Source of the DNA: an uncultured Anaerolineae bacterium
GTDB taxonomy: Bacteria > Chloroflexota > Anaerolineae > J036 > Brachytrichaceae
Direction of reading: 5' to 3'
DNA length: 64,000 nt
Assembly: GCA_938034415.1 (NCBI GenBank)
Contig: CALHLE010000030.1
Coordinates: 3,708 to 67,707, forward strand
The position numbers were made by a program, and so were the translations under genes. Positions 1 to 64,000 of this stretch are shown here, piece after piece; position 1 is the first letter of the stretch, and the number at the start of each line of letters is the position of its first letter. A model generated the notes under the pieces. It saw nothing but the letters and a program-made list of their open reading frames with translations, had not been told where the DNA came from and searched no databases.

Positions 1-229
1 TGCTACTCACACCATCCCCGCAATTAGGCCGTGTTGTACACGCGGCGTAGCCCCCAACACCTCACGCAGCGCTCAGCCAGAGACTGGTCACGGCAGTATG
101 GCACATGTAGGGCAGGCGATGGAACGTAAGCTGCTGAACTGCGACCTCTCTTTCCCCTATCCCCTCCGGCTGGAAGTATAGCCTATTTCGGCCGGATTGC
201 AGACACATGACTGCGCCTGTGCGCTTGCG

Positions 230-751
230 TCATGCGCCGCGCGGCGCGCTTTCAAAGCGCTGCACCGGTCCTACCCATCGCTCGCTTTGCGCTTCAACTT
301 CCTCAAACCGGCCACCGGTATATCGGCCGATCACCTTGCGCCAGAATGCCTGCGCGTCCAAGTTTTCGCGCAATTCGCCCACCTCCCAAACGCCGGGGAA
401 GCGGCTGAACAACTGCATCGCGAACCATTCGCCCAGGCCCATGCGACGATATTTGCGCAATATGAAGAACTCCTCCATGAGCCAATGGTGATCTTGACCC
501 GGCCGAATGTAACTTCCCTCGCCGACATAGGCGAAGCCGGCCCAAGCGCCATGCAGGGCGAGGAGGAAGGGATGAAACGCATCACCGCGACTCTGCCACC
601 AAGAGAGAGGGAAGTCCTTGTCGGTAAACGCGCCCTGGTCATCCACGTCAGCGCCGGTTATCGGGCTAAAGTCATGCGCATACAGCTCGAACAGCGCGCG
701 CAGCACGCGACGGTGTCGCTTCGTTGCGGGGATGATTGTGGCGCTCTTCAT
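230..751 (-). CDS. GNAT family N-acetyltransferase
   Basis: 173 aa; acetyl-CoA-binding motif A (FFILRKYRRMGLG) and C-terminal N..AQAFWRKVI typical of small GNATs. Confidence 0.85.
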   Translation of the reverse strand: MKSATIIPATKRHRRVLRALFELYAHDFSPITGADVDDQGAFTDKDFPLSWWQSRGDAFHPFLLALHGAWAGFAYVGEGSYIRPGQDHHWLMEEFFILRKYRRMGLGEWFAMQLFSRFPGVWEVGELRENLDAQAFWRKVIGRYTGGRFEEVEAQSERWVGPVQRFESAPRGA

Positions 752-853
752 CGGGCTGCTCCGTGGCAGGCAGGTAACACTTCATCGCGCAAAGCCGCAG
801 CTTTGTGCGGAAGAGCGTAGAAGTCGCTATCTACGAGTGTAGGGGAGAAAAGC

Positions 854-960
854 GGAGGAGATTGCCATTCTGAGAAGCCCTTCGGACCGGAGATCCGCGA
901 GGGGTGGGGGGGAGGGGGAAGGACCTCCAAGTCGCCAGGCTTCTCAGAATGACAACCTCC
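854..960. repeat. Intergenic long inverted repeat (REP/MITE-like hairpin) enclosing a G-tract
   Basis: Arms TGCCATTCTGAGAAGCC (863-879) and GGCTTCTCAGAATGACA (938-954) pair at 16/17; extendable by GGAGG (854-858)/CCTCC (956-960). Confidence 0.6.
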
Positions 961-1094
961 TGCTTCGCACTACCGTCTATATCCCAATTCGGCAGTCAGC
1001 GATGAAACGCATAGCCCATCAGGATATCTATCTGGCCGGACGATCGCACATTATTCTATCACGTTTGTCCGGCAGCAGCGAACACCAAACACCC

Positions 1095-1691
1095 TCATCC
1101 AACGCTCAACGTGCCGCTGTAGCCGAACATGCGCCCGAAGACCGGGTGGCTGACCACGACCTCGGTGTGGATGGTGCGCTCGTCAACGGCGCGTTCGACG
1201 GCGACGCTGCGGATGTGAAAGAGTCCAGGCAGCGCCGTATAGCGCCCACCGCGGATCGCGAACTGCGGGCCGACGGTCGTTTGGCGCAGCGATTGCCCAT
1301 CCGGACTGACCTCTAACGCCAGCGTAATCCCGATGTTGGGCGGCTGGTTGAACGTGTCGAGCACGCGCGCCGGCAAACCATCACGCGCGGGGCGGGTGAG
1401 CGTATAGCTGACGACGACGCCGCTCGGGTAGCGGAATTCGCGGTGCCATTCGTAGCACACCTCGTCGCGATCCACCATGCCACGGTTACGCACATAGACC
1501 GGCGCCTGCTCAGCCGGAATGGGCATGAACGGCACCAAAGCGCGCGCCCAGGCAAAGCGATTCCACACGCGCATCGGCCCCTGGATGACCACTTCCTGGC
1601 CGGGAGCAAGGTCATAGTGGCGTTGCAGCACTGGGGCCAGCCGGTCAAACGCTTCGCCGAGCGCTAGGCGAAAGAGGGACTGCTGCTGCAT
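1095..1691 (-). CDS. DUF4166 domain-containing protein
   Basis: N-terminal F..ALGEAFDRLAPVLQRHY and C-terminal HPVFGRMFGYSGTL match the DUF4166 pattern. Confidence 0.7.
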   Translation of the reverse strand: MQQQSLFRLALGEAFDRLAPVLQRHYDLAPGQEVVIQGPMRVWNRFAWARALVPFMPIPAEQAPVYVRNRGMVDRDEVCYEWHREFRYPSGVVVSYTLTRPARDGLPARVLDTFNQPPNIGITLALEVSPDGQSLRQTTVGPQFAIRGGRYTALPGLFHIRSVAVERAVDERTIHTEVVVSHPVFGRMFGYSGTLSVG

Positions 1692-1696
1692 CGCAG

Positions 1697-2440
1697 CTAT
1701 TCTCGCACACCGAAGATCGCCCGACCGATGCGCACTATCGTCGCGCCCTCGGCGATGGCGGCCTCGAAGTCATCGGTCATCCCCATCGAGAGATGTTCGA
1801 GCGACAGCCCGGGCATGCGCTCCGACAACGCATTGCGCAGCGCGCGCAGGCCGGCAAAGACGGGCCGCGCCTCGTCGGGCCGTTCGACGATCGGCGCCAT
1901 GGTCATCAGGCCGCGCACGCTCAGGTTAGGCAGCGCTGCGATCTGGGCAACCTGGTCTGCGAATGCGTCCAGGCGCGCCCGATCGCGTTCCCAGCCGTGG
2001 AGCTGGAAGCCGTTCTTCGTGTCCTCGCCGCTCACGTTGCACTCCAGCAATATCGGCTGGACGACGCCCTGCGCCGCACAGCGCGCGTTCAGCTTGACGG
2101 CAAGCTTGAGCGAGTCCACCGAGTGGATCAGGTGGAAGCGCCCCGCCGCATCGCGCGCCTTGCGCGATTGAAGATGGCCGACCAAATGCCATCGCAAATC
2201 GTCGCCAAGCTCCCGAACGGCCAAGCGCGCCTTGACTTCCTCCATTTTGGGCAGCGCCTCCTCGACGCGGTTTTCGCCAAAGTCGCGCTGGCCGGCGGCC
2301 ACGGCCTCGACAATGGCTTCCGCAGGGAAGGTCTTCGACACCGCGACGAGCGCGACGCTATCCGGCGCGCGCCCGGCGCGCAAACAAGCTTCGGCGATGC
2401 GCTCGCGCACCTGCGCCAGCGCCCGTTGCACGTCAGCCAT
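1697..2440 (-). CDS. yggS: YggS family pyridoxal-phosphate homeostasis protein
   Basis: LVAVSKT (PLP lysine), FGENRVEE, WHLVGHLQSRK, GLMTMAP, LSMGMTDDF, IVRIGRAIFG. Confidence 0.95.
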   Translation of the reverse strand: MADVQRALAQVRERIAEACLRAGRAPDSVALVAVSKTFPAEAIVEAVAAGQRDFGENRVEEALPKMEEVKARLAVRELGDDLRWHLVGHLQSRKARDAAGRFHLIHSVDSLKLAVKLNARCAAQGVVQPILLECNVSGEDTKNGFQLHGWERDRARLDAFADQVAQIAALPNLSVRGLMTMAPIVERPDEARPVFAGLRALRNALSERMPGLSLEHLSMGMTDDFEAAIAEGATIVRIGRAIFGVRE

Positions 2441-2468
2441 GGTCCTCGATCAAGGCTTTCGGCGCGCG

Positions 2469-3251
2469 TCAGGCGATACCGGGGATCGGCTGGCGGTAGA
2501 CCGTCGTAGGGGTGGACTGCCCGACCGCCATCATCACGATAAAGTTGATGTTGACGTGCGGCGGGCGCGTGGCGCAGAACACGATCGCGTCGGCGACGTC
2601 ATCCGGCGTCATCGGCTTCACCCCCTCGTAGACCTTCTTGGCCCGTTCCACGTCGCCGTGGAAGCGCACGATGCTGAACTCGGTCTCCACCAGGCCGGGA
2701 TCCACGGACGAGACGCGGATGGGCGTGCCGAGCAAGTCCTGCTTCAGGCTCTCGGTAAGCGACTTGATGGCGGCTTTGGACAGACAATACACCGCGCCGT
2801 TCTGGTAGGCGTAATGGCCGGCCACCGACCCCAGGTTGATGATGTGGCCGCGCTGTCGCTCGATCATGCCCGGCAAAATGGCGCGCGTGACGTAGAGCAC
2901 GCCCTTGATGTTGGTGTTGATCATCTCCTCCCAGTCGTCAATGGCGCCTTCCTGGAACTTGTTTAGGCCCCGACTGAGGCCGGCGTTGTTGATCAAGATG
3001 TCTACCTCGCGGAAGCCATCGGGCAGCGCGGCCACGGCGGCCTCAACGGCGGCGCGGTCGGTCACGTCGAGCTTGAAGATGTGCGTCGGGACGGGGAGCG
3101 ATTCGGCCAGCTTTTGCAGTCGTTCGTAGCGCCGCGCGCACAACACCAGCTTCGCGCCTTGGGCGGCGAAGGCGCGCGCGCACGCCTCGCCAATGCCGCT
3201 GCTCGCGCCGGTGATGAAGACGATGCGATCTCGGAGTGAAATGTTGCTCAT
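2469..3251 (-). CDS. SDR family NADP-dependent oxidoreductase (YdfG-like)
   Basis: TGASSGIG, NNAG, GSVAG, YCLSK catalytic motif, PGLVETEFS. Confidence 0.9.
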   Translation of the reverse strand: MSNISLRDRIVFITGASSGIGEACARAFAAQGAKLVLCARRYERLQKLAESLPVPTHIFKLDVTDRAAVEAAVAALPDGFREVDILINNAGLSRGLNKFQEGAIDDWEEMINTNIKGVLYVTRAILPGMIERQRGHIINLGSVAGHYAYQNGAVYCLSKAAIKSLTESLKQDLLGTPIRVSSVDPGLVETEFSIVRFHGDVERAKKVYEGVKPMTPDDVADAIVFCATRPPHVNINFIVMMAVGQSTPTTVYRQPIPGIA

Positions 3252-3266
3252 AGCAGCGCAAGTGTA

Positions 3267-3308
3267 AATTGAGAATGGGGAATTGAGAATGAAGAATGAA
3301 GAATGCAG
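3267..3308 (+). repeat. Six tandem heptamers AATnnnG (STRR-like)
   Basis: AATTGAG AATGGGG AATTGAG AATGAAG AATGAAG AATGCAG. Confidence 0.75.
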
Positions 3309-3454
3309 GGGACGTCTGAACCCAAGCAGTCTAGGTTAGCCGCCCGATAGGTCTGCGCGCGCGCCCTGCGCCGACGCCCTGACTTTGCGCAGGCGGTTCA
3401 TCAAAAAAACTGCAATGACCAAAAACCGGGACGCTGAGACAGCGCGCCGGCCCG

Positions 3455-4111
3455 TCATGTCTTGCGGATCACGCATATGACTTTGCCCTGGATCATGGCG
3501 TGGTGCGCATCTACGTAGAACGGCTTCATGGTCGGGTTCTCCGGCTTGAGCTTCAGGCGTTTGCCGTCCTTCTCGCGATAGACGCGCTTGAGCGTGGATT
3601 CGTTGCGGTCGGTGAGGAAGACCGCCGCCAGATCGCCATTCTTGATCTCATCGGTTCGGCGCATGATCACGATGTCACCATCGTTGATCAGCGCGTCAAT
3701 CATAGAGTCCCCCTGCACTTCGAGCGCATAGAGTCCATCGGCGCTGCCTACCAGGCTGCGGGCGATCTGGATGGTGTTCTCGGCGTCGGCCAGGGCGTCG
3801 GGATCGGGCGTCGGGGCCGGCTCGCTGGCGACGATGCGCCCGACGATTGGCACAGAGACGATGTCGCGCGGGCTGACGCGATGGGCATGGGTCAACACCA
3901 CGCCGCGCGAACGTCGCTCGTAGCGGTTGAGGAGATTCGCCCGCTCCAACGCCTTTAAGTGATAGCTCACCATCGAGGTGGAGCTGATGCCCGCGCCCTT
4001 TTGAATCTCGCGGATGGTAGGCGGCACATCGTGCTCGTCCATGTAGTGGCTAATGAAAGATAGGATGCGCTGTTGCGGCTCGGTCAAGTGTTCGATCGCC
4101 GAGTGAGACAT
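3455..4111 (-). CDS. lexA: SOS transcriptional repressor LexA
   Basis: N-terminal wHTH (PPTIREIQ...ISSTSMV), cleavage region VGRIVAS, S24 peptidase VQGDSMIDA and TLKR. Confidence 0.96.
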   Translation of the reverse strand: MSHSAIEHLTEPQQRILSFISHYMDEHDVPPTIREIQKGAGISSTSMVSYHLKALERANLLNRYERRSRGVVLTHAHRVSPRDIVSVPIVGRIVASEPAPTPDPDALADAENTIQIARSLVGSADGLYALEVQGDSMIDALINDGDIVIMRRTDEIKNGDLAAVFLTDRNESTLKRVYREKDGKRLKLKPENPTMKPFYVDAHHAMIQGKVICVIRKT

Positions 4112-4138
4112 TGCTTCCTCCCGTTCGCGGCCCCGCGC

Positions 4139-4150
4139 GAACTTTTGTTC
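4139..4150. promoter_or_regulatory. LexA (SOS) box 1
   Basis: GAACTTTTGTTC = GAAC-N4-GTTC, 27 nt upstream of the lexA start. Confidence 0.85.
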
Positions 4151-4163
4151 TATTCGTGTCAGG

Positions 4164-4192
4164 ATAATAAGCGAACATGCGTTCTATGTCAA
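4164..4192 (-). promoter_or_regulatory. sigma70-type lexA promoter with SOS box 2 in its spacer
   Basis: Minus strand TTGACA (4192-4187), 17 nt, TATTAT (4169-4164); GAACATGCGTTC at 4173-4184. Confidence 0.85.
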
Positions 4193-5472
4193 GGCGGACG
4201 GAGGCGGCAATCCACAGCATGCTCTACGATAGCGGGCCGATGATGCCGATGTCGCTTGACCGATCCCCGATGTCCGATCGCCCAGCCGCCAGCTTCTCAT
4301 CGTTCACTCCCACGCAAGCCGCCGAGTGGCTGCCGGCGCGGGTCGTGCTGATGTGCGAGCCGGGCATCGAGACGCTATTCGCGATCCTGCAGCCTGGGGC
4401 GGCCAACTTTTTATTCCCGTTCTCCCTGGCGCAGGGGCGCGAGGAACATCGCGCCTACCGCCGCGCGCTGGAAGACCACGGCGTGCGCGTGATTGACTAT
4501 CGCGAGGCGTTGGCGCAGGCGACGCGCAGCCGGCTGATGCAATGGGCGCGCGAGGCGGTGACGCTCGAATACGACGCAGCGCTCGCAAACGACGAGCGCG
4601 ATGAGGCCGCGCGCCAGCTCGACGCTGCGCTGGCCGCGCTCGACGCCGGCAGCCTGGTGGATGTGATCTTGCTCCGGCCGGCAATCCGGGTCGCGCGCAG
4701 CACCGCCTGCCTGGACCCCACGACGCGATTCGAGGCGCAGTTCACACTTGCCCCACCCAGCCCATACTACACGCGCGACCCGCTCATCACCACGCGCGAG
4801 GGCGTGGTGATCACGCGCCTAAAGCTCAACCAGCGCGCGCCGGAGAACGACATCGCCGCCTATGTGCTCGAGTCGCTCGGCATCGCGCCGCGATACCGCG
4901 TCCGGCCGCCCGGCACGCTGGAGGGCGGCGACTTCATCCCCTGCGGCGACTTCGTGCTGCAAGGTCAAGGGTTACTGACCAACGAGGATGGCGTGCGCCA
5001 GTGCCTTGAGCATCGCGTTTACGGCTATGTCGAGGTGGCCGTGGTCGAAGACCCGCGCATGGACATGGACGAGATGCACCTCGACACCTACTTCGCCATG
5101 CTCGACCGCGACCTGGCGCTTTGCGTTGAGTCGCGGCTCAGCGGCGATGAGGAGCCGGCGGTCAAGGTGTATGTTCCGCAGGGCGCGCCGGACAGCTACA
5201 CCTATACCCTCGCCCGCACCACGCCGTTCTCGCGCTATCTACAAGAGAAAGGTATCCACGTCATCCCATTCAGCAAGGCCGAACAGCTGGACTTTGCCGC
5301 GAACGGCTTGTTGGTCGGTCCTCGGCGGTTGATCAGCGCAGCGCGCGCCGGAGAGCCATTGTTTCAGCGGCTGCGCGCGGCCGACGTAGATGTGCAGGCC
5401 ATTGCCTTCGACGCTCTGGCGGGGGGATACGGCGGCCCACACTGTTCAACGCAGGTGCTGGTGCGCGGCTGA
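4177..5472 (+). CDS. Arginine deiminase / amidinotransferase family protein
   Basis: YTRDP, LEGGD, MHLDT and GGPHCST give the full guanidino-modifying catalytic set. Start uncertain (4177, 4219 or 4240). Confidence 0.85.
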   Translation: MRSMSRRTEAAIHSMLYDSGPMMPMSLDRSPMSDRPAASFSSFTPTQAAEWLPARVVLMCEPGIETLFAILQPGAANFLFPFSLAQGREEHRAYRRALEDHGVRVIDYREALAQATRSRLMQWAREAVTLEYDAALANDERDEAARQLDAALAALDAGSLVDVILLRPAIRVARSTACLDPTTRFEAQFTLAPPSPYYTRDPLITTREGVVITRLKLNQRAPENDIAAYVLESLGIAPRYRVRPPGTLEGGDFIPCGDFVLQGQGLLTNEDGVRQCLEHRVYGYVEVAVVEDPRMDMDEMHLDTYFAMLDRDLALCVESRLSGDEEPAVKVYVPQGAPDSYTYTLARTTPFSRYLQEKGIHVIPFSKAEQLDFAANGLLVGPRRLISAARAGEPLFQRLRAADVDVQAIAFDALAGGYGGPHCSTQVLVRG

Positions 5473-5532
5473 CGCTGCGTGTGTAACGGCCTAGCCGGCG
5501 CGTAGCGCGGGGCACATGTGCGCTTGCTTAAA

Positions 5533-5606
5533 TGGGAGCGACAAGACTCGAACTTGTGACCTTTGCGATGTCAACGCAACGCTCTAACCAACTGAGCTAC
5601 GCCCCC
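5533..5606 (-). tRNA. tRNA-Val(GAC)
   Basis: Reverse complement folds as a cloverleaf: acceptor GGGGGCG/CGCTCCC, anticodon arm TTGCG-TTGACAT-CGCAA, T arm ACAAG-TTCGAGT-CTTGT. CCA not encoded. TATAAT at 5623-5618. Confidence 0.96.
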
Positions 5607-5682
5607 ATGTTTCGCGTATTATAAACCAATGCGCCGCGCGGCTTTGGGCTCCCCAACGCCAAAAGCAAAGGGGCAGCGAGCA

Positions 5683-6414
5683 CTACGACAGCTTCTCCAA
5701 CTGCCTCACCGCCGCATTGAAGTCCTTGGCATACGGCGCGAGCAAGTCGAGCGCCTCGCCCGTGACCGGATGCGTGAGCTTCAGTCGGCGCGCATGCAGC
5801 GCCGTCCGCCCGATCAGGGGAATCTCCTCGGCGCTGTTCGCGCGATAGTCGGGCTTCAGGTGTGACAGGAAGATCGGTTTGCCGTCGCCATACAAGTCGT
5901 CCGCGGCGATCGGATGGCCGAGCAGCGCGGCGTGCACCCGAATCTGATGCGCGCGGCCGGTCTCCGGCATCGCTTCGACCAACGCATAGCGCTTCAGGCG
6001 CTGCAGTACGCGAAAGTGCGTCACCGATGGCTTGCCGCGCACGACATCCACGACCGTGCGATGGCGACGGTCCCCATCCACGCGCAACGGCGCGTCGGCG
6101 GTGCGCTCCGTCCACGCAGGATTGCCCAACAGGAGTGCATGGTAGAGCTTCGTCACTTCGCGCCCCTCGAACTGCTCACTGAGCACGCGATGGGCTAACT
6201 CGTTTCGCGCAAAGATGATGACGCCGCTGGTGTCGCGGTCGAGGCGATGCACCAGCCACAGTCGGCCAAAACGCGCCTCTAGCAGCGCGCGCAGATCCGG
6301 CTCATCGGGCCGCGCCGCATCATGCGCAGTCGTGACGCCGGCGGGTTTGTTAACGGCGACCAGATGATCGTCTGCGCACAGGACCTCTATCCGGTGAGGA
6401 CGAAGCGATCTCAT
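5683..6414 (-). CDS. RluA family pseudouridine synthase
   Basis: VNKPAG, HRLDRDTSG (catalytic Asp), TGRAHQIRVH, GHPIAADDLYG, LHARRL. Start re-picked at ATG 6414, overlapping the plsY stop. Confidence 0.92.
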   Translation of the reverse strand: MRSLRPHRIEVLCADDHLVAVNKPAGVTTAHDAARPDEPDLRALLEARFGRLWLVHRLDRDTSGVIIFARNELAHRVLSEQFEGREVTKLYHALLLGNPAWTERTADAPLRVDGDRRHRTVVDVVRGKPSVTHFRVLQRLKRYALVEAMPETGRAHQIRVHAALLGHPIAADDLYGDGKPIFLSHLKPDYRANSAEEIPLIGRTALHARRLKLTHPVTGEALDLLAPYAKDFNAAVRQLEKLS

Positions 6415-7073
6415 TGCTGCGCCGTGGGCGAACCGGACTGCGCCGGCTGAGGACGCTTGAACCACGACACGCGCTTCTCCGTGCCGGCGCGCAAGCGTTC
6501 GATGTTCGGGCGGAGGGCGATCAGGATCAACCCGAGCACCCCCCAGCCATAGGCGGCATAAGACCAGTACGTCGCGCCCAGCATCGCGCCGACGGTATTC
6601 GCCACGGCGACAGTCAGCCCGGCCAGCATCGAGGCGATCGAAGCATAGCCGCCGACGAAGAGCATGAGCGAACCGAGCGCGAACGCGGGCACGCCGCCCC
6701 ATGGCCAGATCGCGATGCTGGTGCCGACGGCGGTCGCGCCGCCGGCGCCGCCGCGAAAGTTGAGGAAGCACGACGCATTGTGACCGAGTACGACGCCGAA
6801 GCCGGCCAACGCCTCGGCCCAACCTGCCGTATCCACAACGAAGTGGCGCACAATGAGCACGGCAACCACGCCTTTCAGCACGTCAAGGATGGCCGTCGCT
6901 AAGCCCGGCACGACGCCCGCCGCGCGAAATACGTTCGTGCCGCCGGTGCGGCCGCTCCCAAACTCGCGCACGTCTATGCCTTTGACCAGTTTGACGATAA
7001 TCCAGCCAAACGGGATCGAGCCGATCAAGTAGCCGGCTATGCCGCATGCGGCGCTGATCCAGAATGCGCTCAT
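6411..7073 (-). CDS. plsY: Glycerol-3-phosphate 1-O-acyltransferase PlsY
   Basis: GYLIGSIPFG, GSGRTGGTN, DVLKG, GHNAS, LRPNIERLRAGTE; AGGAG SD before ATG 7073. Confidence 0.93.
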   Translation of the reverse strand: MSAFWISAACGIAGYLIGSIPFGWIIVKLVKGIDVREFGSGRTGGTNVFRAAGVVPGLATAILDVLKGVVAVLIVRHFVVDTAGWAEALAGFGVVLGHNASCFLNFRGGAGGATAVGTSIAIWPWGGVPAFALGSLMLFVGGYASIASMLAGLTVAVANTVGAMLGATYWSYAAYGWGVLGLILIALRPNIERLRAGTEKRVSWFKRPQPAQSGSPTAQQ

Positions 7074-7165
7074 AACTCCTAATCTCATGATATGGTAACA
7101 CCAACGCACGAAATGAGACGCGCCTGCCTAAATGGTTTGGCACACGCCGGATATAGAAAGAAGCG

Positions 7166-7822
7166 ATGCTTTCCGAATCAATCCAGGACTATCTGAAGGC
7201 GATTTACGGCCTGCGCCATGAGAACGCGCGCGCCACGACGAACGCGCTTGCAGCCCGGCTGAACGTGACAGCCGCTTCCGTCACCGGCATGCTCAAGAAG
7301 CTAGCCGAGCTGAAGCTGGTGATCTACGAGCCATACCAGGGCGCCACGCTGACGCCTGCGGGCGAGAAGATCGCGCTGGAGGTCATTCGTCACCATCGGC
7401 TGATCGAGCTCTATCTGACCGAAGCGATGGGCTATTCGTGGGACCAAGTGCACGCCGAAGCGGATCGCTTAGAGCACGCCATTAGCGAGGAGTTCGAGGA
7501 GCGCATCTCGACCTTGCTCGGCCACCCTACTGTGGACCCGCACGGCGACCCCATCCCGACCAAAGACGGCGAAATTGCGACTAGCTCGCGAGACACCCTG
7601 GACAACGTCGCGGAAGGCAGCCGGGTGCGCATCGAGCGCGTGCGCGACGAAGACCCCGCGTTGCTGCGCGAAGTGGCCGACCTGGGGCTTACGCCACAGA
7701 CCGTCATCACCATCGGCAGCCGGAAGGACGGCGCCTCGCTCACCGTGTATCTGGCCGATGGCCAATCTCGCTGCATCAGCGCCCGGATCGCCCAAAGCAT
7801 CTTCGTCGTGAATGCCCCCTGA
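7166..7822 (+). CDS. DtxR/MntR family metal-dependent repressor with C-terminal FeoA domain
   Basis: QDYLKAIY, VTGMLKKL, RHHRLIELYL, EADRLEH, PTVDPHGDPIP. Confidence 0.92.
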   Translation: MLSESIQDYLKAIYGLRHENARATTNALAARLNVTAASVTGMLKKLAELKLVIYEPYQGATLTPAGEKIALEVIRHHRLIELYLTEAMGYSWDQVHAEADRLEHAISEEFEERISTLLGHPTVDPHGDPIPTKDGEIATSSRDTLDNVAEGSRVRIERVRDEDPALLREVADLGLTPQTVITIGSRKDGASLTVYLADGQSRCISARIAQSIFVVNAP

Positions 7823-7965
7823 GTCCCCGGCGCGGCCGCATCCGAATTGACAAATTCGCCGTGATAGATATACGATGCGCGCCAATACGCTTTGCGGGCA
7901 TCGCAGGCTTCGATGCCGCTGCAAGCGAGAGGCCGCAGTCGAATAATGGAGAGGAGGGCAGCAAA

Positions 7966-8619
7966 TTGAAGACGGTGCTTCGTATCGCATCATTCGTTGA
8001 CTCGATCACCGATCGTCTGAGCGGGCTGATCAGCATCATCGTTGTTCTGGCTGTCGTGGCCGGCTTCCTGAACGCCGCGTTGCGCTACCTCGGTCAAGCG
8101 TTGCAACGCACGTTGATCTCCAACGAGTTGATTCAGTTGCAGTGGTATCTCTTCTCGCTGCTCTTTCTGATCGGATTCCCCTACTTGCTCAAGCACAACG
8201 TTAACGTGCGCGTAGATTTCTTCTACTCGCGCTGGGGCCCGCGCCAACGTGCGCTCGTGGATTTCCTGGGCACGTTGCTCTTCCTCGTTCCATTCACCTT
8301 GCTGGCGATCTATGTGAGCGTCGGCCCGGTGCTGACCTCATGGGGCCGCCTGCCGGATGGGAGCTGGGGGCCTTGGGAGATGTCGAGCGACGCCGGCGGA
8401 TTGCCGATGGCGCCGCTCAAGTCGCTGATCATCGTCGGCTTCTTCGGCCTATTGGTGCAGTCCATCGGGCAACTAACAAAGTATGCCGCCGTCCTCCTCG
8501 GCTACCACGAGGCCGACGAGGCGGTGATGGTCGCCGAGACAGAGCAGATGATGGCCGAAGAACTGGCGCGCGAGATGCGCGAAGAGCTGGAGCACGAGCG
8601 CGAGGCGTCAGCGCGCTAA
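7966..8619 (+). CDS. dctQ: TRAP transporter small permease (DctQ)
   Basis: ELQWYLFS-like, HNVNVRVDFFY, four TM helices; start re-picked at TTG 7966 after GGAGG. Confidence 0.88.
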   Translation: MKTVLRIASFVDSITDRLSGLISIIVVLAVVAGFLNAALRYLGQALQRTLISNELIQLQWYLFSLLFLIGFPYLLKHNVNVRVDFFYSRWGPRQRALVDFLGTLLFLVPFTLLAIYVSVGPVLTSWGRLPDGSWGPWEMSSDAGGLPMAPLKSLIIVGFFGLLVQSIGQLTKYAAVLLGYHEADEAVMVAETEQMMAEELAREMREELEHEREASAR

Positions 8620-8638
8620 CAACCCAAAGTAAAGAGCG

Positions 8639-10021
8639 ATGGAAGGATTCAACCCGCAGTGGCTCGGCATCCTCATGTTCGTCGGCTTCTTCTTCCTGTT
8701 GCTGACGGGCTATCCGGTCGCGTTCTCGTTCGCTGGCGTCTCCATCGTCTTCGGGTTAATCGGCCTGGCGATGGGCGCATTCGACTTCAACCTGCTGCTC
8801 TCTCTGCCGAACAGTTGGTTCGGCATCATGAGCGACAGCACGCTGTTGGCGATTCCTTTCTTCATCTTCATGGGCGCCATCCTAGAGAAGTCGGGCCTGG
8901 CAGAGGAGTTGCTGGAAACAGTAGGCCAGTTGATGGGGCCGGTCAAAGGCGGCATCGCGCTGGCCGTAGTCATCGTCGGCACGTTGCTGGCTGCGACCAC
9001 CGGCGTGGTGGCGGCGACGATCATCGCGATGGGTCTGATCTCGCTGCCGACGATGCTGAAGTATGGCTACAACAAAGGCCTGGCGACGGGCGTCATCATC
9101 GCCTCGGGCACCATGGCGCAGATGATCCCGCCCAGCATTGTGCTTGTGCTGCTCAGCGACCAGTTCGGCGTGTCCATCGGCGACTTGTTCGCCGGCGCGA
9201 TCGTGCCCGGCCTGATGTTAGCCGGCGCCTACGCGGCCTACGCGCTGCTGGTGGCTTATCTGCGCCCGGGCAGCGCGCCGGCCTTGCCGCCGGAGGCGCG
9301 CACGATGAGCGGTCGCACCCTGCTGCTGCGCACGCTCAGGGCCTTTGTGCCGCCGGTCGCGCTTATCCTGGCCGTGCTGGGCACGATCTTCGCCGGCCTG
9401 GCCACCCCCAGCGAAGCCGGCGCGTTCGGCGCAATCGGCGCATCCATCCTGGCCGTGGCAAACCGTCGGATGAGCCGCAAAGTCATCGCCGACGCCGCCT
9501 TGGCCACCGCCAAGACCACCGGCCTGGTGCTGATGATCCTCTTTGCGTCCACACTTTTCACCAAGGTGCTGTTCGGCCTGGGCAGCGACCTGTTGATCGA
9601 GGAGTGGCTGACCAACCTCCCCGGCGGCTTTTGGACGTTCGTCATCGTCGCCAACATCGTGATCTTCTTGCTGGGCATCTTCCTGGAGTTCCCAGAGATC
9701 ACCTACATCGCCATGCCGCTGCTGGTGCCGGCGGCCGAGAAGGTGCTCAACACCGTTAATGAGATGGGGGCGTTCGCCAACGAGGGCTACACGATGGTGT
9801 GGTTCGCCATCGTCGTGGCGATCAACCTGCAAACGGCGTTCATCTCGCCGCCGGTCGGCTTCTCGCTGTTCTACATGCAAAGCGCTGTGCCGAAAGAGGT
9901 AAGCACGGCCGAGATTCACCGCAGCGCAATCCCCTTCATGATCATCCAGCTCATCGTGCTGGTGATCGTGATCGCCTTCCCGGAGACGGTCAACCTGCTG
10001 GTGCGGTTGTCGTTCCAATAA
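8639..10021 (+). CDS. dctM: TRAP transporter large permease (DctM)
   Basis: [39 protein letters not shown]. Confidence 0.93.
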
Positions 10022-10058
10022 ACAAAATGGGCGGGGAGCAGCTCCCGCCCATTTTGTT
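10021..10058. terminator. Bidirectional intrinsic terminator between convergent dctM and dctP
   Basis: AACAAAATGGGCGGG / CCCGCCCATTTTGTT, 15-bp perfect arms. Confidence 0.85.
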
Positions 10059-10081
10059 CCACAGGGTATGCGCGCTGGAAT

Positions 10082-11179
10082 CTAGGACTTGCCGAAGAGG
10101 AAGCCCTCCATGGCGTATTCGTTGAGGCCAAACCACTTGTCCGACTCTGCCTTGAAGGTCTTCCAGCTCTCATAGATCTTCTTGAAGTCGGCGTCTTTGG
10201 CGGCAAACTCATCATACAGCGCCATAGCCGCCTTCCGGGCCGCATCGAGGATCTCCTTGCTGTATTGCTTCACTTGGACGCCTTGCTTCGTGAGCTTGGC
10301 CAGCGCGGCAGCGTTGCGCGAGTCGTAGCGCGCCATCATGTTCTGGTTGGCCTCGGCTGCGGCGCTCTTGATCGCTTCTTGATAAGTCTTGGGCAGCTTC
10401 TTCCACTCGTTCAGGTTGATTTCGACCTCAAGCGTAGGCGCAGGTTCCCACCAGCCAGGGTAATAGTAGAACTTGGCGACCTTGAAGAAACCGAGCTTCT
10501 CATCGTCATAAGGGCCGACCCATTCCGCCGCGTCTACAGCGCCGGTCTGCAGCGCTTGAAAGATCTCGCCGCCGGGCAGCGTCTGCACGGTCACCCCCAG
10601 GCGCTTCATCACTTCGCCGCCCAGGCCGGGGATGCGCATCTTCAAGCCCTGCAGGTCGCTGACCTTGTTCACTTCCTTGCGGAACCAACCGCCCATTTGC
10701 GCGCCAGTGTTGCCGGCCGGCCACTGAATCACGTTGAATTTCTTGGCATACACTTCCTGCAATAACTGCAATCCGCCACCCTCGTAGAGCCAAGCGTTCT
10801 GTTGGCGGAAGGTCATGCCAAACGGCAAAGCCGCACCAAACGCCGTCACCGGACTCTTTCCGACATAATAATATGAGACTGTATGACCGATCGGCACAGC
10901 ACCTTGAGAGACCACATCTAGGATGTCTGCGCCCTTGGAGAGCTTGCCGGCGGGATTAGGAGTGATCTGGAATTTGCCATCCGTCAGCGCAGCGACGCGT
11001 TCGGTGAAATACACCGCCGCACCGTAGATCGTGTCCAACGAGACCGGCCAACTCGTCGCCATCTGCCAGCGTATCGTCGGCGTCTGAGCACGCACGATCG
11101 TCGGGACGGCGAAGGCAGTCGAGGCTGCAGCGACGGCGGTTCCCTTGGCGGCTACAGATAGAAATTCGCGACGTTTCAT
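10082..11179 (-). CDS. dctP: TRAP substrate-binding protein (DctP/TakP-like), Tat-exported
   Basis: Tat signal MKRREFL; [47 protein letters not shown]. Confidence 0.92.
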
Positions 11180-11362
11180 GGTTTTACCTCCTGGTCTAAC
11201 ACCTCTAAAAAATTTGTGGACGTTTTAGCACTTACCGGCCAAGTTTGTCAAGTTGAGCACAAATGGCGAATAGCGTGCAGCGCAAGCAGCAGGCGAGTCG
11301 CGCAACCATCGAGCCGCGCCCGGTGGCGCAGGGGGAGGCGACGGCATTATCATGCGCCCAGC

Positions 11363-12046
11363 TCAGCGTTGGGCCATGGGCTTATCGCGCGCGGCCATCA
11401 ACTGAGCGACAAGCGTCGCCTCCGGCACTGCGCCCTCGATGTGAATCGTCTCATTGATCACCGTGCGCGGCACGCCGTAGACCTCATACTTGTTCGCCAG
11501 GTGAGGGAACTCCGTCGCCTCCACCATGTCGGCGGTGATCCAGTCACTCGCCAGCGCCAGCTTGTGGGCCAGCAGCACCGCACGCGGACAGTAAGGACAG
11601 GTCGGCGTGACGAAAACTTGGATGTGCACCGGCGCGTCTAAGCGCTTCAACGCGTCCATCGTCTGCGGTTGCAACTCTGCTTCCCCCCGACTGACCATCA
11701 GGATGTCCTCGATCAACGTCCCGAATTCGTAGCCCGAGGGGATGCCATACAGACGGATGCCGTAATCCTTAGGCTGCGGGCCATCACCGAGCACGGCCAC
11801 AGCCGGGATCTTGTCAATCCGATGCAATTCGGCCAGTGGCGCGTCGGCGACGAAGTCGCGCACTTCGAGCGCCAGCTTATCGGACAGTGCGGCCACTTCC
11901 TCGAGCAACGCGCGCGTCTCGGCGCAAAATGCGCATTCAACGACGCCATTTGCGCCTTGTGTGAACATCAACAACTTGACCGGCCGCTCCATGCCGGCCA
12001 GCGCCTCGCGCACCTGCTGTTGAATTGTCGCATTCAGCAAAGCCAT
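11363..12046 (-). CDS. Protein disulfide oxidoreductase (tandem thioredoxin fold, AhpF N-terminal-like)
   Basis: Two CxxC motifs (CAFC, CPYC), [16 protein letters not shown]. Confidence 0.9.
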
Positions 12047-12153
12047 ACATCACACCTCTTCGATCAGCTTGCTCGCCGTGCGCCGAGCGGCGTCAACTGG
12101 TTCAAGGTTGACCGGGCGGACGGCATCATTCGGCGCAACGATCCTAAGTTTTA

Positions 12154-12179
12154 GGATGCAAGCCAATGTGAAAGGTGAC
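12154..12179 (-). promoter_or_regulatory. Putative ECF-sigma promoter, copy 1
   Basis: GTCACCTTT-N11-GCATCC upstream of the disulfide oxidoreductase; the same motif and spacing occur at 15209-15234. Confidence 0.7.
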
Positions 12180-12182
12180 GGG

Positions 12183-12452
12183 CTATTGCACCTCAGGCGG
12201 GCATTCGTCATCCAAGAACGCCTCAAGTCCCAGGGCTTGGTAAAGGCGCAGGCGCGCTGCTGCGGGGAAGCCGGGTTGGGGAAGCGAACGGTAGAGCGCG
12301 ATGACCTTGCGCAACGTATCCGCGACGACGCGACAGTCGGCGCATTCGGCTAACTGGCGTTCGATTTCGGCGCACAGCTCCGACGATGCGCTTTCGCCGT
12401 CTAGATAATCGGACAACGCCTCCAGCAGGCGCTCACACTGGGCTTTGTCCAA
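12183..12452 (-). CDS. zf-HC2-type anti-sigma factor
   Basis: C..LLEALSDYLDGE...E(Q)LAECADC; TTG start 1 nt after the ECF sigma stop. Confidence 0.82.
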   Translation of the reverse strand: MDKAQCERLLEALSDYLDGESASSELCAEIERQLAECADCRVVADTLRKVIALYRSLPQPGFPAAARLRLYQALGLEAFLDDECPPEVQ

Positions 12453-12453
12453 T

Positions 12454-13074
12454 TTACCCTTCCTTGCCGGCGAGCGCGCGATCCATGAAATAAGGGGAAA
12501 GGCGCTCGCGCAACCAGAGCCGCGCGCGATGCAGGCGCGTCTTAACGACATCAGGCGACACGGCCAGCGCCTCAGCCGTCGCATCCGTGGAAAGTCCTTC
12601 GAGTTCGCGCAGGACGAAGACGACGCGCAACTTTTCGGGCAACTCGCGAATGGCGCGCTCAAGCTCGGCGCGCGTTTCCGACGCCTCGAAATCCCGCTCC
12701 GGCAGACAGCACCAGTCGAACAGCGCCTGCGGCACGAGTTTGTCATCGTCAGAGAACATGTCGTCCAACGACACCATCAGCGGCTGCTGGCGCCGCACGT
12801 GCATCAGCGCCGCGTTCGCCGCAATGCGATACAGCCACGTGCTCAGGCTGGATCGACCCTCAAAGGAGTCAATCGCCTTGAATGCGTTGAGAAAGGTCTC
12901 CTGCACCACATCTTCTGCGGCGGCGGCGTCGCCGGTGAGGCGAAGCGCCAGGCGATAGAGCGCCGGCGAGTAGCGCTCCACGCACTGGGCGCACGCCGAT
13001 TTATCGCCGTTGCGCAGGCGCTGGAGCAAGAGGCGCTCGGCGTCGTCTTCGTCGGTCGCGGCGCGGTTGACCAT
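12454..13074 (-). CDS. ECF RNA polymerase sigma-70 factor
   Basis: AEDVVQETF, STWLYRIAAN (region 2), VFVLRELEGLST and VKTRLHRAR (region 4.2). Confidence 0.94.
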   Translation of the reverse strand: MVNRAATDEDDAERLLLQRLRNGDKSACAQCVERYSPALYRLALRLTGDAAAAEDVVQETFLNAFKAIDSFEGRSSLSTWLYRIAANAALMHVRRQQPLMVSLDDMFSDDDKLVPQALFDWCCLPERDFEASETRAELERAIRELPEKLRVVFVLRELEGLSTDATAEALAVSPDVVKTRLHRARLWLRERLSPYFMDRALAGKEG

Positions 13075-13136
13075 ACGCGCCGTGGATTATAGGGCAGCCT
13101 GCGCTGCCGGCAGCGCGACCACGCACGCGCGCCGCG

Positions 13137-13580
13137 TCACGCTGCCGGCGCGGTTGCCTCTTCGACGATCCGGTAGGTATGCTGAATGGGCACCACGCGG
13201 CCCAACATGCCTTGAGCCGGGCAGTATTTCGTCTCAGACAGCTCAATGGCCCGCTCGACCGCCTCCGGAGCAACCCCACGCCCGCGCACGACATACTCGA
13301 TGAGGATCTTGGTGAAGACTTTGGGATGATCTGGTGCGCGTTCCGCGCGCACTTTGACCTCGAAGGCGGTCACGTCTTGGCGCTTCTTCTTCAGGATGGA
13401 CAGCACGTCCATCGCCGTGCAGCCGGCCAGGCCGATCGCCAACAGCTCCATCGGGCGCAGCCCATCGTTGCTGCCGCCCACCGACGGATCGGCGCTCAGG
13501 TTCACCGTGAACCCGCTATCGGCGCTACCGACGAATGACAAGTCGTGCGTCCACGTGACGGCAGCGTTCATCGTCTCCAT
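13137..13580 (-). CDS. OsmC family protein
   Basis: RPMELLAIGLAGCTAMDV and SETKYCP; GGAGG SD before ATG 13580. Confidence 0.9.
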   Translation of the reverse strand: METMNAAVTWTHDLSFVGSADSGFTVNLSADPSVGGSNDGLRPMELLAIGLAGCTAMDVLSILKKKRQDVTAFEVKVRAERAPDHPKVFTKILIEYVVRGRGVAPEAVERAIELSETKYCPAQGMLGRVVPIQHTYRIVEEATAPAA

Positions 13581-13609
13581 GCGCAAACACCCTCCTTTTG
13601 ACCAGGCTT

Positions 13610-14605
13610 TTATTTTGCCCAGTCTACAGCCAGTTGCTTGCGCCCGCGGAGTTCCTTCTCGGCCACCATCGCCGCGATTGCGCCCTCGGCAGCAGCCACC
13701 ACTGCCTGCTTGACGTGATTGCACAGCACATCGCCGACGGCGAACACGCCCGGCAGCGCGGTGCGGAACTCGCGATCCACAACCAAACACCCCGTCTCAC
13801 TGGTGGGCAACTGGCCCTGCAAGAAGTCGGTGATCGGCTTATTCCCCTGTAGATAGATGAAGGCGCCGCTCACCGGCACGACCTGCTCGGGTTGCCCGCG
13901 CGGCGCGATGCGGATCGCCTCGACGCGATCGCGCCCCAGCACTTCGCGCAGCGCTGCGCCGGCGTGCAACACGACCGCCGGATGCTGCGCGAGCGCCTCG
14001 CGCAGATGCTGTGACGCCTTTACGTCGGGCGTCGGTGATACGAAGTGCACGCGGCGGGCGAACTTTGTCAGGAACAGCGCCTCTTCAACAGCCTCATCAT
14101 CGTTGCCGACGACGGCGACTTCCTGGCCCTGGAAGAACGCCGCGTCGCACGTGGCGCAGTATGAGACACCTCGTCCGAGCAAGCGGTCTTCGCCGGGCAC
14201 GCGCTGCCCACGGCCCATCGCGCCGGTAGCGATGACGACGGCGCGCGCCGTGTAGGTGGCCTCGTTGGTGTAGATCGTCTTCACCTCGCCTTCGAGGTCC
14301 ACCGCCTGCACTTTGGCCTGCACGAAGGTCGCGCCGAACGATTCGGCCTGACGGCGCATGCGAGCCACTAGCTCGGCGCCACTGATCTCACCGGGAACGC
14401 CGGGATAGTTGGCGATTTTGGCAGTGAGACCCAGCGCGCCGGCGGTTAAGCCCTTGTCAATCACGAGCGTCTTAAGGTTAGCGCGGGCAGCGTATAACGC
14501 TGCCGTGGCGCCTGCCGGCCCGCCGCCGATAACCACGACATCATACTGGCGGTCTCCGCCCACATCTTGACGATCCTGTGCCTCAAGCGCAAACTCCAGA
14601 TCCAT
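13610..14605 (-). CDS. trxB: Thioredoxin-disulfide reductase
   Basis: GGGPAG, GVSYCATCD, TALPGVFAVGD. Confidence 0.92.
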   Translation of the reverse strand: MDLEFALEAQDRQDVGGDRQYDVVVIGGGPAGATAALYAARANLKTLVIDKGLTAGALGLTAKIANYPGVPGEISGAELVARMRRQAESFGATFVQAKVQAVDLEGEVKTIYTNEATYTARAVVIATGAMGRGQRVPGEDRLLGRGVSYCATCDAAFFQGQEVAVVGNDDEAVEEALFLTKFARRVHFVSPTPDVKASQHLREALAQHPAVVLHAGAALREVLGRDRVEAIRIAPRGQPEQVVPVSGAFIYLQGNKPITDFLQGQLPTSETGCLVVDREFRTALPGVFAVGDVLCNHVKQAVVAAAEGAIAAMVAEKELRGRKQLAVDWAK

Positions 14606-14614
14606 ACGCCCTCA

Positions 14615-14902
14615 TCACGCCACGAACCGGGCCAAGATGTCGTTGCTCTCCATCAGCAAGTAGTTCACGCCGTCATGTTTGAACTCGGTGCCGACGTACT
14701 TGGCAAAAAGCACCCTGTCGTCCACCTTCACTTTGATCGCCTCATCATCGCCGACGGCCACAACCACGCCGGTTTGCGGCTTCTCCTTGGCCGTCTCGGG
14801 CAAGATGATCCCGGATGGCGTGCGGCTCTCTTGCTCCAGGGGCTTGACCAGCACGCGCGACCCAAGCGGCTGAATCGGGAAAACATCTCCTTTCTTGGGC
14901 AT
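14615..14902 (-). CDS. groES: Co-chaperonin GroES (no adjacent groEL)
   Basis: IQPLGSRVLV, TPSGIILPETAKEKP mobile loop, VLFAKYVGTE, DILA. Confidence 0.93.
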   Translation of the reverse strand: MPKKGDVFPIQPLGSRVLVKPLEQESRTPSGIILPETAKEKPQTGVVVAVGDDEAIKVKVDDRVLFAKYVGTEFKHDGVNYLLMESNDILARFVA

Positions 14903-14911
14903 AACACCTCC

Positions 14912-15166
14912 TTACTTAATGCCGAGCAGTTGATTAATCTTGTTGCGATCGAAACCAACGACGATTCGCCCGCCGATGTCGATCACCGGCACGCCTTGTT
15001 GCCCCGAACGACGCACCATGTCGCGCGCCGCTGCCGGGTCGCGGCTCACGTCCACATCATGGAACCGAATCCCCTTTTGACGGAAGTAAGCCTTCGCCTG
15101 GTTGCAAAACGCGCAGGTCGGCGTGCTAAAAATGATCACCGTAGGTTGCGTGACACCTTTTGTCAT
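14912..15166 (-). CDS. Glutaredoxin-like protein (YruB/NrdH-redoxin type)
   Basis: FSTPTCAFC, SGQQGVPVI, VGFD. Confidence 0.92.
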   Translation of the reverse strand: MTKGVTQPTVIIFSTPTCAFCNQAKAYFRQKGIRFHDVDVSRDPAAARDMVRRSGQQGVPVIDIGGRIVVGFDRNKINQLLGIK

Positions 15167-15208
15167 AACAACTCACTCTCCTCCGAACATTGCTTTCTAA
15201 AGGTGGTT

Positions 15209-15234
15209 GGATGCAACGCCAAACAAAAGGTGAC
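15209..15234 (-). promoter_or_regulatory. Putative ECF-sigma promoter, copy 2
   Basis: GTCACCTTT-N11-GCATCC upstream of the glutaredoxin-groES-trxB-osmC operon. Confidence 0.7.
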
Positions 15235-15275
15235 AAATCCACAGGCGCGGGGAGCAGCCCGCTGGATGATTCCGG

Positions 15276-15291
15276 CGTGATTTCCGTCACA
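15276..15291. promoter_or_regulatory. Crp/Fnr-family-like operator
   Basis: CGTGA-TTTCCG-TCACA, 9/10 to TGTGA-N6-TCACA. Confidence 0.45.
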
Positions 15292-15350
15292 TCGAAGTAG
15301 CGCGAGTGCGCACTACTCCGCGTTCCTGCCTGGGTTATATTTCCGCCGGT

Positions 15351-15743
15351 ATGCGTGCGCTGCAGCAGGTTACCTTGCTGTTCGTCGCGGGACTCGTCCT
15401 GACTGCGCCGCTGTTGTGCGTGCAGTTCTGCGAATTGCAACACCATATCGCCCGGCCGCAAGTCTCGTTTGCCGAGATGGCGCGGTTGCACGCGCTAAGC
15501 CTGTCCGAGCGCCAATCGCAACAGCGCACGCATCATCACAGCGACGACCGCGCACCCCTGATGCGGTTGAAGCAGATGGTGAACAGCGTCACCGAGTTTC
15601 TCCTGACGCTGGGCCTCGTATTTGGAGCATCTATAGCTGCGCTGCGCCCCGCCATTTTGCATTTACACCTGAGCCAGCCGGTGCTTGCTGTGCCCACACC
15701 GCCCCCACGCCTCTGCGCGATTCGCCCCATCCTCACGCCGTGA
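15351..15743 (+). CDS. Small Cys/His/Pro-rich membrane-targeted protein, CutF/DUF2946-like leader
   Basis: N-terminal hydrophobic segment ending in CVQFC (CxxxC), HHH patch, C-terminal PTPPPR; first gene of the copper operon. Confidence 0.6.
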   Translation: MRALQQVTLLFVAGLVLTAPLLCVQFCELQHHIARPQVSFAEMARLHALSLSERQSQQRTHHHSDDRAPLMRLKQMVNSVTEFLLTLGLVFGASIAALRPAILHLHLSQPVLAVPTPPPRLCAIRPILTP

Positions 15744-16894
15744 TGTTCGCCGGCGCGCCGAGCGCGTGCGGCGCGCTTGAGGCGCATCACGAAGGGTCTT
15801 CGCACACACGCGCTTGTGTCATCGCATCTCGGTTTCTAACTGGAGGCGTTATCAACGCACTGGAGCCGTTGGCGCGAGCGGTGCTTTATGTCGCGCTCAT
15901 GATCATGGTCGGCCTGCCGATCGGCATGGCCGGCGTCGTGCTGCCGGTCTTTCGCCGTCACGACGTCGCCGCACAGACCGCCCTGAAGTTCGCCAGACGC
16001 GGGCTGCTCGTTGCTTGTCTGGCAACGATGGTCGGCGCAACCGCGTTCTTCGTCGCGCAGGTCGCGCCGCTCGAACTGGAGTTCAGCAGCGTCGCGGAAT
16101 GGGCTGAGTTCGTGCAACGCGCGCTGCTGGGCCAGATGTGGATCGCACGGCTGGCGCTTGGGCTCGTTGCGCTGGTCATCGTGAAGTTCGGCGCGAATCC
16201 AGCAGCCTGGCTGGCCGGCTGCGCGCTGGCCGGGCTGGCGACGCAGGCCACTCTCACCCGCACTAGCCACAGCGCGGCGATGGGCGAGGGATGGCTGCCA
16301 GTCGCTGCGGACTTCGCGCACCTCTTCGCCGGCGCGTTGTGGGGCGGCGGCCTCATCGCTCTGCTTATCGCCGTGGGTGGCGCGCAGCGCGAGGACATCG
16401 AGACGACGCGCGCCCTGATCGGGCGCTTCGCGCCGTTCGGCATCGCCGGTGTGGCGCTCGCCGCCGGCACAGGCATCGCGCTCTCATCGGTGCACGTCGC
16501 CGACGCTGAAACGCTGCAGGCCTCTGACTACGGCCGGCTGATCCTGATCAAAGTTGTCCTGGTTGTAGGAGCAGTCGCGCTGGCGGCGCTGCACAGGTTC
16601 GTCATCCTACGGCGCATGAGGTCCCAGCTCGATGTGCGGCGCTTCAGGCGCGCGTTGCTGGTTGAGTCAATCCTGGTGCTCGGCATCTTCGCCGGCGCGG
16701 CCCTGTTGGCTTCCACCTCGCCGCCGCACCACGTGGTGACCCACCAGATGCCCGACGGCTCAACGCATATGATGCTGATGACAGATCCAGTCTTTCAGCG
16801 CGCGTTGCAGATCGCCGCATTGGCGATCCTCGCAGCGGGCGCCATTGCGTGCGCGCTGGAATGGCGCACACGCCTCCGATCTCAGACCAGATGA
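15743..16894 (+). CDS. copD: CopD family copper transport membrane protein
   Basis: TSHSAA, ADFAHLFAGALWGGGL, SDYGRLILIK, LLVE. Start uncertain: ATG 15743, or ATC 15851/TTG 15869 behind GGAGG at 15842. Confidence 0.85.
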   Translation: MFAGAPSACGALEAHHEGSSHTRACVIASRFLTGGVINALEPLARAVLYVALMIMVGLPIGMAGVVLPVFRRHDVAAQTALKFARRGLLVACLATMVGATAFFVAQVAPLELEFSSVAEWAEFVQRALLGQMWIARLALGLVALVIVKFGANPAAWLAGCALAGLATQATLTRTSHSAAMGEGWLPVAADFAHLFAGALWGGGLIALLIAVGGAQREDIETTRALIGRFAPFGIAGVALAAGTGIALSSVHVADAETLQASDYGRLILIKVVLVVGAVALAALHRFVILRRMRSQLDVRRFRRALLVESILVLGIFAGAALLASTSPPHHVVTHQMPDGSTHMMLMTDPVFQRALQIAALAILAAGAIACALEWRTRLRSQTR

Positions 16895-18105
16895 AAAGTT
16901 CGATTCGACTGACGGCGGTCTTCGCATTCGCCGCATCCCTTGTTTTGACGACGAACCGAGCGACCGAGGCGCACGCTATGCTCGTCAGCGCCGACCCGGC
17001 GCCGAACTCGACCATCGGAACTGCGCCCAAGCAGATCAAGCTGTTGTTCAATGAAGCGCTCCAGGATGTCGGACACACCATCGCCCTGCTCGACGAGAAG
17101 CAGAACAAGATTGCAATCGGTAAGGCGATGCTTGATCCGAAGGACCAGGCCAAAAAGACGGTGATTGCTGAGATACCGACAGCGCTGGCTGCGGGCAACT
17201 ACAGGGTGGATTGGAAGGCGCTGTCCACCGACGGTCACACCGTCAAGGGGAGCTTCAAATTCACCCTGGCCGAGATGGTCGAGATGACGTTGAAGTTCGC
17301 CTTCAAAGCGGGCAAAGAACCGGTCGCCTGCGGCAAAGAGATTAAGAACCTCGGCGCGCGGCGCACTACGGCGCAGATCATGGACGCCCGGATGTATATC
17401 TCGAACATCCGCTTGATCGGCCCCGGCGGCGAAGTGCCGTTCGAGCTCGTCCCAGACGGCAAGTGGCAAACCGACCGCGTGGCGCTGCTGGACTTCGAGG
17501 ATGGCAGCGCGATGTGCAAGGAGACCGGCAACGCCGACCTGCGCGATGTGATCATCGGCAAGGCCCCGGCCGGCAAATACACCGGCATCGTCTTCGACTT
17601 GGGCATCCCGTTCGAGCTGAATCATGCCGATGTAGCCGTCGAAGCGGCGCCGCTCAACATCCAGGCGCTGTGGTGGAACTGGCAGACCGGCTACAAGTTC
17701 GTGCGGATTGACCTGGCTACCAACAGCGCGCCGCCCAACGACAAGTGGTTCATCCACCTGGGCAGCACCGGCTGCGGCATGATGGAGAAGGGTCACAGCA
17801 GCGACCCGCACGGCATGGCCAACAAGCCGCCGGAGAAGCCCTGCAACAACCCGAACATAGTCACCGTCCGGCTCAACCGCTTCGACCCGAACAAAGATCA
17901 GATTGTGGCCGACCTGGCCGGCCTGTTGACGAACGTCAACATCGCCCAATCCACGCCCAAGCCGGCCGGCTGCATGTCCGGCGTGGACGATCCGGACTGC
18001 CGCCGGCTGATCCCGAACTTCGGCCTCTCACTGGCCAAAGGCCAATGTGTGAACGGCTGTCGCGGCCAGCGGTTCTTCCGCGTCGAAGCAGCCGCCAAAC
18101 CCTGA
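16891..18105 (+). CDS. CopC-MbnP fusion copper-binding protein
   Basis: Signal peptide cleaved at ATEA|H gives an N-terminal His; CopC domain (HAMLVSADP...STDGH) followed by an MbnP domain (VALLDFEDG, FDLGIPFELNH, WNWQTGYKF, IHLGSTGC, GCMS...DPDC). Confidence 0.88.
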   Translation: MKSSIRLTAVFAFAASLVLTTNRATEAHAMLVSADPAPNSTIGTAPKQIKLLFNEALQDVGHTIALLDEKQNKIAIGKAMLDPKDQAKKTVIAEIPTALAAGNYRVDWKALSTDGHTVKGSFKFTLAEMVEMTLKFAFKAGKEPVACGKEIKNLGARRTTAQIMDARMYISNIRLIGPGGEVPFELVPDGKWQTDRVALLDFEDGSAMCKETGNADLRDVIIGKAPAGKYTGIVFDLGIPFELNHADVAVEAAPLNIQALWWNWQTGYKFVRIDLATNSAPPNDKWFIHLGSTGCGMMEKGHSSDPHGMANKPPEKPCNNPNIVTVRLNRFDPNKDQIVADLAGLLTNVNIAQSTPKPAGCMSGVDDPDCRRLIPNFGLSLAKGQCVNGCRGQRFFRVEAAAKP

Positions 18106-18189
18106 TTCGTGATTCTGAGGCGCGGACGCGTCGCGCGCCTGCGCCTGTGAATCGAAGGTTTAACTTTTAGAAGGAGTGTAGTAAGAGAC

Positions 18190-18690
18190 ATGACGAACAC
18201 AAAGCATCACGTAGGCATCCGATACACGTTTCTGGCCGTCGCCGCCGGCGTTGCGCTGGCGTTGACGGCATGTGGAGGCGGCTCGGCTCCTGAGCCAACC
18301 CAGGCGCCGCCGGCTGCTCCGGCCGCCGAGCCGACTAAAGTGCCCGCCGATGTAGTGGCCAAGGGCAAGGAAGCCTTCAACAAATATGGCTGCCAGGCCT
18401 GCCACGCCATCCAGGGCTTTGCCGAGGGCGCCGTTGGGCCGGCCTTGGACAACTTGTACACTAACGCGCAGCGGACCATCGCCAGCGCTGAGTACAAGAG
18501 CAGCGCAGGCAAAGCGACGACGGCTGAGGAGTACGTCCGAGAATCCATCCTCAACCCCAACGCCTTCGTCGTCGCCCAGTGCCCCACCGGCCCCTGCCCC
18601 AAGGGCGTGATGATCCAGAACTTCAAGGACCAGATCAGCGACTCTGAACTGGAAGCGCTGATCGGCTACTTGATGACGCTGGGCCGCTAG
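18190..18690 (+). CDS. Monoheme c-type cytochrome lipoprotein
   Basis: Lipobox LALTA|C, CQACH, VGPALD, YVRESILNP. Confidence 0.9.
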   Translation: MTNTKHHVGIRYTFLAVAAGVALALTACGGGSAPEPTQAPPAAPAAEPTKVPADVVAKGKEAFNKYGCQACHAIQGFAEGAVGPALDNLYTNAQRTIASAEYKSSAGKATTAEEYVRESILNPNAFVVAQCPTGPCPKGVMIQNFKDQISDSELEALIGYLMTLGR

Positions 18691-18742
18691 TACGCCATCC
18701 GCGGATGGCGCAAGGGTGTAATGCCCCTCGCGCCATCCGCCC

Positions 18743-19441
18743 TTGCACATGACGCTGCCCAGATCCGTCGGCTACGCCTTCCTCGCCGCGTTACTGTGTG
18801 CCGGGATGGTCGCCGGCGCGCCCTTCGCCGGCCGCTTGGCGCGGCTCGGCATCGCGCGGGCGCGCATGCACCTGCGCATAGCCTGGCGCGCCATCGCGCC
18901 GCTGGCCATGCCGAAATACCTCGACGCCCCACTACAGCGCGCAATTCATGTTCGCGCGCCATCGCGTCCGCCCAGCGTGACCTTCGTGAACGGTCACATG
19001 GACCCTTTCACGCTGGATGAGCTGCGCGGCTATGGGGTGTTGCTGTTCTTCGGCACGCTCGATTGCGACGGAGGATGCTTGCGCGCCCTGGATCAGTTTG
19101 CGCGCGTGAAAGCCGCGCTCGGCGAGCATGCTGCGCGCGTGCGATTCGTGATGATCGGCGTGGACATCGAGCGCGACCGCCCGCGCCCGCTGCTGCGGCT
19201 GGTGCGCTCGTACGACCCAGACTTCATGGCGCTGACGGCAGATGCGCAGACGGTCATGCCTTTCGCGCACAAGCACGGCGTAACCGTGCTGCGGGCATCG
19301 CACTCGACCGGCAACATGCTCGTCCCGCTCACACCCTACATCATCTACTTGAATCCACAAGGCTTGTGGACGATGTGCTTCCCGTTGGGTATGTCGGCGG
19401 AGGAGATCGCCGATGAGATCATTTACTCGCTGGGGTTGTGA
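18743..19441 (+). CDS. SCO family protein
   Basis: FFGTLDCDGGC (CxxxC), VMIGVDIERD, IYLNPQG. Confidence 0.8.
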   Translation: MHMTLPRSVGYAFLAALLCAGMVAGAPFAGRLARLGIARARMHLRIAWRAIAPLAMPKYLDAPLQRAIHVRAPSRPPSVTFVNGHMDPFTLDELRGYGVLLFFGTLDCDGGCLRALDQFARVKAALGEHAARVRFVMIGVDIERDRPRPLLRLVRSYDPDFMALTADAQTVMPFAHKHGVTVLRASHSTGNMLVPLTPYIIYLNPQGLWTMCFPLGMSAEEIADEIIYSLGL

Positions 19442-19445
19442 AGCT

Positions 19446-20999
19446 ATGCGCCGCTCGCCCGGCGCACTGATGATTGCGCTGGCCCTGGCGTGCATCGGTT
19501 TGGGCTTGACCGCGATACTCCAGCCACAGCCGGCCGTCGCATCGCCACGCGCGTGGGTATGGGACCTGCCTCCGCACGTGCCGCCGCCGCGCGTGCCGGA
19601 ATGGAACCCGATGACGCCGGAGAAGTTCGAGCTGGGCCGCTATCTGTTCTACGACGTGCGTCTCTCCGGCAACGGCAGGCAAGCGTGCGCCACATGCCAT
19701 CAGCAGCGCCTAGCCTTCAGCGATGGGCTGCCTCAGAGCATCGGCAGCACCGGCGATGTCCACCCGCGCAACGCGCAGTCGCTCGCCAACGTCGCCTGGT
19801 TCTCGACGCTCACTTGGGCCAACCCGCTGCTCACCGAGCTCGAGAAGCAAATCCCGATCCCGATGTTCGGCGAATTCCCGGTCGAGCTGGGCATCACCGG
19901 CAAAGAGCAGGAAGTGCTCGGCCGCTTCCGCGCAGACCCGCAGTATCGCCGAATGTTCGCGGCGGCCTTCCCCGGCGAAGCCGAGCCGATTACCTGGAAG
20001 AACATCACCTATGCGTTGGCGACGTTCACCCGTGGCCTCACCTCTTTCGATTCGCCCTACGACCGCTACCTGGCCGGCGACCAGGCTGCACTCACCCCGT
20101 CCGCCATCCGCGGCATGCAGCTGTTCTTCTCCGAGGATTTAGAGTGCCATCACTGCCACACCGGTTTCAACCTGAGCGCTTCAACCACCTTCTCCGGCGC
20201 GGTCTTCATCGAACGGCCATTCTTCAACACCGGCCTGTACAACATTGACGGCAAGGGCGCCTACCCACCGGACAATGAGGGCGTAAAGGAATTGACCAAC
20301 GATCCAACCGACATGGGGCGCTTCCGGCCGCCGTCGCTGCGCAACGTGGCGCTCACCGCGCCTTATATGCACGACGGCAGCATAGCCACCTTAGAGGAGG
20401 TGATCCGCTTCTACGAGCGCGGCGGGCGCAAGATCGTCAGCGGGCCGTATGCCGGCGATGGACGGCTCAGCCCGTTGAAGAGTGGCCTGGTGTCCGGCTT
20501 CACGCTCACCGACGCGCAGCGACGAGATTTGATCGCTTTCCTGGAAAGCTTAACCGATTGGCAGTTCGTTACGAACCCGCGCTTCAGCGACCCCTTTGCG
20601 CCCGCACCGGCGATCCAGGCTACCCCCGCGCCGCGCCCGGCTGCGACGCCGATGGCCATCGCGCCATCGCCCACCGCGTTGCCGGTCTTCAGCCGGCAGG
20701 AATATCGCGCGCGCCTGAATGCCATAGTTGCAGACCTCGGCGTACTGAGCCGGTCAGTGCGGCGCGGAGACCGCGCTGCAGCGCAGCGCCTGGGGCGCCA
20801 GGTGCACGATCGCTTGCACGCCCTCCGCGCCACGTCGCAGCAACTCCGAGTCGGCGATGCGCACGACCGCGCCGAGGAGCATCTGCATGGTCAAGTGCTC
20901 GCTCGACTCACCGAAGCAGATGTCCGACCGGCGACCCTGGCTGCGTCCATCCGCGACCTGCAAGCCATGCTGCGCGCGATGGCAAAAGCCGCAAGTTGA
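19446..20999 (+). CDS. mbnH: MbnH family di-heme enzyme with C-terminal extension
   Basis: ELGRYLFYD, CATCH, CHHCH, FFNTGLYN, FRPPSLRNVALTAPYMHDGS; in an operon with mbnP. Confidence 0.88.
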   Translation: MRRSPGALMIALALACIGLGLTAILQPQPAVASPRAWVWDLPPHVPPPRVPEWNPMTPEKFELGRYLFYDVRLSGNGRQACATCHQQRLAFSDGLPQSIGSTGDVHPRNAQSLANVAWFSTLTWANPLLTELEKQIPIPMFGEFPVELGITGKEQEVLGRFRADPQYRRMFAAAFPGEAEPITWKNITYALATFTRGLTSFDSPYDRYLAGDQAALTPSAIRGMQLFFSEDLECHHCHTGFNLSASTTFSGAVFIERPFFNTGLYNIDGKGAYPPDNEGVKELTNDPTDMGRFRPPSLRNVALTAPYMHDGSIATLEEVIRFYERGGRKIVSGPYAGDGRLSPLKSGLVSGFTLTDAQRRDLIAFLESLTDWQFVTNPRFSDPFAPAPAIQATPAPRPAATPMAIAPSPTALPVFSRQEYRARLNAIVADLGVLSRSVRRGDRAAAQRLGRQVHDRLHALRATSQQLRVGDAHDRAEEHLHGQVLARLTEADVRPATLAASIRDLQAMLRAMAKAAS

Positions 21000-21047
21000 T
21001 TTCGAGGGGCGCGCATGGTGAAGCCGCACGCCCCATCGGTAGATGCG

Positions 21048-24000
21048 CTAACGCTCGATCGCAAACATCGCGCCGTCGCTCCGTCCAAAGACTTCGGGGA
21101 AGTAGGTCTGCTCGGCCGATGCCGGCATCACCTTGAACTGGCCGACGATGCTGGGCCGAATGACGTAGGTGTATTCGTAGGTGCCGGCGGGCAAGTAGCC
21201 GGCGAAGACGGCCACGCGGTCGTCGTAGATTTCGCGGTGGGTGAAGTACCACCAGCCCCAACCCACCTTGCTGCCAAAGGCAGGCACCGGGGGCAAGGCA
21301 TCTTGAACCAGCGTTTGGCTAGTCCGCAGCGAGGTGTCCACTACCTCGGCGCCGGCCGGCAGCGGGTCGGTGACGCGCACGTAGTACAGCTCGCTCGGCG
21401 CGACGATGGTGAGTCGCACGCGCACGTTCTGCCCGACTTTTGCGCCGGTGATCGCCGGGCATAGCTTATCCGGCGACGGCGCGCAGTCGGCCGGCTCATA
21501 CTTGCGCGCGATCACGATGCCGCGATTGACGGCCGGCGCCGAATCGGCGGGCAGATAGGCGCGCAGGCGCGCGGTGTAATACAGGCGTCCCTCGCCCGCG
21601 CCGCGCTCGAAGGCCAGCTCATTGGCCTGCGCGCGCAACAGATTCCCGACGGGAACCACGACTTCCGCCGACCCGCCTTGCGGGTTAGCCTGGCCGCGCA
21701 TCAGGCTCTGGTCGTTCAGCGTCGCCCGCCAATCGAAGGCGCTGCGGCGCTCATCGGTCGCCTGGATCCATTCGGCGAAGGCGACGATCGCCCACTCGGT
21801 CTCCTGCGTAGTGGACCAGCCGCTGCCGCTGCGCGCGGCCATTAGCCAGCGCACGACGTTAGGCGCGAGGGCGCTGCGCGCATCGAGTCGCGCAAGAGCC
21901 GCCAGCACGATGGCCGTGCTGCGCGTGTCGCTGAAGAAATTAGCCCAGTCGCGCTCGCGCTCTTGCCATGAAACGCCAGTTGCGCTGGTGATCGCTGCGG
22001 ACTGGATGTCCGCCAGCAGGGTCTTGATTCGGCTATCGCCGGGGTTCACCTTGTCCTGGGCCATGGCCAGCAGCGCCTGGCCGTAGTGGCTGAGCTTGGC
22101 GCGGCTTTCGTAGAGCGCGCCCAACCGGCCGCTGTCGCCGCGTTGGGCCTCGGCCTGCGCGAACAAGATGTAAGCCTGCCGATTGGCGGCAGTCGCATCG
22201 GTCAGCGCGCTGGGCGGCTTGAGCTGCTCGCTCAGGTAGTTGAGCGCGCGATTCAGCGTGCCCTCGTCCACCAGGAAGCCGGCCTGCCGTGCGCGCGCCA
22301 TAGCCAGCACGACATGGGCGCTGACCATCGGATCGCTCACATTGCCGCCCCACCATCCCCAGCCGCCGTCGCTGTTTTGCTGTCCGTAGAGACGTTGCAA
22401 CGTCGCTGCGACGTTATTCTGCAACGCGGCGAGGTCGTCGGCCTGGACGCCGGCCTGCGCCAGCGCCAGGCGCGCGATCAAGCGTGAGGCCGCCCAGTCG
22501 GCGCTCTCATAGGGATGGGCTTCCAGCGCCTCCACGCCCTTCGCCGCGGCAGCGCCGAGGCCGGTATCCACGCGGACGGTCAAATCGCCCTGGCCGGTGT
22601 CCAGCCGTGGCGGCAGCGCAATCAGCTCGAGCTTGCGCCCCGGCTCGCCCAGGTCGCCCGCCGTGCCGACCGTCTCCGGCGCAGCATAGCGCAGGATAGG
22701 GATACCGTTCGGCGCGCCGAAGACGCCGGGCTGCGCGCTATCCTGTAAGCCGCCGCCGGCCACCGTCATGGTGATCTCGGACGAGGCCGCCGCGCCGATC
22801 GGCGGCTCCTGCACGGTCACCGTCCAATCCACGCGCGCAGCGCTGCCGGCCTTCACGTTGACCCGCTGGATGGCGCTTCCCCCGATCAGCGTGAGGCCGG
22901 TGGAGACGAGGGCGACCCGCGCGTCGAGGTCGGCGGTGGTGTTGTTGTTCACCACTGCGCCGATGGTGACCGTGTCGCCGGCGACGAAGAAGCGCGGGGT
23001 CACCGGCCGCACGAGCAGCGGTTTGGTCGCTACGACCTCGTTGATCGCCTCGCCCACGCGAGTATCGGGAGTGATGGCGCGCGCGGTCATCCGCCACGTG
23101 GTCAGGTTGTCGGGCAGGATGATCTGCACGCGCGCCCGGCCGTCGGCGCCGGTCTGCACCACGGCGTTCCAGTAGGCGGTGTCCTTGAAGTTGCGGCGGG
23201 TGAATTGCGCGTCGGCAAGCGCTTCGCCGCCTCCGCCGCCGCCTTTGGCTTCGGCCGCCGTCACCTTGGCGGTGATGCGATCTACGTTCACGTTGAGCGT
23301 GCTGGCCGTGCGCACGCTGAGCGGGCGCCGGCCGTAGAACGCATCGAGGATCGGCTCGACGTTCGGCTCGGCTAGGCTGAGCACGGCTTTATCCACCAGG
23401 GCCAGCGACAGTTCGGCCTGCACCGGCTGGCCGGCCACATCGGTCACGCGGATGTCATAGGTGGCCGTGTCGCGCGGAGCGTACTGCGTCCGGTCGGGGG
23501 TAATCTCGACGTTCAGGGCGAATTGCGCCGGATCCACCGCGAACTGGGTGTAGCCTAAGCGATAGGCCGGCACGGGGTTGTCGCCGCTCACCCCTTTGAC
23601 GAGCATTACCGAGACGTAGACGTTCGGCGCGAAACTCGGCTCGATAGGGATGTCGAGCACGTCGCTGTTGCTGCGCAGGGTGAGGGTCTTGCGTTGGATG
23701 AAGCCGCTGCGCTCAATCGTCAGCAGCGCAGTGGCTGCGCCCTGGAAGGGCGACGGCACCAGCACGCGCGCCGTCTCGCCCACTTGGTAGCTGGGCTTGT
23801 CGGCCTTCAGCTCGATGCGGTCGTTGTTCTCGATGCGCCAGGCCACATAGGCGCGATCCGACGAGACGTAGACTGACGCGCCGGCAGCCACGGCCGGCGC
23901 GTCAGCGGCGGGGGCGGCGGCGACGATGTGATATTCGCCGCCCTCCTGCGGCCGGAAGCCGGCCACCGCCCGGCCTTCCGCATCGGTCGTGACGGTGATC

Positions 24001-27000
24001 GAGAACACCTCGGTGTCGCTGGGCAGGGAGGTGTAGTACAAACCACCGTAAGGATCCTGCTCCTGCGTGGTGAACCACTCGCGGCGGTTGAACGAAACGA
24101 TGACCGGCCGGTTCGGCATAGGCCGACCGTCCCAATCCAACGAGATTACCTCGGCCACGACTTCTTGGCCGGCGCTGAAGACATAGCCGCGCGGCGCAAC
24201 GCCGATGTAGGACAAGCCTTTGTGCGCAACGACGGCGACCCGCGCCGAGACGCTCTGGTCATTGACATCAGTCACGCTCGCCTCCAGGGTAAAGCGCGCG
24301 CTGGTCTTGCGCTTGCCGAGGTCGGCCGGCAAGCGCAGCGTGAAGCGGCCCTGCGCGTCGGTGACGCCCTCGCCGCCGGCGATCAACTCGCTGAAGCCGA
24401 AGAAGCGGCGCGGGCTGTAGTCGAAGTCGCCAAAGGTATAGCCGCCTGCGCCGGTGTAGCGGTCGAAGAAGTAATCCGTCGCAAGCAACGACCAGCGCAC
24501 CTTCGCGCCGGCCACATTCCCGCCAAAGAAGTATTTGGCGTCGAAGGTGGCGTTGATCGTCTCGCCGTCGAGGTAGTCGGCCTTGTCCGCTGCGGCCGTC
24601 ACCTCGAATTCCGGCGCGCGATACGCGGCGACGAGAAACGAAACGCCGTAGTAGCTGCACGGCGGATCATCTTTATTCGGATTTGGCCTGGGAACACAGA
24701 CCTGGATGTAGTACTGGCCGGTAGATGCGCCGTTGTCTAGGGCGAACTGGCCGTTGAAGCCGCCGTTGGCGTCCAGCGGCGCGGTCGCGCTGAACACCTG
24801 TTGCCCTTGGCCGTTGAAGATGGCAAGGCCGACCTGGGTCACATCTGCCGGTATTGCATAGCGCGCGTCGTCGTCGCGCCGCACGATGCCCTTATAGAAC
24901 ACCATCTGACCGGGGCGATAGATCGGGCGGTCGGTGTAAACGTAGGCGAAGAACGGCTCGGCCTGGTAGCGTCCGGGCAGGTTGAAGTCGTAGATGTTGA
25001 TGCCGTAGGACATCTCGCTCCAGGCGACGCCAAATGGGCCTGATGCGCCCGGCTCGCCCACCAGCGCGTAGAGCGTTTGGTAGGGTCGGTAGCTCTCAGG
25101 GAAGATGACAAAGGCTTGGCCGGCTTCCTCGCCGGCGCCGGTGACGCCGGAAGCGATCTCGGCGAACGCAGCGTCGCGGAAGGAGACGGCCACGCCCGGT
25201 AATGGCGCGCCCGTGTTCAAGTTCGTCACCCAGGCCAACCCTTCGCGGTCACCGCGCTTTAGGCCAATGTGCACATTGGTGACGATGAGGATGTGACGCA
25301 CAGGCTGGAATTCGCGGTCAAGGGCGACCAACTCCGGCGCGCTCACTTCGAGCAGGTAGATGCCGGTCGGTAATGCGCCGCCGTCCTCGCTCAGCAAAGC
25401 CTTGTAATTGGCCGATTCGTTCAAGCCGGCCGATGTCATCGCCGACCACCGCCGCACTATCTGATCGGCATTGGGCTGGAAGGCGCGCAGGTTTCTATAC
25501 GAGTCGAACGCGCCGGTGAGGTCGTAGAACTGTTGCGGCGTGAGCGACGCCAGCGCGAAATCCAATCGGGTGACGTTGCGATGGAACACGAACAACTGCG
25601 TAGGCTGCGCAGCGTTGTATGTGCCGATCAATCCATCGCTCTGCACGATCACCAGCGGCGGCAGCGGGCCGGTCGAGAAGCGCACCTCAACATCCTGGCC
25701 GATCTTGACGCCGTAGATGTCGGTTGCATCGCCGCCGATGCGCGCGCGATAAGCCGTGGACGGCTTGAGGTTGACGTTGAGCACGAACTCGTTGCTGAAC
25801 TCGTCGTAGTAGCTGTATACACCAGTCAGCGTGACCGGTGGATCGAACGACAAATTCGCAATGACGGTGGGCACGGACATCGGCGCGCTGAAGCGGATGG
25901 AGAAGCCGTCGTCGGCCAGAGCGCGATCTTGGCCGTTGGCCGGGCGCGTGCTCACCACGGACGGCAGGGGGACGGTTCGGAAGGTCGTAGCCACCTCGTT
26001 AAACGTCGCGCCCGATCCGACGGCAGCGCGCGCGCCGGCTTTCACGCGCACCGTATAGGTCTGTCCGCGCTGATAGTCCTCTGCGGGCACGAAGGCCATC
26101 ACCTCGCCGGCAGTTTGCCGGGTCGGCATAGGCGAAGATTCGCCGGGCTGCCCTGATGCGAACGCATCGGGCGGCGACTCATCGGCCCAGCGGAACGACC
26201 CGCGCACCGGCGGCTCGATGACGAACGCGGCTTCGGCGCTCGCGCGATCCATCCTCTGGCTGAACGTGACGCTGATGGGCTGACGCAGGCCGATGTTCTC
26301 CGCGCCCTCCGAAGGCGTGATGAACTTGACGACCGGCGCAGCTACGCTGAACGTCCAAGCGTAGTCGCGCTCCAGCAGCGCGCCCGTAGTGTCTCGCAGG
26401 CCGGCTGCGACGCGGCCCTCGTAGATCGCGCCGGCTTGCAGCGGCCGCGATGGCTGAAAGACGTAGATGCTGGTGTTGAGCCACCGCCCACGGCCGGGGA
26501 TCGGCGGATTGAACGTAACCGGCGTGGGCAGGCCGGCCTGCTGGTCGAGCAGGGTCAGCGAAACCACCGGCCGGTTGAACAGCACGGTGATCGTCGCGTC
26601 GGCGGCGACATCTTGCGCGCCGGCGGCGGGGATAGTCTGCGCGACGGCCAGCGCGCCGATGGTGTTGACGATGAACGACTCCGGCCGGGCCAGCGCCAGC
26701 CCCTTGGCGCTCCGCGCGTCGCTTGAAAGCGAGACGGTGTAGCGCGCCGCGCGCGCCCAGTTCTGGCTCGGCTTGAACACGGCGCGGTTGTCGCCCGTCC
26801 ATTCGAGTTTGCCAGCGACGGCGACGCCGTCGCTGCTCTGCACGCTCAGGGCGCGTTCCACCGAGCGCCGGTCCATCGGTTGGTCGAAGATCAATTCGAT
26901 GGGCTTGTCCACCGGCAGCTCCTCGCCTTGGACGGGGGCGCGGTCCACCAGAATAGGGTTGGCGAGCGGCCTCGGCGTGGGCGATGGTCTAGGCGTCGCA

Positions 27001-27128
27001 GGTGGGTTGATCTGAGCGGTGATCTGCGGCGTGACGCTCGGCTCAGGCGCGGGTTGGTTGCACCCGGCTATCGAGATCGAAGCGGCAAGCACAAGGCTCA
27101 CCATACGGGCTGGCAAATATCTACGCAT
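21048..27128 (-). CDS. Alpha-2-macroglobulin family lipoprotein with N-terminal Ig-like domains
   Basis: Lipobox SIAG|C, repeated FDQPM/FNRPV/FSQRM/FSAPM Ig-like units, YTDRPIYRPG, FKDTAYW, PDNLTTW, DGGWGWW, AEQTYFPEVFGRS. Confidence 0.93.
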   Translation of the reverse strand: MRRYLPARMVSLVLAASISIAGCNQPAPEPSVTPQITAQINPPATPRPSPTPRPLANPILVDRAPVQGEELPVDKPIELIFDQPMDRRSVERALSVQSSDGVAVAGKLEWTGDNRAVFKPSQNWARAARYTVSLSSDARSAKGLALARPESFIVNTIGALAVAQTIPAAGAQDVAADATITVLFNRPVVSLTLLDQQAGLPTPVTFNPPIPGRGRWLNTSIYVFQPSRPLQAGAIYEGRVAAGLRDTTGALLERDYAWTFSVAAPVVKFITPSEGAENIGLRQPISVTFSQRMDRASAEAAFVIEPPVRGSFRWADESPPDAFASGQPGESSPMPTRQTAGEVMAFVPAEDYQRGQTYTVRVKAGARAAVGSGATFNEVATTFRTVPLPSVVSTRPANGQDRALADDGFSIRFSAPMSVPTVIANLSFDPPVTLTGVYSYYDEFSNEFVLNVNLKPSTAYRARIGGDATDIYGVKIGQDVEVRFSTGPLPPLVIVQSDGLIGTYNAAQPTQLFVFHRNVTRLDFALASLTPQQFYDLTGAFDSYRNLRAFQPNADQIVRRWSAMTSAGLNESANYKALLSEDGGALPTGIYLLEVSAPELVALDREFQPVRHILIVTNVHIGLKRGDREGLAWVTNLNTGAPLPGVAVSFRDAAFAEIASGVTGAGEEAGQAFVIFPESYRPYQTLYALVGEPGASGPFGVAWSEMSYGINIYDFNLPGRYQAEPFFAYVYTDRPIYRPGQMVFYKGIVRRDDDARYAIPADVTQVGLAIFNGQGQQVFSATAPLDANGGFNGQFALDNGASTGQYYIQVCVPRPNPNKDDPPCSYYGVSFLVAAYRAPEFEVTAAADKADYLDGETINATFDAKYFFGGNVAGAKVRWSLLATDYFFDRYTGAGGYTFGDFDYSPRRFFGFSELIAGGEGVTDAQGRFTLRLPADLGKRKTSARFTLEASVTDVNDQSVSARVAVVAHKGLSYIGVAPRGYVFSAGQEVVAEVISLDWDGRPMPNRPVIVSFNRREWFTTQEQDPYGGLYYTSLPSDTEVFSITVTTDAEGRAVAGFRPQEGGEYHIVAAAPAADAPAVAAGASVYVSSDRAYVAWRIENNDRIELKADKPSYQVGETARVLVPSPFQGAATALLTIERSGFIQRKTLTLRSNSDVLDIPIEPSFAPNVYVSVMLVKGVSGDNPVPAYRLGYTQFAVDPAQFALNVEITPDRTQYAPRDTATYDIRVTDVAGQPVQAELSLALVDKAVLSLAEPNVEPILDAFYGRRPLSVRTASTLNVNVDRITAKVTAAEAKGGGGGGEALADAQFTRRNFKDTAYWNAVVQTGADGRARVQIILPDNLTTWRMTARAITPDTRVGEAINEVVATKPLLVRPVTPRFFVAGDTVTIGAVVNNNTTADLDARVALVSTGLTLIGGSAIQRVNVKAGSAARVDWTVTVQEPPIGAAASSEITMTVAGGGLQDSAQPGVFGAPNGIPILRYAAPETVGTAGDLGEPGRKLELIALPPRLDTGQGDLTVRVDTGLGAAAAKGVEALEAHPYESADWAASRLIARLALAQAGVQADDLAALQNNVAATLQRLYGQQNSDGGWGWWGGNVSDPMVSAHVVLAMARARQAGFLVDEGTLNRALNYLSEQLKPPSALTDATAANRQAYILFAQAEAQRGDSGRLGALYESRAKLSHYGQALLAMAQDKVNPGDSRIKTLLADIQSAAITSATGVSWQERERDWANFFSDTRSTAIVLAALARLDARSALAPNVVRWLMAARSGSGWSTTQETEWAIVAFAEWIQATDERRSAFDWRATLNDQSLMRGQANPQGGSAEVVVPVGNLLRAQANELAFERGAGEGRLYYTARLRAYLPADSAPAVNRGIVIARKYEPADCAPSPDKLCPAITGAKVGQNVRVRLTIVAPSELYYVRVTDPLPAGAEVVDTSLRTSQTLVQDALPPVPAFGSKVGWGWWYFTHREIYDDRVAVFAGYLPAGTYEYTYVIRPSIVGQFKVMPASAEQTYFPEVFGRSDGAMFAIER

Positions 27129-27313
27129 GAGATTCGCGCAAAAGCACTGTTCCCTCTCAACAACGCGTCTTGTGCTCAGGACGCGAGACACGCCTGCGAT
27201 GGGGGCGACGGTCACGCATTAGTGCCGCAAGCAAGCGGATTATCCCCCAATAGCGCGACGATTCAAGCGCGCTTGCGCAGCGCGCGTCATTCATCCGCTA
27301 GAATGCGCTCACG

Positions 27314-27964
27314 ATGGTTGAACGCCTCAACCGCTTTGCCTCCGGCTTCGAGCGCCACTGGCTGGCCGTCCTAGTCGGCATCTTGCTGACCTATTCGCTG
27401 CTGCCGTTCGGCGCGCCGGTCTTGAAGAGGCTCGGCCTGGATGCGCCGGCGCAGATAATCTACCAGCCGTACAAGCTGATGTGTCACACCTACGGCTTCC
27501 GCTCGTTCTTCCTGTTCGGCGAGCGATTCGTCTATAGCCGCTCCGAATTCGAGCAGGCGTCGGGCATAGACACCGGCACATTCGTCGGCCTGTTGCAGGC
27601 GCGCGACTTCCAAGGCGACGCGCGCATGGGCTACAAGGTCGCGCTCTGCCAGCGCGATGTGGCGATCTACTTCGCGATGGGCGTCAACGGCATCGCTTAC
27701 GCGCTGGTGCGCCGCCGCGCCCGGCCCATGCCTTGGCCGCTGTTCGTGCTGATCGGCGTCGTGCCTATCGGCGTTGATGGGTTCTCTCAGTTGCTCAGCC
27801 AGCCCCCGTTCAACCTTTTACCCTACCGCGAGAGCACATGGGGGCTGCGCCTGATCACCGGCGCGTTGTTCGGATTCAGCCTGGCGTGGCTGATCTTCCC
27901 GCTGCTTGAAAGCGCATTCAGGCCGCTGCCGGCGGCGCCGCGCGCTGCCGCGCGCAGCGATTGA
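27314..27964 (+). CDS. DUF2085 membrane protein
   Basis: CHTYGFRSFF, ALCQRDVAIY, PIGVDGFSQ, RLITGALFG. Confidence 0.8.
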   Translation: MVERLNRFASGFERHWLAVLVGILLTYSLLPFGAPVLKRLGLDAPAQIIYQPYKLMCHTYGFRSFFLFGERFVYSRSEFEQASGIDTGTFVGLLQARDFQGDARMGYKVALCQRDVAIYFAMGVNGIAYALVRRRARPMPWPLFVLIGVVPIGVDGFSQLLSQPPFNLLPYRESTWGLRLITGALFGFSLAWLIFPLLESAFRPLPAAPRAAARSD

Positions 27965-27968
27965 GGTC

Positions 27969-28547
27969 ATGCACGTGCAAACGCGCTCCTTCCCTCTCGG
28001 CTTGGTCTTGCTCAGCGCAGCCGCAGCGCTGGTCGGCGTCGGGCTGGCGGCGCTGGTTTTGAGCAGCAGCGGCGCAGCGCAGCAGAGCGGGCTGCCGATC
28101 CTTTCCCCATCCACGCGCACGCTGCTGCGCGAAGGCGCGCCGGCGCCGGAGTTTACGCTCGAGACGCTCGACGGCCGTCCGGTCGCACTGTCCGACCTGC
28201 GCGGCAAGGCGGCGCTGATCAACTTCTGGGCGTCCTGGTGCCCGCCGTGCTTGGAGGAGACGCCGGCGTTGATCGCCGCCTACGACGAACTCAAACGGAC
28301 GAACCCCAACGTCGAGTTCATCGGCATCGGCACAAATGACGATCGCGCCAACCTGGAGAAGTTCGTCGAGAACAACCGCATCCCCTATATCATCGTCGAA
28401 GACTCCGATGGCAAGGTGAGCGACGCCTACGGCGTGCTCGGCATGCCGACTACGGTGTTCATTGATGGCAATGGCATCGTGCGCCGGGTGTGGAACGGCG
28501 CAATCAAGAAAGAACAGGTCATTGAAATTATGCGCGGGATCAGATAG
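27969..28547 (+). CDS. TlpA/ResA family membrane-anchored thiol-disulfide oxidoreductase
   Basis: N-terminal TM, INFWASWCPPC, YGVLGMPTTVFID. Confidence 0.92.
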   Translation: MHVQTRSFPLGLVLLSAAAALVGVGLAALVLSSSGAAQQSGLPILSPSTRTLLREGAPAPEFTLETLDGRPVALSDLRGKAALINFWASWCPPCLEETPALIAAYDELKRTNPNVEFIGIGTNDDRANLEKFVENNRIPYIIVEDSDGKVSDAYGVLGMPTTVFIDGNGIVRRVWNGAIKKEQVIEIMRGIR

Positions 28548-28615
28548 ACGTATCCAGTAATACACGCATCGGCAATTAAAGAGCAATCCGTATTCAGTAG
28601 TTCGACTCGTTGCCT

Positions 28616-29485
28616 ATGACCCAGTCATCCATCACGTTAGCCGTCATCGGCGGCAGCGGGCTATACGCGATGCCCGGCCTGACCGATGTCGAAGAAGTCA
28701 CAATCACTACGCCGTTCGGCGCGCCGTCGGACGCAATCGTGCTCGGCACATATCACGGTTGTCGGATCGCCTTCCTCCCTCGTCACGGGCGTGGGCATCG
28801 CTATAACCCCAGCGAAGTGCCCTATCGCGCCAATATCTGGGCGCTCAAGTCGCTGGGCGTCAAGCACGTCGTCAGCGTGAGCGCGTGCGGCAGCCTGCGC
28901 GAACACCTGCGCCCGCGCGACATCGTTATCCCCGATCAGTTATTCGATTTCACTAAGGGCAAGCGCGCCTATTCGTTCTTCGAGGGCGGCGTGGTCGGTC
29001 ACGTCTCAGTCGGCGAGCCGTTCTCAAAGTCGCTCCGCGCGGCGTTGGCCCAAGCGGTGCGCGACGCCGGCGGGACGGCGCACGAAGGCGGCGTGTTGAT
29101 CACCATCGAAGGCCCGCGCTTCAGCACCAAAGCTGAAAGCCGCGCCTTCCGCGCGTGGGGATGCGACATCATCGGCATGACCGCCTGCCCGGAGGCCTTC
29201 CTCGCCCGCGAGGCCGAACTGGACTTCGCCATCATGGCCCATGTCACCGATTACGACGTGTGGCACGAAGAAGAGGGCGAGGTGACGGTGGACATGGTGA
29301 TCCAGCGGCTGAACGACAACCTGGCGCTGGCACAACGCGCAATCGCCAACCTCGCGCCGGTCGTCGCGGCGCTGCCCCACGAGAGCGCCGGCGCGATGCG
29401 CTACGCCGTCATGACCGCGCGCGACCGCATCTCCCCCGAAGCGCGCGAAAAGTTGCGCCTACTAGTGGGCGACTATTTGTCGTAA
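28616..29485 (+). CDS. mtnP: S-methyl-5'-thioadenosine phosphorylase
   Basis: IGGSGLY, TPFGAPS, RHGRGH, ANIWALK, EGPRFSTKAES, IGMT, VTDYD. Confidence 0.93.
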   Translation: MTQSSITLAVIGGSGLYAMPGLTDVEEVTITTPFGAPSDAIVLGTYHGCRIAFLPRHGRGHRYNPSEVPYRANIWALKSLGVKHVVSVSACGSLREHLRPRDIVIPDQLFDFTKGKRAYSFFEGGVVGHVSVGEPFSKSLRAALAQAVRDAGGTAHEGGVLITIEGPRFSTKAESRAFRAWGCDIIGMTACPEAFLAREAELDFAIMAHVTDYDVWHEEEGEVTVDMVIQRLNDNLALAQRAIANLAPVVAALPHESAGAMRYAVMTARDRISPEAREKLRLLVGDYLS

Positions 29486-29490
29486 GGCGT

Positions 29491-29511
29491 GAGGCGTAGG
29501 GTTTACGCCTC
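29491..29511. terminator. Hairpin between convergent mtnP and translin genes
   Basis: GAGGCGTA-GGGTT-TACGCCTC; no clear U-tract. Confidence 0.5.
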
Positions 29512-30147
29512 CCGCGCCAGTTTCTCCCGCAGCGCGTCAATCGCCGCTCTGAGTTCCGACTCGCGGAAGCTGATGGTGAGATCGCTCCGCGTGCGTTCGA
29601 GCACGCCGCGCACCATGTCAGTGTTGCGACGCAAACCGCCGGTGATCGCCTCTGGGAAGTCCATCGTCACCAACACATCGTAGATCTCATCCATCGCGGC
29701 GAGCAGGCGTTCGGCCTCCTGACTGTAGCCGCTGCGGATTTCGTCCAGCGCGCGCCGGCGCAGCTCGCCGGCGGCCTCGGCCAGGCCGTTGAGGTATGCC
29801 GCGTATTCCACGCCGATCTCCTCTGGCGCCGGCGCCGGCTTATTTTGCGCGATGGCCAGCACGATGTGCGCCTCGGCCAGCTCCTTCAACGCATCTTGCG
29901 TGTATCCGGTGAAGCACAAATCGGGATATGGTTTGACGATCGCGACGAGTTCCTCGGCTGCGCGACGCGCTTCGCCGAGCAAGCGGTCGGCTTCATCCCA
30001 TTCATCGCGATGCGAGGCGCGGATGGCAAGTGAGCAATAGCGAATCAGTTCTCTAGAAAGGTTAACTGCTCTATCGCGCGCTGCATTCTTAGCGACGAAA
30101 CTTTCGCGGATGCGCTCTCCGATCTTCGCTAACTGGTTATCGGCCAT
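29503..30147 (-). CDS. Translin/TRAX family protein
   Basis: All-helical; KELAEA, YLNGLAEAAGELRR and LRRNTD correspond to the translin family motifs. Confidence 0.85.
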   Translation of the reverse strand: MADNQLAKIGERIRESFVAKNAARDRAVNLSRELIRYCSLAIRASHRDEWDEADRLLGEARRAAEELVAIVKPYPDLCFTGYTQDALKELAEAHIVLAIAQNKPAPAPEEIGVEYAAYLNGLAEAAGELRRRALDEIRSGYSQEAERLLAAMDEIYDVLVTMDFPEAITGGLRRNTDMVRGVLERTRSDLTISFRESELRAAIDALREKLAREA

Positions 30148-30166
30148 TCGTTTCTATTCTAATGAT

Positions 30167-30530
30167 TGATCCATAGTCTGTCGTAGAGCTGTTGATGCTG
30201 GGGATAACCATCAGGGGAACCTATAGGTAGCCCGCCATGCGCATTCGCGCCCTAAATGTAGGCTTAACATTGTCGTCGCGCGCGACCAGTCATGAGCGGC
30301 GATGTGTATAGAGGTTGTTCACACCCTGGGACAACCCCCGCATTTGGGGTGTGGAAATGTGGATTCGCGGACTGAATCCACACCGTGTGGGAAGGAGGCC
30401 CCGTCAACGGTGTGAAGATGTGGATCGAACGGTTCGCCCGTAAATAGGGTGGGGCGCTTTTGCGAATGCTTTTCGCTGTGGAATCGCTCAGAGCTTTACG
30501 CAGATTTAATGGATAATGACGTATCCATGC
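30167..30530. other. Cluster of DnaA-box-like 9-mers (candidate oriC or DnaA-binding locus)
   Basis: About ten 1-2-mismatch boxes in both orientations in a lower-GC intergenic region; see finding. Confidence 0.5.
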
Positions 30531-30850
30531 AGACTGTCGAGTCGTTAGGTGCGCGCTATGGCCTGGACTGGGGCGTGCGCGGCGCGTGGCAGTAACAGCG
30601 ACGCAGCTCTTCTTGCGCGAGTTTTGCGCTGCCGTCCGGCGCATGCGCAACGATGCCGAGCCTGTTTGGCCCTGGGCTGCGCGCGAAACAGCACCGGATC
30701 ATCTCCGAGGGACTGCGCGGCCTGTCGAGCGCGCTGCGGCGCGTGCGCGTCTATGATGCGCTAGAGGCGCCGCCGCGTATGCCGAAGCGCAAAACGCTGC
30801 GTCGTTGCGGCGCACTTGGTCGGCCGGCGGGATCACCTGAAGCCATTTGT

Positions 30851-32635
30851 ATGAAACCAGACACGGGGCACTCATGCAGCTCGCGGCGCGTCAGCCTCCG
30901 CCGGAGCGTCGCGGCTTTGCTCGGCGCTGCACTGTCCCTGACGGCGTGCGGCGGTTCAGCCGACCAGGCGCCCACTCGCACGCCGATCAGTACTGCGATC
31001 GCCCCATCGCCCACGCCCATCGTCGTCACGATGAGCGCCTCGCCCACGGCGGTGGTGATTCCGCCGCCCACAGCCACCATGCCGCCTACACCCACGGCGC
31101 CGCCGACCGCGACGCGCGCGCCCCAGCCGCCTCCGTCGCTTACGCCGGAGCCTTTGCCGACGGCTGGGCCTGTTATCGAACTCAGCGCGTTTGTCGGCAA
31201 TGATGTTGCGCTGCCTGTGGTCCCGATCTCCGCGACCACCGGCATCACGGCGACGGGGCTGTTCTCGCTCACCGAAGTCCCGCCGCCCGTGGCGCCGGTG
31301 AAGTTGCCGCCCGGCGTGATCAACATCGCGCTGCTCGGCGTGGACACGCGCCCCACTGAAAAGGGGATGCTGACCGACGTGATCATCATCGCCAGCATTG
31401 ACCCGAACATCCCGGCTGTGACGCTGCTCTCCATCCCGCGCGATACGCTGGTGTACATCCCCCACCGGCGCATGGCCAAGGTCAACACGGCGTTCGCCGC
31501 CGGCCCGGATGTATTCAAGCAGACCATCAAATACAACTTCGGCCTGAACGTGGACTACTACGCTGCGATCAATTTTGCCGGCCTGGTGAAAGCCGTCAAC
31601 ATGCTAGGCGGCATCGAAATCATCGCCACCTGCCCGCTCTATCAGGTCTTCCCGAAGGATCCGTATTATTTGGCCGACCCAGTTACGCCGCTGACCGTCA
31701 CCGCGCCCTATACCGATTCGTTCACCGGCGAGGTGTGGCAACCTGGACAAGCCGTGCCGACGCAGACGATCTACATCCCCCGCCCCGGCGTGTACACATT
31801 GAACGGCTTGCAAGCCCTGGCCTACGCGCGGGCGCGCAACGGTGTGCCTGGCGGCGACGTGGATCGCGGCCGCCGAGCGCAGCGCGTGTTGCGCGCGCTG
31901 CTCCACAAAGCGCGCAGCAGCAGCCTGATTGCGATCACCCGCCTGCCGGCGCTGCTCGACCAATTCGCCCGCAACGTCAAGACCGACCTCACCCTCGACC
32001 AAATTCTGTCGCTGGCAGCGCAGGCCGATCGATTTGACGATAGCATCATCCGCAGTCGCTACTTCGACGATGTCGGGATGACCAGCGCAACGTTGCCGGT
32101 GGTCGGCGCCGTGCTGATTCCCGACCGAGACAACATCACGCCATACCTGCAAATGGCCATGAACGTGCCGCTCAACCAGCAGGCCGGCAGCGGCATCGCC
32201 GTCGAGGTGTGGAACGGCACGCGCCAGGCGGACTTTGGCATTGTGGCTGCCGATCGGTTGCGTGAGTTGGGCTTTAACGTGGTCAGCATCCGGGACGCCG
32301 ACGGCGTCTATTCTAGGACGCAGGTGGTTGACTTCACGACGACGGCGAAGGGCAGCGCGCTCCCGCTGCTGCAACGCGCGCTTGGCGTCCGGCCGGAGAA
32401 CATCATCGCCCAGCCCAATCCAGATGGGCCGCGCTACCGCATCATTGCTGGTCAGGACCTCGACCCGTGTTACTACAAGACCACGCCGGCCAACGTGCGC
32501 GCTGCGCCGTCGCCGATTCAGCCCGCGAACGAACGGCAAGCGCCGCCGGACGGTGGCGCGCCCGCCGACCCGAATGCGCAACCGACGGCGGAGTCAACTC
32601 CCACCCCCGCGCCGGAGGGGGCGATGACGCAATAG
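30851..32635 (+). CDS. LCP (LytR-CpsA-Psr) family lipoprotein with LytR_C domain
   Basis: Lipobox LTA|C, Pro/Thr linker, NIALLGVD, TDVIII, SIPRDT, ALAYARAR, DRGRRAQ, VEVWNGT. Start re-picked. Confidence 0.9.
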   Translation: MKPDTGHSCSSRRVSLRRSVAALLGAALSLTACGGSADQAPTRTPISTAIAPSPTPIVVTMSASPTAVVIPPPTATMPPTPTAPPTATRAPQPPPSLTPEPLPTAGPVIELSAFVGNDVALPVVPISATTGITATGLFSLTEVPPPVAPVKLPPGVINIALLGVDTRPTEKGMLTDVIIIASIDPNIPAVTLLSIPRDTLVYIPHRRMAKVNTAFAAGPDVFKQTIKYNFGLNVDYYAAINFAGLVKAVNMLGGIEIIATCPLYQVFPKDPYYLADPVTPLTVTAPYTDSFTGEVWQPGQAVPTQTIYIPRPGVYTLNGLQALAYARARNGVPGGDVDRGRRAQRVLRALLHKARSSSLIAITRLPALLDQFARNVKTDLTLDQILSLAAQADRFDDSIIRSRYFDDVGMTSATLPVVGAVLIPDRDNITPYLQMAMNVPLNQQAGSGIAVEVWNGTRQADFGIVAADRLRELGFNVVSIRDADGVYSRTQVVDFTTTAKGSALPLLQRALGVRPENIIAQPNPDGPRYRIIAGQDLDPCYYKTTPANVRAAPSPIQPANERQAPPDGGAPADPNAQPTAESTPTPAPEGAMTQ

Positions 32636-32657
32636 GGCGCAGGCATTGCCTGCGCCC
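32635..32657. terminator. GC-rich hairpin (REP/terminator-like) between convergent genes
   Basis: GGGCGCAGGC-ATT-GCCTGCGCCC, 10-bp stem. Confidence 0.55.
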
Positions 32658-32680
32658 CCGCATCGGCCTCCCGCATCGGC

Positions 32681-33853
32681 CTAAAGGGATGCCAGTCGGT
32701 AATAGCCCTCGGCGGCGCCGAAGAGCTGGTCAAGGCTGAGCGACTCATCGGCGATGTGCGCGTCGGCCTCCAGGCCTGGGCCGAAGCCGATGGTGGGGAT
32801 GCCCAGCATACCGGCGCTGCGCGCGGCGTTCGTGCAAAAGCGATAGTAACCGATCGGCGCCTCGGGCAATGCGGCGCGCGCCATGCGCGCGAAAGGATGC
32901 TCGGCGTCGAACTTCCAGGCCGGCATGAACTTCAACGCGCTGCGCGTGGCGCCGGTGTAGGTGATGATGCTGCCTGCGTCCACTTCGGCGCGGGCGTTGA
33001 ACGCGGGGTCTTCGCGTTGTAGGCGGGCGATGACCTCTTGGATCGGCGCGAGCACGTCGTCCACGCCTTCACCGACCAGCAGGCGGCGATCGGCGCGCAC
33101 TCGACAGCGCGCCGGCAGCACGCTCACGCTGGGAAACGGATCGCTGATGATCTCGGTTGGCTCTAGGATGCCGGGGCCGAGGTCGGCGTCGCATGGCGGT
33201 TGCCACTCCTGTAGGGCTGCGATCAGCCGAGCCATGTGCTTGAGCGCATTCACGCCGCGCGATGGGTCGCTGGCGTGGGCGGGCACGCCCTCGGTGGTGA
33301 TGAACACTTCGGCCCGGCCGCGCCCGCCGATGTTCAGCCGCAGCGCGGTGCTCTCGCAGATCACCACGTAGGCCGGCCGATAGGCATCCAGCACCTCGGC
33401 CAGTGCCAGCCCTTCGATCTGCTCTTCGTTGACGCTGGCGCATACCAGCACATCGCGACGCAGCCGCCCGTCTTGTTTGGCGAATGCCGCTGCGCACAGG
33501 CTGGCAGCCAGTGCGCCCTTCATGTCGCTGGCGCCGCGCCCCCAGATGCGCCCGTCGCTCACTTCGCCGCCGAAAGGGTCTTTCGTCCAATGGCCGGCGG
33601 CCGCGACAGTGTCCATGTGGGAGTCGAAGAGCAGCGCGCCCTCGCTTGAGGGCGCGGACGGCCGCAAGCGCCCCACTACGTTGCCCAGCGCATCGGCCTT
33701 CACCTCGTCATAGCCGAGCGCCGTCATCGCGCGCGCGACGACGTTGGCCACGTCGCGTTCTTCGCCGGCCAGGCTTCTGTAGCGGATCAGGTCTCGCGCC
33801 AGCGCGACGATGCGCTCCCGGCGCGCTTCGCCCAAAGGGGATAAATTGTTCAT
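32681..33853 (-). CDS. M20 family metallohydrolase (YgeY/ArgE-like)
   Basis: [37 protein letters not shown]. Confidence 0.88.
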
Positions 33854-34422
33854 CGTTCTCCGCCTTGCTCGATGCGCGGCAGGGTGACGCCGGTCTGCCC
33901 CTGGTACTTGCCTTTCTTGTCGCGGTAGCTCTGTTCGCACACGTCATCCCCGGCCAGAAAGATGAGCTGGGCGATCCCCTCGTTGGCATACACCTTGGCC
34001 GGCAGCGGCGTGGTGTTGCTGATCTCTAGCGTGAGGTAGCCCTCCCACTCCGGCTCCAGCGGCGTGACGTTGACGATCAGGCCGCAGCGGGCGTAGGTGC
34101 TCTTCCCCAGGCACACCACCAGCACCTCGCGCGGGATGCGGAAGTATTCCACTGTGCGGCTGAGCACGAACGAGTTAGGCGGGATGATGCACACATCGCC
34201 CTTGAAGTCCACGAACGATTGCGGCACGAAGTTCTTCGGGTCCACGATGGCCGAGTTGACGTTGGTGAAGATCTTGAACTCGTCGCTCACGCGGATGTCG
34301 TAGCCGTAGGACGACAGCCCATAGCTCACCACGCCCTGTCGGATAGAATTTTCGACGAACGGCTCGATCATGCGATGCTCGAGCGCCATGCGGCGGATCC
34401 AGAGGTCAGGTTTGATGCCCAT
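33850..34422 (-). CDS. dcd: dCTP deaminase
   Basis: [39 protein letters not shown]. Confidence 0.95.
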
Positions 34423-34443
34423 TTCAACGCTCAATGGCAAAAA

Positions 34444-36219
34444 TCACATCCGTTCCGGCGCGTTCATTCCCATCAGCTTCAGCGTCTTCGCCAGCGTCAA
34501 CTGCGCGGCGCGGGCCAGCTTCATGCGCGCGCGGGCCACATCCGGCGGGCTGCCCTTGATCCGGCATTCCTCGTAGAACTTGCTGAAGGCTTGGGTCACC
34601 TCGCGGGCGTAGGTGGTGTAGTGATGCGGTTGCAGCGTCGTCGCCACCAGCTCGACGATTTCCGGCAACTGGATCAGCCGGCGGATGAGGGCTTGCTCGG
34701 CGGGGTGCTCATAGCAGTACGCGCCGGGCGCTTGCTGCGACCCTGGGTCGCCGATTTCTACGCCCCAGTTCTCCTCGGCCGCTTTGCGCTCGATGGAGCA
34801 GATGCGCGCATGGCCGTATTGCACGTAATAGACCGGGTTCTTCTCGTTTTGCTCCTTCAGCACGTCTAGGTCGAAGGTGAACTTGGTGTCCACGCTGCGC
34901 GAGAGCATGATGTAGCGAAAGGCATCTGGGCCGATTTCGTCCACCACGTCGTCAATCAGCAGCGCGTTGCCCTTGCGCTTGCCCATGCGCACTTCCTGGC
35001 CGCTGCGCAGCAGGGTGATGAAGCGGTAGATCAGGATGCGGATGGCGCCTTCCGGCAGCCCGATGGCGCGCGCGGCGGCGTGTAGGCGCGGCACGTCGGC
35101 CTGATGGTCTTCGCCCCACACGTAGATGGCCGGGTTGAAGCCGCGCAGCATCACCTTGTGCCACATGTAGGGGATGTCGCTGGCAAAGTAGGTCGGTCGC
35201 TCCTCGGGATCGCGGATCACCTTCGGCGAGCGAATCAGCACAGCCTGCACCGGCAGCGCCCGGCCGCTTTCGTCCTTGTCTGCGGCGTACTCTTCGTCGG
35301 TGCGGCGCTGACCTTGGCCGCTGCGGATGGGGGAGCCGTCCTCGCTGAACCACAGCGCGCCGTCGTGTTCGATCACCAGCCCTTTGGCGCGCAGGCGCTC
35401 GATCATTTCGTAACCCAGGCCGCTGGTCCACAGGCTTTTCTCGCTGAAGAAGTTATCGTAGCGGATGTTCAGCCGCGCCAGCGTGCGCTTGATGTTGGCC
35501 ATTATCGCTTCGATGCCGAGCTGGCCCAGCGCGCGCACTGCTTCGTCCTTGGGCAGGCGCAGGTATCTGTCGCCCTCGCGCTCGGCGATGATGCGGGCTA
35601 CTTCTTGCACGTCTTCGCCCTGGTAGCCGCGCTCGGGCATCGGCTCATCCACGCCCAGCGCCTGGGCATAGCGGGCATATACGCTCGCGCCGAAGACGCG
35701 CACCTGTGAGCCGGCGTCGTTGATGTACCACTCGCGATGCACCTGATAGCCGGCCGCCTCTAGGGTGTTGGCCAGCGTGTCGCCCACGACCACGTTGCGG
35801 CCGGTGCCGATCGTGGCGTAGCCGGTGGGGTTGGCGCTGCCGTGCTCCACCTGCGCCTTGCGCCCTCGCCCCAGGTCAATCTCGCCCCAGCGCGCGCCGC
35901 GCTCGAGGATGACGTCAACTTGCTGTGAGAGATAGGCGGGCGTCAGGCGAAAGTTGATGAAGCCTTGTGCGACTTCGACGGAGAAGGGCGTGCCGGGCAT
36001 AGCGCGCAGGTATTGGGCGATCGTCTCGGCGATCTTCGCGGGCGGCATCTTGGCGATGCGCGCCAGTTGCATGGCCACGTTGGTCGCGTAGTCGCCCATC
36101 TCCGGCTGGCGCGGGTGTTCCACGACGATCGTCGGTATGGCGAAGGCGGGCAATTCGCCGGCTTGCTGCGCTTGGCCGATGGCGTCGGCGATGCAACGAA
36201 TGAGATGATCTCGAATCAT
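34444..36219 (-). CDS. argS: Arginine--tRNA ligase
   Basis: GDYATNVAM, GFINF, SANPTG, YINDAG, YVWGEDH, MGKRKG, NPVYYVQYGHARICS, MNAPERM. Confidence 0.95.
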   Translation of the reverse strand: MIRDHLIRCIADAIGQAQQAGELPAFAIPTIVVEHPRQPEMGDYATNVAMQLARIAKMPPAKIAETIAQYLRAMPGTPFSVEVAQGFINFRLTPAYLSQQVDVILERGARWGEIDLGRGRKAQVEHGSANPTGYATIGTGRNVVVGDTLANTLEAAGYQVHREWYINDAGSQVRVFGASVYARYAQALGVDEPMPERGYQGEDVQEVARIIAEREGDRYLRLPKDEAVRALGQLGIEAIMANIKRTLARLNIRYDNFFSEKSLWTSGLGYEMIERLRAKGLVIEHDGALWFSEDGSPIRSGQGQRRTDEEYAADKDESGRALPVQAVLIRSPKVIRDPEERPTYFASDIPYMWHKVMLRGFNPAIYVWGEDHQADVPRLHAAARAIGLPEGAIRILIYRFITLLRSGQEVRMGKRKGNALLIDDVVDEIGPDAFRYIMLSRSVDTKFTFDLDVLKEQNEKNPVYYVQYGHARICSIERKAAEENWGVEIGDPGSQQAPGAYCYEHPAEQALIRRLIQLPEIVELVATTLQPHHYTTYAREVTQAFSKFYEECRIKGSPPDVARARMKLARAAQLTLAKTLKLMGMNAPERM

Positions 36220-36295
36220 ACGAGCGGCTCGATAGGCGCGTATTCTAACCAACGCAGCTTTTCAGCCGAACATCTCCGGTGTTTACTTGACGCCT

Positions 36296-37081
36296 ATGAC
36301 GACTCTAGCCTTCGACTATCGTCGGATGTTCGACCTGACCGGCCGCACCGCGCTGGTGGTGGGCGCCGGCAGCGGCATCGGCGAAGCCAGCGCGCATGGG
36401 CTGGCTGCATACGGCGCGCGCGTGATCTGCGCCGACCTTGACCTGACCGCTGCGCAGCGCGTGGCGCGAGACATCGGCGCGAGCGCCGACGCGATCCAGC
36501 TCGACATGCGCGACGCTTCGGCTATCGCTGCGGCGCTGCGGGATGCCCCGCCGCTCGACGTGTTGGTGAGCACGCCCAGCATCAACGTGCGCAAGCCGCT
36601 GCTGGCGATCAGCGACGAGGAATTCGACCGAGTGATCGGCCTGAACCTGCGCGGCACGTTCATGCTGATGCGCCACGTGGCGCGCGGCATGGCCGAGCGC
36701 GGGCGCGGCAGCATCATCGTCTTCAGCAGCATTCGCGGCGAGGTGGTGGAGCCGGGGCAGGGCGTGTATGCGGCCACCAAAGCCGGCGTGCGCCAACTAT
36801 GCCGCGCCCTGGCCGCCGAGCTGGGGACGCGCGGCGTGCGCGTGAACCTGATCGCCCCCGGCGTAGTAGAGACCCCGCTTACCGCCCAAATCCGCAATCA
36901 TCCCGATTGGTACCGCGCCTACGCCGAAAAGAACGCCCTGCGCCGCTGGGCGCAGCCGCATGAGATGGTCGGCGCAGTGGTGTATCTCGCCTCCGATGCC
37001 AGCTCATACGTCACCGGCGCGGTGCTCTATGTGGACGCCGGCTGGACAGCGCAGGATGGCCGCTTCACGCCGCCGCTCTAG
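36296..37081 (+). CDS. SDR family oxidoreductase
   Basis: GAGSGIG, SSIRG, YAATK, PGVVETPL. Confidence 0.9.
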   Translation: MTTLAFDYRRMFDLTGRTALVVGAGSGIGEASAHGLAAYGARVICADLDLTAAQRVARDIGASADAIQLDMRDASAIAAALRDAPPLDVLVSTPSINVRKPLLAISDEEFDRVIGLNLRGTFMLMRHVARGMAERGRGSIIVFSSIRGEVVEPGQGVYAATKAGVRQLCRALAAELGTRGVRVNLIAPGVVETPLTAQIRNHPDWYRAYAEKNALRRWAQPHEMVGAVVYLASDASSYVTGAVLYVDAGWTAQDGRFTPPL

Positions 37082-37109
37082 CGCCGATTTGAAGAACGCG
37101 AGACGACGC

Positions 37110-38378
37110 ATGATTTCCGACCTTGAACGCTGCGTGCTCGACTGCATTGACGACGACGAACTGATCGGCTGGGTGCAGGCGCTGACGCGCATCCCCAGCG
37201 TGTGGAAGCCCGAACAAGGCATCGGCGAGGAAGCCGCTGCGCGCTGGGTGGAGGCGTGCTGCCGCGACATCGGCCTGCAAACCCGCTTCGAGTTCGTCAT
37301 CCCCGGCCGGCCTAACGTCATCGCTGCCTACGCCACGCATCCCACTTTCTCGATAGACGATTTGTTGCGGCCGCCCGCTTTGCCTCATACTCAGAAATGG
37401 CTGATGTTCGAAGGCCACACCGACGTGGTGACCGAAGGCGACCCGGCGCAGTGGACAGATCCGCCGTTCAGCGCCGTCATCCGCGACGGGCGCATCTACG
37501 GGCGCGGCGCAAACGACATGAAAGCCGGCTTGTGTTGCGCGCTGGCCGCGATCAAGGCTATCGTCCGCAGCGGCGTCGCCTTGAACGGCGGCATCCTGCT
37601 GGGCGCCGTGTGCGACGAAGAGGGCGGCATGATCGGCATCAAGCACTTCGTGGAGCGCGGCTGGGCCGACCACGTGACGGCGTGCATCGTGTGCGAGCCG
37701 GAGGAGAATCGCCTGTGCATCGCGCAGAAGGGCGTGATGTGGTTGCGCTGCGTCATTCGCGGCGTGATGAGCCACGGCGCCATGCCGTTGACCGGCGTCA
37801 ATGCCATGTATCCCATGGCCCGCTTTCTCACCATGGCGCAAGCGCTGGAGGAGCGCGAAATCGCCCGACATGGCCGACACGAGTTCCTCGGCCAGCCCAG
37901 CATCACGCCGACCATCGTCATGTCGCCGGCGCGCGGCGAAGGCGAGCCGCAAGCTAACGTCATGCCGGGCGCCGCCGAGTGCGTGCTCGACATCCGCCTG
38001 ATCCCCGACCAAGACCCCGACGTGCTCGCGCGGCGCGTCGAGCAAATGCTCGCCGCCTGCGTCGCGGTGGACGACCGGCTGCGCTATGAGTTTGAAGTGG
38101 TCGAAGTGCGCCATCCGACCCACACCGAGCGCGACCATCCGATCGTGCAGTCGCTCGCTTCGGCCTACGCCGATTTGACCGGCGCGTCGCCGATCTACGG
38201 CGGCGTGCCCGGCAGCACCGACGGCACCATCCTGCACGCGCGTAAGGGCATCCCCATCGTCACGTGCGGGCCGGGCGACATCCACATCCCGCATCACGTG
38301 GACGAATGGGTGAGCATCGAGGAGATCAAGCTGGCCGCGCGGATGTATGCGCTGGCGGCGATGCGGTATCTCGCATAG
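37110..38378 (+). CDS. M20 family peptidase/deacylase (ArgE/DapE-like)
   Basis: EGHTDVV, GRGANDMKAG, CDEE, HGAMP, GSTDG, HHVDEW. Confidence 0.9.
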   Translation: MISDLERCVLDCIDDDELIGWVQALTRIPSVWKPEQGIGEEAAARWVEACCRDIGLQTRFEFVIPGRPNVIAAYATHPTFSIDDLLRPPALPHTQKWLMFEGHTDVVTEGDPAQWTDPPFSAVIRDGRIYGRGANDMKAGLCCALAAIKAIVRSGVALNGGILLGAVCDEEGGMIGIKHFVERGWADHVTACIVCEPEENRLCIAQKGVMWLRCVIRGVMSHGAMPLTGVNAMYPMARFLTMAQALEEREIARHGRHEFLGQPSITPTIVMSPARGEGEPQANVMPGAAECVLDIRLIPDQDPDVLARRVEQMLAACVAVDDRLRYEFEVVEVRHPTHTERDHPIVQSLASAYADLTGASPIYGGVPGSTDGTILHARKGIPIVTCGPGDIHIPHHVDEWVSIEEIKLAARMYALAAMRYLA

Positions 38379-39362
38379 ATGAGGATGAACGCTACCCTTA
38401 CTGCCATTCCCGGATTGCGGGTGGGCCACTGGACGGACTTGGACGCAGGCACCGGCTGCACCGTAGTGTTGTGTCCGCAGGGCGCAGTGGCCGGCGTGGA
38501 CGTTCGCGGCGGCGCGCCGGGCACGCGCGAGACAGCGCTGCTGTCGCCGACCTGCAGCGTGGAGCGGGTGCACGCCGTGCTGTTGAGCGGCGGCAGCGCC
38601 TATGGCCTTGCGGCGGCTGATGGCGTGATGCGCTGGCTGGAGGAACGCGGCTACGGCTTCGATGTGGGCGTGGCGAAGGTGCCCATCGTGCCGGCGGCGG
38701 TCTTGTTTGACCTGCCGGTCGGTCGCGCCGATGTACGGCCGGACGCAGCCGCGGGCTACGCGGCCTGTCAGGCCGCCACAGATGCCCCGGTCGCCCAGGG
38801 CAATGTTGGGGCAGGAACGGGCGCAAGCTGCGGCAAAGCGCTTGGCTTCGCGCGGGCCACCAAAGCCGGCCTCGGCTCGGCCGCGATTCGCCTCGCCGGC
38901 GGCGTCATCGTCGCTGCGCTGGCCGCCGTCAACGCCTTCGGTGACGTGATTGACCCGCAGAGCGGGCGCATCCTCGCCGGCGCGCGCCAGCTCGATGACG
39001 ACGGCTTCGCCGACACGATGGCTTACCTGGCCAATGCCGACGGCCTGGCCATTGCGCGCCTGGCCGAACATCGGCGCGGGCAAAACACTACCCTGGCTGT
39101 CGTGGCGACCAATGCCTCACTGTCCAAATCGCACATGACCAAAGTCGCCCAGATGGCGCACGACGGCCTGGCCCGCGTCATCCGCCCGATTCACACCATG
39201 CTCGATGGCGATGCGATCTTTGCCTTGTCGCTAGGCGAGCAACGCGCCGACGTGAGCGTGATCGGCGCGTTGGCTGCGGAAGCCGTGGCGCAGGCTGTCG
39301 TCAATGCGGTATGGGCGGCTGAGCCTTTGGGCGGGTTGCCCTGCGCGCGCGGCCTGGCATAG
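38379..39362 (+). CDS. P1/S58 family peptidase (DmpA-like)
   Basis: GGAPGTRET, SGGSAYGL, GNVGAGTG, QNTT autoproteolytic site, DGDAIF. Confidence 0.92.
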   Translation: MRMNATLTAIPGLRVGHWTDLDAGTGCTVVLCPQGAVAGVDVRGGAPGTRETALLSPTCSVERVHAVLLSGGSAYGLAAADGVMRWLEERGYGFDVGVAKVPIVPAAVLFDLPVGRADVRPDAAAGYAACQAATDAPVAQGNVGAGTGASCGKALGFARATKAGLGSAAIRLAGGVIVAALAAVNAFGDVIDPQSGRILAGARQLDDDGFADTMAYLANADGLAIARLAEHRRGQNTTLAVVATNASLSKSHMTKVAQMAHDGLARVIRPIHTMLDGDAIFALSLGEQRADVSVIGALAAEAVAQAVVNAVWAAEPLGGLPCARGLA

Positions 39363-39395
39363 GGCGATCCCCTGCGCCTAAACCGGTGCTTGGTG

Positions 39396-39947
39396 TTACC
39401 GCCTGCGCGCTTTGATAGACGCTTCGACTGCGACGACGACGATGGGGATGATGATGGCGCAGCCGACCAGCTCGATCAGCGCTTGTGGGACGACGGCTGG
39501 GATGATCGAAGCGGGCACCTGGCCGAGCAGGATGGCGATGCCGACGGCGGTGACGGTGTTCGTCAGCGCGCCGACGGTGCCTGCGGCGGCGCCGGCCGCT
39601 GCCGTGCTGCTGCGCCGGCGCTTCAGCGCGCGATACACGGCCCACGCGGCGAGCGCAAATAGCAACCGCGGCACGATCAGCGTGATCGGCCCAAAGGCCG
39701 CCGTTGCCGGCAGGATCAGATAGATGATGCCCATGATCAACCCCGCAAACATCCCGACGACCGGCCCGCCGATGATCGCGCCGAGGATGACCGGGATGAG
39801 CAGCGTCGTCATTGCGCCGCTCAGGTTCGGCACCGGGATTGAGCCGATGCCGACGACCTGCAACGCGACGACCATCGCGCCAAAGATCGCTGCCAGGACG
39901 ATAGTGCGGGTGTTGACCGTCCAGGGTCTCGCAGCAGTCGAAATCAT
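39396..39947 (-). CDS. ECF transporter S component (PanT-like)
   Basis: Six TM segments; IPVILGAIIGGP, VPRLL, GALTNTV. Confidence 0.82.
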   Translation of the reverse strand: MISTAARPWTVNTRTIVLAAIFGAMVVALQVVGIGSIPVPNLSGAMTTLLIPVILGAIIGGPVVGMFAGLIMGIIYLILPATAAFGPITLIVPRLLFALAAWAVYRALKRRRSSTAAAGAAAGTVGALTNTVTAVGIAILLGQVPASIIPAVVPQALIELVGCAIIIPIVVVAVEASIKARRR

Positions 39948-40037
39948 GTGTTGTCGCTTCTCCTCTTGAAAGTGTGTCTGTGGGCTTTACAATCCGGGGC
40001 AACCCCGAAACTTGCCTAAGCTGAGAATTCGCCGCCC

Positions 40038-41573
40038 GTGTCTATTCATATTGCCGACTTGAGCTATATCTACGCCGAGCGCACCGCGTCGGCGCTGCGC
40101 GACGTCACCCTTGACTTTCGACCCGGCCAGGTCGCGCTGGTCGTCGGCAGGAGCGGCAGTGGCAAGACGACGCTCATCCGATGCATCAACGGGCTGATCC
40201 CGCACAGCTACAAAGATGGAACGCTGCGCGGCGAGATTCACCTTTTTGGGGAGTGTACTGCCGGCCTGTCGTTGGCGCAATTGGCGCGGCGGGTCGGCAC
40301 CGTCATGCAAGAACCCGACAAGCAGATCGTCGCCGCGCGCGTGATGAACGAGATCGCCTTTGGGCTGGAGAACATCGGCCTGCCCCGCGCGCAGATCATC
40401 GCTCGCATCCACGAGGCCGCGCGCCAGTTGCGCATCGAACATCTGCTCGACCGCGACACGCATTCGCTGAGCGGCGGCGAGCAGCAGAAAGTGGTGATCG
40501 CCGCGACGCTGGCGATGCAGCCGCGCGCGTTGCTGTTGGACGAGCCGCTGGCGTCGCTCGACCCGCCATCAGCCCGTGCAGCCTTGAGACTCTTTCGCCG
40601 GCTGGCCGATGAAGGCATCGCCGTCATCCTGGTCGAGCATCGCACGGCCGAGGCGCTGCACGTCGCGCCGGAGCACTGTGTGGCGCTGCGCGACGGCGAG
40701 GTGGCCTTCGACGGCGACGCAGCCGGCTTTCGCGCCTGGCGCGAGGCCAGGCGTGGGATGCAAGACGACGGCGCGCCCTCTGAGCTGCGCCGTCCGTCCT
40801 CCGCCAACGGCGCGCCGCTGCTCTCGTTCCACGACGTGCATTTCGCTTATCCCGGCGCGCCAGTTGAGCAGCTCGGCGGCGTGTCGCTAGACGTGCGCGA
40901 AGGCGACCTGATCGCCTTAATGGGGCCGAACGGCGCCGGAAAGTCCACGCTGTGCAAGATGGCCATTGGCCTGCTGCGCCCTGCCCGCGGCCAAGTGATC
41001 GTCATGAACGAGGACGCTGCGCACCTCACCGTGGCGCAGCTCGCCCGCAGGGTGGGCTACGTGTTTCAAAATCCGGCAGCCATGTTGTTCGCGAATACGC
41101 TGCGCGAGGAGTTGAGCTTCGGCCCGCGCAACGTGGGCATGCCGGAGGCGCGCATTCAACAGGCCACCGCCGAGGCGCTGGAAATGGTCGGATTGAGCCA
41201 CCTGTCCCTCGACCAGTCGCCGTTCGGGTTGAGCTTCGGCCAGCAGAAGCGCGTCGCCGTCGCCGGCGTGCTGGCGATGCAGCCGCATGTGCTGATCCTC
41301 GACGAGCCAACCGCCGGGCTGGATGACGACACGGCGGAAGATCTGTTGCGCCGGCTGTTGCGGGCGGAACGCGGGCCGCGGGCGATTGTCATGGTGACGC
41401 ACGATGCGGCGCTGGCGCGGCGCTTCGCCAATCGCGTCGTGCTGATGGCCGGCGGGCGCATCGTCGCCGATGGGCCGCCGGGCGACACGCTGGACAACGA
41501 CGCCGCGATGCGGCGGGCAGGGTTGCTCATAGATGAGCTTCCGGCGGGGGAGTGGGATCGCCATGCGCATTGA
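40038..41573 (+). CDS. ECF transporter duplicated ATPase (EcfA-EcfA' fusion)
   Basis: Two Walker A motifs (GRSGSGKT, GPNGAGKS), LSGGEQQ / LSFGQQK, LDEP twice. Confidence 0.93.
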   Translation: MSIHIADLSYIYAERTASALRDVTLDFRPGQVALVVGRSGSGKTTLIRCINGLIPHSYKDGTLRGEIHLFGECTAGLSLAQLARRVGTVMQEPDKQIVAARVMNEIAFGLENIGLPRAQIIARIHEAARQLRIEHLLDRDTHSLSGGEQQKVVIAATLAMQPRALLLDEPLASLDPPSARAALRLFRRLADEGIAVILVEHRTAEALHVAPEHCVALRDGEVAFDGDAAGFRAWREARRGMQDDGAPSELRRPSSANGAPLLSFHDVHFAYPGAPVEQLGGVSLDVREGDLIALMGPNGAGKSTLCKMAIGLLRPARGQVIVMNEDAAHLTVAQLARRVGYVFQNPAAMLFANTLREELSFGPRNVGMPEARIQQATAEALEMVGLSHLSLDQSPFGLSFGQQKRVAVAGVLAMQPHVLILDEPTAGLDDDTAEDLLRRLLRAERGPRAIVMVTHDAALARRFANRVVLMAGGRIVADGPPGDTLDNDAAMRRAGLLIDELPAGEWDRHAH

Positions 41574-42264
41574 ATCCTTCGATCCGCGCGCGCGGGTGAT
41601 CTTTTACGTGTGCCTGACCACAGCCGTGCTGGTGGTGAACGATTGGCGCGCCCTGGTCGGCTTGGCGATCCTCAGCGGCGGCGCGCTGATCTTCGCGCGC
41701 GTGCCGTGGGAACGGATGAAGCGCATCTGGCTGGGCGCGGTGGTCTTCATCGCGTTGATCACCGCGCTCAATTTGCTGTTCCGCTCGCCGACGGAAGCCG
41801 CGCAGCAAGCGTTGCGCGCCGTCGCTATGGCCGCGGCGTCGCTGGCGATCGTGCTCACGTTCGACCCGGCCGAACTAGGCATCACCTTTCGTCGCATGGG
41901 CTTTCCCGATAAGTTTGCGTTCGCCCTAGACTTGACCGCGCGTTTTGTGCCTACGCTCATCCGCGACTTCCAGATCACGATAGACGCGCAAAAGGCGCGC
42001 GGCTACGAGTTGGAGCTGCGCGACCGCAGCTTGAAGAGCATCCTCACCGTGGGGCGGCGCTTTGCGCCCATCATCGTGCCGGTCGTCGTGCGGGCCGTGC
42101 TAGATGCCGAAGACCGCGCTAACGCGATGGATCTGCGCGCCTTCGGCACAGGGCCGCGCACCTGGCTGCAAACGCTGCATCTGCGGCCGCGCGACTACGC
42201 GCTGATTGCGGCCTCGTTCGCGCTGCTGGCCGGCGGCGTCGCGGCGCGGTGGCTGCTGGGCTGA
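41563..42264 (+). CDS. ecfT: ECF transporter transmembrane component EcfT
   Basis: DPRARV, RFVP, AQKARG, AMDLRAF. Confidence 0.9.
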   Translation: MRIESFDPRARVIFYVCLTTAVLVVNDWRALVGLAILSGGALIFARVPWERMKRIWLGAVVFIALITALNLLFRSPTEAAQQALRAVAMAAASLAIVLTFDPAELGITFRRMGFPDKFAFALDLTARFVPTLIRDFQITIDAQKARGYELELRDRSLKSILTVGRRFAPIIVPVVVRAVLDAEDRANAMDLRAFGTGPRTWLQTLHLRPRDYALIAASFALLAGGVAARWLLG

Positions 42265-42271
42265 ACGGCGC

Positions 42272-43720
42272 TCAGCGCTCCAGGATTTGTCGGCGCGCTA
42301 ATTCTGCGTCTTCCTTGCTCGCCAGCAGCGTCAGCGTGTCGTTGGCTTCGATCACTGTGCTGCCGGTCGGCACGATGTGGTTGCCGTCCCGTGTGATCAG
42401 CACGATCAGCGCGCCTTTTGGCAGGCGCAGATCCACGATTTGTTTGCCCACCGCCGGCGACGTCACGCTGATGCGGATGTCAATCGTCCGCGCGCGCGAG
42501 CCGTCTATCACGCGGATGGTCGGCGGCGGGCGGCGCTCCGTGGGCAGGTTCAGCCCCAGCCAGTTCGCCACCAGCGACACCGAGGTGCCCTGGAGCAGGA
42601 CCGAGGTCAGCACCACGAAGAAGACCAGGTTGAAAATCAGGCCGGCTTGCGGCAAACCGGCTACCAGTGGGAAGGTGGCCAGGATGATCGGCGCTGCGCC
42701 GCGCAAGCCGACCCACGAGATCAACGCGAGTTCGCGCAGCGACATGCGCGCCCAGCACAGGGACAGGAAGACGGCGATCGGCCGCGCCACAAAGACCAAG
42801 AAGGCTGCGCTGAGCAAGGCCACGCCGGTGAGCGGGAGCAGCCGCGAGGGGAACACCAACAGGCCGAGGGTGAGGAACATGGCGATCTGCATCAGCCAGG
42901 CCAGGCCATCGTGGAAGCGCGACAAGCTGCGCTTGTGGATGAAGTCCTGGTTTCCCATGAACAGGCCGCACAGGTAAACCGCGAGGAAGCCGTTGCCGCC
43001 GACGATCGCCGTAGCGCTGTAGGCGACCAGCACGATGGCGATCGTGATGATCACGTAGAGGCCGTCCGCCTGCAGCCGAATGCGATTCATCACGCGCACG
43101 CCCAGGTAGCCGATCGCCAGCCCGAATGCCGCGCCGAGCGACATCTGCAACAGGAACATCGGCAATAGGCTGAGCACACTCCCGCCCGGCGTCGTCAGTA
43201 GGCTGATCATGCCGATCGTTAGAAAGACCGCCATCGGGTCGTTGCTGCCGGATTCCAGCTCAATCAGCGGTTCGAGGTTGCCGGCCAGTCGGGTGGATCG
43301 CATGCGCATCAGGCTGAACACTGCGGCGGCGTCGGTGGACGAGATGATCGCGCCGAACAACAGCCCTTCCAGTAAAGAAAAGCCCAACGCGGCCGTCGCA
43401 AACAAGCCCACAACCAGCGCCGTGATGAGCACGCCGGCCGTCGCCAGCGCCAAGCCGTGCTTCAGCACTGGCTTGATTTCACCCCAGGCTGTGTCCAGGC
43501 CGCCGGAGAACAAGATGAAGATGAGCGCCACCACGCCGACCGACTGCGCCAGTTGCGGGTCGTCGAAATAGATGCCGCCGACGCCCTCGGAGCCGGCTAA
43601 CACGCCGATCGCCAGGAACAGCACCAGCGCGGGCACGCCAAGCACGCTCGACGCCTTGCTGGCCAGTATGCTCAAGGCCAGCAGGCCAGCGATGATGAGC
43701 AAGAGCTGCTCAATGGGCAT
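42272..43720 (-). CDS. cvrA: K+/H+ antiporter (CvrA/NhaP2) with TrkA-C domain
   Basis: GSEGVGGI, SSTDAAAVF, ELESGSNDPMA, WVGLRGAAPI. Confidence 0.92.
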   Translation of the reverse strand: MPIEQLLLIIAGLLALSILASKASSVLGVPALVLFLAIGVLAGSEGVGGIYFDDPQLAQSVGVVALIFILFSGGLDTAWGEIKPVLKHGLALATAGVLITALVVGLFATAALGFSLLEGLLFGAIISSTDAAAVFSLMRMRSTRLAGNLEPLIELESGSNDPMAVFLTIGMISLLTTPGGSVLSLLPMFLLQMSLGAAFGLAIGYLGVRVMNRIRLQADGLYVIITIAIVLVAYSATAIVGGNGFLAVYLCGLFMGNQDFIHKRSLSRFHDGLAWLMQIAMFLTLGLLVFPSRLLPLTGVALLSAAFLVFVARPIAVFLSLCWARMSLRELALISWVGLRGAAPIILATFPLVAGLPQAGLIFNLVFFVVLTSVLLQGTSVSLVANWLGLNLPTERRPPPTIRVIDGSRARTIDIRISVTSPAVGKQIVDLRLPKGALIVLITRDGNHIVPTGSTVIEANDTLTLLASKEDAELARRQILER

Positions 43721-43791
43721 AAGAGCTCTATTTTAGGATGGCCGAACACTCAGCAGGGGGAGCAGGCGCGGCAGCGGCGCGCTTGGGTTGC

Positions 43792-45438
43792 TCAACGCAT
43801 CACAATCGGCGCGAACGACTTGTGAGGGTACGCAGACGCGGGCACATACTCGAAGGCGCCCAAGTCGCACGCGCCGAAGCGCCCCACGCCGCGCTGGTCT
43901 TGCGGAGGGCAGTTCGCGCCGGCGTCAATCGCCGGGCTGCCGGGCAACAGCGCCAGCGTCGGCAGCGGCCCCCCGTTATTGGCGACGCCGGCTGCGAGCA
44001 GCGGGTTGGCCCGTGTGATGCCGGCGATGCAATCCGCCCCGCTGGGGCTTTGCAAGTTGGGGCTGCCGCTCAGCGCGCCGAAGCACTGCACGGACGTGTG
44101 ACCTCCGCCGAGCTGGTTGTCGGCGATGATCACGTTGCGCAGTTGCGCGTTGGCCGGCGAGCCGCTGGCGTTGTAAATCCCGCCGCCGAACTCGTCGGCG
44201 TGGTTGTAGGCCACCGTCAGGTTGATGGCGGTGACTTGCCCGCCCTCGATGTGCAGCCCGCCGCCGCTGCCCCGGTTGGTCGCCAGCGCGTCGGCGCGGT
44301 TGTGGGCGATGGTGAGGTTGACCAGCGTGGCGGTGCTCCAGGCGGTGTAGGTGGTGCTTTGCGCGATGCGGATCGCGCCGCCGTTCTGCTCGGAGCGGTT
44401 GCCGACAAAGGTGGAGTTGCGCAGCGTGAGCGGGCCGTTGTGGTGCATCAGCGCGCCGCCGTTGGCGCTGATGCCGCCGTAGCGGGCATACACCGTGTTG
44501 CTCATGAACAAGCTGCCCTCGATGGTCGAGCGGTCGGGGTAGTAGAGGTAGGTGTACACCGCGCCGCCGTGGTTGCGCGCCTGGTTGCCCACGAAGACGC
44601 TATCGCGGATGATCACTTCGCCGCCGATCCCCTCATTGCCGATGCCGGAGTGTCGGCTGGCGCCGTCGTTGTAGATGGCGCCGCCGAAGCCGAAGTTGAC
44701 GCTGGCGTTGCTGCCCGGCGTGCTGTCGTTGTTGCGGAAGGTGGAGCGCAGCACGGTGATCGGGCAGCGCAGGTTGTTGATCGCGCCGCCGTTGATCCCG
44801 CGATTGCGCTCGAACAAGCTGTCCTCGACGTGTAACGCGCCGTAGTGCATCGAGATCGCGCCGCCGCCGCCTTCGCGGTTCTCGGCGGTGCTGTCGTTGT
44901 CGCGGAACACGCTGTTGTAGATGCGGACGCGCGCGTTGTAGCCGACGGCGCGGAGCGCTCCGCCGCGATTGCTGTAGCCGTTCGCCAGTGTGAGGTTGCG
45001 CAGCGTCAGCGTGACGGGCGCGCTCGCGCTGTTCAAGTAGCTCACGTCGAAGAAGAGGATGCGCGCGCTGCCGCTGCCGCTGAGCGTGACCTGGCCGCCC
45101 TGCGCGGGGCCGCCGCCGTCAATCTCAGTGGTTTTGGAGATCGCGAGCGAGCTGCTCAGGGTGATGGTGACCGGGTTCGGGCCGCAGTTGAAGGTGACCA
45201 ACCCGCCGCCGATGAGCGCGGCCCGCAGCGCGGCCTCGGTGCAACTGGCTGGTGTGCCGCTGCCTACCACCCCGCCGGCGTGAGCCTCCGCAGCCGCCCA
45301 GAGCGAAGCTATGCAAGAAAAGACCAGAAGGGTCAAACTGCACAGTGCGCGGCGGAGATGGCGCGCAGATGCCTGCCGTGGGCGACAGCCGCTGAACCGC
45401 TGCCGCAGGTGATCCGGGAAGAATGCTCGATTGCGCAC
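43792..45438 (-). CDS. Secreted parallel beta-helix (GGAI/F..N repeat, choice-of-anchor Q-like) protein
   Basis: Signal ending AEAHA, CTEAAL..A, multiple GGAI and FxxN repeats, GSPAIDAG...DQRG...CDLGAFE. Confidence 0.82.
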   Translation of the reverse strand: MRNRAFFPDHLRQRFSGCRPRQASARHLRRALCSLTLLVFSCIASLWAAAEAHAGGVVGSGTPASCTEAALRAALIGGGLVTFNCGPNPVTITLSSSLAISKTTEIDGGGPAQGGQVTLSGSGSARILFFDVSYLNSASAPVTLTLRNLTLANGYSNRGGALRAVGYNARVRIYNSVFRDNDSTAENREGGGGAISMHYGALHVEDSLFERNRGINGGAINNLRCPITVLRSTFRNNDSTPGSNASVNFGFGGAIYNDGASRHSGIGNEGIGGEVIIRDSVFVGNQARNHGGAVYTYLYYPDRSTIEGSLFMSNTVYARYGGISANGGALMHHNGPLTLRNSTFVGNRSEQNGGAIRIAQSTTYTAWSTATLVNLTIAHNRADALATNRGSGGGLHIEGGQVTAINLTVAYNHADEFGGGIYNASGSPANAQLRNVIIADNQLGGGHTSVQCFGALSGSPNLQSPSGADCIAGITRANPLLAAGVANNGGPLPTLALLPGSPAIDAGANCPPQDQRGVGRFGACDLGAFEYVPASAYPHKSFAPIVMR

Positions 45439-45562
45439 GTCGGACTCTAAAGGGGTATGCCTTCCTGGAAGCCCATCATTCTAAGCCGACTTGCGCTCGT
45501 CTTCATGTGGGACGAGGGCCGTTTGGGGGCAGTGGGCTTCGCCCATCCCTGCGCAGGATAGG

Positions 45563-46462
45563 CTATGGAAACGCGCAAGCGCCGGGCGGGCCGGGCGGCA
45601 AGTCGCTCGCCGTGTAGCGTTGCGGATAATGTATCTGGTTAGGGCGCGGCTGGACGAGATAGCTGCGCGCTAAGCGTTCGCCCTCGGCCAGCATCGCTTC
45701 GGTCTTCGAGAAATCGCCCAGTTGCAGGTTTGCGTAGGCCGGCAGCGCGATGTGATGCACGATGACGCCCGGCGTTTGCACTGCGATCTCCAACTCGCGC
45801 AGCGCCTGGCCGTAGAGTGGCCGTTTGATGGCATAGCCGGCGATCTCGAAAGCGCTTCTCAGCGGCGCGCCGTCATCTACCTCGAAAGACAGGTCGAGCG
45901 CCCAAATCTCGGTTGCGCCGCGCGCCAGCGCCACCCGGACCGGCAGGTTGGAGATCACCCCGCCGTCCACGAACGCTTGACCGTTGTAATACGAGGGCGG
46001 AAAGAAGCCCGGCACCGCCGCGCTGGTGAGCACGGCGTCAACCAGCGGCGCGCTTGGGTCGTCCCCATAGAGATACAGCGTGAGCGTCCGCAGGTGGCAG
46101 ATGGTCACGTAGAGCGGGATTCGCAGGTCGCCGAAAGTGCGCACGTGATTCGGCAGCGTCTTTTCGATGTAAGCGCGGATGCGTCGGCTATCGGCCAGAT
46201 GGTCGCTGCCGTACAGCGCCTTGAGCATCGAGCGCAGCGGCGAGCTGCTGAATAGCTTGCGCCGACCGGCGTCGCGCCAGAGCTGGATCATGCGCTCGGC
46301 CTGGGCGAGCGTTGGCTCGGCAGCCAGGTAGGCGCCGTGCAGCGCGCCCACGGATGAGCCGACGACCATGTCGGGCACCAAGCCATGGCGCAGCAAGGCC
46401 TTGACGGCGCCGGCTTGCAACGGCCCGCGATTACCGCCGCCGGAGAGGACGAATGCGCGCAC
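45563..46462 (-). CDS. Patatin-like phospholipase
   Basis: GGGNRG, GSSVG nucleophile elbow, DGG. Confidence 0.9.
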   Translation of the reverse strand: MRAFVLSGGGNRGPLQAGAVKALLRHGLVPDMVVGSSVGALHGAYLAAEPTLAQAERMIQLWRDAGRRKLFSSSPLRSMLKALYGSDHLADSRRIRAYIEKTLPNHVRTFGDLRIPLYVTICHLRTLTLYLYGDDPSAPLVDAVLTSAAVPGFFPPSYYNGQAFVDGGVISNLPVRVALARGATEIWALDLSFEVDDGAPLRSAFEIAGYAIKRPLYGQALRELEIAVQTPGVIVHHIALPAYANLQLGDFSKTEAMLAEGERLARSYLVQPRPNQIHYPQRYTASDLPPGPPGACAFP

Positions 46463-46509
46463 AGAGGATGGAGGTCAGACCGCTTTAAGCGGTCTGACCT
46501 CTTGAGCGT

Positions 46510-48618
<2,109 letters not shown>

Positions 48619-48716
48619 GAACGAACTCCTTATACTCTTCAAACTACGGCTCTTTGATTGTAGTATTGCCCCCAATCAAAACAAGCCAAATAGGTTTAGA
48701 GTTTGGTGAGAACATC

Positions 48717-50246
48717 GTGATAATCTTGCTTGGCTTAGGCCCCGGAAGCGCAAACCTGCTGACGCGGGAGGCCTGGGAAGTGCTCAGCGCGGCCGAGCGC
48801 GTCTACCTGCGAACGCGGCAGCACCCGGCCGTCGCCGGTCTGCCGGCTCACCTCGCGCTACAGGACTTCGACGCGCTCTATGACAGCGCAACCAGCTTCG
48901 ACGAAGTATACGCTCGAATCGCCGAGGCGATCATCGCTGCGGCCCAGACGACGCCCGGTGACATCGTGTATGCTGTGCCGGGTCATCCTCTCGTCGGCGA
49001 GGCCAGCGTGTGGCTGATCCTCCGGCGCGCCCAGCAGCTCGGCATCCCCACCCGCATCGTCGGCGGGATAAGCTTCATCGAACCCACGCTGGAGGCTTTG
49101 AGCGAGGCATTTGTCGCTTCGCGTTCAGGTCGCAGCGCGGCCGCGCCGACTCAAGATGCGCACCCTGATACGCGAAACGACTCGCTCGACCCGCTAGACG
49201 GCTTGCAGATCGGTGACGCGCTGGAGGTCGCTGCACTGCATCATCCGCCCCTAAACCCGGATAAGCCGGCGCTGATCGCCCAAATCTACTCGCGCGCCGT
49301 CGCCTCCGACGTTAAGCTGACGTTGATGAATCAGTATCCGCCGGAGCATCCCGTTTTCGTCGTCCGCGGCGGCGGGCAAGCCCCGGCGTCCTGTCATCGG
49401 GTCTCATTGTCGCAGCTCGACCACGCCGAGCTGTTCGACCATCTGACGTCGCTCTACGTGCCGCCGCTGCCGCGCCCGGGCGGCTTCGAGTCGCTCCAGG
49501 AGACAATCGCGCACCTGCGCGCGCCGGAGGGCTGCCCGTGGGATCGCGAACAGACGCACGAGTCGCTGCGCAGCACGCTGCTTGAGGAGACCTACGAGGT
49601 GTTGACGGCCATTGACGCCGGCGACCTGGACGCGCTCAGAGAAGAGCTGGGGGACTTGCTGCTCAACGTAGTGCTGCAATGCCAGATCGCCACCGAAGCC
49701 GAGGAGTTTCGCATGTGCGACGTGATTGCCGAGGTGGACGCCAAGCTCCGCCGCCGGCATCCCCACGTGTTCGGCGATGTGGTCGTCAACGATGCCCAAG
49801 AAGTTATTGCCAACTGGAATGCCATCAAGCGCCAGGAGAAAGCGGCCAAGGGTGAGACGGGCGGTTCGGCGCTGGATGGCATCGCGCCGGCGCTGCCCGC
49901 CCTAGCCCAGGCGCAGAAGATGGCTCACCGCGCGGAGAAAGCCGGCTTTCGATGGAGCAGCCACGACGACCGGCTGGCCAAGGTGCGCGAGGAACTGGAG
50001 GAAGCGGTCAACGCCCGCGATGACGCGCATCGCGCCGAGGAGATCGGCGACCTGCTGTTCACTATCGCCGACTGGGCTGATGGCTATGGGATTGACGTCG
50101 AGGCCGCAGCGCGCGAGGCCAACCGCAAGTTCGCCCGTCGCTTCCGCGCGTTGGAGCGGATCGTCCGCGAGCGGGGGCTTGCGTTGAGCGCGATGAGCCA
50201 GGCCGAAATGCTCGCGATCTGGCGGGAGGTCAAGCAGGCAGAATGA
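48717..50246 (+). CDS. mazG: Tetrapyrrole-methylase-like/MazG fusion (YabN-type) nucleotide pyrophosphohydrolase
   Basis: GLGPG, YAVPGHP, LRAPEGCPWDREQTH, EETYE, EELGDLL, RRHPHVFG. Confidence 0.92.
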   Translation: MIILLGLGPGSANLLTREAWEVLSAAERVYLRTRQHPAVAGLPAHLALQDFDALYDSATSFDEVYARIAEAIIAAAQTTPGDIVYAVPGHPLVGEASVWLILRRAQQLGIPTRIVGGISFIEPTLEALSEAFVASRSGRSAAAPTQDAHPDTRNDSLDPLDGLQIGDALEVAALHHPPLNPDKPALIAQIYSRAVASDVKLTLMNQYPPEHPVFVVRGGGQAPASCHRVSLSQLDHAELFDHLTSLYVPPLPRPGGFESLQETIAHLRAPEGCPWDREQTHESLRSTLLEETYEVLTAIDAGDLDALREELGDLLLNVVLQCQIATEAEEFRMCDVIAEVDAKLRRRHPHVFGDVVVNDAQEVIANWNAIKRQEKAAKGETGGSALDGIAPALPALAQAQKMAHRAEKAGFRWSSHDDRLAKVREELEEAVNARDDAHRAEEIGDLLFTIADWADGYGIDVEAAAREANRKFARRFRALERIVRERGLALSAMSQAEMLAIWREVKQAE

Positions 50247-51076
50247 AGCTGGCCATCCTCAGCGACATTCACGGCAACTATCCGGCGCTGCTCAACGCCG
50301 TCGAACACGTCGAGGCGTGGCGACCGGATGTAGTCGTCGTCGCCGGCGACACCGTCAACCGGGGGCCTCGTTCGGCCGATTGTCTGAACCTGGTGCTGGC
50401 CAAAGCGCGTGAGGCCGGCTGGCTCATGGTCATCGGCAACCACGAGGAGTATGTGATCGCCCAGAGCAAGCCCGACTGCCCGACGAGCGGCCCCCAGGCC
50501 GAAATCCAGCGCGCCTCGCGCTGGACGTATGAGCAGTTGCATCATGACGTGTCGGCGCTGGAAGCGATGCCGTTTGCGCGCGAGCTGCCCGGGCCGGCCG
50601 GCGATGCGCGTATTACGCACGCCTCAATGCTCGGCACGCGCGATGGCGTGTATCCTCAGACGACCGACGACGAACTCCCGCCCAAGCTGGGGCAGCCGCT
50701 GCCGGCGGTGTTCTGCGTCGGGCACACGCACCAGCCGCTCACTCGGACGCTGAACGGCACGCTGGTCGTCAACGCCGGCTCGGTGGGGTTGCCGTTCGAC
50801 GGCGATTGGCGTTCCAGCTATGCGCAGGTGACCTGGCATGGCGGCCGTTGGCATGCCCGCATCGTGCGCTTAGCCTACGACCGGCAGCAGGCCGAGCGTG
50901 ATTTTTACCAGACCGGTTTCCTGGATGAAGGCGGGGCATTGGCGCGTGTGATGCTGCGCGAACTCCAAATCGCCTCGGGCTTGATCTACAGTTGGGCCAA
51001 GGAGTTCGAGCAAGCGGTGCGTAGTGGGGAGATCACCATCGAGCAGTCCGTTGAGCGCTTTCTCCGGCGATATTAG
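50243..51076 (+). CDS. Calcineurin-like metallophosphoesterase
   Basis: SDIHGN, GDTVNRG, GNHE, GHTH, NAGSVG. Confidence 0.9.
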   Translation: MKLAILSDIHGNYPALLNAVEHVEAWRPDVVVVAGDTVNRGPRSADCLNLVLAKAREAGWLMVIGNHEEYVIAQSKPDCPTSGPQAEIQRASRWTYEQLHHDVSALEAMPFARELPGPAGDARITHASMLGTRDGVYPQTTDDELPPKLGQPLPAVFCVGHTHQPLTRTLNGTLVVNAGSVGLPFDGDWRSSYAQVTWHGGRWHARIVRLAYDRQQAERDFYQTGFLDEGGALARVMLRELQIASGLIYSWAKEFEQAVRSGEITIEQSVERFLRRY

Positions 51077-51082
51077 CGTCAC

Positions 51083-59973: not shown

Positions 59974-61228
59974 CGAGCGCCCGGGCGCGCTCCAGCCGCA
60001 CGTTTCGCTCGGCGACCAGTTGCGCAGCGATGCGCTCGATGTCCTCGCCGGACGCGCCGGCAGCGATGGCAATTTGCCGCGCGTGGAGCGTCATGTGGCC
60101 CTGCTGAATGCCCTCCATAGCCAGCGCGCGAATCGCTGCGAAGTTCTGCGCCAACCCCACACAAGCGATGATCTCGGCCAGCTCACGCGCCGTCTTCACG
60201 CCGAGCAGCTCTAGCGCAAGCTGCGCCGTGGGATGAACGCGCGTCGCCCCGCCTACGATACCCACGGCCAACGGCAACTCGATGCGGCCTACCAAGTCGC
60301 CGGCTTCGTTCGCGCGCCAGGTCGCCAGCGCTGTGTAGCGCCCATCGCGCGCGGCGTAGGCATGCGCGCCGGCTTCTACGGCGCGCCAATCGTTGCCGGT
60401 CGCGATCACCACCGCGTCAACCCCGTTCATGATGCCCTTGTTGTGCGTCGCGGCGCGATACGGGTCGAGTTCGGCAAAGCGCGATGCTTCGACGATGCGC
60501 GCGACGATTTCCTGCGGCGGAATCGCGTTGTCGGCGCGCGCAGCTAACGTGTCGGCGCGAATGGTGCAGGTCGCCCAGGCCAGCCGTCGGTCGCTGAGGT
60601 TAGAGAGGATGCGCAAGTTGACCCGCCCGCCGGTGAGCTGCGCAACGCGCGGCGCGAGCGCTTCGCTGGCCGTGTTGATCAGATTCGCCCCCATGGCGTC
60701 CCCGCAGTCGTAGAGCACATGCACGATGAGCATGGGCGGGGGGCCGCTCAGCGCGCGCGTCTCGATGCCGACGGCGCGCGCGTGCCGGCTGCGGGTTGCA
60801 GCGTTATCGTGGTTCAGCCAGTGGATCAGCGCGTCGGCTTCGGCGGCGATGCGCGCGCGCGCCGCTTCGGGGTCGGGCGCGTCCAACACCTGAATCTGAC
60901 CGATCATGATCGGCGGGCTGCTGCCGGCGGTGAAGCCGCCGGTTGCGCGGGCCAGCTTGGCGGCGTAGCTACAAGCGGCGACCACGCTGGCTTCCTCGAT
61001 GGCCATCGGCACCGCAGGGATCTCTCGGCCGTTCACGACGAAGTGCTGCGCGACGCCCAACGGCAGGGCAAACACGCCGACCACGTTCTCGATCATGTGG
61101 TCGGCCTGTTCGAGCGAGAGGCCGCCGCGCAACGCATCGGCCTGCGCAGCGCTCAAGCCCAAAGCCTGGGCGCGCGCATTCACCGGCAGGTCGCGCAGGC
61201 GAGGAGCGGCGGGGGGAGTCTCATCCAT
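59945..61228 (-). CDS. mvaA: Class II hydroxymethylglutaryl-CoA reductase
   Basis: MIENVVG, EEASVVAA, DAMGAN, RAATHNKGIMNG, EGIQQGHM; 29-nt tail-to-tail overlap with nurA. Confidence 0.93.
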   Translation of the reverse strand: MDETPPAAPRLRDLPVNARAQALGLSAAQADALRGGLSLEQADHMIENVVGVFALPLGVAQHFVVNGREIPAVPMAIEEASVVAACSYAAKLARATGGFTAGSSPPIMIGQIQVLDAPDPEAARARIAAEADALIHWLNHDNAATRSRHARAVGIETRALSGPPPMLIVHVLYDCGDAMGANLINTASEALAPRVAQLTGGRVNLRILSNLSDRRLAWATCTIRADTLAARADNAIPPQEIVARIVEASRFAELDPYRAATHNKGIMNGVDAVVIATGNDWRAVEAGAHAYAARDGRYTALATWRANEAGDLVGRIELPLAVGIVGGATRVHPTAQLALELLGVKTARELAEIIACVGLAQNFAAIRALAMEGIQQGHMTLHARQIAIAAGASGEDIERIAAQLVAERNVRLERARALVRRDPSPLA

Positions 61229-61257
61229 GTCGGCAGAAGGTAATTCGATGGGCCATT

Positions 61258-62427
61258 CTACTGTTGCAGGACGCGCTCGTACACGGCCAGCAGTTGCTCG
61301 GCGGCGCGCTGCCAAGTGAACTGCGCCGCGCGCGCCAGCCCACGCGCAATGCAGTGGCGGCGCCACACCTCGTCGTTCAGCGCCTGCTCCAGCGCGCGCG
61401 CCAGGGCATCCACGTCCAGCGGATCCACCTGCAAGCCGGCATCGCCGACCACTTCCGGCAGCGATGAGACGTTCGAGGTGACCACCGGCACCCCGCTGGC
61501 CATCGCTTCCAGCAGCGGCAAGCCGAAGCCCTCATAGGTCGAAGGGAAGGCGAAGACGGTTGCGGCGCGATAGAGATGGGGCAAGTCCATATCCTCCACG
61601 TAGCCGATGAACCTGACGCGTTCGCCCAGCCCCAGCCGCTGCACTTCGGCGCGCACTTCGTCATACAGCCAGCCCTTGCCGCCGGCGATCACGAGCAGCG
61701 GCGCGTGGGCGGCGGAACGCGCCGAGATGAGCTTGGCAAAGGCCTGAACCAGGCGCAGGTGATTCTTGCGCCGTTGAAGCGTGCCGACAGTGAGGACGAA
61801 CGGCGCATTGCCGATGCCATATTTCTTCAGCACGTAGGCGCGCCGGCGCTGCATATAGAGCGTATCCTGATAGGGCGTGAACCGCCCGTCTACGCCGCTA
61901 TAGATGACCGTGATCTTCTCCGCTGGGATGTCGTAGAGCGCCGCGAGGTCGCGGGCAGTGGCGCGCGAGTCGGCGATGATGTGCGCTGCGCGCCGGGCCG
62001 AATCGGGCACGACGCGCCTAAGGAAGGGGATCAGGCGCGGCGGCGCGGAGTCGGGATCGCGCTCGAACGAGAGATCATGCACGGTCAGCACGCTGGGCGT
62101 GCCGTTGCGCAAAGGGGGCAGCACGAAGTCGGTGGCGTGATACAGGTCGCAGGGGCCGCTGAAGAGTTGCACCGGCGCGCGCAGGTTGGCGCGAAACCAC
62201 AGCCGATAGAGCCAGCGGTCGTTCATGCGCGAGACGCGCAGCGGCAGCTCGCGCGTGTTCATCAGGTTGGATAGCGGCACGCCGGGCGCGGGCCGGCCCA
62301 TGACGAACAGGCTGAATTCGTGCGGCGAACCCAATGCCAGCACAGCGCGGACGATCTCGCGCGTCAGCCGCGCGATGCCCGCGTCCTGATGGATAGCGGG
62401 TGTGTAGTCAATCGTGATGCGCGCCAC
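61258..62427 (-). CDS. Glycosyltransferase family 4
   Basis: TVHDL, RKNH, YEGFGLPLLEAMASG, SSLPEV. Confidence 0.92.
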   Translation of the reverse strand: MARITIDYTPAIHQDAGIARLTREIVRAVLALGSPHEFSLFVMGRPAPGVPLSNLMNTRELPLRVSRMNDRWLYRLWFRANLRAPVQLFSGPCDLYHATDFVLPPLRNGTPSVLTVHDLSFERDPDSAPPRLIPFLRRVVPDSARRAAHIIADSRATARDLAALYDIPAEKITVIYSGVDGRFTPYQDTLYMQRRRAYVLKKYGIGNAPFVLTVGTLQRRKNHLRLVQAFAKLISARSAAHAPLLVIAGGKGWLYDEVRAEVQRLGLGERVRFIGYVEDMDLPHLYRAATVFAFPSTYEGFGLPLLEAMASGVPVVTSNVSSLPEVVGDAGLQVDPLDVDALARALEQALNDEVWRRHCIARGLARAAQFTWQRAAEQLLAVYERVLQQ

Positions 62428-62478
62428 GGCGAACGTCCAACGGCAAGCGTTTAGTATCACACATTCGCGCGCGTTGTC

Positions 62479-63066
62479 TCAAAATGCGCCGTCGGGCGAT
62501 TCGACTCCCGCCGACAAATTCTGCTTCCACGCCACGTCGCGGAAGGTCACGAAGCGATTGACGAAGAAGTTCCACAGCATCACGATCACCGCGGCGATCA
62601 ACTTGGTGACGTTTAGGCCGATGCCCCGATAGTGCGCCTGGACGAAGGGGATGGGCGTGAGGCGGACGAGCGCAGTGATGGGCGACTGGAACAAAAGGAA
62701 GATCAGCTCGTTGATGAGCAGGCCGGCTGCGTTGACGGCGAGGAAGACCGGCATCTGGCGGCGCTTCTTCTGAGCGCGCGATTCGGGGTACACCCACAGG
62801 CGGTTCCAGATGAAGTTGTTGGTGGCGGCGATGATGAACGCCAGCGCGACGGCGATCGGCACCGGCATGCCCAGATTGCGCTCAAAAACGTTCAGCAAGC
62901 CGATGTCAATGACTAGCCCGCCGGCGCCGACGATGGCGAATTTGACAAACCGTTTGATCTCCGGCTTGTTGCGGTGAGCCAGCCCATAGAACCGCGTGCC
63001 CTTTACCGCAGTGGGCACAAACTGGCTTACAGACAAGGAGCGCTTTTCACTGCTCACGACGCGCAT
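62479..63066 (-). CDS. GtrA family membrane protein
   Basis: RFVKFAIVG, NNFIWNRLWVY, WNFFVNRFVTF; start uncertain. Confidence 0.85.
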   Translation of the reverse strand: MRVVSSEKRSLSVSQFVPTAVKGTRFYGLAHRNKPEIKRFVKFAIVGAGGLVIDIGLLNVFERNLGMPVPIAVALAFIIAATNNFIWNRLWVYPESRAQKKRRQMPVFLAVNAAGLLINELIFLLFQSPITALVRLTPIPFVQAHYRGIGLNVTKLIAAVIVMLWNFFVNRFVTFRDVAWKQNLSAGVESPDGAF

Positions 63067-64000
63067 ACGTATTAAACCATTGGATGATGCGCTGGATGCG
63101 CTCGACGCGATGCTTTGGCTCGCCGCTGCGCGAAAGCTCATGCCCCTCGCGCGGCCAACGCACTAACTCGACCGTCTTCTTTTGCAGACGCATGGCCTGG
63201 AACAATTGCTCGGCCTGCTCGATCGGCACGCGGTAGTCCTGTTCGCTGTGCTCGATCAGCAGCGGCGTCCGCATGTTGGGCACCAGCGCGATCGGCGATC
63301 GCTCCCATAGCGTCTGCGCGTTGTCCCAGGGCGTGATCCCGCCCATCTCCCGATCGTTGAAGAAAGGCACGTCCGTCGTGTTGCGCATAGACAGCAGGTT
63401 GTATACGCCGCGCTGGGCGCAGGCTGCGGCGAAGCGATGATCGTGGCCGATGATCCAGGCCGTCAGATAGCCTGCATAGCTCCCACCGGTCAGGCACATT
63501 CGCTCAACGTCAACGTAACCACGGCCGACCACGACATCTACCCCGCGCAGCACATCGCGCATCGGGCCATCGCCCCAATCGCCCCGGTTAGCGTGCCAGA
63601 ACGCGCTGCCGTAGCCGTCGGAGCCGCGCGGGTTGCAGTAGAACACCACGTAGCCGGCTGCGGCCATGGCCTGGAACTCGTGCCACATGCTGCGCGTCGC
63701 CGCGCCCCACATCACATGCGGCCCTCCGTGCATTTGCACGATGAGCGGATACTTCTTGCGCGGGTCAAAGTCCGGCGGCGTGACGACCCATCCCTGGATC
63801 GTGCGGCCTTCGGAGCGGTAGCGGACGGACGCCACCCGCCCGATGCTGTGTTCGGCCAGGAACGGGGCATTGGGCCGATAGAGCGGCCGGATGCGCCCCC
63901 GCGAATCGCGTTCGTAGAGCGCGCTGGGGTCGTCTGGGGTGCTGGCGATGAAAACGACGCGGCCGTCGGCCAGCGCGCTGAACCCGTTGATCTCATGGAT
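63047..64000 (-). CDS. S9 family prolyl oligopeptidase/acylaminoacyl peptidase (5' end outside window)
   Basis: HGGPH, NPRGSDGYG, GGSYAG, QDYRV, EGHELSR; frame is open to the window edge. Confidence 0.92.
   Translation of the reverse strand: MHEINGFSALADGRVVFIASTPDDPSALYERDSRGRIRPLYRPNAPFLAEHSIGRVASVRYRSEGRTIQGWVVTPPDFDPRKKYPLIVQMHGGPHVMWGAATRSMWHEFQAMAAAGYVVFYCNPRGSDGYGSAFWHANRGDWGDGPMRDVLRGVDVVVGRGYVDVERMCLTGGSYAGYLTAWIIGHDHRFAAACAQRGVYNLLSMRNTTDVPFFNDREMGGITPWDNAQTLWERSPIALVPNMRTPLLIEHSEQDYRVPIEQAEQLFQAMRLQKKTVELVRWPREGHELSRSGEPKHRVERIQRIIQWFNTYARREQ

Follow-up and report, generated by a model that had tools for sequence, protein, structure and literature searches.

The six-gene operon described here probably encodes a leader-regulated copper acquisition system of a Chloroflexota bacterium whose genome is devoid of recognisable outer-membrane markers. 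Its central component is a natural fusion of CopC and MbnP, encoded between copD and mbnH. As MbnP and CopC are joined in one natural polypeptide and CopD is adjacent in all loci examined, a Rosetta-stone argument suggests that MbnP feeds CopC/CopD import, and as the host lacks outer-membrane markers, the MbnP/MbnH pair would work independently of a TonB-dependent receptor.

The operon, its host and its conservation

The operon lies on the plus strand at positions 15351-20999 of the window, i.e. the whole 64,000-nucleotide stretch of DNA analysed, and comprises leader, copD, copC::mbnP, a cytochrome c lipoprotein gene, a Sco-like gene and mbnH in this order (Table 1). All six genes were confirmed, which bears out the preliminary description of a co-oriented set with tight or overlapping junctions. 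About 105 nt separate the leader from copD, the copD stop overlaps the fusion start codon as ATGA, 84 nt lie between the fusion and the cytochrome c gene, another 52 nt between the latter and the Sco-like gene, and the Sco-like gene overlaps mbnH by 29 nt, or ends 4 nt apart from it if the second ATG is used. The mbnH gene is found 1.3 kb downstream of mbnP on the same strand; both are immediate neighbours in relatives without the two intervening genes.

Table 1. Features of the copper-handling operon, with positions in the window.
Feature	Position	Strand	Basis
Leader ORF, 130 aa, CutF-like by rule	15351..15743	+	Rule set of PMC9973294; no Pfam match
Invariant helix, leader-copD spacer	15762..15812	+	RNAalifold, 8 loci
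copD, polytopic membrane protein	about 15851..16894	+	PF05425
copC::mbnP fusion, 404 aa	16891..18105	+	PF04234, PF20243, TIGR04052, AlphaFold/Foldseek
Class I cytochrome c lipoprotein, 166 aa	18190..18690	+	PF00034 34.6 bits; LTAC lipobox; CQACH
Sco-like protein, membrane-anchored, thioredoxin fold	18743..19441	+	PF02630
mbnH, MauG-like di-heme enzyme	19413..20999	+	TIGR04039, 6E1C
MbnH C-terminal extension, about 130 aa (Pro/Ala linker and helical part)	20610-20996	+	

The host is a hot-spring Chloroflexota bacterium (Thermoflexales, Roseilinea-like) with a 98.5 % complete genome. Throughout this genome no match to PF00593 (TonB-dependent receptor) or TIGR04159 (MbnB) and no Omp85/BamA was found, so that the absence of methanobactin genes and of a TonB receptor, previously noted for the window, extends genome-wide for MbnB and the receptor, and the earlier suggestion of a likely monoderm host is strengthened. 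Copper consumers are encoded as two COX1 genes and one cupredoxin.

Among 401 Anaerolineae species genomes, 5 belong to the genus, and all 5 have the six genes in identical order; so do the metagenome contigs L064 and L065, where identity of the Sco-like protein is only 54–60 %. This arrangement is not due to chance. The gene set had been expected to be conserved as a whole, which is true for the leader-copD-copC::mbnP-mbnH core, the only part kept down to 48 % identity, but not for the cytochrome c and sco genes, which are missing from the more distant fusion relatives. CopD is encoded upstream and MbnH downstream of the fusion in all four distant contexts (P0014, P0020, P0021 and P0039; 48–61 % identity). 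Some Chloroflexota stand-alone MbnPH pairs adjoin ZnuABC-type or Nramp importers; the ZnuABC operons near MbnPH in other genomes run convergent and are not co-transcribed.

CopC::MbnP, MbnH and CopD as a putative import route

The fusion consists of a signal peptide, a CopC domain, a very short linker and an MbnP domain, and is known from about 40 clusters. It scores 81.3 bits against PF04234 (cut-off 23.3), 137.7 bits against PF20243 (cut-off 27) and 260.8 bits against TIGR04052 (cut-off 140), while the 81.6 bits obtained against the CopC equivalog NF033814 stay under its cut-off of 95. The sequence matches PDB 7L6G (E = 3e-36) and CopC structures, and the AlphaFold model (pLDDT 81, pTM 0.75) is aligned by Foldseek to 7L6G with E = 3e-19 and a target-normalised TM of 0.72–0.74 and to CopC structures with a TM of about 0.9, PcoC being among the fold matches.

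The CopC domain belongs to the type that has solely a Cu(II) site, and its ligands are present, comprising the His of HAML, which would become the mature N-terminus upon the inferred cleavage behind ATEA, and the Asp and His of STDGH; both motifs are kept in 35/35 fusions. WNW is present in the MbnP domain, as are four Cys and the counterparts of H132 and H182 of 7L6G, and all of these are invariant in 120 homologues. Among the three Met residues of the aligned 7L6G core, the candidates for the methionine copper ligand, M147 is replaced by Leu and M180 by Phe in the window, whereas M244 (in GCMS) is retained here and in 117 of 121 sequences. The MbnP domain of the fusion furthermore features a Met/His-rich loop, GMMEKGHSSDPHGM; in 39 fusions, the median loop is 34 aa long and contains 6 Met+His, as against 12 aa and 0 in 75 stand-alone MbnPs.

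MbnH reaches 504.1 bits against TIGR04039 (cut-off 362.85), matches PDB 6E1C over residues 25–399 with E = 3.7e-134 and contains the heme motifs CATCH and CHHCH. Its C-terminal extension, which weakly resembles the helical repeats of a ZnuA-like lipoprotein, was found in the window relatives L001-L003, L061 and L062 and was not detected in L063, L036, L064 and L065.

CopD scores 59.7 bits against PF05425 (cut-off 32.1) and 115 bits against the NCBIfam equivalog NF033808, under the cut-off of 195. The copD start is uncertain, with GTT-ATC in the window where relatives show ATG. Eight segments of the protein display a Kyte-Doolittle hydropathy of at least 1.6, and the C-terminal His/Met loop PPHHVVTHQMPDGSTHMMLM is followed by one more hydrophobic segment. 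When a profile built from 8 Chloroflexota CopDs was aligned to E. coli YebZ, its H135 and H154 fell onto TRTSH and DFAHL of CopD, and both are invariant in 8/8 CopDs. These residues, His135 and His154, are needed for E. coli copper uptake (PMC11923076), and the oxidases of B. subtilis need YcnJ, a CopC-CopD protein, under copper starvation (PMC13344008). The route from MbnP via CopC to CopD proposed in the preliminary description has thereby gained plausibility from the single polypeptide, the CopD and MbnH neighbours in the distant contexts and the conserved import His residues.

According to the acquisition model, MbnH would act on the secreted fusion, oxidising the first of its two WNW tryptophans to kynurenine and thereby generating a high-affinity Cu(I) site, so that a single chain would carry this site, the Cu(II) site of its CopC domain and a flexible Met/His arm. 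The fusion may then dock on CopD and pass its copper over for import, ultimately serving the two heme-copper oxidases and the cupredoxin, while the leader would couple translation of the operon to extracytoplasmic copper. Speaking against acquisition, both the fusion and MbnH have predicted cleavable signal peptides and no lipid anchor in a host without an outer membrane.

We tentatively extend this model to a broader idea, which we would not yet count as probable: in bacteria that have no outer membrane, a CopC/CopD importer may have co-opted MbnP as its Cu(I)-capturing head, with the cytochrome c and the three-Cys Sco-like protein forming a heme/thiol cassette that acts as an extracytoplasmic copper redox converter pluggable into CopD or ABC-3 importers. 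According to a review (PMC11951088), the function of MbnP/MbnH beyond methanobactin operons is still unsettled; this scheme, if true, would give the pair its first defined physiological role outside methanobactin systems and would also supply a bacterial counterpart to the reductase-plus-permease logic of eukaryotic copper uptake. The CopC::MbnP fusion represents a compact, expressible construct for testing the route from MbnP to CopC/CopD.

The leader, the redox cassette and competing functions

The leader exhibits an N-terminal hydrophobic segment (residues 9-27), PLLCVQFC with a CxxxC motif, HHH, a second hydrophobic segment VTEFLLTLGLVFGASIAAL and, 12-14 residues before the C-terminus, PTPPPR, whose PPP occupies residues 117-119 of 130. 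It shows the traits by which CutF-like leaders are recognised, namely a length below 150 aa, a hydrophobic N-terminus, CxxxC, a PP motif at most 15 residues from the C-terminus and a position as first gene of a metal operon (PMC9973294), and did not match Pfam DUF2946 even at E = 10. Identity of the leader protein is 67–83 % within the genus and the leader is still recognisable at 31–40 % in L036, L037 and L070. Its motifs are seen again ahead of other Chloroflexota mbnP operons, the pattern heading L025, L026, L037 and L070. In the spacer to copD, GCGCGTG (15762-15768) pairs with CACGCGC (15806-15812), and these 7 pairs are identical in 8/8 loci, which demonstrates conservation but no covariation. 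RNAalifold additionally predicts from the 8 loci an outer helix, in which bases just past the leader stop pair with the first copD codons.

The same components could alternatively provide copper tolerance or buffering, which we consider unlikely: the secreted CopC::MbnP with its Met/His loop would keep Cu(I) as well as Cu(II) sequestered outside the membrane, the leader would switch the operon on as copper rises, as CutF does for CutO, and CopD and the redox cassette would process the bound metal. CopC and CopD were originally found in the Pseudomonas copABCD resistance operon, and resistance proteins, PcoC among them, typically have Met-rich loops; PcoC is also a fold match of the fusion. The spacer structure, sequestering the copD start region and potentially opened by a ribosome held on the leader, would fit such a switch, and most CutF-like leaders sit ahead of copper-detoxifying genes as copper-ON switches; leaders of either polarity are described, since copper turns on a detoxifying oxidase in the case of CutF and turns off an uptake receptor in the case of CruR (PMC9973294). 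Arguing against tolerance, the cluster contains no multicopper oxidase, P-type ATPase or RND gene, and an ABC-3 importer is preceded by the same leader and cassette. The copper affinity of MbnP-type sites is moreover reported to be too high for plain buffering. Finally, experiments on CopD homologues place them in uptake (PMC13344008, PMC11923076).

The cassette itself consists of the cytochrome c lipoprotein and the Sco-like protein. The former has its best solved relative in 1W2L, the cytochrome c domain of caa3 oxidase subunit II, and on another contig (C8) a paralogue of 44 % identity forms a fusion with a bc-complex-type subunit. The latter reaches 55.2 bits against PF02630 (SCO1/SenC; cut-off 22.8), has ScoI and SCO2 as best solved relatives and retains CxxxC as CDGGC, aligned with CPDVC of ScoI (4WBJ), plus an extra conserved Cys in WTMCF. 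Its copper-ligand His (D-H-T/S) is replaced, DH being changed to PL in the window, and orthologues down to 53 % identity show P-L, L-L or P-F instead. The clade is small, with 18 clusters at 53 % identity or above, all devoid of this His, and 7 representatives with E < 1e-30 among 1.84 billion. Since the copper-ligand His is missing here and in every orthologue, the gene label sco initially assigned had to be dropped, and we call the protein Sco-like.

An oxidase-assembly module, in which the Sco-like protein and the cytochrome c would take copper from MbnP/CopC and load CuA/CuB of the heme-copper oxidases, had been put forward as a second branch of the pathway and appears improbable to us. 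It would agree with the SCO1/SenC match and kept CxxxC, the resemblance of the cytochrome c to a caa3 subunit II domain, the supply of oxidases by the copper uptake systems of B. subtilis and Bordetella, and the existence of PCuAC::MbnP fusions with a Sco/AhpC-like neighbour. This branch is nevertheless unsupported, as the copper-ligand His is absent in 18/18 clade members and three His-bearing Sco paralogues are encoded elsewhere in the genome, of which one follows COX2-COX1 directly and another adjoins PCuAC. The cassette is also missing at most fusion-bearing loci, frameshifted in L036 and present without MbnPH in L070 and L071, where that of L070, behind the same leader type, precedes an ABC-3 metal importer.

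We give equally little credence to both proteins being maturation factors instead of importer accessories, the cytochrome c as electron partner that reduces di-ferric MbnH so that O2 replaces H2O2 and the Sco-like protein as reductase or isomerase of the four MbnP Cys. Small redox proteins indeed serve bacterial di-heme peroxidases and MauG as electron donors, the four Cys of MbnP are invariant, and both genes lie between mbnP and mbnH, overlapping or abutting mbnH; most MbnPH pairs, however, including the fusion core at 48–61 % identity, do without both genes, L070 and L071 have the cassette but no MbnPH, and published fusions join cytochrome c/Sco domains to CopD, not to MbnH (PMC11923076).

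Within the acquisition model, the cytochrome c lipoprotein and the His-less, membrane-anchored Sco-like protein might thus be viewed as an accessory redox or hand-off cassette of the importer, a role assigned from gene neighbourhood and fusions, which may convert Cu(II) to Cu(I) or serve thiol chemistry and would not be an oxidase-assembly chaperone. As judged from sequence comparison, the pair is a portable cassette that, among fusion loci, is inserted only in the Roseilinea-like lineage. That it is found behind the same leader with importers of two types suggests that bacterial copper uptake involves an as yet uncharacterised accessory step.

Comparison with known systems

The layout had initially been called undescribed. 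This holds for the CopC::MbnP fusion and the TonB-less setting, of which the literature searched, to which the two main MbnPH papers do not belong, gives no account, whereas related layouts exist: operons headed by copper-sensing leaders with CopC, Sco, PCuAC, YcnI and MbnPH were catalogued in 2022 (PMC9426467), and CopD fused to cytochrome c and Sco-like domains was reported in 2025 (PMC11923076). New are the fusion, which has CopD and MbnH as neighbours at every locus examined, with its Met/His-rich loop, the His-less Sco clade and the setting in a host lacking outer-membrane markers.

7L6G and 6E1C represent the MbnP/MbnH pair of Methylosinus trichosporium OB3b (Kenney 2019, Manesis 2021). 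The proteins presented here share with that pair the passed TIGR04039 and TIGR04052 cut-offs, the 7L6G fold, WxW, the His residues and the four Cys. They differ in that MbnP is fused to CopC and carries the Met/His-rich loop, two genes separate mbnP from mbnH, MbnH bears the 130-aa C-terminal extension, and MbnB, TonB-dependent receptor and outer-membrane markers are missing from the genome.

As in E. coli YobA-YebZ-YebY and in B. subtilis YcnJ (CopC-CopD-YtkA) with YcnI, a CopC with an N-terminal-His Cu(II) site adjoins a CopD with at least eight hydrophobic segments and both import His (PMC11923076, PMC13344008); B. subtilis likewise has no outer membrane and has heme-copper oxidases to supply. 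Here, CopC is fused to MbnP instead of CopD, no YcnI, YebY or YtkA domain is seen in the cluster, and control is apparently exerted by a leader peptide, with no YcnK/CsoR-type repressor in the cluster.

CopD, a c-type cytochrome and a Sco-like fold are also combined in the CopD-cytochrome c-Sco1/thioredoxin-like fusions, which account for about 4 % of proteobacterial CopDs and include the CopD of M. trichosporium OB3b (PMC11923076); natural CopC-CopD-Sco fusions such as P0296 exist as well. Our operon encodes them in individual genes, copD being separated from the cassette by the fusion gene, and the similarity of its His-less Sco-like protein to the fused proteobacterial Sco domains is one of domain make-up.

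Operons headed by CutF/CruR (DUF2946) resemble ours in the small first ORF with hydrophobic N-terminus, CxxxC and C-terminal PPP, and in downstream genes from the same catalogue (CopC, Sco, MbnPH and metal transporters), although such leaders are reported to be scarce in the phylum of the host (PMC9426467, PMC9973294). The present leader differs by the lacking DUF2946 match and its second hydrophobic segment, and the operon by the absence of a TonB receptor or PepSY gene.

The sco operon of Streptomyces lividans, composed of sco, ecuC, a copCD-like gene and the DyP peroxidase gene dtpA, employs DyP and PCuAC-like families where MauG-like and MbnP proteins are found here, and its Sco is a canonical copper-binding one. 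The similarity to the operon described here is that a bacterium lacking an outer membrane likewise encodes its Sco-type protein, copper chaperone, CopCD-like membrane protein and secreted heme peroxidase together, as a single copper-trafficking operon.

Operon architecture and conservation

As the preliminary description had stated, the six genes are co-oriented and closely packed, which is borne out by the profile matches and by the junctions. The copD stop and the start of the copC::mbnP fusion gene overlap as ATGA, gaps of 84 nt and 52 nt flank the cytochrome c gene on its fusion and Sco-like sides, respectively, and the Sco-like gene overlaps mbnH by 29 nt. A GGAGGA box precedes the ATG at 19413 by 7 nt. 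A scan for sigma-70 promoters and terminators across 15100-21200 gave no signal over shuffled background. Upstream, the opposite strand carries a glutaredoxin-GroES-thioredoxin reductase-OsmC cluster and an ECF sigma/anti-sigma pair.

Genes of the copper operon and their profile matches or motifs
Feature	Coordinates	Strand	Characteristics
Leader ORF	15351-15743	+	130 aa, without Pfam match
copD	about 15851-16894	+	PF05425, 59.7 bits
copC::mbnP fusion	16891-18105	+	PF04234, 81 bits; PF20243, 138 bits; TIGR04052, 261 bits (cut-off 140)
Cytochrome c lipoprotein	18190-18690	+	LTAC lipobox, CQACH
Sco-like gene	18743-19441	+	PF02630, 55 bits
mbnH	19413-20999	+	TIGR04039, 504 bits (cut-off 363)

The full-length fusion was found in just five of 401 Anaerolineae species genomes, namely those of the host's genus, and all five keep the six genes in identical order. 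Close relatives of the fusion carry the annotations Candidatus Roseilinea, Thermoflexales or Anaerolineae. A single-protein scan of genome contigs returned three close relatives only; the wider sample stems from genome searches and metagenome contigs. Two of the latter, L064 and L065, bear the identical six-gene set, in which the Sco-like protein shares no more than 54-60% identity with that of the window, and in L036, where the fusion is 77% identical, the Sco-like gene (7847-8510) is broken over three reading frames, as a result either of gene decay or of faulty assembly. The synteny survey that had been proposed supports joint conservation for part of the gene set only: distant fusions of 48-61% identity (P0014, P0020, P0021 and P0039; contigs L005, L007, L037 and L038) reside in clusters of a small ORF, copD, copC::mbnP and mbnH, but cytochrome c and sco genes are absent there. 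The conserved core therefore consists of leader, copD, fusion and mbnH, while the cytochrome c and sco genes are a lineage-specific insertion.

The absence of a TonB receptor, previously noted for the window, extends to the host genome, which is 98.5% complete and contains no match to the TonB-dependent receptor barrel (PF00593; matched in three control genomes), to Omp85/BamA (PF01103; matched in 7 of 14 control genomes) or to MbnB. Convergent on mbnH lies an ORF for a 2055-aa lipoprotein (21048-27215, minus strand), putatively an alpha-2-macroglobulin because its counterparts on L036, L064 and L065, where this neighbour is conserved as well, bear A2M domains. For a host that lacks an outer membrane such a lipoprotein is unusual, and it has no apparent tie to copper. 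Close to the MbnP loci of the window and of the unrelated contig L039, a DUF2085 membrane-protein gene is found in each case (27314-27964 and 4454-5134, respectively), which may be a coincidence.

Bona fide MbnH is rare across the phylum (7/401 genomes), and stand-alone MbnP-MbnH pairs have other surroundings, some of them adjoining ZnuA/ABC-3 or Nramp importers. Work by Kenney in 2019 is said to place MbnP-MbnH pairs close to copper-homeostasis genes. By tblastn with the window's own proteins, from which divergent copies may escape, no CopC or CopD was found beside stand-alone MbnPs; a Pfam scan of 66 neighbour ORFs, run through an alignment, yields family counts only. PCuAC::MbnP fusions (P0047, P0048, P0049, P0110 and P0116; contigs L067 and L068) are a second way to couple MbnP with a copper chaperone, with a Sco/AhpC-like gene upstream in one locus and MbnH downstream in another. 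The 569-aa protein P0017 (L039, 6001-7710) combines two tandem MbnP domains and adjoins an MbnH of 682 aa whose N-terminus bears a long extension; the MbnHs of contigs L024-L026 are also extended there, by 190-370 aa that match no Pfam family. On contig L027 (5029-11169), an MbnH-class gene above the cut-off, without a detectable MbnP, heads a minus-strand row. A 116-aa ORF and genes for an Nramp transporter and a zinc-ribbon protein belong to this row, as do three more ORFs, which probably form a ZnuA/ABC-3/ATPase set.

The fusion protein, CopD and the leader

Numbered from the GTG at 16849, residues 21-140 of the fusion match CopC structures in a sequence search and residues 146-397 match the MbnP structure 7L6G (E = 3e-36). 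Modelled with AlphaFold from 33 fusion sequences (pLDDT 81, pTM 0.75), the protein scores above 90 in both domains and below 50 only in the signal peptide and residues 296-311; Foldseek with this model recovered 7L6G (TM 0.72-0.74) and CopC (TM about 0.9), and no two-domain match. The predicted mature N-terminal His (ATEA|HAML) and the DGH motif of the CopC half are kept in 35/35 fusions, which therefore points to a standard Cu(II) site. In the MbnP half, WNW, four Cys and two His are invariant across 120 homologues. Two of the three Met in the aligned 7L6G core are replaced by Leu and Phe in the window, and the third (GCMS) is retained there and in 117 of 121 sequences. Between its second and third Cys, the window's MbnP half has the loop GMMEKGHSSDPHGM, predicted to be disordered. 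In 39 fusions the median length of this loop is 34 residues, 6 of them Met or His, compared to 12 residues and none in 75 stand-alone MbnPs; this Met/His-rich loop is a new feature.

The E. coli CopD-type protein YebZ is a copper importer that requires His135 and His154 (PMC11923076). In a profile of eight Chloroflexota CopDs, TRTSH falls on His135 and DFAHL on His154, both invariant in all eight; the assignment was taken from the profile alignment, as MAFFT alone misplaced His135. The window's CopD contains no fewer than eight hydrophobic segments; it also has a His/Met loop (PPHHVVTHQMPDGSTHMMLM) and one additional segment at the C-terminus. In B. subtilis, likewise a host without an outer membrane, the CopC-CopD protein YcnJ is needed for heme-copper oxidases under copper starvation (PMC13344008).

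The leader combines a hydrophobic N-terminus, PLLCVQFC, HHH, a second hydrophobic segment and PTPPPR close to its end, a pattern that also heads the fusion operons (31-40% identity), stand-alone mbnP operons of other Chloroflexota and an ABC transporter operon on contig L070 (APLICLRYCEL...LTPPPR). It agrees with the rule set for CutF-like copper-sensing leaders (PMC9973294), and Pfam DUF2946 gave no match to it even at E = 10. The spacer to copD holds a 7-bp helix, and an outer helix covers the copD start; as both are conserved but invariant and show no covariation, the RNA structure is predicted and not proven. At the copD start (15848-15853), L061, L036 and L064 have ATG, and the window, L002, L060 and L063 have GTT or GTC followed by ATC or ATT. 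The nearest canonical in-frame starts are TTG at 15869 and GTG at 15881, with a CTG at 15860, so that the copD start may be non-canonical or regulated. By analogy, copper could act through the leader either as an on switch, as with CutF, or as an off switch, as with CruR. That the operon serves copper sequestration appears to us unlikely.

The cytochrome c and Sco-like pair

Compared to Bradyrhizobium ScoI (4WBJ), the Sco-like protein retains CxxxC (CDGGC); Pro-Leu stands where the D-H-T motif has its copper-ligand His. Every clade member down to 53% identity shares the replacement, and an extra Cys in WTMCF is common to the members. This clade comprises 18 clusters at >= 53% identity and only 7 representatives at E < 1e-30 among 1.84 billion proteins. 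Further copper-related genes of the host genome are two for COX1, one each for a cupredoxin and PCuAC, and three for His-bearing Sco paralogues, one directly after COX2-COX1 (contig C25, 35876-39132) and two on contig C6 (6264-8345), of which one adjoins the PCuAC lipoprotein gene. The Sco and PCuAC genes on these two contigs are likely the oxidase-assembly factors, apart from the operon. With the ligand His missing and three His-bearing paralogues elsewhere, oxidase assembly through the window's Sco-like protein is therefore improbable, and the SCO/cytochrome c branch towards oxidase assembly in the preliminary description is not supported. We accordingly down-weighted a role as oxidase chaperone.

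Sco-like relatives of 41-48% identity again lie downstream of a cytochrome c gene (L069). On contigs L070 and L071, the order is leader, cytochrome c, Sco-like, ABC ATPase, ABC-3 permease and ZnuA-like lipoprotein, without MbnP-MbnH; in the L070 operon (3714-9146) the leader is of the window's type and the Sco-like protein is again His-less. The lipoprotein has 676 aa, three helical repeats and a His-rich tail, and the operon may encode a copper importer of the ABC type. A maturation role of the pair for MbnH/MbnP is similarly doubtful, because the pair occurs there without MbnP-MbnH and the distant fusion clusters do without the pair; the cytochrome c was likewise down-weighted as a specific MbnH partner. 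We read the pair as an importer accessory, neither MbnH partner nor oxidase chaperone, consistent with the about 4% of proteobacterial CopDs that bear a cytochrome c and a Sco1/thioredoxin-like domain (PMC11923076) and with natural CopC-CopD-Sco fusions such as P0296.

The window's MbnH, like that of only some members of the genus, is prolonged at its C-terminus by about 130 aa (20610-20996), made up of a Pro/Ala linker and helices, for which no family matched. This stretch shows weak similarity (BLASTP E = 2e-4) to a His-bearing helical module (GD.AAA.....VHD..H.L) that occurs three times in the L070 lipoprotein.

A probable leader-controlled acquisition system and its relation to known operons

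The most economical reading, which we consider probable, is a leader-controlled copper acquisition system. The MbnP domain would be matured by MbnH, the secreted fusion would capture both Cu(I) and Cu(II), and the metal would then be imported by CopD, presumably assisted by the cytochrome c and Sco-like cassette.

The layout, previously called undescribed, is only partly so: operons with DUF2946 leaders that contain CopC, Sco, PCuAC, YcnI and MbnP-MbnH genes have already been listed (PMC9426467), but the CopC::MbnP fusion is new. The fusion's Met/His loop, the clade of Sco-like proteins without the His and the portable cassette are new elements as well, as is an MbnP-MbnH setting without TonB receptor or outer-membrane markers.

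Follow-up and report, generated by a model that had tools for sequence, protein, structure and literature searches.

The question raised by this locus is whether a short open reading frame (ORF) at the head of a copper operon encodes a protein that acts in its own right, or a leader whose translation regulates the genes that follow. The locus lies within a 64,000-nucleotide stretch of DNA (the window) from a hot-spring Chloroflexota genome, and all features described here are on the + strand. The ORF (15351–15743) begins at ATG 15351, ends with the stop codon TGA 15741–15743 and encodes 130 amino acids (MRALQQ...ILTP). [quoted passage not shown] We put the chance that the ORF is a cis-acting regulatory leader, the functional counterpart of CutF and CruR, at about even.

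The putative leader protein and its family

All the sequence features listed by the sequence-only reading, among them the hydrophobic N-terminus, CVQFC, HHH and PTPPPR, were confirmed, with the coordinates that it gave. The N-terminal hydrophobic helix (residues 7–24, 15369–15422, KD 2.4) follows Arg2, is overlaid by helix 2–34 of the AF2 model and represents a putative signal anchor or signal peptide. As an obvious AxA cleavage site is absent, it may be a signal anchor. CVQFC (15417–15431), at the outer end of this helix, is a CxxxC motif and putative Cu site. The HHH (15531–15539) is part of a variable His/Asp-rich loop, and a second hydrophobic helix spans residues 82–98 (15594–15644, KD 1.9; AF2 helix 68–107). 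Within PTPPPR (15693–15710), the PPP (residues 117–119, 15699–15707) is a putative EF-P-dependent arrest motif, followed by a tail of 11 residues; EF-P and Rho are both encoded in the source genome. The AF2 model is confident, with three helices and a pLDDT of 77.5. A fold search with it against the PDB gave no match, and profile searches placed the protein in no Pfam or NCBIfam family.

The ORF belongs to a small Chloroflexota family that lacks annotation, and is most likely its founding example. The family comprises 37 clusters at 50% identity in a search of 1.84 billion proteins. The 17 close homologues are each about 130 aa long, and family members range from 102 to 154 aa. Near-invariant are APLLCxxFC, which closes the N-terminal hydrophobic helix, the second hydrophobic helix, and PxPPPR near the stop codon. 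C23 and C27 occur in at least 90% of members (consensus APLLCxRFCEL), and the Cys motif has the form C-x3-C (CVQFC, CLRFC, etc.) in all 49 family sequences examined. The segment ending in APLLC keeps its hydrophobicity across the family, and the loop holding the HHH is His-rich without fixed His positions. The sequence PLxxLxQMxxxVTEF (also given as PLxELxQMxxVTEF), which precedes the second hydrophobic helix, is conserved, as is EMARLHALSLSER, and conservation spans the whole leader protein, beyond CxxxC and PPP.

P117–P119 are fixed, or almost fixed, within the family. The tail beyond them is variable, with 1–12 aa in nearly all members (median 7). It has been shortened by nonsense mutation in two orthologues (L006 and L009), which stop 18 nt past the PPP, and one member (P0018) terminates at the PPPR itself. 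The spacing between CxxxC and PPP is 89 residues here and has a family median of 88 (range 77–109, mostly 86–90); 86–90 residues are kept in most members though identity is only ~25%. The sequence-only reading had named a lack of conservation of CxxxC and PPPR among homologues as evidence against itself, and both motifs are conserved. In every case the leader ORF is the first gene of its operon, and these operons are copper-related. The genes downstream are CopD/CopC-MbnP/MbnH, CopC-MbnP, cytochrome c, PCuAC-SCO1 or a Crp/Fnr regulator, and the source genome holds three copies of the family. This first position in front of differing copper genes, together with the three copies, is more readily explained by a cis regulator than by a fixed partner subunit.

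The same data bear on an alternative, in which the product of the ORF is a small and stable membrane protein with two helices. Such a protein would bind copper at the outer face through CxxxC and His and serve in trans as a chaperone or accessory, while the PPPR would be structural or cytoplasmic and non-regulatory. The conservation of motifs along the full length and the confident three-helix model, with two hydrophobic helices, would fit this alternative and count against a leader, and the neighbouring copper chaperones and transporters could be working partners. However, it is unusual for a dedicated partner to precede unrelated genes such as a Crp/Fnr regulator or cytochrome c. The near-invariant PPP lies only 1–12 residues from a variable, truncation-tolerant end, and PPPRL is the same as the proven arrest motif of CutF. 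In addition, the ORF always comes first, with structured intergenic sequence and a weak start codon after it. A stable membrane protein is possible, though on the unlikely side.

Comparison with known arrest leaders

CutF belongs to the cutFOG operon of Rhodobacter capsulatus (PMC9973294; bioRxiv 10.1101/2025.02.05.636593). Its C-terminal motif is P109EPEGPPPRL118, the PPP of which is needed for Cu-regulated CutO production (bioRxiv 10.1101/2025.02.05.636593). In the CutF-type mechanism, ribosome stalling at PPP depends on Cu and EF-P, the leader acts only in cis, and an SD-shielding stem-loop after the leader is melted by the stalled ribosome (PMC9973294; bioRxiv 10.1101/2025.02.05.636593). 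The CutF protein is reported to be undetectable or rapidly degraded. The rules by which proteins are called “CutF-like” (Ozturk et al. 2023, PMC9973294) concern length, an N-terminal signal peptide, Pro motif and context, and the authors' lists B–D come from iterative jackhmmer searches with CutF seeds. The present ORF is 130 aa long, below the limit of 150 aa, has PPP at residues 117–119 of 130, lies 107 nt from copD, carries CxxxC and HHH, and heads a CopD/CopC-MbnP/SCO1/MbnH operon. These properties, and a PPPRL identical to the CutF arrest motif, count in favor of the leader reading. The supplementary text consulted on CutF-like proteins (PMC9973294) mentions neither Chloroflexota nor CopD.

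The leader and CutF share a length below 150 aa, a hydrophobic N-terminal segment that in the leader is putatively for targeting, CxxxC and a C-terminal PPPRL; both head a copper operon, and structured intergenic RNA comes next. Sequence homology between the two is not detectable. The gap from CxxxC to PPP is ~88 residues in the leader family and roughly 70 in CutF by the paper’s numbering. In the leader, CxxxC forms the end of the N-terminal helix and, unlike in CutF, there is a second hydrophobic helix. From PPP to the stop there are 10–11 codons in the leader but 2 in CutF. The stem-loop of the leader encloses its own stop codon, whereas that of CutF encloses the downstream SD. The gene that follows is the putative importer CopD with an AUC start here, and a Tat-exported oxidase in the case of CutF.

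In DUF2946 (PF11162), the family of CruR (Bp2923 of Bordetella pertussis), the Cys motif is CXXC, a RAPP lies ~3 residues from the C-terminal end, and the Cys-to-Pro motif spacing is ~45 residues, constant within 1–2 (PMC9426467). Features common to CruR and the leader are an upstream ORF of a copper-acquisition operon, a Cys motif, a Pro-containing arrest-type motif near the C-terminus, a conserved inter-motif spacing, a long GC-rich intergenic region and a pyrimidine-rich 3′ ORF tract. They differ in CxxxC versus CXXC, PxPPPR versus RAPP and a spacing of ~88 versus 45; CxxxC is also the Cys motif of CutF itself, unlike the CXXC of DUF2946. The leader protein has no match to DUF2946 (PF11162; gathering score 23.7 bits) at E ≤ 1, nor has any of 36 leader family members, and six-frame translations of 21 related genomes, searched at E ≤ 10, gave no match at the leader locus. 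The HMM search that the sequence-only reading had proposed speaks against DUF2946 membership; in length, Pro motif and context the family agrees with the rule-based definition of CutF-like proteins. Among 301 Chloroflexota genomes, DUF2946 has a single marginal match. It is essentially absent from the phylum, so the role of a copper leader would otherwise be unfilled there.

The leader also resembles the secretion-monitoring arrest peptides SecM, MifM and VemP in its putative N-terminal targeting signal, its putative C-terminal arrest motif and a presumed effect on the downstream cistron through mRNA structure. These sense translocation or insertion activity as opposed to metal, and none of them has simple polyproline as its arrest motif.

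RNA structure and start codon at the leader–copD junction

The copD gene (15851–16894) most likely initiates at ATC 15851. Its product matches Pfam CopD (PF05425, 2.2e-16) with 60.6 bits against a cut-off of 32.1, and NCBIfam CopD (NF033808) with 116 bits, which is under the equivalog cut-off of 195; the latter alignment begins with residue 7 at profile position 6. The rest of the operon (16891–20999) encodes a CopC-MbnP fusion (16891–18105), a cytochrome c lipoprotein (18190–18690), an SCO1-like protein (18743–19441) and an MbnH di-haem enzyme (19413–20999).

The probable copD SD, GGAGG (15842–15846), is conserved in most genus orthologues, and ATC 15851 lies in the copD frame 4 nt past it. 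In the orthologue comparison, the start-codon column holds ATC, ATT, ATG or TTG depending on the lineage, and in one of the orthologues the frame is closed by a stop codon four codons ahead of this column. These observations support the earlier suggestion of a non-AUG start, and initiation at ATC 15851 is well supported. The infC gene of E. coli, which encodes IF3, starts with AUU, a non-canonical Ile codon that makes initiation weak and regulable. A conserved Ile-codon start is common to infC and copD, where it is AUC or AUU and stands on a membrane transporter gene that is not known to be tied to IF3 autoregulation.

Other starts were considered. The sequence-only reading missed ATG 15743, which shares a base with the leader stop (TGATG) and, in the source genome, reads in frame with copD; it was rejected as this in-frame relation is confined to that genome. 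Among orthologues, all three possible frame relations between leader and copD occur, and intergenic indels are not multiples of three. Read-through of the UGA, selenocysteine insertion or a leader–CopD fusion was likewise rejected, since the frame that stays open in L003, L005 and L010 is interrupted or shifted in other orthologues, which marks the spacer as non-coding. ATG 15899 was discarded because the 16 codons ahead of it evolve as coding sequence, with 10 variable third positions versus 3 second positions and E-P-x-A-R-A-x-L-Y kept; one orthologue (L011) has no Met at this position. Gene callers place the start of copD wrongly in these genomes: the gene is either truncated or made to reach upstream across the RNA element.

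This RNA element is a conserved hairpin (15739–15791) with the stems CGUGAUG/CAUCACG, CGCC/GGCG and GGCGCGCC/GGCGCGCU, supported by covariation. Its 5′ base contains the leader stop codon UGA. Its loop, GCGCGUG (15762–15768), is invariant in 17 sequences save for one C-to-U change, which is compensated in the partner, and is kept in the distant loci L050 and L051 despite different stems. The partner is an invariant CACGCGC (15807–15813), the complement of the loop, which may form a pseudoknot or an alternative helix with it. GCGCGUG/CACGCGC is 100% paired in the 17 sequences, with 1 compensatory pair, and the loop-to-partner distance is 44–47 nt in 16 of the 17. Across the hairpin and the loop-partner helix, 86.5–86.8% of cells are paired and 15 pairs show compensatory change, a score reached by none of 500 shuffles. 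RNAalifold favors an extended helix, GCGCGUGCGGCG:CGCACACACGCGC. There is one copy of the hairpin in each of the 12 genus genomes, always at the leader–copD junction.

The GC palindrome was also considered as a DNA operator. This was rejected, as G.U alternations in the stems favor an RNA over a DNA element, and the motif occurs only once in the source genome, no commoner than its reversed control. An Rfam search returned no family at E ≤ 1, and no canonical intrinsic terminator was found in the leader–copD spacer. The covarying RNA structure and the conserved weak start of copD indicate post-transcriptional control at the junction.

The form of that control appears to differ from the one first proposed. 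In that proposal, the R-L codons after PPP (ACGCCUCU, 15707–15714) sequester the copD SD (GGAGGCGU, 15842–15849), and a ribosome stalled at PPP frees it. The anti-SD ACGCCTCT (15707–15714), which runs from the last base of Pro119 to the first base of Cys122, is present, and its complementarity to GGAGGCGT at 15842–15849 is real (7 Watson–Crick pairs and 1 G.U pair). At −14.2 kcal/mol this duplex is the best between the ribosome binding site (RBS) and the 236 nt upstream, it is included in the minimum free energy (MFE) fold of 15690–15870, and it is retained in the nearest relatives (L002, L003 and L007). With Pro118 in the P site, the footprint of the ribosome would reach to roughly 15717. Evidence that the pairing functions was not found: an equal or better duplex arises in 37% of 1000 dinucleotide shuffles of the 236-nt stretch, as the original caveat that 8 bp may occur by chance had foreseen, and the fold has a z-score of 0.03. 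The helix shows no covariation in 17 orthologues, with 69.5% of cells paired versus 70.1% in shuffles. The residues following PPPR are variable, the RBS of orthologues prefers partners other than the PPP-adjacent segment, and the predicted partner of the SD differs from one orthologue to another. When the footprint of a ribosome stalled at PPP is masked in modeling, predicted RBS accessibility is not raised (0.43 vs. 0.40), and in nested-structure modeling it is unchanged for any ribosome position. This anti-SD mechanism is very improbable. A local SD hairpin, GUYUCU-loop-GGAGGC, was also set aside as weak and not significant (78% paired vs. 75% in shuffles).

A CutF-type stem-loop shielding the SD was not found either, the predicted SD pairing partners not being conserved. 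The hairpin precedes the SD by 50 nt, and a ribosome positioned on PPP would leave a gap of ~20 nt to the hairpin. From PPP itself to the hairpin there are 40 nt, so the geometry of CutF, where the stem-loop melted by the stalled ribosome is adjacent, does not apply. This geometry counts against the leader reading, as do the unchanged RBS accessibility in modeling and the lack of detectable homology to DUF2946.

A further variant of the leader reading would have an output of the CruR type. CruR exerts Rho-based control over a gene for copper uptake, where the intergenic region is GC-rich and 162 nt long (PMC9426467). Here, a C-rich, G-poor tract (15691–15740, C/G about 3) lies between the PPP and the hairpin; in the 17 orthologues its mean C and G are 0.44 and 0.20, versus 0.34 and 0.29 elsewhere in the ORF. 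This tract would be a Rho loading site, occluded by the PPP-arrested ribosome so that transcription reaches copD; upon release, Rho would terminate in the structured spacer. The presence of Rho in the genome is in keeping with this, and the skew persists in orthologues whose ORF stops earlier, so that the tract is in part untranslated. Expression that is switched off by copper would also suit an uptake operon. Nevertheless, the tract is just ~50 nt long, its C-richness is partly forced by Pro codons, and the skew is absent in two orthologues (L008 and L011). The conserved hairpin/pseudoknot is, moreover, given no role in this variant beyond pausing RNA polymerase. Taken together, a Rho-based output of this kind is decidedly unlikely.

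A possible copper switch and its significance

Should the ORF be a regulatory leader, its N-terminal helix would target the nascent chain to the membrane. The CxxxC, and probably also the His-rich loop, would then lie on the outer side of the membrane when the ribosome reaches the PPP ~88 residues later. We infer that copper bound at this exposed site would alter the duration of ribosome arrest at PPP. This dwell time would set the expression of copD, copC-mbnP, cytochrome c, sco and mbnH. It is more plausible that copper switches expression off, as would be expected of an uptake operon.

The regulatory output is probably not the anti-SD pairing. A ribosome held at PPP would end ~20 nt before the hairpin, which can therefore stay folded, whereas a ribosome running on to the UGA would have to open the base of the hairpin and thereby the hairpin/pseudoknot fold. 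The likely gate would be this fold together with the weak AUC start of copD, and it could act on translation or on the access of Rho to the C-rich tract. In its most specific form this would be a three-part switch peculiar to Chloroflexota: a nascent-chain copper sensor, a UGA buried in a hairpin with a loop pseudoknot, and an AUC start of copD licensed by unwinding. We regard this complete scheme as improbable. If true, it would be opposite to CutF, as the ribosome that escapes arrest, and not the stalled one, would remodel the RNA.

Two oddities of the locus deserve attention: the AUC/AUU start of a transporter gene, which is conserved across lineages, and the covarying hairpin around the leader stop codon, with its invariant loop and downstream complement. 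Ribosome-stalling metal sensors (CutF and CruR) are so far demonstrated for Proteobacteria alone and are tied to DUF2946. If the leader reading is true, the principle would extend to Chloroflexota through an independent protein architecture, and would be linked to the poorly understood CopCD/MbnPH copper-acquisition operons. If the three-part switch is also true, an arrest peptide, a pseudoknot and a non-AUG start would be joined in a single metal-sensing device.

The leader gene and its family

The first gene of the copper operon is a forward-strand open reading frame of 130 amino acids (15351-15743), the leader. The sequence-only reading had pointed out its CVQFC (15417-31), HHH (15531-39) and PTPPPR (15693-15710, followed by ten codons and then TGA), together with ACGCCTCT, GGAGGCGT and an ATC at 15851, and all are present where it placed them. 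The protein has hydrophobic segments at residues 7-24 and 82-98. Its AF2 model (pLDDT 77.5) contains three helices (2-34, 40-57 and 68-107) and a coil tail, and a fold search against the PDB returned no match.

The genes downstream, on the leader strand, encode CopD, a CopC-MbnP fusion, a cytochrome c lipoprotein, an SCO1-like protein and the di-haem enzyme MbnH. The copD stop and copC-mbnP start overlap as ATGA (16891-16894), a classical translational-coupling junction, and sco and mbnH overlap at 19413-19441. Upstream of the leader, a TATATT resembling a -10 box (15336-41) ends just 9 nt short of the ATG, and 15305-14 is a perfect palindrome of 10 bp, AGTGCGCACT. In orthologues, the two stretches show nucleotide-level conservation even with a different reading frame. 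They point to a promoter and operator, with little or no 5′ UTR.

Among 5.8 billion proteins searched, 17 leader homologues of ~130 aa came up; a profile run against 1.84 billion representatives found only 37 clusters, all of 100-150 aa, unnamed or “hypothetical” and, where a taxon is stated, from Anaerolineae or Chloroflexota. The family is rare (6/401 Chloroflexota genomes sampled). In its consensus, a first hydrophobic helix closes with APLLCxRFCEL and is followed by a variable loop rich in His; PLxELxQMxxxVTEF then leads into a second hydrophobic helix, and (V)PTPPPR comes last. The conservation of CxxxC and PPPR expected by the sequence-only reading is borne out, as conservation peaks at C23, C27 and P117-119. 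The spacing from CxxxC to PPP is 86-90 in most members although identity is ~25%. The tail past PPP is variable in sequence and 1-12 residues long in nearly all members (median 7); it is nearly missing in one cluster and shortened by nonsense mutations in two orthologues. Judged by these alignments, the leader represents a real, conserved family.

The leader gene precedes copD in 12/12 genomes of the genus. More distant leaders precede CopD/CopC-MbnP/MbnH at some loci and CopC-MbnP at others, or are followed by a cytochrome c lipoprotein or a His-rich lipoprotein. The window's genome (G000) holds two further copies. One (CVAFC ... PKPPPRLAASSS; contig C6, 8451-8789, minus strand; locus L043, 3946-4305) lies 99 nt before a PCu(A)C copper chaperone lipoprotein gene, which SCO1 follows. 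The other (CLTFC ... VPHPPPRAPEPLRRA; contig C29, 62781-63143; locus L067, 1237-1668) heads a Crp/Fnr-type regulator and two large membrane proteins (membrane cytochrome genes), one with a CxxCH haem motif at its end. A perfect GCGCGC/GCGCGC hairpin has the UGA of this copy in its loop. Since the leader is always first, ahead of differing copper-related cistrons, a role as cis regulator fits better than one as a dedicated subunit.

The copD start and the proposed anti-SD

GGAGG precedes the ATC at 15851 by 4 nt, and this ATC shares the copD frame. The CopD N-terminus, I-N-x-L-E-P-x-A-R-A-x-L-Y, is conserved and evolves like coding sequence; the NCBIfam CopD profile alignment starts at residue 7. 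In this codon column, ATC or ATT occurs in ten distinct sequences (homologous loci L001-L005, L008/L037, L010, L038 and the distant L050 and L051), ATG in L011 and TTG in L052. An ATG stands one codon upstream in L006, L007, L009 and L039-41, and in L034 a TTG adjoins the Glu codon. There is an in-frame TAG four codons upstream of the column in L002, and between the leader stop and this codon L003, L005 and L008 contain no ATG, GTG or TTG. The in-frame ATG at 15743 is rejected as a start, as it is not conserved. On these grounds, AUC/AUU is the best reading of the copD start, in line with the non-AUG start suggested earlier. At L050 (3359-4330) and L051 (2957-4063), public gene calls place the copD start farther 5′, at ATG or GTG, and include the conserved RNA element; they are probably over-extended, because the homologous N-terminus begins farther downstream, at ATC AAT. 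In L003, L005 and L010, leader and copD share one frame with no stop past the UGA, such that read-through would fuse both. This relation is not conserved in other genomes, and fusion by read-through is rejected.

It had been proposed that a ribosome stalled at PPPR frees the copD SD (15842-49, GGAGGCGT) from an anti-SD (15707-14, ACGCCTCT), with the caveat that 8 bp could be chance. The potential duplex (seven Watson-Crick pairs and one G.U pair; -14.2 kcal/mol) is the best that the ribosome-binding region can form with the preceding 236 nt, and an equal or better one arises in 37% of 1000 dinucleotide-preserving shuffles of those 236 nt. The fold of 15690-15870 includes the helix, with a stability like that of shuffles (z = 0.03). 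Across 17 distinct orthologous junctions aligned from genomes and metagenomes, 69.5% of the helix's cells are paired vs 70.1% when shuffled, with no covariation. The amino acids that follow PPPR are variable (among them L, P, R and F), so conservation of the supposed anti-SD is lacking. Nor is the predicted SD partner constant: it falls on the Pro codons themselves in one genome, on the R-L codons in a second and on local pyrimidine runs elsewhere. Over 29 loci, the predicted unpaired probability of the RBS is 0.43 with no ribosome and does not change when the footprint of one is masked at PPP (0.40) or at the stop (0.45). The complementarity is no more than chance, and the anti-SD mechanism is not supported.

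An RNA element at the leader stop codon

Conservation is stronger in the 107-nt spacer than in the leader protein. A long forward-strand hairpin (15739-15791) holds the leader UGA in its 5′ base (CGUGAUG/CAUCACG). Its stems covary, with differing sequences keeping the stop codon paired (e.g., UGACUC/GAGUCA in L040). The invariant loop GCGCGUG (15762-68) is complementary to an invariant CACGCGC downstream (15807-13), at a separation of 44-47 nt in 16/17 sequences and with one compensatory change, C-G to U-A. Together, hairpin and loop-partner helix have 86.5% of cells paired and compensatory change at 15 pairs, equalled by 0/500 shuffles. RNAalifold favours a different, extended helix in competition with the 3′ arm of the hairpin, so the element would be an H-type pseudoknot or else a switch with two states. 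The distant CopD-linked loci L050 and L051 keep loop and complement with different stems. Searched with a covariance model, each of the 12 genus members has exactly one copy, always at the leader-copD junction, and 49 other relatives give only one weak match (E=0.003); Rfam gave no match for the element.

In the genus orthologues L006 and L009, the leader ends at a TAA 18 nt past PPP, and the nucleotides 3′ of it are kept, including the old TGA and the hairpin. Both have an ATG at copD in place of the ATC/ATT context, which may be compensation for broken coupling.

Relation to known copper-sensing leaders

CutF is shorter than 150 aa, with a Sec signal, CxxxC and a C-terminal P109EPEGPPPRL118 (bioRxiv 10.1101/2025.02.05.636593; PMC9973294). 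The window leader passes every testable rule of Ozturk et al. for CutF-like proteins (PMC9973294) and shares PPPRL; the proposed CutF/CruR-like character is upheld. It differs from CutF in its RNA geometry: a ribosome held at PPP would extend no farther than ~15717-15720 and leave the hairpin intact, whereas one at the UGA would have to open the hairpin base.

CruR, a DUF2946 protein, has 45 residues between CXXC and RAPP and regulates a copper-uptake gene through Rho-dependent termination within a 162-nt spacer (PMC9426467). The suggested DUF2946 link does not hold. PF11162 matched neither the window leader nor any of 36 relatives, six-frame searches of 21 related genomes with it did not hit the locus, and Cys motif, Pro motif and spacing are all unlike; on this comparison, the leader is not a DUF2946 member. 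DUF2946 is itself nearly absent from Chloroflexota (one marginal match in 301 genomes). The ~50 nt around and past PPP are C-rich and G-poor (C/G about 3), as they also are in orthologues that leave part of the tract untranslated, and the window's genome encodes both Rho and EF-P. This would be compatible with a CruR-like, Rho-dependent output.

We infer every step past conservation. The best-supported reading is that the leader represents a new form, in Chloroflexota, of the arrest-leader principle for copper sensing, and that its RNA partner would be the stop-codon hairpin or pseudoknot.
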